28,753 nt of DNA from positions 1 through 28,753 of the IMG/VR virus record IMGVR_UViG_3300029930_000012. The stretch is one strand, 5' to 3'. A model generated the notes under the pieces. It did not search any database. It worked only from the letters and a program-made list of their open reading frames with translations, and was not told the DNA's origin. Below are positions 1 to 28,753 of this stretch, one piece after another. The DNA is from a virus. Lineage: Duplodnaviria > Caudoviricetes. Each line of letters starts with the position of its first letter. Within the stretch, counting starts at the first letter, position 1. Both the position numbers and the translations under genes were made by a program.

Positions 1-19
1 TTTGACTGGGGTGATAAAG

Positions 20-916
20 ATGGATGTTGATTTAAGAAAATTGGCTCGCGGTCGATGGCATTACATTTTGCCGATGCTCGGGGTCGATCAAAAGTTCCTG
101 ACGAAGAAGAACGGTCCCTGCCCTATGTGCGGCGGAAAGGATCGCTTCCGGTTCACGGACTTTCAGGGTGAGGGGCGGTATTATTGCACCCAGTGCGGGC
201 CGGGCGATGGCTTCGATCTGTCCGGCAAGGTGACTGGCAAGAAGTTTCCAGAGATCAGAGACTGCATCATGCGAGTATCGGGGAGTGTTAGGCCAGTGGT
301 CGAAACGGTCGATGTTGAGGGTTGCATCAAGGCGGCGGCCGAGCGTTGGAAGAAGGGGCGCACCCCTCCGGTGGACGGGCCAGTTCATACCTACCTGAGA
401 CAACGTCTCGGCGCGTTCCCTGCCAATGTTGAGAACATCCGCCAGTATGAGGGAAACCTGATTGCTCGTGTGTCAGGTCCGATGGGCGGTGGCGTAAACA
501 TCCAGACAATCGAATTGAAGACAGAGGCTGGCACAGTCATCCGAGGCGAAAAGAAGGTCATGAAGGGCGTTTTGCCGAAGGGTTCGGCGATCAGGCTTGC
601 GGAGCCCTTCGATGGCGTTCTGGGCATCGCTGAGGGGATAGAGACGGCATTGAGCGCTTGGGGCCTGTTCGGTGTGCCGACATGGTCTGTGATCAGCACG
701 ACGGGCATGGTAAACTGGACCCCGCCCGAGGACGTAAAAACAGTGATCGTCTTCGGGGACAATGACGAGAACTTTGCCGGGCAGTCGGCCGCGTATTCCA
801 TCGCCAACAAGTTGGTGACGCAGTTTAAGAAGAGGGTCGAAGTCAGAATTCCTCCGATTGAAAGCGCGGACTGGAATGATGTGCTGAAGGTCAGGCTGAA
901 CAGTGGGCATCTTTGA
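20..916 (+). CDS. Phage DNA primase (P4 alpha-type Zn ribbon + TOPRIM)
   Basis: N-terminal CPMC..GKDRFRF..CTQC zinc ribbon. C-terminal TOPRIM motifs AEGIETALS and FGDND..AGQ.AA. ATG at 20 preferred over TTG at 2. Confidence 0.9.
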   Translation: MDVDLRKLARGRWHYILPMLGVDQKFLTKKNGPCPMCGGKDRFRFTDFQGEGRYYCTQCGPGDGFDLSGKVTGKKFPEIRDCIMRVSGSVRPVVETVDVEGCIKAAAERWKKGRTPPVDGPVHTYLRQRLGAFPANVENIRQYEGNLIARVSGPMGGGVNIQTIELKTEAGTVIRGEKKVMKGVLPKGSAIRLAEPFDGVLGIAEGIETALSAWGLFGVPTWSVISTTGMVNWTPPEDVKTVIVFGDNDENFAGQSAAYSIANKLVTQFKKRVEVRIPPIESADWNDVLKVRLNSGHL

Positions 917-1077
917 TGATGACGTTCTATTGGATCATAGGCTTGTTGCTGTTTGCCGTGCCGATTGGGCTGATGGTGTTGGTGGCCTTTATGGCGCTAA
1001 CGGATCAGTCTACATTGGAGGAGCAACTTGAGGCGGCCGAATGGCTCCAAGACGTTGACGAAACGACAAAAAACTAA
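916..1077 (+). CDS. Small membrane protein (53 aa), not in ORF track
   Basis: ATG overlaps the primase TGA. MMTFYWIIGLLLFAVPIGLMVLVAFMAL is a hydrophobic helix followed by an acidic tail. Confidence 0.6.
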   Translation: MMTFYWIIGLLLFAVPIGLMVLVAFMALTDQSTLEEQLEAAEWLQDVDETTKN

Positions 1078-1083
1078 TACAAT
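1055..1083 (+). promoter_or_regulatory. Sigma70-type promoter upstream of terS
   Basis: TTGACG-17 nt-TACAAT. Confidence 0.6.
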
Positions 1084-1105
1084 TCAAACAGTTACGGTGA
1101 TTGAT

Positions 1106-1828
1106 ATGGCTGAAGAAAAGGACGAGAAGGTTGAGGCTTCAAACCCATCCGGTGGTAAGAAAAGGAAGCGAAAGCCTGAAAAAGTGGCTTCTCAAGTCGA
1201 AGCGACAGAAACCGAAGATGATGAAGAGGACGAGGAAACCAAGCGGGCAAAGAAAGCCGCCAGAGAAAAGTGGCGAGCCAAAACCCTCGAAAGACTTTAT
1301 GAACTGGGAATGCCCGTAACAGACGAGGCAACAGTCGAAGCCCTCATGCAAGCCTATGAGGCTGAATACAAGATTAACATGCTCATAGAGAGGGTAGGAA
1401 GACCAACCAAGTATCATCCTCTCCTGTGTGACTGGGCCATATGGCTCGGCAAGAGGGGATACAGCATCAGGCAGATCGCCGTTCTCTTCGATGTTTCACA
1501 TGAAACACTTTATGCTTGGGGACGCGAAAAACCGGAATTTTCTGACGCTCTCACGCGCGCACGAGAAGCTGCGCAATATTGGTGGGAAACTGTCGGTCAG
1601 GCATCGCTGCATTCCAAGCAGTTCCAGTTTGGGCTTTGGAACAAGATCGTGTCGAGCCGCTTTAAGGCCGACTATGTTGACCAGCGGGGCCTTCCATACG
1701 ATCCTAAGGCCGCGAAAGAAGTCACGGAGCGCAAGGTTCTCGTTCTCGACCCTGCCGATATGACGATTGAGCAAAAGGAAGCCGTTCTGACAGCGCTCGA
1801 ACAGGCCAGACAGAAAGAGGAGCAATGA
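1106..1828 (+). CDS. terS: Terminase small subunit (HTH) with charged N-terminal extension
   Basis: GRPTKY..LC...G.SIRQIA..FDVS.ETLY.W...KPEFSDAL.RAR..AQYWWE pattern typical of small terminases. ATG at 1106 lies downstream of the promoter. Confidence 0.72.
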   Translation: MAEEKDEKVEASNPSGGKKRKRKPEKVASQVEATETEDDEEDEETKRAKKAAREKWRAKTLERLYELGMPVTDEATVEALMQAYEAEYKINMLIERVGRPTKYHPLLCDWAIWLGKRGYSIRQIAVLFDVSHETLYAWGREKPEFSDALTRAREAAQYWWETVGQASLHSKQFQFGLWNKIVSSRFKADYVDQRGLPYDPKAAKEVTERKVLVLDPADMTIEQKEAVLTALEQARQKEEQ

Positions 1829-2235
1829 GTAGATTCACATGGGGCCTTTGTATGGCCTTGGCCGTGCTGCCAGCGGCTGCATCACCGGGGGTAGATGCGA
1901 TGTTGGACGAGGCGGCCCGGAGACACAGCATTCCGGCGGACATCGTCCATGCCGTGGCGATGGTCGAAAGCACCAAAAGGTGCGGAGTGAAGAACGGTGG
2001 CTCACAGGGACTGATGCAAGTCCAGAGGGGAGCCGCCCGAGAAGTAGGTATCCAATTCCCGTTCAGATCCTGTGAGGATGAAATCGAGGCTGGTGTCCGG
2101 TATTTGAAGTTGGCCCTTGAGAAGGGCGGTTACGGGTGCAGCGGGATCACCCTTTACAACACCGGAATATACGCCAAGCCGCACTGTTCCGATTATGGAA
2201 GGAAGGTCATGAACATGAGGAAGAAGTTCCAATAA
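1825..2235 (+). CDS. Lytic transglycosylase (SLT domain) with signal peptide
   Basis: Catalytic AVAMVES, GLMQV and YNTG motifs; hydrophobic N-terminus. Confidence 0.88.
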   Translation: MSRFTWGLCMALAVLPAAASPGVDAMLDEAARRHSIPADIVHAVAMVESTKRCGVKNGGSQGLMQVQRGAAREVGIQFPFRSCEDEIEAGVRYLKLALEKGGYGCSGITLYNTGIYAKPHCSDYGRKVMNMRKKFQ

Positions 2236-2248
2236 TGTAAACGAAAAG

Positions 2249-2276
2249 TTGACATTACCCTGCCGAGGAGTAGGAT
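2249..2276 (+). promoter_or_regulatory. Sigma70-type promoter driving the small-ORF array
   Basis: TTGACA-16 nt-TAGGAT with an A-tract upstream. Confidence 0.65.
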
Positions 2277-2364
2277 GTGTTTTGTCCCTCGCCGGGACAG
2301 GTGGGCAGTCAATTGAACGCAAGCCTCTGGCTGCCCACCACTTAAACAAATAATTGAGATTGAT

Positions 2365-2646
2365 ATGAGCAAATCTTTTCGTATGGCTACGAAATTGATC
2401 CGTCCGGGCGGCGGTTGGCATGAGACCGAGGGCTTCGTTGTTACGTTCTGCCCTGACAAGATCTTTGATCAGGTCGTGATCGCCAGTAAATCTAAGTATG
2501 GGAACGACCAAGAGAAGATCAGCCTGTCTCTTGAGGAGGCAGAGTGGCTTGTGACGTTTATTAAACAGGCCAGAGAATCTTACGAGCAATGGAAGAAAAA
2601 CAAAGATAACGAATATGGGATGCGAGATTATGGTGAAGGCATCTGA
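2365..2646 (+). CDS. Hypothetical protein
   Basis: 93-aa ORF, first after the promoter and leader. Confidence 0.65.
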   Translation: MSKSFRMATKLIRPGGGWHETEGFVVTFCPDKIFDQVVIASKSKYGNDQEKISLSLEEAEWLVTFIKQARESYEQWKKNKDNEYGMRDYGEGI

Positions 2647-2845
2647 CAAATACCGAAACTGGTTTGACAGCGATAAGTTGGTCTCTGATCTGATGGATCA
2701 GGCGGCCGACGATATTGACGAGCGCGATGCCGAGATTGAGCGGTTGCGGGAGGCGTTAAAAGATAAGGATGAATTGATCCAATATCTCGAAGGTCACATT
2801 GATGGCCTAAAAAAGTTTGTTGTTCAACAAAAGGAGAGTGAGTGA
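2630..2845 (+). CDS. Modular array ORF 1 (EIERLREAL ... QQKESE)
   Basis: Contains repeats A and B; coiled-coil, ead/ea22-like motif. Confidence 0.7.
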   Translation: MVKASDKYRNWFDSDKLVSDLMDQAADDIDERDAEIERLREALKDKDELIQYLEGHIDGLKKFVVQQKESE

Positions 2846-2949
2846 TGGAAGTTTTATTACCAAGTCTGCCGGAGATAATCATCGCTCTGATTGGTGTTTT
2901 GGCGTGGCGGCACTATGAACGCATCAACCAACAAAAGGAAAGTGAATGA
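2845..2949 (+). CDS. Modular array ORF 2, 34-aa single-TM peptide (not in ORF track)
   Basis: MEVLLPSLPEIIIALIGVLAWRHYERINQQKESE*, bounded by two repeat-B copies. Confidence 0.7.
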   Translation: MEVLLPSLPEIIIALIGVLAWRHYERINQQKESE

Positions 2950-3200
2950 TGGATATGACACGTCACTATCATGATTTGTATGGCGAGGAATCAAAAGATC
3001 AGAAAATCAAACGTTTGTATGCCGAGATTGAGCGGTTGCGGGAGGCGTTGAAGATATTTGCTATTTACGCAGATTATCTTGACGAGAATTATGGAGACCA
3101 TCCTGACCATTATGTGTCTAAAGGATTTAGAGGAGAAATAATTACGTTTGGAGATTTTCGTAAAGCCCGTTCCGCCCTTCAACAGAAGGACAGTGAGTGA
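2946..3200 (+). CDS. Modular array ORF 3
   Basis: MMD start, AEIERLREALK, ARSALQQKDSE end. Confidence 0.75.
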   Translation: MMDMTRHYHDLYGEESKDQKIKRLYAEIERLREALKIFAIYADYLDENYGDHPDHYVSKGFRGEIITFGDFRKARSALQQKDSE

Positions 3201-3418
3201 TGGATATTGTTGAACAGCTTCGCAAATATCAATGTCCTGAAAACAAAGGGTGCAATCCTGTTGTTGATTATTGCCAATGCGCTTTGATGGATAGCGGAGC
3301 CGACGAGATTGAGCGGTTGCGGGAGGCGTTGAAAATAATTTCCTGCAAATGCAAATCAAATTGCGGAAAGGACGAAGGCAATTGTCTTTATTGGGTCGCC
3401 CGTTCCGCCCTTCAATAA
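3197..3418 (+). CDS. Modular array ORF 4, Cys-rich
   Basis: Two 4-Cys segments flank DEIERLREALK; ends ARSALQ* at a TAA inside repeat B. Confidence 0.75.
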   Translation: MMDIVEQLRKYQCPENKGCNPVVDYCQCALMDSGADEIERLREALKIISCKCKSNCGKDEGNCLYWVARSALQ

Positions 3419-3429
3419 AAGGAGAGTAA

Positions 3430-3750
3430 GTGATGGATGATAAAATTTACGTTGAGCCTCATGAAGCAACATGCACCATATTTTTAAAACAAGGGAAAAA
3501 AGTGTTTATCATCAAGGAAGATGGAACCCCTATGCTTGGGCCAGACGCAACGGTTGATGACGCGGCAAGAGTATTGGTTGATGCTCTCGCAGAAGGGATG
3601 CATAGATATATTTCTTCAATAAAAGCGGATAATGAACAATTGCGTGAAGCGTTGCGAGCCATAAATCGTAAAAATGATAACCCTGCTTGGTTCAATCCTG
3701 ACATTCATGAAATAGTTGAAACCGCCCTTCAACAAAAGGATACTGAGTGA
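3430..3750 (+). CDS. Modular array ORF 5
   Basis: NEQLREAL, TALQQKDTE end. Confidence 0.75.
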   Translation: MMDDKIYVEPHEATCTIFLKQGKKVFIIKEDGTPMLGPDATVDDAARVLVDALAEGMHRYISSIKADNEQLREALRAINRKNDNPAWFNPDIHEIVETALQQKDTE

Positions 3751-4148
3751 TGGACATCAAGACGCGTCTGACTCGATGCTGTGGCAAGCCAATCGGCGGC
3801 GACAATTGCCGTGAAGGACTGCGTTGCTCCGACTGCTTTGATAAGTTGGAAGGGTTGCGTGAAATTGAAGAATTGAGAGAAGTGTTAAAACCATTTGCAA
3901 AAATTGCTGATGATTATGAAACCCTTCATGACGAGGATTATGTCAGCGTCCACAGGCATGACATTGAACTGCGTCATTTTAGGGCGATCCGTTCTGTCTT
4001 TAATAAAAGCAAGGTGAAACATGGCGACCGTGAAAAAGGGGACGATAACGCCACCGCCGCAGTGGTGGAAGCATCTGAGAGATTGGAAAAGGGTGTTTTG
4101 GAAACGCGAGCGAAAGGCGCAAAACAAAGAGGCGCGGAAACAAAATGA
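3747..4148 (+). CDS. Modular array ORF 6 (Cys-rich N-terminus; C-terminus possibly read-through)
   Basis: CCGK..C..C..C, EIEELREVLK, and a degenerate AIRSVFNKSK where repeat B is expected. Confidence 0.6.
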   Translation: MMDIKTRLTRCCGKPIGGDNCREGLRCSDCFDKLEGLREIEELREVLKPFAKIADDYETLHDEDYVSVHRHDIELRHFRAIRSVFNKSKVKHGDREKGDDNATAAVVEASERLEKGVLETRAKGAKQRGAETK

Positions 4149-4161
4149 ACTTCATCGGTGA
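4021..4161 (+). CDS. Small basic Trp-rich protein (46 aa), not in ORF track
   Basis: AAGGTG RBS then MATVKKGTITPPPQWWKHLRDWKRVFWKRERKAQNKEARKQNELHR*. Confidence 0.55.
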   Translation: MATVKKGTITPPPQWWKHLRDWKRVFWKRERKAQNKEARKQNELHR

Positions 4162-4699
4162 TCTGTCGCGCCAAGACGCATGGGTGCTTGAAGAGTATGG
4201 GCACAGATGCCCGCGCATTCTCGAATTTGGTGCAGGTGGATCGACTCAGATCTTTGCTCAGTGCCAACCGACGGTGCTGATTAGCGTTGAGACTGCACAG
4301 GAATGGATCGACAAGACCAAGAAGAACTTGGCTCGGTATCAGCCATGCACTGATCCGGTATTCGTTCGATATGCCAGTCATCCGAGGCAGGAATACGATC
4401 TAATTTTCGTCGATGGCGTGTGGGATCTGCGTTGGGATTTTGCTCAAACGACATGGCCATTGCTGCATAAGAATGGCGTGATGATTTTCCACGATACACG
4501 GCGATGGTTCGATGCGCACAATGTGTTTGATCTGGCCAAAATGTATTGGAACGAAATCGACAAGATCTACATGAATTTGGACGATAGCAATTGCTCTATC
4601 ATACATAAGCGCCCGAAGGTTGAGTATGTGAATTGGAACTACAGCGAAGGCAAACCGTTGTGGATGTATGGGCAGGGCGATCCGCCAGAGGGGGAATGA
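4145..4699 (+). CDS. Class I SAM-dependent methyltransferase (Methyltransf_24-like)
   Basis: ILEFGAGGST motif I, ISVE, YDLIFVDG, IFHD. Confidence 0.8.
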   Translation: MNFIGDLSRQDAWVLEEYGHRCPRILEFGAGGSTQIFAQCQPTVLISVETAQEWIDKTKKNLARYQPCTDPVFVRYASHPRQEYDLIFVDGVWDLRWDFAQTTWPLLHKNGVMIFHDTRRWFDAHNVFDLAKMYWNEIDKIYMNLDDSNCSIIHKRPKVEYVNWNYSEGKPLWMYGQGDPPEGE

Positions 4700-5457
4700 T
4701 GACACCGAACACAATCCACTATGTTTACCCGGCATGGCCAAACACACGGCCGCTTTCGTATGTAAACTATATCTGCGTGAAGTCCGCGATTGAAAACCAT
4801 CATCCCGACAAGGTGAAGTTCTGGATTGATGGCGATCCGGTGGACAATGAATGGTGGCGCAAGATTCAGGATATGGTGACGGTTGAGCGCCGACCGATGA
4901 ATGGTTCATATCGAGGCATTGGAATTGAATGGCCGCAGCACCAATCAGACGTGACGAGGCTTGAGATCTTGAAGGAAGAAGGCGGGATATACCTTGATAC
5001 TGATGTTCTGGTTCTCCCATCATTTGAAATCATACTGGATGAAGAGAGCGATGATTTCGTAATCGGGACAGAACCGGGTGATAAGTCATTATGCAATGCG
5101 GTCATGATGTCACCTAAAAAGCATCCATTTATTGAGGAATGGTTGGACGTTATGCCAGCAGCTTTGGCATCCAACGTGTGGGCCAAAGGTGGCGTTGTTT
5201 CGCCCTTTGAAATTGCAGAATCATATACGACTAATTTGGTCATAATGGAGGCAGACAATTTCTGCCCCTTTGACTTGCATTATCCGTATGCTTTTGAGCC
5301 GAGGCTTACAAGGGCGGCGGAGGCTTTGACGGTAGACTCAAGCGCAATTCATCTGTTTGAAACCTATTGGCGCGATACCATTAAGAACATCACTCCAGAG
5401 TGGGTTGAGAAGAACGACTGTTATTTCTCGCGATTCGTTAAAGGGGAAATCGAATGA
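4696..5457 (+). CDS. DXD glycosyltransferase (GT32/OCH1-like sugar-binding domain)
   Basis: PNTIHYV, SDVTRLEIL..EGGIYLDTD, CNAVMMS...HPF, AIHLF. Confidence 0.85.
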   Translation: MMTPNTIHYVYPAWPNTRPLSYVNYICVKSAIENHHPDKVKFWIDGDPVDNEWWRKIQDMVTVERRPMNGSYRGIGIEWPQHQSDVTRLEILKEEGGIYLDTDVLVLPSFEIILDEESDDFVIGTEPGDKSLCNAVMMSPKKHPFIEEWLDVMPAALASNVWAKGGVVSPFEIAESYTTNLVIMEADNFCPFDLHYPYAFEPRLTRAAEALTVDSSAIHLFETYWRDTIKNITPEWVEKNDCYFSRFVKGEIE

Positions 5458-5771
5458 TCTTGCAATTAAACCCTCCCATTCCGGTGGAGACACCCAAGGG
5501 TAAGGCTTTGGCCCAACTTGTGATAGACTATGGCCCCGAGCATGATTTGCTTTGGGTTTGTTTTCAGGACAACACGAAGGAGTGCTGGACATGGGGAAAT
5601 CCGCAGATCAGGGCGCAAACAAATATTACGATGGACCGAATGCCATCGGACCCGAAGACCGCCTCATTTCCATTGGATGGCATTGGAATTACGGCTTTTT
5701 ACGACGCAGCGAAATGGACAACAGGGATAACTACAAGGGCTACTGTTACGAAGCCCCTGACGGTGACATGA
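5454..5771 (+). CDS. Hypothetical phage protein
   Basis: ATGA overlap with the upstream gene; LNPPIPVETPKG...IDYG.EHDL.WV. Confidence 0.7.
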   Translation: MILQLNPPIPVETPKGKALAQLVIDYGPEHDLLWVCFQDNTKECWTWGNPQIRAQTNITMDRMPSDPKTASFPLDGIGITAFYDAAKWTTGITTRATVTKPLTVT

Positions 5772-5929
5772 TTTATACAGAACGGGTGGATCATGATAAA
5801 ATATGTTTCTTCAATGAGTGGTTGGACGGCGAAACGCACGAAAAGTATCTTACTTTGGACCCGCGACCGACTAAGTTTTTGGTGGAAGAATATGGCTCTC
5901 GAAGCCATCCGGGTCGTGTGCAATTATGA
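5714..5929 (+). CDS. Hypothetical protein
   Basis: Internal ATG of ORF 5552-5929; fills the gap between neighbours. Confidence 0.45.
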   Translation: MDNRDNYKGYCYEAPDGDMIYTERVDHDKICFFNEWLDGETHEKYLTLDPRPTKFLVEEYGSRSHPGRVQL

Positions 5930-6203
5930 TTATCGGTTCGCCGCTGGTGCTGTGATGTGGGCCTTTCGGCAGCGCTGGCATATCTTCAAGATGCGTTGGC
6001 CAGTCTATAAACGGCTGCATGAATTGGAGAAGGATTATTGGCATCTTTGGGATCAGTGGGCCGAATTGGACTTACAGCATCGGTCGCTGTATATCAAATA
6101 TCAGGATCTAAATGATGAAGTTCGATATTGGGAAACACGACACGCAAAGATAATGAACTACATCGAAAAGAAAATGGAACTGGACGAAACTTGGGGGAAG
6201 TAA
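5892..6203 (+). CDS. Hypothetical coiled-coil protein
   Basis: Internal ATG; stop overlaps the next start (TAATG). Confidence 0.55.
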   Translation: MALEAIRVVCNYDYRFAAGAVMWAFRQRWHIFKMRWPVYKRLHELEKDYWHLWDQWAELDLQHRSLYIKYQDLNDEVRYWETRHAKIMNYIEKKMELDETWGK

Positions 6204-6958
6204 TGGACAATCCGCATATCTTTTTGGCCACGCCGATGTATGGCGGCCTTGCTCATGCGAAATACATGGAGAGCATTTTGATGCTTGCCAATTTCGCGCG
6301 GGAGAACAACGTGAGCATTACGTTCTCGTTCATGGGCAACGAAAGCCTGATCACTCGAGCGCGCAATGCATTGGCGCATGGGTTTATGACCACGCCATGC
6401 ACACATCTGTTTTTCGTCGATGCGGACATTGGCTTTAGGCCGATTGATGTGATCCGCATGATTAAAGCCGACAAGGACATCATTGCGGGTGTATATCCGA
6501 AGAAGGACATCAACTGGCTTGCCGTTGGCGCGGCCGCCCGCAGCGGAGTGCCGGACAATCAACTGTTCCGGCACACGGGCGACTTTGTGATCAATGTCGA
6601 TAATGCTCCCGAGGGCGGGTTCAGTGTTCCGACCGATGAGCCATTCCCTGTCCGCAACGCTGGCACAGGACTGATGCTGATCAAACGCAGGGTCTTTGAA
6701 ATCCTGAAGGACCATGTCCCGTCATACACGAACAACATGACGATGCAGAACCAATCGTTGCAGATGAAGCCGGACAAGATCTACGAGTATTTTGCGACAA
6801 GTATTGACCCGGAACACAACGTCCTTCTTTCGGAGGATTATCACTTCTGCCAGTTATGGAAAAAGACAGGCGGTGAAGTGCATATCGCGCCGTGGGCAGA
6901 TCTGACCCACAACGGAACATATGAATTTTCAGGACATTTTCAGCGAAAGCCGACCTAA
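6203..6958 (+). CDS. GT-A fold glycosyltransferase-like protein
   Basis: FLATPMYGG, ESLITRARN, LFFVDADI (DXD), AGTGLMLIKR.VF, LSEDYHFC. Confidence 0.72.
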   Translation: MDNPHIFLATPMYGGLAHAKYMESILMLANFARENNVSITFSFMGNESLITRARNALAHGFMTTPCTHLFFVDADIGFRPIDVIRMIKADKDIIAGVYPKKDINWLAVGAAARSGVPDNQLFRHTGDFVINVDNAPEGGFSVPTDEPFPVRNAGTGLMLIKRRVFEILKDHVPSYTNNMTMQNQSLQMKPDKIYEYFATSIDPEHNVLLSEDYHFCQLWKKTGGEVHIAPWADLTHNGTYEFSGHFQRKPT

Positions 6959-6960
6959 AA

Positions 6961-8694
6961 ATGTTAAAGAGGAAGCAACGATATGGAAAACTTTCTGATG
7001 ATAATTGGCTGGGCGGCGATCGTTTATCTTCTGTTAGAAGGGAAATAGAAGCAAAAAAAGATCGGCTTGCCCTGTTTTCCGGCACGGAATTTGAGGAATA
7101 TGATTCTCTCGTAAATATTTATCGCGAGGCCCTTCAAGGCAGCCTGTATTTGTTCTTGCGTGAATTCTGGCGATACATCGACCCGTCCGAATTTACTGAG
7201 GGCAAGGCCATTCAGGCTGTTTGTCGGCATCTTGAGGCGGTGAAAGATGGCCATATCAAGCGCCTGATCATCAACATTCCTCCGCGCTGTGCGAAGTCCT
7301 CAACAACGAGCGTTGCGTTTCCTGCATGGGTATGGGCGCAAGAAAAGGCGCATTGGTCGCCGACTTGCGGGCCGGGCGTTCAGTTTCTCCATGCGTCTTA
7401 TGCCCAGCAATTGGCTTTGCGTGATTCGGTGAAGTGCCGCCGACTGATTGAAACGCCGATGTATCAAAAGTTGTTCGGCAGTCAGGTCACTCTTACGGGG
7501 GACCAGAACACAAAGACCCGCTTCGATAATACTATGCGGGGCTCGAGGCTCTCTACGTCGGTCGGCTCGGCCCTGACGGGGGAAGGCGGGAACATTATCG
7601 TGGTTGACGATCCGAACGCCGCGCAGGAAGCGTTTTCTGATGCCACAATCGAAAGCACGATTGAATGGTGGGACAGCGCCCTCTCGACGCGTCTCAATGA
7701 CCCGAAGAGCGGCGCGTTTGTGATCATTCAGCAGCGGCTTTCGGAACAGGATTTGACCGGATACATCCTTGAAAAGGACGTGGGCGAATGGACCCACCTT
7801 ATGCTGCCAATGCGGTATGAAGAGGATCGGTCCTATTACACGAACATCGGCTGGAAAGACTGGCGCACAGAAGAGGGCGAACTGCTCTGGCCCGAGCGAT
7901 TTGGCGAGCGCGAAGTGGATTTGCTTGAACGCCAATTGGGCCCATGGGCGGCCGCAGGTCAGTTGCAGCAACGGCCGGAGCCGAAGGGCGGCGGTATCAT
8001 CAAGCGCGAATGGTGGCAGTTGTGGGAGGGCTCCGGATGGCCGCAGTTTGAATATGTGATTGCGGCGCTCGATACGGCTTATACGACAAAGGAAGAGAAC
8101 GACCCGTCAGCCATGACGATTTGGGGTGTCTTCTCCGGCGGAGATCAGGTGGCACAGGCCACGCGTGTGGCTACAAAAGACGGTGAATTTGTCAGCGCGA
8201 TCAGCCGAACATATACTAACAAACAGCCTCGGCGCATGATGATGATTCACGCATGGCAGGGTCGTTATGAACTGCATGAATTGGTCCAGAAGGTTCAAGA
8301 TTCCATGCGAACTTACAAGGTCGATAAGTTGCTGATTGAAAACAAAGCGTCAGGCATATCAGTCTCGCAGGAAATGCGTCGGCTGTATGGTTATGAGGAC
8401 TTTGCGGTGCAATTGATTGATCCGAAGGGGCAGGACAAGGTCGCTCGATTGTATTCGATCCAGCATCTGTTTGCAGAAGGGCTGATCTACACGCCCGAAC
8501 GCTCGTGGTCTGATGCGGTGATTAACCAGATGGCCACGTTTCCGAAGGGCAAGCATGATGACTTGGTGGACACAGTCAGTATGGCTTTGAGGCATCTGCG
8601 CGAGATCGGAGAGATCGTGCGTGACGATGAACGTGAGGCCGAAACAAACCGAAACATGGAATTCACAGGAAGGCCGTTGGAGCCGCTATACTGA
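6961..8694 (+). CDS. terL: Terminase large subunit
   Basis: INIPPRCAKS Walker A, IIVVDDP Walker B, QQRL, nuclease DTAY / IENKASG / FPKGKHDDLVD. Confidence 0.95.
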   Translation: MLKRKQRYGKLSDDNWLGGDRLSSVRREIEAKKDRLALFSGTEFEEYDSLVNIYREALQGSLYLFLREFWRYIDPSEFTEGKAIQAVCRHLEAVKDGHIKRLIINIPPRCAKSSTTSVAFPAWVWAQEKAHWSPTCGPGVQFLHASYAQQLALRDSVKCRRLIETPMYQKLFGSQVTLTGDQNTKTRFDNTMRGSRLSTSVGSALTGEGGNIIVVDDPNAAQEAFSDATIESTIEWWDSALSTRLNDPKSGAFVIIQQRLSEQDLTGYILEKDVGEWTHLMLPMRYEEDRSYYTNIGWKDWRTEEGELLWPERFGEREVDLLERQLGPWAAAGQLQQRPEPKGGGIIKREWWQLWEGSGWPQFEYVIAALDTAYTTKEENDPSAMTIWGVFSGGDQVAQATRVATKDGEFVSAISRTYTNKQPRRMMMIHAWQGRYELHELVQKVQDSMRTYKVDKLLIENKASGISVSQEMRRLYGYEDFAVQLIDPKGQDKVARLYSIQHLFAEGLIYTPERSWSDAVINQMATFPKGKHDDLVDTVSMALRHLREIGEIVRDDEREAETNRNMEFTGRPLEPLY

Positions 8695-8713
8695 CAAGTC
8701 TGAGGGGGACTGG

Positions 8714-9625
8714 ATGCGCGTTTTGGTTACGGGTGGGGCGGGCTTTATCGGCTCGCACCTGACTGCGAAGTTGATCCAGAAGGGCCACAACGTGACCGTC
8801 ATGGACAATCTTTACACAGGCAAGGTCGAGAACATTCCAAGTGGCGCAAACTTCTATGACGGGAACATCATCTATTCTCGGCCGCCGGGCGATTACGATT
8901 GGATCTTCAATCTGGCATGCCCTGCCAGCCCTCGGTGGTATCAGGAGAACCCGCTCAACACTTCACTGACCAATGTGAAGGGCATGATGAACATGCTCGA
9001 AATTGCGCTTTCCTCGGGCGCGCGCATTCTACAGGCATCGACGAGCGAAGTGTATGGTGACCCGCTGGTCTCGCCACAGCACGAAGACTATTGGGGCAAT
9101 GTTAATCCGATTGGTTTGAGGGCTTGCTACGATGAAGGCAAGAGAATGGCCGAGACCTTATGTTATGATTATAGCCGTCAGTATGGGGTGGATATTCGGG
9201 TTGCTCGCATCTTCAATACCTATGGCCCTCGCATGTCGATAAACGACGGCCGTGTGGTCAGCAATTTCATCGTGCAAGCGCTGCGTGATGAGCCGATTAC
9301 AGTCTACGGCGACGGCAGTCAGACGCGGTCGCTATGTTATGTCGATGACACTGTCGATGGCTTGATCGCGCTCATGCAGTCTGACGAGAAGCGCCCGGTC
9401 AACATCGGCAACAATCACGAAATTACGATGATACAGTTGGCCGCAAAGATTGCGACGAGGACGAGAAGCCAGAGCAAGATTGTGTTTGATGATCTGCCGC
9501 AAGATGATCCGCAGCGCAGAAAGCCTGACCTGAAACGCGCAATGGAATCGTTGAATTGGTCGCCGAGCGTATGGCTTGATGACGGGCTTGATATGACAAT
9601 CCAATACTTCAAGGGGATTATATGA
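8714..9625 (+). CDS. uxs: UDP-glucuronate decarboxylase (UDP-xylose synthase), extended SDR
   Basis: TGGAGFIG, NLACPASP, STSEVYGDP, YWGNVNPIG.RACYDEGKR, RIFNTYGPRM, DDP.RRKPD; GAGGGG RBS before ATG 8714. Confidence 0.9.
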   Translation: MRVLVTGGAGFIGSHLTAKLIQKGHNVTVMDNLYTGKVENIPSGANFYDGNIIYSRPPGDYDWIFNLACPASPRWYQENPLNTSLTNVKGMMNMLEIALSSGARILQASTSEVYGDPLVSPQHEDYWGNVNPIGLRACYDEGKRMAETLCYDYSRQYGVDIRVARIFNTYGPRMSINDGRVVSNFIVQALRDEPITVYGDGSQTRSLCYVDDTVDGLIALMQSDEKRPVNIGNNHEITMIQLAAKIATRTRSQSKIVFDDLPQDDPQRRKPDLKRAMESLNWSPSVWLDDGLDMTIQYFKGII

Positions 9626-9628
9626 AGC

Positions 9629-9883
9629 ATGATCTTAATGCGAAATGTTGACCCGAAGGCTGTGGTGAAATGGTTTAACAGTTACGGATCATCGGAGACC
9701 ATAAGATCTAATCCGCACTTGCAACAATGGACAGGCAAGGGTTGGGTTATGAAACTGCAATATGAAGTGGGCGTTATTCACTTCTATCTGATAATTGAAT
9801 TTAGCAATGAGGAACTTGAATATGCCTTCTATAGCAGTTGTCACAGCCACGACTGGACGGGATACTCTCAAGCAAACAATTGA
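9629..9883 (+). CDS. Hypothetical protein
   Basis: ORF filling the gap between uxs and the GT2 gene. Confidence 0.4.
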   Translation: MILMRNVDPKAVVKWFNSYGSSETIRSNPHLQQWTGKGWVMKLQYEVGVIHFYLIIEFSNEELEYAFYSSCHSHDWTGYSQANN

Positions 9884-10502
9884 GAGCGTTGCCGCGCAAA
9901 CTGTTGCATGCAAACACTATGTTATTAATGACGGTGTGCCGATGTCATCTGATTTAATTTCATGTCTTACGCATGTAAACTATTGTTTTTTGCCTGTTAA
10001 AACTGGTGGCAACGGCATGATGAATGGCGGCATCATCGCCGCATCTGCATATCTTGTGCAGGAGGATTTAATCTGCTGGCTAGATGACGACAATTGGATT
10101 GAGCCAGATCACCTTGAAACGCTGCTCGCAGCAAAGGAGGACAAGCCTTATGCTTACTCGCTTCGCAAACTGGTTGAACCAGATGGAACATTATTTGACT
10201 ACGATGACTTTGAGTCTTTGGGCATACACAGCGGTTTTATTGATCTAAACTGCTATCTTATGGATCGCCAGTTAGCGGTTCAACTTGCGCCGCTTTGGTA
10301 TAAGACCACAGGCGATTTGATGGTCGGTGATCGCTATGTGTATGATTGCTTAAGAGGCAACAGTCTCCCATACGGCGAGACAGGCCAATACACAGTCAAC
10401 TATCGTTTGAACCCGAAGCGTGATTTGCGCCCATGGTTCTTCGATGGAAACATTAAAAACCGTGCCAAATATTCCGGCGATCTGCCTTGGAGAAAGCAAT
10501 GA
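9822..10502 (+). CDS. Family 2 glycosyltransferase
   Basis: IAVVTAT.GR..L..TIESV.AQT, INDG, WLDDDN. Confidence 0.85.
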   Translation: MPSIAVVTATTGRDTLKQTIESVAAQTVACKHYVINDGVPMSSDLISCLTHVNYCFLPVKTGGNGMMNGGIIAASAYLVQEDLICWLDDDNWIEPDHLETLLAAKEDKPYAYSLRKLVEPDGTLFDYDDFESLGIHSGFIDLNCYLMDRQLAVQLAPLWYKTTGDLMVGDRYVYDCLRGNSLPYGETGQYTVNYRLNPKRDLRPWFFDGNIKNRAKYSGDLPWRKQ

Positions 10503-11389
10503 ACTTTGCTCAAGCCGTCAGCAAAATGCGCGGCCCCAATAAGATGCACATCATCTGCATCGACGTGACCAACAAGTGCGACCTTGCTTGCTCCAATTGC
10601 ACTCGTCTGTTGGAGAATCAGGACTCACATTGGGACATGACACCTGAAAATTTTCGTGCGGCGCTCCGCAGCCTGAAAGGATACTGGGGCGTGATTGCCA
10701 TGATCGGTGGCAATCCGTGCATGCACCCGAAGTTCAAGGAACTGTGCCAGATCTTTGTCGAAGAAGTGCCGAACCGCATGCAACGCGGCCTGTGGACCAA
10801 CAATTTCTTCAAGCATAAAGACCTGTGCGTTGATACATTTGGGACATTTAACCTAAACAGCCATGGCGCAGAGCGCGCCGAAGGACCATTGGAGGAACTT
10901 GCACAGGTTGCCCGAGAGCGCGGCGGACTTGTCTGGAACTATAAGGGCAATTCACAGCATGCGCCGATCCTGACAGCCATCAAGGATTTATATCCTGAAA
11001 GCACGATGTGGCAGATGATCACCGAATGCGACATCAATCGTGAATGGTCGGCCTCGATTGTGCAGGTAAACGGCGATATTCGGGCCTATTTCTGCGAAGT
11101 TGCGGCCAGTTTTGACCTTGCAAGGGGCGAAGATCATGGCCATCCGGTGGTCGAAGGCTGGTGGAAACAGGGAATTGAGGACTTTTCCGACCAAATCGGG
11201 CATTTTTGTCCGGGTTGCGGTGTCGCGGCGAAGCAAAAACCAGTTCTGGACAAGGAAGAAGTCGATTGCGTGACTGAAAGCAACTTAGATTTGATGAAAA
11301 AACCAAAAAGAACGGTGCTTTATGTGCAATCGGCTGATAGATCGAACGAACCAAGGCGCACAACGCTCTACAACCCAGTGGTGAGATAA
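10499..11389 (+). CDS. Radical SAM protein
   Basis: IDVTNKCDLACSNC (CX3CX2C), IGGNP.MHP, C-terminal C...FCE...FCPGC auxiliary-cluster-like Cys. Confidence 0.88.
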   Translation: MNFAQAVSKMRGPNKMHIICIDVTNKCDLACSNCTRLLENQDSHWDMTPENFRAALRSLKGYWGVIAMIGGNPCMHPKFKELCQIFVEEVPNRMQRGLWTNNFFKHKDLCVDTFGTFNLNSHGAERAEGPLEELAQVARERGGLVWNYKGNSQHAPILTAIKDLYPESTMWQMITECDINREWSASIVQVNGDIRAYFCEVAASFDLARGEDHGHPVVEGWWKQGIEDFSDQIGHFCPGCGVAAKQKPVLDKEEVDCVTESNLDLMKKPKRTVLYVQSADRSNEPRRTTLYNPVVR

Positions 11390-11934
11390 TGAATCACTAT
11401 CATCAGAAGATCCAAGGTTGGTTTCAGTGTGAACCACTTTACCGCCGGATGGTCGAACAGGCCAAAGACGGCTCAATTTTCGTGGAAGTTGGTGTTTGGA
11501 AGGGCAAATCAGCCGCTTTTATGGGTGTTGAGATCATAAATTCGAAGAAAAAGATCGAATTTTACGCTGTCGATCACTTTAAGGGGTCGCCAGAGCATCA
11601 AGATGACCCGACGATCAAAGGAAAAACGCTCAAAGAGGAGTGTTACAAGAACCTTGAGCCAGTTATGAACGTGGTGAAAATGCTTCCAGTGCCATCACTT
11701 GAGGCCGCAGCCATGTTTGCTGATGGTTCCATTGATTTTGTCTATATCGACGGCGCGCACGAGTATGATGATCTGAAGTCAGACATCATTGCGTGGGGTC
11801 CAAAGGTCAAAAACGGTGGGATAATTGCCGGAGACGATTACGGTATCGGTCGGCATCCGGACGTGAAGCGGGTTGTTGATGAGATCTTCCCGTCGGCGGT
11901 CAAGGAAGGTATTGTTTGGATCTATACGAAATAA
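11389..11934 (+). CDS. Class I SAM-dependent methyltransferase (Methyltransf_24)
   Basis: VEVGVWKGKS, AVDHF, DFVYIDGAHEY, GGIIAGDDY. Confidence 0.88.
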   Translation: MNHYHQKIQGWFQCEPLYRRMVEQAKDGSIFVEVGVWKGKSAAFMGVEIINSKKKIEFYAVDHFKGSPEHQDDPTIKGKTLKEECYKNLEPVMNVVKMLPVPSLEAAAMFADGSIDFVYIDGAHEYDDLKSDIIAWGPKVKNGGIIAGDDYGIGRHPDVKRVVDEIFPSAVKEGIVWIYTK

Positions 11935-11937
11935 AAT

Positions 11938-12013
11938 CGGTGAAGGTGGCCCACGAGGGCGAGGCTAGGTCCATTCTAGCAATCGGTGCGGTTCAAATCC
12001 GCTGTCACCGTCA
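11938..12013 (+). tRNA. Atypical tRNA-like RNA, anticodon position CCA (Trp-like)
   Basis: CGGTGA/TCACCG acceptor, GCCC-ACGA-GGGC D-arm, GCTAG-GTCCATT-CTAGC anticodon arm, GCGG-TTCAAAT-CCGC T-arm; no encoded 3' CCA. Confidence 0.55.
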
Positions 12014-12017
12014 TTTC

Positions 12018-12093
12018 GTCGGATTAGCCCAATGGCAGAGGCAGAGGACTTAAAATTCTTAAAGTGATGGTTCGAGTCCATCATCCGACACCA
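12018..12093 (+). tRNA. trnL: tRNA-Leu(TAA), short variable loop
   Basis: GTCGGAT/ATCCGAC acceptor, CT-TAA-AA loop, GATGG-TTCGAGT-CCATC T-arm, A73 + CCA. Confidence 0.9.
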
Positions 12094-12094
12094 C

Positions 12095-12184
12095 GGAGGC
12101 TTGGCAGAGCGGTTGAATGCGTCTGGTTTGAAACCAGAAGAACCTGAAAGGGTTTCGTGGGTTCGAATCCTACAGCCTCCGCCA
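12095..12184 (+). tRNA. trnS: tRNA-Ser(TGA)
   Basis: GGAGGCT/AGCCTCC acceptor, TT-TGA-AA loop, long variable arm, G73 + CCA. Confidence 0.95.
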
Positions 12185-12239
12185 TATCGCTATTGATGCA
12201 GATTTGATGTATTATCCGCCAAATTGCGCGGAGATAAGC

Positions 12240-12455
12240 ATGTCGAGAGTATTGGCTAATGCCGTCGTGGACGTGATCAAGCCAGCCACGGCGACCCATA
12301 TCGGTCACTTTAAGGTCGAAGTATGGGGTCAACCGCCATATGATTACGTCAGAACCTATGAAATTCAGGCAAAAAACGATACAGTAGCCGCTCAAAGCGG
12401 GATCGCCCGTTTCGTAAAAGAAATGGAAGCCCTGCCTCAACCCGAGGAAAATTGA
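12240..12455 (+). CDS. Hypothetical protein upstream of portal
   Basis: GGAG RBS and ATG 12240; abuts the portal gene. Confidence 0.65.
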   Translation: MSRVLANAVVDVIKPATATHIGHFKVEVWGQPPYDYVRTYEIQAKNDTVAAQSGIARFVKEMEALPQPEEN

Positions 12456-12456
12456 A

Positions 12457-14766
12457 ATGCCGACAGCCGGACTCGTCCCTCACAATCTGCGTCTGGTCGA
12501 TGATCAGCAAGCCAGTCCCGTTTATTCTGGTGAAGACGTGGAAGTTCACGTCGATGAAGGTCAACCAAACTTTGAGACCGACGATAAGGGGAATGTGACT
12601 AAGATTGAACATGAAGATGGCTCAATCAGCATTTCCCTTGATGGCCGCCCGATTGAAATGGGCGAATCAGAGGCCGAGAAGGCGAAGGAATGGTTCCGCA
12701 ATCTGGTCGATGACATTGATCCGGGCGAACTGTCCCGCATCGCCGAAGAACTTATGAGTGGCATTGATGACGATTTGTCGAGCCGCCGCGAATGGATTGA
12801 AGATCGCGCGCAAGGAATCAAATTACTTGGTCTCAAACTTGAAATTCCCGGTCTACAGGGGACTGCGGATGGTGCGCCTGTCGAAGGCATGTCGAAGGTT
12901 CGGCATCCGCTTCTTTTGGAAGCGGTCCTTCGTTTTCAAGCCAATGCGCGATCAGAACTGCTGCCAACAGATGGTCCGGTCAAAGTCAGGGTCGATGCAG
13001 TCTCAGACACGGTGCAGCAGGATTTGCTCGCCAATGCGCTTGAGAAAGATCTGAACCATTATCTGACCACGACGGCATCCGAGTATTATCCCGATACGGA
13101 CAGAATGCTTCTGATGCTTGGCTTCGGCGGAACCGCTTTCAAGAAGGTTTATTATTGCCCGCTGCGGTCACGTCCTGTTTCAGAAAGCGTTGATGCGGAT
13201 GATTTGATCGTCAACAACATGGCGACTGATCTGCGCAATGCAAAGCGCGTAACGCATCGCACCTTCATGCGCCCATCGACAATCAAGCGTTTGCAGATCC
13301 TCGGTGTGTATCGTGATGTCGATCTTGGCAATCCGATGCCAGCAGATTTTGACTCCGTGCAGCGTGAGAAAGATGCGCAACAGGGCATTAATCGCGACAG
13401 TTTCAAGCCAGAAGATCGTGATCGCGAAATTTACGAATGCTATTGCGAACTGGACATTCGCGGCTTTGAACACAAATACAAAGGCAAGGTTACGGGCTTA
13501 GAAATCCCGTATCGCGTTACAATCGACGTTTCGACGAAAGAAATCCTATCTATCGTCCGCAATTATGATGAAGAAACTTCGGAACTTCCTGAGTCGCGCA
13601 CCAATTTCGTCAAATACACGTTTGCGCCGGGCATGGGTTTCTATGACATCGGCCTGTTGCACATCCTCGGCAACACAACGAATGCAGTGACGGCAGCGTG
13701 GCGTGAAATGCTCGATGCTGGGATGTTTGCAAACTTCCCCGGCTTCTTGATGGCCGACACAGGCGCGCGCCAGAACACAAACATCTTCCGTGTTCCACCC
13801 GGCGGTGGTGCTTTGGTCAAAACGGGCGGATTGCCTATCAATCAGGCCATCATGCCGTTGCCGTATAAAGAGCCGGGCGCTGCTCTTATGAACCTTGTCC
13901 AGAACATGGCTGAAACAGGACAACGCGTCGGCGGCACATCCGAATTGCAGGTCGGAGAAGGCCGAGCAGATGCGGCGGTCGGCACAACGCTTGCCATGAT
14001 TGAGCAAGCCACAAAAGTTATGAACGCAGTCCACAAGCGACTGCATGCAGCACAGGCTGAAGAATTTCAGTTGTTGGTGCGTTGCTTCCGCGAGCATCCG
14101 GAATCGTTCTGGGATCGCTGCAAGCGCCCGACAGTCGAATGGAACGAGCAGACCTTCATGGAAGCGCTCAACGACTGCGAATTGGTCCCACAGGCTGATC
14201 CGAACACAGCCAGTGCCACGCAGCGCCTGATGAAGATTATGGCCTTGAAGACGCTCCAGAGCGCCACGCCTTCGATGTATGATCCGGTTGCGGTCGATAC
14301 GGCGGCCCTCAAGGCTATGGGCTGGTCTAACCCCGAACAGTTCCTCGTTCCGGCAACTGCGCAGCAAAACCCGCCGCCAGAACTTCTTGAAGCCATGGCG
14401 AAGATTGAGAACGAAAAGCAGAAGACACAGATCGCTGCTCAAGATTCTCAGGTAAAGGCTATGGAAGCACAGGCCAAAATCCAACAGGATAATGAGCGTT
14501 TGCAGATCCAAAGGGTTCAGGCGCAAGCCGATATTATTAAGAAACAGGCCGAGGCTGACTTTAGCGCTGAGGAATTAAATCATAAGACGCATGACCGAGC
14601 ATCGGCCGAGCGTATTCAGTTGATCGACCTTGCCCAGAACTTGGCTGTCCATCCCGAAAGCGCGCCGCTTGTTGGCCCACTTATCGAACCAGCACTCCGC
14701 GAGATCGACGAGCAAGAGAAAATGGCAGGGCTCGGTGGCGCAATGCCACCAACACGTCCACGGTAA
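12457..14766 (+). CDS. Portal protein (P22-like, long C-terminal coiled-coil barrel)
   Basis: 769 aa after terL; HPLL.EAV..FQA.A..EL.P, GTAFKKVY, GFY.IGL.H, TTLA.IEQ, Q-rich tail. Confidence 0.88.
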   Translation: MPTAGLVPHNLRLVDDQQASPVYSGEDVEVHVDEGQPNFETDDKGNVTKIEHEDGSISISLDGRPIEMGESEAEKAKEWFRNLVDDIDPGELSRIAEELMSGIDDDLSSRREWIEDRAQGIKLLGLKLEIPGLQGTADGAPVEGMSKVRHPLLLEAVLRFQANARSELLPTDGPVKVRVDAVSDTVQQDLLANALEKDLNHYLTTTASEYYPDTDRMLLMLGFGGTAFKKVYYCPLRSRPVSESVDADDLIVNNMATDLRNAKRVTHRTFMRPSTIKRLQILGVYRDVDLGNPMPADFDSVQREKDAQQGINRDSFKPEDRDREIYECYCELDIRGFEHKYKGKVTGLEIPYRVTIDVSTKEILSIVRNYDEETSELPESRTNFVKYTFAPGMGFYDIGLLHILGNTTNAVTAAWREMLDAGMFANFPGFLMADTGARQNTNIFRVPPGGGALVKTGGLPINQAIMPLPYKEPGAALMNLVQNMAETGQRVGGTSELQVGEGRADAAVGTTLAMIEQATKVMNAVHKRLHAAQAEEFQLLVRCFREHPESFWDRCKRPTVEWNEQTFMEALNDCELVPQADPNTASATQRLMKIMALKTLQSATPSMYDPVAVDTAALKAMGWSNPEQFLVPATAQQNPPPELLEAMAKIENEKQKTQIAAQDSQVKAMEAQAKIQQDNERLQIQRVQAQADIIKKQAEADFSAEELNHKTHDRASAERIQLIDLAQNLAVHPESAPLVGPLIEPALREIDEQEKMAGLGGAMPPTRPR

Positions 14767-14779
14767 TTGAGAGGCAAAG

Positions 14780-17700
14780 ATGGCAGGGTTTGACACGAAG
14801 GAAATGATGAATCGTGCCATCCGTTACATGGCTCAGACTGCCATGGAGCGAGCCGCCGGAGGGTGGGTTCCGCCGAAGGAGCGTGAGCGTCAGCAAAAAG
14901 AGGCTATGCGCGCCGAAGAAAAACAGGCTCGTCAGGCCGAGAAGCAGCATAAAGAAGCCATTCGCGCGCACGAGAAAGAGCAAAAGTTGCTCTCAAAGCA
15001 GTTCCCGACACAATATATGCCGAACGTCGGCCGTCAGGTTATGGCGAAGGGCGGCAATGTCGGTGGCGATACTGCAAAATTTAAGGGACGCAATTTTTGG
15101 TCTGGCGTTTTTGACGCGCACGATGGAACGATCAGAGAAGTTCATCCGTATAAAAAAGCACAAGCGGCGGACTTCCACCATTCGTATTATGTTTCCGCTC
15201 ATCTGCAAGATGCCATGAAAAATGGAGACGCAGGTTTCTTCTGGGTTGATAAGGGTGGAAAGGTGAACACCCTTTGGCGCGATGAAGAAGCGCCTGACCA
15301 TATTGTTGATGCCATCCATAGTCAGATTGATAGAGAGGGCATGTCTTCCGGTGGAACGCCGGATGATCGCAATCAGGTTGGCTTATACAGCAAAGCCGCG
15401 CGCACGGTCGCTGCATTGCCGCAGAAGAAGGCCACCGGAGCGCAGATGGTTGCCGCTCTGCGAGATCCAAAGCGTGGCGTGAAGAAAGAAGAATTGATCA
15501 ATTCTGGATTGATGCTGCCTTCTGGGGAAGCGCATCCTGATTGGGCCAATCGCTCTGTCACTGCGGATGAACTTGCAAAACACTTCAGAGATCAGCAACC
15601 GCAAATCGAAGAAAAAGTGCTTGGCCGCCAGCCAACAGGATATAAGCACAAAACATCTGATGAGTGGAATGAGGCAGTTGCACAGGCTGAACTTGCTGGC
15701 AATTGGGAAGAAGCCAATCGTCTTCAAGAGGCATGGGAAAAATCAGAAGCGGCTCCGACAAAGTATCATGAGTGGACATTGCCCGGCGGTGAAAACTATC
15801 GTGAAGTTCTGTTAAAGTATAATCCAGAAGGAAATCGTTTACCTGAAGGTCATGAAATACAAAAAATTGAATATGATGATGGTCGTGTTGGATATTTTGC
15901 AGTTACGCCAACAACGAGAAGCCGTGTCTATTGGAATGAAGATGATGCAAAAAAAGATTTGCAATCATCAATTGAAAATTTAAAGGATTGGCGAGAAAAA
16001 AAGAATGGCTTTATATCTCAGCATTGGAGCGATCCAAACGTCCTTGCTCACATTCGCATGGCTGATCGCATGGGACCAAATGGTGAAAAGATTCTTCACG
16101 TTGAAGAATTGCAATCTGATTGGGGCCAAAAAGGGCGCGAAGAAGGATTTGGTGTTCCTCCAGAAGAAGAGGAATTGTGGCAAAAAACAGAAAAGCGAAT
16201 GAAAGAAATTCGCAGTAGAGAAGCGCAAATCATTGCCAATGAATTGGAAGGCAAGCCTGTAGACAAGCGCGAATTGCAACAACTGTATATTGAGCGCCAA
16301 AGACTTACGCCTGTTTATTCTGCACTTGAATTGAAGCGCGATACCGCAGTGCCTCACGGTCCTTATGTCACTTCGACAGAAGGATGGACTGATCTTGCTT
16401 TGAAGCGCGTTTTGAAAGAAGCCGCAGAAGGCGGATACGATAAGATTGTGTTTACGCCGGGTGAAGAACAGGCGAAGCGTTACAATTTAAGCGCTCATGT
16501 TGATCGTCTTGCATACGACCCTGAAGAAAAAACGCTCAGTTATTGGAAAAAAGGTGCGAATGCATGGACTGATCATCCAGAATATGTAGAACCAAATAAA
16601 TTGCATAAGGTAATTGGCAAAGAAGCAGCGAAGCAATTGCTTGCAACGGAGCCAAACAAGTTGAGTGGCATCCATTCAATGGATACTAAAGACCTTGTTA
16701 TTGGCGAAGAAGGGATGAAGGCATATTACAACCAGATTGTCCCGTCTCGTCTTCAAGATTTGGTTAAAAAACACGACCCGAATGCGCGGGTTGGTGTGTC
16801 TCAAATTGGTAATATTGTTCCTAAAAACACGGAATTGGAACAATTCTCGCAAAGCATCAACTTCGAACAGCCCGCGCAGCCAAAAGCGCCGATACAATTT
16901 ACGGGCGCATCTTTAGATGTCACTCCGCAATTGCGTGAAAGCGTTATGAAGGGGCAAGAGGCATACAAGCGCGGCGGAGAAGTTGATGGTTACGCCGATG
17001 GCGGTTCTCCTTCACTCAGCCAAAGAATTCTTGATTACGCCGAAACACTTCCTACGGCGGAAGAAAACATTGAAACAATCAAGAAGTTTGGCCGTAATGT
17101 AGGTGAAGGCGCTGCTGATATTGGCAAACGTGTTTTTTCTGGCTTTGAAAAAATGGCAGAGAGAGCATTGGACCGTAACCCACCACCAACCGTTCGCGCG
17201 GGTGAACGCCCTGTGTATGTTGAGCCAAAACGCGAAGAGCCACCGCAAAGACTTTATGTTTTGCCTGATGGTCGCAGGGTATCAGGTGCGGAACTTGAAA
17301 TGCACAACGAAATGATGCGTGAGCGTTTTGAAGAACAGTATGCGATGCCTCGCGTTGTTCAAGAAAACATGCCACCACAAAATCGTCCTGTGCCGACGCG
17401 CGCGCCCATGCGTGAAAAGTTGCTGCGCCAAGAACAACAGGCAAACGTAAATCGTCCTGTCGTTCTGCCAGAACGGAAGGGCTTTGACTTTCCACAAGTC
17501 TACAAAGACATCATGAGCGATGAGCCTCAGATGGAGTGGACAAAAGGGATGACCCCTCGTGAACAGGCTGCGCCAGTTAAAACGGCCGAAGGTTCAATTT
17601 TTGCATCACGGGGGAATGATGGTAGTGAATCAAATGCATCTGGCCCATTGGAAGTAAGCGTTACAAAAACAATTACAGGGCCAAAAGATGTGTATCTGGG

Positions 17701-20170
17701 GACAGGAGACACACCAAATCCGTTCCATAGCCATCAAACTATGGTTGCTTCTGCGCCAGAGTATGAAGGTCAGGTTGTGCCAATCCCTGACACGCCAGCA
17801 GATCGTATGGGCGAGCATCATCTTCCAAGGTTAATTTGGCCGATCCATGAATTAAAAAACAAGGAAGGATACAAAGCAAAGCAAGGATTGGAAGATTATA
17901 ATTCTCCGGCATCCGCTATTGGCGAGCGTTTTCCAACCAAAGAAGATGTTGATTTTTATCGTTCGGTTGATGCAACTTATGGCCGTCCGGAAGCGGGATA
18001 TTTGCAACAAGGCGCTCGAGGCAGTTTCTACGATGACTTAACCAATATGACGAGCCGACAAGGCGGGTATCGTCGCGATATGACACCGCAAGAGTCAGAC
18101 GCGTTTAATGCTGCTTATATCGCAGCGCAAAGAAATCCAATTGCTGCGCTTGGATTCCGCCCTGAAGAATTTGATTTTTCAGGCAGCCCTATTCCGCAAA
18201 CAACGGCTGGGATGGTATCGTCACCACAGAGCCGCATTTATGCCGATCTAAAGTTCCCATCTGTTGCTGTGCATGAAGCAATACATCGTGGTCTTCTTGA
18301 AATTAGAAACGAAGATTACAATGCGTATCTACAAAAAACTGGTAGCCTGTTGCAGGAAATGAATGATCTGGCAAAGCAGCCTTACAGTTCTGAAAAGTCA
18401 AAAAGGTTTTTTAAAATCAGTGAAGAACTAGATGCATTAAGAAAACAGCCAACAGACCCTGATATTTTCCCGCCCGGTCAAATTGGTGACGCGGAAGGAA
18501 AAGAGGACGAACAAGAAATGTTTGTCCGCTCTTTGATGTATAAAATGTTCGGGCCTGTTGAAGCATATGAAATGGAACGCCAACTAGTTAATGGCGATGT
18601 CATAAAAGAATACCCGCAAGAAAAACTTGAGCGCTTTATGAGCGACAATGCAGACCGCATTGCTCGTCTCGAACAACGCGCAATGAAAATGCTGCAAGAG
18701 CGCCAACGTGCGGCTGGACCGCGCGCAAGAGGCGGAGCGGTTCGTGGTAAATATGCTTTTGGCGGCAATCCGGGCGATATTGCAGGTGGCGGATTTGGCA
18801 CTGGCAACGTCGGTGGCGGCAGTTCTATCAGCAGCGGCGGAAGCATGGCAGAGGCTCGGGCGGCTGATCGCGCTTCTGTTTCTGGCTATTCTGCCGACTC
18901 CGGAGGCGGCTCATCGTGGAGCGGCGGCGGCGGTGGCGGTGGAGGCCGAGACAGTTCACCATCAAGAGATCGCGGCACAAGCGGTGGCGATGGCGGTCGT
19001 GATTTTAGCATCGGTGGGCCACAAGGTCTCACAGGCGCGCCCGCTTTTGGCCGTCCAGAACAAGGAACAGATACCTATAATCTGGACAATCGGCCTCCAA
19101 TGACGGTGGGCGCTCGTTTCAGTCCAAATATCGGCGCAGATCTAGTGAAAGAAGCCGTCACGCCTGATTTTAGCACAGGCAACAGTCCATTGGCCTCTGG
19201 CGTTTCGTCATACGATCAGAACGCAATCAACGCTCTGTATGATCGCATGCGCGCAGAACAACAAGCCGAGCGCAACGAATCATATGAGCGCTCTGTTGTT
19301 GGCCCAACAACGCCGCAAATTAATGTTCCGAATGCGGGCGATCTTTATGGTGCAACGGACGCGCTGTTGGCTGTTAATCAAAAACCGTCTGGCATGTTTG
19401 GGCAGCCAGAATTTGGCACAACGCGATTTGGTCAGAACCCGATGCAGTCAGGTTTCCCAAAACAGTCAGATATTGAAACGAGAGCATCTGGCCCATTTTC
19501 TCAGCCAAACAGGCCAATTACGCCAACGCCATTCTCGGGATATCCGCAGGAAGTGCAGAATGCGCTCAATCCAATAAAACCGGATTCCGCATTTGGCCAA
19601 ACTTTGATTGACCCAACAGGCAAATATACGAATCAGGCTCTGGATCAGATGGGCGTAGCGACTGATGCGGTGACAATGCTCAATTCGCCGACTTTGGCGG
19701 GTGCTTTTGTTCGCGCGTTCACTCCAACACCGACACCTGCAACTGCGCAACAGCAAGCTGCAATTGAGCGGATGTATCGCCGTGACTTGAACACAGGCGT
19801 TCCCGCAAACTTTGCGACACCGGAAGGCATGGCAGAGCGTTACGGCGCTCCGGGTGCAACGCCATTGGCACGGCCGGGCCAGACCCCGACGGCCTATCTG
19901 AGCGCAGGGCCATCGGCATCCACCGGAAGGCAGGACATGCCAATCGGTTCAACTTCAGTCGCGCCATCGCAGTCAGCGAATCAAACGCCAAGGGAAAATT
20001 TTGAACAGGCGTTTGCAGCCGCTCGCGCGCGCGGAGAACAGACGTTCCCGTGGACCAATCCAGCGACTGGTCAAACGATGCTTTACACGACCCAACTGGG
20101 CCGAAAGCAGGGTGGCCGAGTGCCGTCCCTGAAAGAGCCGGAACAGTGGGAGTGCAAAGAAAAGCGTTGA
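14780..20170 (+). CDS. Large polyvalent / probable virion-internal (ejected) protein
   Basis: 1796 aa. Polyvalent-protein-like domain (NYREVLL, HIR..DR, EELQSD, LKR.L.EA...GYD), AVHEAIH zincin motif, xxxGG motifs between modules, low-complexity C-terminal third. Confidence 0.7.
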   Translation: MAGFDTKEMMNRAIRYMAQTAMERAAGGWVPPKERERQQKEAMRAEEKQARQAEKQHKEAIRAHEKEQKLLSKQFPTQYMPNVGRQVMAKGGNVGGDTAKFKGRNFWSGVFDAHDGTIREVHPYKKAQAADFHHSYYVSAHLQDAMKNGDAGFFWVDKGGKVNTLWRDEEAPDHIVDAIHSQIDREGMSSGGTPDDRNQVGLYSKAARTVAALPQKKATGAQMVAALRDPKRGVKKEELINSGLMLPSGEAHPDWANRSVTADELAKHFRDQQPQIEEKVLGRQPTGYKHKTSDEWNEAVAQAELAGNWEEANRLQEAWEKSEAAPTKYHEWTLPGGENYREVLLKYNPEGNRLPEGHEIQKIEYDDGRVGYFAVTPTTRSRVYWNEDDAKKDLQSSIENLKDWREKKNGFISQHWSDPNVLAHIRMADRMGPNGEKILHVEELQSDWGQKGREEGFGVPPEEEELWQKTEKRMKEIRSREAQIIANELEGKPVDKRELQQLYIERQRLTPVYSALELKRDTAVPHGPYVTSTEGWTDLALKRVLKEAAEGGYDKIVFTPGEEQAKRYNLSAHVDRLAYDPEEKTLSYWKKGANAWTDHPEYVEPNKLHKVIGKEAAKQLLATEPNKLSGIHSMDTKDLVIGEEGMKAYYNQIVPSRLQDLVKKHDPNARVGVSQIGNIVPKNTELEQFSQSINFEQPAQPKAPIQFTGASLDVTPQLRESVMKGQEAYKRGGEVDGYADGGSPSLSQRILDYAETLPTAEENIETIKKFGRNVGEGAADIGKRVFSGFEKMAERALDRNPPPTVRAGERPVYVEPKREEPPQRLYVLPDGRRVSGAELEMHNEMMRERFEEQYAMPRVVQENMPPQNRPVPTRAPMREKLLRQEQQANVNRPVVLPERKGFDFPQVYKDIMSDEPQMEWTKGMTPREQAAPVKTAEGSIFASRGNDGSESNASGPLEVSVTKTITGPKDVYLGTGDTPNPFHSHQTMVASAPEYEGQVVPIPDTPADRMGEHHLPRLIWPIHELKNKEGYKAKQGLEDYNSPASAIGERFPTKEDVDFYRSVDATYGRPEAGYLQQGARGSFYDDLTNMTSRQGGYRRDMTPQESDAFNAAYIAAQRNPIAALGFRPEEFDFSGSPIPQTTAGMVSSPQSRIYADLKFPSVAVHEAIHRGLLEIRNEDYNAYLQKTGSLLQEMNDLAKQPYSSEKSKRFFKISEELDALRKQPTDPDIFPPGQIGDAEGKEDEQEMFVRSLMYKMFGPVEAYEMERQLVNGDVIKEYPQEKLERFMSDNADRIARLEQRAMKMLQERQRAAGPRARGGAVRGKYAFGGNPGDIAGGGFGTGNVGGGSSISSGGSMAEARAADRASVSGYSADSGGGSSWSGGGGGGGGRDSSPSRDRGTSGGDGGRDFSIGGPQGLTGAPAFGRPEQGTDTYNLDNRPPMTVGARFSPNIGADLVKEAVTPDFSTGNSPLASGVSSYDQNAINALYDRMRAEQQAERNESYERSVVGPTTPQINVPNAGDLYGATDALLAVNQKPSGMFGQPEFGTTRFGQNPMQSGFPKQSDIETRASGPFSQPNRPITPTPFSGYPQEVQNALNPIKPDSAFGQTLIDPTGKYTNQALDQMGVATDAVTMLNSPTLAGAFVRAFTPTPTPATAQQQAAIERMYRRDLNTGVPANFATPEGMAERYGAPGATPLARPGQTPTAYLSAGPSASTGRQDMPIGSTSVAPSQSANQTPRENFEQAFAAARARGEQTFPWTNPATGQTMLYTTQLGRKQGGRVPSLKEPEQWECKEKR

Positions 20171-20211
20171 GTCGCTATTGTGACGCTCGGACCTATGTTA
20201 TCTTCTCAGAA

Positions 20212-20261
20212 GTCTTGATCTGCCCAAGACCCCCTATCCGGCAGACCGGAGGACGCTCCGG
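20212..20261 (+). promoter_or_regulatory. Leader H-type pseudoknot plus hairpin
   Basis: GTCTTG/CAAGAC stem; loop TCTGCC pairs with GGCAGA (20240-45); then CCGGAG-GACG-CTCCGG. Confidence 0.55.
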
Positions 20262-20281
20262 CAATCCTAGTGGAGCCACTT

Positions 20282-22843
20282 ATGTATGATCTCGCTAAAA
20301 AAGCCCGTGCGGGCATGAAGTCAAAGGCAGAGCGCCTTGCCGGAGAAAAAGATCGTAAGACGGATTCGTCTGATTGGTCGCCAGCAGAACCATTGAATGC
20401 AGATGTAAAGACAGGCATGCGTCCTGTGTCTCGTCGTGCATATAAGGACGGCGGTAAAGTTGCAGGTAGCGCGCCGAAGGGCCGCGCTGATCGCAAGCCG
20501 CGCAAAGCAGGTGGCAAGGTTGAAGCAAAGGGCGAACAGCCGTTGGTTGATCGTTATGTCAATCGCGACCTGAAGAAGGCAAATGAATATCGCGATGGCA
20601 AGAAGCACATCGGTGGCCTGAAAACAGGCGGTCGTGCGGGTAAATTATCTGGTGGCGCTCTGAAGCGTTACACTGAAAAGGCCAACGAAGATCAAGATTG
20701 GCGTGAAGGCATGCTTGGCTCAATGGGCCGTGATCTTGAAGGCCATATGTTTGATGCCAAACAAAAATGGAAAATGAAGAAGCGCGAAAAAGGCGTGGAA
20801 TTGGCTGAAGAGAAATTGGAAAGAAAGGGTTGGAAGCGCGACCCTGATTCCGGTAATTACGAACCGCCAAAAGATAAAGATGACAAAGACGGAAAAGCGC
20901 ATGGTGGCCGCGCCAAAAAAGAAATTGGCGGGGCAATTGATGCCATCGCCAGTGGCAAAGTAAAAGGTCTTATCCCGACTGTTATGGGAACGATGGATAA
21001 GGATAAAGACGGAAAAAGCGGCGGTTTGTTGAAAAACGGTGGCCGCGCTCACAAGGCTGTTGGTGGTGAAGCGCCAGCAGAAAAGGTTGATATGACGTTT
21101 CGCTCAGGCAAAAAGCCCGGCGTTGAATTTAATAAACCTTACCCAGTTCCAACGCCTCGGGCCCGTCCTGCAAATCTTACTCCGGCGGCAAACAACAAAA
21201 TCAAACCAGATCCAAGCAAATATTTGCCGGGCGATGTGATCACTGGTCCGCCGAAATATAAAGAAATGCCTCTCCCGCGTGGCTCTAAGCCAAAATATGA
21301 AAATATGCCTCTTCCGCGTGATTTTAAGCCAACATATGAAAATATGAAATCTGGCGGCCGTATGAAGCGCGCTGATGGTGGAAGCACCAAAAAATTAGCG
21401 TGGAACATGAGTGCTGCTGAAATGCTTGAGTCTTCGCGCAAGCGTCAAGAAGACGTGAAAAAGGGCGTTGAAGAAAGCAAGAAGAAGTATCCGGGCATGT
21501 CGGCGATTGAACGCGCAGAGCAGTCAATCAAGGACAAGTTTACTCCTGCCTATTTCGCAAATTTGAAAAAGGAAAAGGAGAAGGAGAAGGATAGCGACGA
21601 AGGCTATAAGGAATTTGCAGATCGTCGTGCAAAAAGGGACAGCGACGCTGATGAAAAGCGCAATGGTGGCCGCGCCAAGAAGGCTGACGGCGGACCAATG
21701 ATGATGGACCCACGTCTTGGCATTGTTAAGCCAAAGGCGATGGAATTTGGACAGAACGTCGTTACGCCGGGATTGAAAAAGGGTGGCCGCATTGCCAAAC
21801 AAATTGGTGGTGCGTTGGGCAGGGGCCTTGCATCTGCCGCTATGGGAGCAATGAATCGTCCTATGACGCAACAGCCGCCTATTGGTTCAAATCCGGCGAT
21901 GATGGGCCGTGGTCCTGCACCACAGGCTATGGCAAATGCTCAAGGCCGTCCGTTCCAGCCGGGTGGACGCTTTGCGCCGCCACCATCGCCATCTTCTCCT
22001 CTTCCACCAATGACAGGAACTGCTTCGCCGCTGACGCAGACAGGAGCAATGTCTAATTTGGCTGGGATGCAGCCATATGCTGCTCCATTGCCATCAATGA
22101 CTGATTTTAATCAGCAATTGGCTAGTCGCACACCTATTACATCTGGGCTAAGTTCTACGCCTCTGACGCAAGAAGCATTGATGAGGCAAGCCCAATTGGC
22201 AACCATGTCTCCGCAAGATCAGTTTGCGTTTAACGCGCAACAAGCGGCGGCTTCTGGCAATCCATATCCTGCGGGCGCTTCTTTTGAATCGTCTTTAGGA
22301 CCGCAAGGAATTACCGTTCCTATGACATATGCGAACGGCGGTCGTATTGCTCGCGCTCTTGGTGGCGAAACAAAAGCCAAACCAAAAGGTAAGGGCAAGA
22401 CGAACATCAACATCGTCATTGCCACTGGCAAGCAGCAGCAGCCGCAGAGCATGGTTCCTGATGTGAATGCTGCTCCTATGGGGCCGCAGGGCATTCCGGT
22501 TCCCACACCAGCGCCGACAGCGCCAATGGGCGTTCCGCCTGTTCCTGCCGCGCCGATGATGGGTGGACCTGCTCCTTCGGGTCCAATGACACCGCCATCG
22601 CCGATGATGCCTCCAATGCCTCGCAGGGCGGGTGGCCGCGTCTCAAAGGTTGCCAAGTCGTTTAAGGATATGACGGCTGGTGCAGGTTCTGGTGAAGGTC
22701 GTTTGCAGAAGACCGATATTGCCAAGCGCGCTCCTCACAAGGCGGGCGGCAAGGTGTATCGCTCCTACAAGGACATGGATGCCGGAGCCGGATCTGGAAA
22801 AGGGCGTTTGGAAAAAACAGAAATCCAGACGCGCAAAAAGTAA
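20282..22843 (+). CDS. Basic, low-complexity protein with repeated GG motifs (probable internal head protein)
   Basis: 853 aa, Lys/Pro/Gly/Met rich, about 20 xxxGG motifs, duplicated C-terminal KDM.AGAGSG.GRL.KT.I. Confidence 0.75.
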   Translation: MYDLAKKARAGMKSKAERLAGEKDRKTDSSDWSPAEPLNADVKTGMRPVSRRAYKDGGKVAGSAPKGRADRKPRKAGGKVEAKGEQPLVDRYVNRDLKKANEYRDGKKHIGGLKTGGRAGKLSGGALKRYTEKANEDQDWREGMLGSMGRDLEGHMFDAKQKWKMKKREKGVELAEEKLERKGWKRDPDSGNYEPPKDKDDKDGKAHGGRAKKEIGGAIDAIASGKVKGLIPTVMGTMDKDKDGKSGGLLKNGGRAHKAVGGEAPAEKVDMTFRSGKKPGVEFNKPYPVPTPRARPANLTPAANNKIKPDPSKYLPGDVITGPPKYKEMPLPRGSKPKYENMPLPRDFKPTYENMKSGGRMKRADGGSTKKLAWNMSAAEMLESSRKRQEDVKKGVEESKKKYPGMSAIERAEQSIKDKFTPAYFANLKKEKEKEKDSDEGYKEFADRRAKRDSDADEKRNGGRAKKADGGPMMMDPRLGIVKPKAMEFGQNVVTPGLKKGGRIAKQIGGALGRGLASAAMGAMNRPMTQQPPIGSNPAMMGRGPAPQAMANAQGRPFQPGGRFAPPPSPSSPLPPMTGTASPLTQTGAMSNLAGMQPYAAPLPSMTDFNQQLASRTPITSGLSSTPLTQEALMRQAQLATMSPQDQFAFNAQQAAASGNPYPAGASFESSLGPQGITVPMTYANGGRIARALGGETKAKPKGKGKTNINIVIATGKQQQPQSMVPDVNAAPMGPQGIPVPTPAPTAPMGVPPVPAAPMMGGPAPSGPMTPPSPMMPPMPRRAGGRVSKVAKSFKDMTAGAGSGEGRLQKTDIAKRAPHKAGGKVYRSYKDMDAGAGSGKGRLEKTEIQTRKK
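21251..21346 (+). repeat. 39-bp in-frame tandem repeat x2.5
   Basis: PKYKEMPLPRGSK / PKYENMPLPRDFK / PTYENM. Confidence 0.85.
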
Positions 22844-22935
22844 TTCGCGGTTTTCGTCCAACGGCCGCGAAGGGGCGGGGGTTGTCCCCCTTATACTCCC
22901 GCCCCACTTAACATGGAGACAACCAAGGGGGTCAT

Positions 22936-23142
22936 ATGCAAACTTTTCATAGCCGATACATGGCTGAATACAAAAAACTGATCGAAGCAGAAATTCTAAG
23001 ATTAATGGAAAACCTAACAACCAATGGCGTAATTCAAGATTTTCCGGCTTTCAAAAACACCATTGGTGTCATTGAGGGTTTGAAAAGAGCGTTGGAATTT
23101 TCTGAAGAAGCCGACGCAATAGCAAATGGCAGAGACGAGTAA
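22936..23142 (+). CDS. Small hypothetical head-module protein
   Basis: AAGGGGG RBS; helical 68 aa preceding the GroES-like gene. Confidence 0.7.
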   Translation: MQTFHSRYMAEYKKLIEAEILRLMENLTTNGVIQDFPAFKNTIGVIEGLKRALEFSEEADAIANGRDE

Positions 23143-23152
23143 GGGGAATCAA

Positions 23153-23554
23153 ATGCCGTATATGAAGATAAAGCATGATGTCGATCCGAAAGAAAAATTG
23201 CTCAAAGAATTGGGTGATCTTTCCTCGGTGGAATTGTTCAACAATCAAATTTTGTTGGCGGTGTATTTACGGCCGACAAAAACACAACTTGGTGGAAAAG
23301 ATTTCTTTTTAACAGATCAGCATGTTGATGAGGATCGTTATCAATCAAAAGTTGGATTGTTGGTCAAAAAAGGACCAACAGCATTCGATGATACAACGGG
23401 CGAATGGTTCGCCGGAGAAACTTTCAATCTGCACGACTGGCTCGTTTTCCGCCCGTCTGACGGTTGGGATATCACTGTTCATGGGGTCTTGTGCCGCATT
23501 CTCAGTGACACACAAGTGAAGCTTCGCGCAAAAGATTGCGACGAAGTTTATTAA
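23153..23554 (+). CDS. GroES/Cpn10-like co-chaperonin
   Basis: ILLAV..RP.KT..GG..LTD...SKVGLLVKKGP.AF...DW.VF...G....G..CRIL.D pattern; AAGGGG RBS. Confidence 0.7.
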   Translation: MPYMKIKHDVDPKEKLLKELGDLSSVELFNNQILLAVYLRPTKTQLGGKDFFLTDQHVDEDRYQSKVGLLVKKGPTAFDDTTGEWFAGETFNLHDWLVFRPSDGWDITVHGVLCRILSDTQVKLRAKDCDEVY

Positions 23555-23566
23555 TGGAGAATTGAT

Positions 23567-24460
23567 ATGGATGGCACTGAAGAACAAATCGAAATTGTCT
23601 TGGATGATCCGGCAAAAACGGAGCCGAGCAAGGATGAAACTGTCGTAGTGGTTGAAGACGAGCCACAAAAACAACTTGAGACACCTGAAGAGGCGCTCAA
23701 GAAGATGGAAAAGAAATTAAAGCGGCAAGAGAAAGAAAAGGAAAAGGCTGAACATGCTCGCGATATGGCAGAGCGCCGAGCAGATCAGTTGCAACAAGAG
23801 ACGATTGAGAGCCGCAAATATGTGGCTTCTGCTGCTTACACGCAGTTGAAGACCGAGAACGACATGCTCAATGCAAAATATGCAGAGGCCATGGCGATCA
23901 GTGATTATGACGGCGCTGCTAAGTTGAACCAGCAGATCGTTATGAACGCGAACAAGATGATTCAACTTGAGAATGATCTTGAGCGGACGAAGTATGCGCA
24001 GCAAGAACAGCAAGGCAGTCAGTTAGATCAGATCATCAAGTCTGTTTCTCGCGAATCAGCCGAGTGGCTGAAGGAGCATAGGAGCGATCTTGATGATGCT
24101 CGGATGATTCGGAAGATGTTTCGAGCGCATGAGGACGCTGTCGAAGACGGAATTAAGCCGGATTCAGACGAATATTTCGAATACATCGAAGATCGTCTCG
24201 GCCTTTCTGACAAAAAACAGGCTCCAAGACGGGTTCGTGAGACTGAAAATGACGATGACGAGCCAATGTCGGCAGCGGCAAAGCCCGTTGCAAGGAAAGC
24301 GCCCCCTCCACCTGCTCCGGTTGAGCGGTATGGGAACCGTCCAAACGTCGTTCGGTTGACCCGAGCAGAGGCAGAAACAGCCCAAATGCTTGGAATGACA
24401 GAAAAAGAGTATGCGCAGCACAAACTTGCCCTTCAGAAAGAGGGCAAATTGCCGAATTAA
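23567..24460 (+). CDS. Capsid scaffolding protein (putative)
   Basis: Acidic N-terminus, coiled coil, C-terminal VRLT..E...A..LG.T..EYA..K; upstream of MCP. Confidence 0.68.
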   Translation: MDGTEEQIEIVLDDPAKTEPSKDETVVVVEDEPQKQLETPEEALKKMEKKLKRQEKEKEKAEHARDMAERRADQLQQETIESRKYVASAAYTQLKTENDMLNAKYAEAMAISDYDGAAKLNQQIVMNANKMIQLENDLERTKYAQQEQQGSQLDQIIKSVSRESAEWLKEHRSDLDDARMIRKMFRAHEDAVEDGIKPDSDEYFEYIEDRLGLSDKKQAPRRVRETENDDDEPMSAAAKPVARKAPPPPAPVERYGNRPNVVRLTRAEAETAQMLGMTEKEYAQHKLALQKEGKLPN

Positions 24461-24468
24461 GGAGAAAA

Positions 24469-25098
24469 ATGATGTCTATTGATAACAATAAAGGCTCTGC
24501 GCGTAAGCCCCGCGCTCCAAAAGGTCTCTATCCTGACGATGATTTGGATTTTGGTGACCCGCCGTTGCCTGATCTTGATGATTCGGAGCCAAAAAAGAAC
24601 GCGGCTCGTTCAGATGTAAGGCCAGCAATGCGTGAAGAAAGCCCTGCGGAGCGCGCCCGCAAGCGCGCGGCCGAAATTCGTGGCCATGCCGACTTGGATG
24701 AGGGAACGGATGAATTCTATGTGCCGCCAGACCTTATTCCGGACGGCTGGACATACGAATGGAAGCGCTATTCGACCTATAACCAGATCGACAGCAGCCA
24801 TATCCGTGAATTGGAGCGTAAGGGGTGGACCTTTGTCCCCGCTGCGCGCCATCCGCAACTGGTCGCTATCGGTGATTCGGGGAATATCATCCTCCGGAAG
24901 GGTCTTGTTCTGATGGAACGGCCGACCGAAATCGTTGAAGAGGCTCGCAAAATCGAACGTCGCCGCGCGGCGGAACAGGTCAGGTCAAAAGAAGAGCAAT
25001 TGGCTGGAACACCTGACGGAACAATGACCCGAGACCATGCGAAAGCGCGTCCGCAGATTAAAAAGTCTTACGAGGCTATTCCAATTCCGGACAAGTGA
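24469..25098 (+). CDS. Hypothetical head-module protein
   Basis: AAGGAG RBS; PDGW.YEWKR, GW.FVP, GLVLMERP core. Confidence 0.7.
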   Translation: MMSIDNNKGSARKPRAPKGLYPDDDLDFGDPPLPDLDDSEPKKNAARSDVRPAMREESPAERARKRAAEIRGHADLDEGTDEFYVPPDLIPDGWTYEWKRYSTYNQIDSSHIRELERKGWTFVPAARHPQLVAIGDSGNIILRKGLVLMERPTEIVEEARKIERRRAAEQVRSKEEQLAGTPDGTMTRDHAKARPQIKKSYEAIPIPDK

Positions 25099-25167
25099 GA
25101 CTAGGCTCAAGGTTCGTCGCTTAACACCCGACGGGTTTGTATGAGATGCATACATTCGGGATGACTT

Positions 25168-25195
25168 GGGGTCGGGCAACCGACCCCTATTTTTT
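25168..25195 (+). terminator. Rho-independent terminator
   Basis: GGGGTCGG-GCAA-CCGACCCC then TATTTTTT. Confidence 0.85.
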
Positions 25196-25196
25196 G

Positions 25197-25205
25197 TGCT
25201 ATACT
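25197..25205 (+). promoter_or_regulatory. Extended -10 promoter for the sRNA
   Basis: TGC-TATACT, 6 nt before the first hairpin. Confidence 0.55.
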
Positions 25206-25211
25206 GTCAGT

Positions 25212-25280
25212 GTCACTCTGTCCTTCTTGGGTGACTTCCTCCCTGACTTGGCCATCCTACGGGGTGGCCCTTTTCTTTTT
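25212..25280 (+). ncRNA. suhB / alpha-r8 (MmgR-like) small RNA
   Basis: 5' hairpin GTCACTC/GGGTGAC, single-stranded TTCCTCCCTGACTT, terminator GGCCATCC-TAC-GGGGTGGCC + T tract. Confidence 0.72.
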
Positions 25281-25292
25281 CCAAAATAGGTC

Positions 25293-25409
25293 TATAATCC
25301 GCGCCAAGTCCAAGAGGCTGCCCTCCCCCGGTGTGGAGGGTTCATCTTCCCGGTTCACAGTCGCCCCGGTGTGCGATGATGGAACTTCCTTTCAAAAGGA
25401 GAAACCGTC
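25293..25409 (+). promoter_or_regulatory. TATAAT promoter and structured leader of the capsid operon
   Basis: TATAAT at 25293-98; two hairpins with identical CCCGGTGT loops; SD held in TCCTT-TCAA-AAGGA hairpin. Confidence 0.6.
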
Positions 25410-26003
25410 ATGGCCAATACTAATGCGCCCTTCGGTTTTCGTCAGTATCAGGGAACGGGTTCAGCACCCACCTATGAACAGGTCGCTATGACCATCGACA
25501 AGGATGACACGACCGCTGTTTATTACGGCGATCCCGTCTTCCCACTTAGCACTGGCTATGTTGGTTATGCCGCTCCCGGCACGACCCAGATCGCTGGTAT
25601 CTTCTACGGATGCAAATATCTTTCGACATCGCAGAAGCGCACTGTCTGGTCCAACTATTGGCCGGGCTCGGATGCTTCTGATGACGTTGAAGCATATGTT
25701 GTGAACGATCCGAACGCCAAGTTCCTCGCACAGGCGGGCAATTCGTCCTCTGTTGGTCTTGTGTTCGGTGACATCAATGCAAACGTCCAGTTCGCTTATG
25801 GCACGGGCAATTCGTCCACGGGCATTTCTGGCGCTTACATCGACATGGCGGTATCGCCAGCGAACACAGCGACGCTTCCGTTCCGCGTTGTCAGCCTCGT
25901 GACACAGCCTCCGGGTGGACCCGGAACGCAGTCCGGCGCTTACAACTATGCAGTTGTTGCCTTCAACAACGTCTCGACGAAGAACACCACTTCGGTCGGC
26001 TAA
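25410..26003 (+). CDS. Capsid decoration/cement protein (putative)
   Basis: MANTNAPFGF start, beta-rich, directly upstream of MCP. Confidence 0.7.
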   Translation: MANTNAPFGFRQYQGTGSAPTYEQVAMTIDKDDTTAVYYGDPVFPLSTGYVGYAAPGTTQIAGIFYGCKYLSTSQKRTVWSNYWPGSDASDDVEAYVVNDPNAKFLAQAGNSSSVGLVFGDINANVQFAYGTGNSSTGISGAYIDMAVSPANTATLPFRVVSLVTQPPGGPGTQSGAYNYAVVAFNNVSTKNTTSVG

Positions 26004-26018
26004 GAGGAGTGAGGCCAG

Positions 26019-26930
26019 ATGGCTGTCAATCTTTCAGCAATTAAAGACCTTCTCCTTCCCGGTCTCCGTGGAATTGAAGGCAAATACGAGCAGATCCCGT
26101 CACAGTATGACAAGATCTTCACGAAGCATGAATCGAAGATGGCGCTTGAGCGCACCGCAGAAATGCGTTTCCTCGGTCTTGCCCAGTTGAAGACTGAAGG
26201 TGGCCAGACTGCATTCGATAACGCTGCTGGTGAACGCTACATCTACAACCAAGAGCATACTGAAATTGCTCTCGGCTATGCGATCACCCGCAAGGCTATC
26301 GACGACAACCTGTATAAGAGCCAGTTCATGCCTTCGAACCTTGGCCTGATCGAATCATTCGCTCAGACAAAGGAAATCTACGGCGCGAACGTGCTGAACA
26401 CGGCAACGACCTACAATGCGTCGGTCGGCGGTGACGGCAAGGCACTTATCGCAACGGATCACCCGATTGACGGCGGCACGATTGCCAACCGTCCTCTCGT
26501 GGACGTTGACCTGAACGAAGCATCGCTTCTCAACGGTATGATTTCGATCCGGACAAACTTCAAAGACCAAGCAGGTCTGAAGATCTTCGCTCGCGGCCGC
26601 CGTCTTGTCGTTGCTCCAGCGAACGAGCCTGTTGCAATCCGTCTTACGAAGACTGAATTGCGTCCGGGCACAGCAGATAATGATGTCAATGCAATCATGA
26701 TGACGGCCGGGGGACTTCCGGAAGGCTACATGACCAACGACTATCTGACATCTGCATCGGCTTGGTTCTTGCTCACGAACATCGACGGTCTCTCCTACAT
26801 GGAGCGCGTCAAGTTCGAAAGTGATATGCAAGTTGATTTCGTCACTGATAACCTTCTTGTGAAGGGCTACGAGCGTTATTCGTTCGGTTATTACAACTGG
26901 CGTTCGATCTTCGGATCGTTCCCGTCGTAA
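26019..26930 (+). CDS. Major capsid protein (Mu gpT-like, HK97 fold)
   Basis: 303 aa; L.PGL, LGYAITR.AI.DNLY, GGDG..L..TDHP, K.YERYSFG..NWR..FGS. Confidence 0.88.
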   Translation: MAVNLSAIKDLLLPGLRGIEGKYEQIPSQYDKIFTKHESKMALERTAEMRFLGLAQLKTEGGQTAFDNAAGERYIYNQEHTEIALGYAITRKAIDDNLYKSQFMPSNLGLIESFAQTKEIYGANVLNTATTYNASVGGDGKALIATDHPIDGGTIANRPLVDVDLNEASLLNGMISIRTNFKDQAGLKIFARGRRLVVAPANEPVAIRLTKTELRPGTADNDVNAIMMTAGGLPEGYMTNDYLTSASAWFLLTNIDGLSYMERVKFESDMQVDFVTDNLLVKGYERYSFGYYNWRSIFGSFPS

Positions 26931-26938
26931 TCAAATTG

Positions 26939-26964
26939 GGGCGGGGGTTGAACCCCGCCCTTTT
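26939..26964 (+). terminator. Rho-independent terminator after MCP
   Basis: GGGCGGGG-GTTGAA-CCCCGCCC-TTTT. Confidence 0.8.
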
Positions 26965-26967
26965 CAT

Positions 26968-27038
26968 CTAGGGTATTTGATCGCGCTGACCGCCCTAGCG
27001 GACTCTGCACAGACAGTGTGATCGCATCGTGCAGGAGG
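26968..27038 (+). ncRNA. Kissing-loop RNA element, candidate Mu-gpT-DE motif
   Basis: CTAGGG/CCCTAG and CTGCAC/GTGCAG hairpins whose loops GATCGCGCTG and CAGTGTGATC pair over 10 bp; lies immediately downstream of a gpT-like gene. Confidence 0.62.
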
Positions 27039-27043
27039 GTTCT

Positions 27044-27520
27044 ATGGGAACCACTACATTTACTGGTCCTATCAAGGCTGGTGACATCCTCAACACGACC
27101 GGAACGACACCGGGCGATGATATGGCAAACGTAGGCTTCGTCGTTATGGCGCAGTCTGGAACTGTCAATCAGGCCACGAACATAGGTTCTGCTGGCGTGT
27201 ATAAAACCGACATCGTTATTCCGGCTGGTAGCCAGATCCTCTCCATGTCTGTCCTCAAGACAACGGCATGGTCTGGAGCGGCAAACACCGTGAACGTCGG
27301 AACCAATGCAACGGCAACGCAACTTGCTGTCGCTGCGGATAACGATCTCAGCACAACGCTTGGCATTTCGGCCATTATTCCGGGCAACGACGCAACGCGC
27401 GTTGGAAACTGGAAAGATGTCGGAACGACGGACGTTCAGATTTACACAAAATCGACGAACACCGGAAACGGGGTCGGCGTTTTGACTGTCACTTATCTTC
27501 AGGCTCGCGATCTGACCTGA
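27044..27520 (+). CDS. Virion structural protein (putative)
   Basis: GGAGG RBS; MGTTTFTGPIKAG start; Thr/Gly-rich beta protein. Confidence 0.72.
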   Translation: MGTTTFTGPIKAGDILNTTGTTPGDDMANVGFVVMAQSGTVNQATNIGSAGVYKTDIVIPAGSQILSMSVLKTTAWSGAANTVNVGTNATATQLAVAADNDLSTTLGISAIIPGNDATRVGNWKDVGTTDVQIYTKSTNTGNGVGVLTVTYLQARDLT

Positions 27521-27539
27521 TAGGACTTAGGAGGCTACA

Positions 27540-27737
27540 ATGGGTGCTTACAAAGGCAAGGCTTCAACAATTCATGAAGCAGAAGACAAGACGGACGGCT
27601 TTAAGCGTGGCGGCAAGGCCATGAAGAAAGTCATGTCGGCCGCTGCAAAGGGTGATCGTCCTGCTCGCAAGTCGGGTGGTGGCGTATTTTCCTCCGCTGC
27701 GTCTGGAACGCCGCGTGGCAAGTGTTCTCATTACTGA
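27540..27737 (+). CDS. Small basic protein with GG motifs
   Basis: AGGAGG RBS; FKRGGK, RKSGGG. Confidence 0.7.
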   Translation: MGAYKGKASTIHEAEDKTDGFKRGGKAMKKVMSAAAKGDRPARKSGGGVFSSAASGTPRGKCSHY

Positions 27738-27761
27738 GTAACTTGACCATTTGGGTTAACA

Positions 27762-27786
27762 GCGGGGGCCTTTGCGCCCCCGTTTG
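27762..27786 (+). terminator. Probable terminator hairpin
   Basis: GCGGGGGC-CTTTGC-GCCCCCGT followed by a short T run. Confidence 0.5.
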
Positions 27787-27800
27787 TCTGTGAGGGCAAC

Positions 27801-28046
27801 ATGGCAAAATCACCAGCATGGCAACGCTCAGAAGGCAAATCGCCTTCCGGCGGATTGAATGAAAAAGGTCGAGCATCACTTCGCGCGGCAGGGCATGATA
27901 TTAAACGCCCACAACCCGAAGGTGGCTCTCGCAAAGATAGTTTTTGTGCTAGAATGACTGGCATGAAGCGCAAACTGACTGGTTCTGCAAAAGCCGCAGA
28001 TCCAAACAGCCGCATTAACAAGGCTCTTCGCAAGTGGGATTGCTAA
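27801..28046 (+). CDS. Small basic phage protein (DUF6321-like)
   Basis: GGLN.KGR, R.DSFCARM.GM, DPNSRINKALRKW.C. Confidence 0.7.
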   Translation: MAKSPAWQRSEGKSPSGGLNEKGRASLRAAGHDIKRPQPEGGSRKDSFCARMTGMKRKLTGSAKAADPNSRINKALRKWDC

Positions 28047-28047
28047 C

Positions 28048-28215
28048 ATGGCAGAGAAACCGTTCTGGGAAAAAGATGCCCCGAAAGACGCACAGTCAAA
28101 GCATCTGAGCCGTAAACAGGTTAAAATGGCGAAAGCCAAAGCGCGCGCCGCAGGTCGGCCGTATCCAAATTTGGTGGATAACGTAGCCGCCGCTCGCGCA
28201 GGAAAGGGCAAGTAA
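28048..28215 (+). CDS. Small basic protein (55 aa), not in ORF track
   Basis: MAEKPFWEKD...AKARAAGRPYPNLVDNVAAAR; fills the gap exactly. Confidence 0.7.
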   Translation: MAEKPFWEKDAPKDAQSKHLSRKQVKMAKAKARAAGRPYPNLVDNVAAARAGKGK

Positions 28216-28216
28216 G

Positions 28217-28564
28217 ATGCAGCCGATTACCGTATCAACAACGAGTGCAGCGAACGCGGCGACATTTAGCCGTCCAGTTCGCATGGACTCATGGGCAAAT
28301 GGCGAAACGATTATCCAAGTGAAGGTCGCTGGAACAGCAAACTACACTGTGCAGGGCTCAATGGATGATCCGAACAGTGTTACTGATCCGGTTCCTGCCG
28401 CAAATATGACTTGGATTGATTGCGCTGCCACCGCTCTTGTTGCAGCAAATGCAAACGCGCAAGGCACACTTACGGCAACGCCAATCTTCTTGCGTTTGAA
28501 GCAGAACAGCGGCAATGGCACAGCAACCATGACGGTGGCGCAATTCAGCAACGCTCCACTTTAA
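28217..28564 (+). CDS. Virion structural protein (putative, beta-sandwich)
   Basis: 115 aa, Ala/Thr rich; YTVQ.S.DDP...W. Confidence 0.65.
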   Translation: MQPITVSTTSAANAATFSRPVRMDSWANGETIIQVKVAGTANYTVQGSMDDPNSVTDPVPAANMTWIDCAATALVAANANAQGTLTATPIFLRLKQNSGNGTATMTVAQFSNAPL

Positions 28565-28576
28565 TAGGCGGGTTCA

Positions 28577-28753
28577 ATGGCTACAAGCGGGACTTACACA
28601 TTCAATCCGTCGCTTGGTGAACTGACGCTTTACGCCTTCAATCTTTGCGGGCTTCGGAACACTTCGCTTCTGCAAGAGCATATGGAATCGGCGCGCATGG
28701 CATCGAACCTGATGCTTGCGCGTTGGTCAAACCAAGGCGTTAATCTTTGGGCT
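28577..28753 (+). CDS. Head-tail adaptor-like protein, truncated by window end
   Basis: MATSGTYTFN...AF..CG...SAR.A.NLML..W.NQGVNLW. Confidence 0.6.
   Translation, partial: MATSGTYTFNPSLGELTLYAFNLCGLRNTSLLQEHMESARMASNLMLARWSNQGVNLWA

Follow-up and report, generated by a model that had tools for sequence, protein, structure and literature searches.

Short protein-coding repeats as probable recombination joints in a mini-gene array of an uncultured tailed phage

The array, its setting and its two repeats

The window, that is, the whole analysed stretch of 28,753 nucleotides, is a tailed-phage contig with a CheckV completeness of 49%, in which profile searches recognised primase, TerS, SLT, TerL, portal and capsid genes. 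An array of mini-genes lies on its plus strand ahead of TerL, flanked by the SLT gene and a methyl-/glycosyltransferase block, and is AT-richer (GC 44%) than its flanks (51-54%). The metagenome runs containing this stretch are from freshwater, lake or estuary. The window TerL best matched an uncultured spring phage (47%) and Roseobacter phages (41%), the TerS search matched only the already-known relative, and the cultured phages that were searched for array relatives gave no convincing match. The sole bacterial-genome match to the family of array genes was a 5-kb contig in a Fluviibacter bin, which is possibly mis-binned and was left unused for host inference; on it, a family array (L157:1027-3653) immediately follows genes that by eye are exonuclease-like, ERF-like and NinB-like. 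Elsewhere in the window, a block of methyltransferase-, glycosyltransferase- and epimerase-like genes surrounds TerL (4145-11934), one of its proteins (4699-5454) having a DXD glycosyltransferase domain, and this block possibly serves virion or DNA glycosylation. Between the portal and capsid genes (14780-22843), two very long proteins of low complexity (1,796 and 857 aa) contain many occurrences of a short K/A-x-GG-R motif, which is in part repeated at the DNA level.

The features of the array are collected in Table 1. The sequence-only reading had described six coupled ORFs, most of them with a layout of variable N-module, repeat A, variable C-module and repeat B. The positions of these ORFs hold, but o0 had been omitted, o6 reads over o7, and o4 terminates early and is uncoupled from o5 because B4 has TAA where a relative has CAA (damaged junction 3416-3433). 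The layout likewise applies in part: exact A is present in three of the six ORFs (o1, o3 and o4), but A is worn in o5 and o6 and missing from o2, and o6 has no intact B. Around o7, joints at 3868/3869>4020 were seen in metagenome runs, and L042 and L071 contain similar DNA.

Table 1. Features of the mini-gene array and its leader, in window coordinates
Feature	Position	Strand	Basis or comparison
Sigma70-like promoter candidate, TTGACA-16 nt-TAGGAT (10/12)	2249-2276	+	Motif scan; kept in relative L024
Two leader hairpins in predicted 5' UTR, downstream of promoter candidate	2283-2340	+	z -4.4; relative z -3.5; paired base changes in L024
o0, 93 aa, without A or B	2365-2646	+	Missing from near-identical phage; joint 2368>2645 in runs X8, X9
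o1 = N1 (acidic)-A-C1-B1, 71 aa	2630-2845	+	N1 95% identical in L002 with different C-half; N1 also in run X15
Repeat A copy 1	2731-2757	+	Exact repeat search
Repeat B copy 1 (C-terminal QQKESE, AGGAG, TGATG overlap)	2810-2850	+	Repeat search
o2, 34-aa hydrophobic (likely membrane) cassette, B1 to B2, without A	2845-2949	+	Sequence
Repeat B copy 2	2914-2954	+	Repeat search
o3 = N3-A-C3-B3, 83 aa	2949-3200	+	N3 and C3 in separate genes of G004/L014
Repeat A copy 2	3023-3049	+	Exact repeat search
Repeat B copy 3	3165-3205	+	Repeat search
o4 = N4 (4 Cys)-A-C4 (4 Cys), 72 aa, early TAA stop inside B4	3200-3418	+	Sequence; homologue splits
Repeat A copy 3	3304-3330	+	Exact repeat search
Repeat B copy 4, carries early stop	3398-3438	+	Repeat search; comparison with relative
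o5 = N5-worn A (about 3634-3660, NEQLREAL)-C5-B5, 105 aa	3433-3750	+	C5 after N4 in P0011; after other N-half in X10, X11, X15
Repeat B copy 5	3715-3755	+	Repeat search
o6 = N6 (Cys-rich)-worn A (about 3862-3888, EIEELREVL)-C6	3750-4148	+	N6 92% identical in L002 with different C-half
Decayed junction inside o6	about 3985-4023	+	o6 without intact B; reading continues over o7
o7, 46-aa basic ORF (QWWKHLR...KRVFWKRER), overlapped by o6 read-through	4021-4161	+	Optional separate cassette in relatives

A near-consensus sigma70 promoter had also been proposed, and a candidate of that kind exists and is kept in L024, but it precedes o0, which separates it from o1. Since the scan total was close to that of shuffled sequence (5 sites vs 4.2), only the score and conservation of this one site carry weight. 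Within the array, sigma70-like sites reached only 9 of 12 positions, which is chance level, with none recurring at A or B, and no stem-loop terminators were found at the A copies or at B1-B5. The predicted leader hairpins could be an antitermination or processing signal; an Rfam search of 2100-4300, hairpins included, returned no match.

Exact matching confirmed that the 27 nt of repeat A, which encode EIERLREA, are identical in three copies. The pairwise exact matches between these copies extend over 31, 27 and 30 nt, and A is the sole exact repeat of at least 20 nt in the whole window. For three EIERLREA peptides to be spelled alike at all 8 codons by chance, the probability is 1.4e-7 if calculated from window codon use and 6.8e-5 if calculated from the position-specific codon use of the family. 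Repeat B was indeed found five times, but its copies are not letter-identical: identity to the reference copy is 61-90%, and the longest exact match between any two is 8-18 nt. It encodes the last residues of a gene together with an AGGAG-type ribosome site and the TGATG overlap.

The spelling of A was compared among 114 codon-blind matches to the exact peptide EIERLREAL, located on 97 contigs. Copies within the same contig share 7.65 of 9 codons (20 pairs, 14 contigs), whereas copies on different contigs share 4.52 (6,408 pairs), or 5.32 when GC-matched (686 pairs), against a codon-use expectation of about 3 (permutation p 2e-4 for within vs between, with pairs that are not independent). Three of the 14 contigs are exceptions, their A spellings sharing just 4-5 of 9 codons. 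Junctions at B are also more alike within contigs (17.2 of 30 nt shared) than between them (13.8 of 30), and the spellings of the two repeats co-vary: GEGK(E) endings go with the ATA..CGT spelling of A in 8 of 8 cases, and KEGE/KEKE/KGDE endings with the ATT/ATC..CGG spelling in 24 of 24. This sameness of A and B within genomes follows the pattern of repeats homogenised by exchange.

Half-gene swaps in relatives and in the wider family

All swaps reported here were read from assembled contigs, the events being inferred from comparison. The closest comparison is with L002, whose SLT and TerS are 99% and 97% identical to those of the window. Its array has three cassettes where the window has eight ORFs, namely N1-A joined to a new C-half, a new N-half joined to A-C4, and N6-worn A joined to a new C-half. 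DNA identity between the two arrays stays at about 95% to the end of A and then collapses; in o6 it ends at the worn A, where joints at 3868 were also found in runs X8-X11 and X15. L018 and L020 show joins identical to those of L002. An N4 swap is also present in L022. In G004, N3 and C3 occur at 93-94% DNA identity but are split over two genes, despite terminase and capsid proteins only 28% and 39% identical to those of the window; between these very distant phages, 7 synonymous changes but no replacement change separate the two versions of C3 (40 codons). An independent lake contig of 5,552 nt from run X15 contains a third layout, which, read from alignment pieces, has the order N1-A-new, new gene, N4-A-C4, new-worn A-C5, new short piece, N6-new, methyltransferase. 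Further joints at A or B were seen in X8-X11 and X13, many of them short-sided and perhaps derived from other phages.

Searches with single window genes gave the same picture. Among 33 homologues of o4, N4 was joined to another C-half in 24 (23 split by script and one read by eye) and C4 to another N-half in 2, while 7 had neither half and none had both. The N4 half was followed by 17 C-half families among 23 proteins. For o3 (n=18), C3 followed another N-half in 15 cases (12 by script, 3 by eye) and N3 was the half present in 1, with neither half in 2 and both in none. Because these searches were clustered at 90% identity, near-identical whole copies are hidden in the query's own cluster. One protein, P0011, fuses the window's N4 to the window's C5. 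The ends of homology vary by several codons around A, and worn A copies are swap points as well. The sequence-only reading had proposed that A-A exchange joins the same N-module to different C-modules and that B-B exchange changes the number of cassettes; both patterns were seen, the former in L002, G004, L022, X15 and the o3 and o4 homologues, the latter in the cassette counts of L002 and the window and in the third layout of X15.

A codon-blind scan for EIERLREAL returned at least 121 viral loci, with about 330 estimated. From 113 contigs we collected closed ORFs no longer than 170 aa, 176 distinct ones in all, with the consensus MDIVERLR-variable-AADEIERLREAL-variable-ARxALxExE. In 144 of the 176 the stop overlaps a following ATG or GTG. 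In the 155 ORFs whose two modules were of sufficient length, more than one partner was counted for 8 of the 10 N families that recur and for 11 of the 12 such C families. When five ORFs added by hand were included with the 176, module-containing alignments were partial in 61 of 63 cases, and 54 of 68 internal homology ends fell in the A zone, which makes up 35% of the gene interior; by the zone rule used, the remaining 14 lay inside modules. Homology over the full length at 88% identity or more was found for 4 of 47 family pairs vs 17 of 22 pairs of neighbouring small genes (pairs not independent), and at 75% identity for 4 of 74 vs 35 of 56. Short middle modules between two A copies recur in the family, and whole cassettes are duplicated in G018. 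In the latter genome, L161 (G018:17500-23500) has some 20 coupled cassettes, of which three occur in duplicate and many have a B junction only and no A. A family profile matched at least 6,185 of 7,983 scored protein clusters (90% identity), a count that may include coiled-coil false matches, and the 40 array-bearing records had 1-10 profile matches each, mostly clustered.

Homologous exchange at A and B, and alternative explanations

We consider it most likely that A and B are short homology joints for general homologous recombination, with half-genes re-joined at A and whole genes gained, lost or replaced at B. Crossovers or strand annealing would occur between co-infecting phages or sister copies, in identical patches of 23-40 nt, and the agent would be a phage strand-annealing recombinase where present and host RecA otherwise. 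An A-A crossover would keep the frame and yield a new N+C protein or insert a short middle module, and a B-B crossover would transfer a cassette without disturbing its ribosome site or its translational coupling. Repeated exchange would then homogenise the repeats and lead to lineage spellings that mark exchange pools. Minimal pairing lengths are given as 23-27 bp for Red-beta and 31-34 bp for RecA, with divergence tolerated (passages of PMC3945230). The window A matches of 27-31 nt are at these quoted lengths; against the proposal, the B matches in the window are shorter, and only 18 of 96 within-contig A pairs attain 23 exact nt. Strand-annealing-type recombinases were detected in 20 of the 40 array-bearing records and in 10 of the 21 near-complete ones, leaving 11 without, and the records fall into disjoint sets (ERF 11 of 40, AAA_24 above cut-off 5, RecT 2 and Rad52 2). 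The AAA_24 matches we take to be Sak4-like. None was recognised in the window, which is 49% complete, or in G004 among ORFs of 130 aa or more outside its last 2 kb. To call the array recombinase-free, as had been done, is too strong: general recombination would still be required, even if a profile search for tyrosine recombinases found no site-specific enzyme common to the records. Circular intermediates, which in PeSL cassettes are extrachromosomal mini-circles, gain no support from the contigs, with one circularly permuted pair (window o3 vs G004) among 50 adjacencies (shuffled null 0.77, P 0.55). The repeats may have been selected as joints, or they may be by-products of protein constraint and homogenisation.

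Alternatively, a sequence-specific recombinase or nicking factor could act on A and/or B as its sites, in the manner of integrons or shufflons, an explanation that we regard as unlikely. Integrons are translation-ready cassette arrays behind one promoter and need IntI/attC, and shufflons swap variable C-termini in frame and need Rci with inverted sites. The strong codon fixation in A, where CGG is the choice for one Arg codon in 99 of 114 copies (background 15%) and GCG is used in 86 of 114, could reflect a sequence-specific factor, as could the very sharp breakpoints; a Chi-like role of the CGG codons is also conceivable. Such a factor is, however, difficult to reconcile with A having two or more spellings and B several, with swaps at worn A copies, and with homology ends that differ by several codons around A. 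Moreover, A and B are direct repeats throughout, and no inverted pair was located at either among the longest 25 of 124 local inverted pairs. The tyrosine recombinase profile PF00589 matched just 7 of 41 records (5 of 21 near-complete), and was absent from the window (49% complete) and from G004. A recombinase with sites of the integron or shufflon kind was neither found in the window nor common to the family, attC being judged by the inverted-repeat list only. General recombination is favoured over a site-specific system because no tested enzyme is common to the arrays.

The remaining explanations concern what the cassettes are and whether the swaps are real. If the array were neutral or selfish filler, with translatable cassettes spread by recombination and useless products, this would agree with function searches that gave nothing, with the damaged o4 and o6 junctions and with the dispensability of every cassette in relatives. 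We find it very unlikely, however, in view of dN/dS values of 0.17 (12 N pairs) and 0.12 (11 C pairs) in ungapped pairs picked at 80% identity or more, and of the purely synonymous changes in C3; these data show purifying selection on the variable modules. Even less probable are ordinary Ead/Ea22-like paralogues, with the peptide alone conserved and the variable parts diverged in place. Their architecture of N-part, coiled coil, variable C-part and '+GE' end, as given in passages of PMC7093339, is similar, and the nearest named ESM Atlas cluster, a lead only, is 44% Ead_Ea22 (score 0.80-0.82). Yet the arrays are not fixed among relatives, halves match at 90-100% identity to one side of A but show no relationship to the other side, the synonymous sites of A are not free, and no PF13935 match was obtained; the swaps already refute this explanation, unless they are artefacts. 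That the swaps are assembly chimeras at a repeat common to co-occurring phages is the least probable of these explanations. Assemblies are the whole evidence base, and k=31 contigs of the runs that may be the source of the stretch do break at A copies 1 and 2. On the other hand, the L002 joins recur in three records (with L018 and L020), P0022 and P0036 are supported by 5 and 4 contigs, respectively, X15 is one contig spanning the array, exact matches at A reach 55 nt or more in only 5 of 15,982 between-contig and 0 of 96 within-contig pairs, and the swapped halves differ mostly at synonymous sites.

Relation to known systems and possible role of the products

Homology joints of this kind have precedents. 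In T4-type phages, the short variable-region repeats of PeSLs provide homology for general recombination, by which small orphan genes are inserted, deleted and replaced, with no dedicated recombinase identified in the parts of these papers covered (PMC2839356, Arbiol et al. 2010; PMC4122927, Comeau et al. 2014). The array resembles them in that genes gained, lost or replaced between closely related phages have their boundaries at repeats. PeSLs, however, are intergenic promoter-terminator elements that move whole genes, whereas both repeats of the array are protein-coding and there is one promoter candidate at its head. Because A sits inside the gene, half-genes are swapped in frame, and because the repeats are coding and without promoter or terminator, the array is not a PeSL member. 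In the 'linkers' of Botstein and Campbell, conserved short flanks allow targeted and viable module exchange (as described in the Discussion of PMC2839356). Repeat B can be seen as such a linker, carrying a ribosome site and a stop/start overlap. Linkers were proposed between genes or gene blocks, whereas the second linker here splits proteins of 60-130 aa into N, middle and C modules that can be combined. Work on lambdoid 'boundary sequences' is related to the linker idea of modular phage evolution. Linker terms are absent from PMC9836094. Literature searches, covering mostly open-access texts and including the peptide EIERLR, yielded no description of the family or of such an intragenic joint. 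Shuffling of the PeSL or linker type by general recombination is already known; the array differs by its in-frame joint inside the gene.

Lambdoid Ea22 (Ead/Ea22, PF13935) is a small early protein described in passages of PMC7093339 and PMC10834534 as having an N-part, a coiled coil of patchwork type, C-parts that are unrelated to one another, and a '+GE' end that is conserved. In the present family, many members similarly end in KEGE, KGDE or GEKE, and the predicted models of o3 and o4 have an N-part, a long helix and a variable C-part. By analogy with the KEGE/KGDE endings, read as a ribosome site overlapping the next gene, the '+GE' end of Ea22 may be a ribosome-site/overlap junction too, as the comparison suggests. 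A tetramer formed through the coiled coil is a further trait of Ea22. In contrast, those passages describe Ea22 as a single exo-xis gene and contain no account of DNA joints or tandem arrays, and the present array sits between TerS/SLT and the methyl-/glycosyltransferase block and not in a lambdoid exo-xis region. The PF13935 profile matched none of the 8 window array ORFs, 56 family members or 5 genomes. Domain shuffling in phage proteins has been described as an ongoing exchange of fragments in receptor-binding proteins, endolysins and replication proteins, tied to conflict with the host, although with no fixed DNA joint in the passages covered (Smug et al. 2023, PMC10684548).

The product was predicted, with moderate confidence, from monomer models of o4 (pLDDT 73, helix 26-54) and o3 (pLDDT 77, helix 16-48). 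It would begin with a short helix and a variable loop, continue as a long helix that includes EIERLREAL, and end with a variable module followed by a last helix. Family, structure and defence profiles lend no support to the suggested host-interaction or anti-defence role: PADLOC matched 0 of 8, the window ORFs and family members gave only scattered weak Pfam matches, o5 had one partial PHROG match of unknown function, the best hit among PDB sequences (E 0.003) was coiled-coil-like noise, and Foldseek against viral and PDB libraries gave nothing at E 0.001, the top viral row being an uncharacterised protein of an uncultured phage. In the ESM Atlas, the closest clusters were unnamed (0.90-0.91) and named ones scored at most 0.82. 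A class of small variable phage genes is said in passages of bioRxiv 10.1101/2023.04.06.535777 mostly to antagonise defences or other viruses, and these passages describe no repeats of the A/B kind. The idea of host interaction is raised by context, because the genes are small, variable, selected and dispensable and lie behind a strong promoter candidate. We put at about even chances that the products are a small helical, maybe coiled-coil scaffold which, early in infection, presents its variable modules to targets in the host or in rival phages. A further-reaching and doubtful possibility is that freshwater phages share a combinatorial, lineage-partitioned protein library, in which N, middle and C modules would be assembled into thousands of small proteins that have one helical scaffold in common, the two protein-coding joints would be kept by selection for evolvability, and each pairing would combine a targeting and an effector module against host defences, antibody-like and with no dedicated enzyme.

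Whole-protein profiles miss this family (3 of 100 members matched any PHROG at E 0.001, weakly and all of unknown function) because its proteins are new combinations of modules. Splitting the proteins at the joint would give a defined catalogue of modules that could be screened against defence systems, and the array is a natural substrate for measuring the formation of in-frame chimeras by short-homology recombination. The family is large and spans distant phage lineages, and its modules are under selection. On this view, many short phage orphan genes are new combinations of reusable modules of 15-50 aa, which provides a concrete source for part of them.
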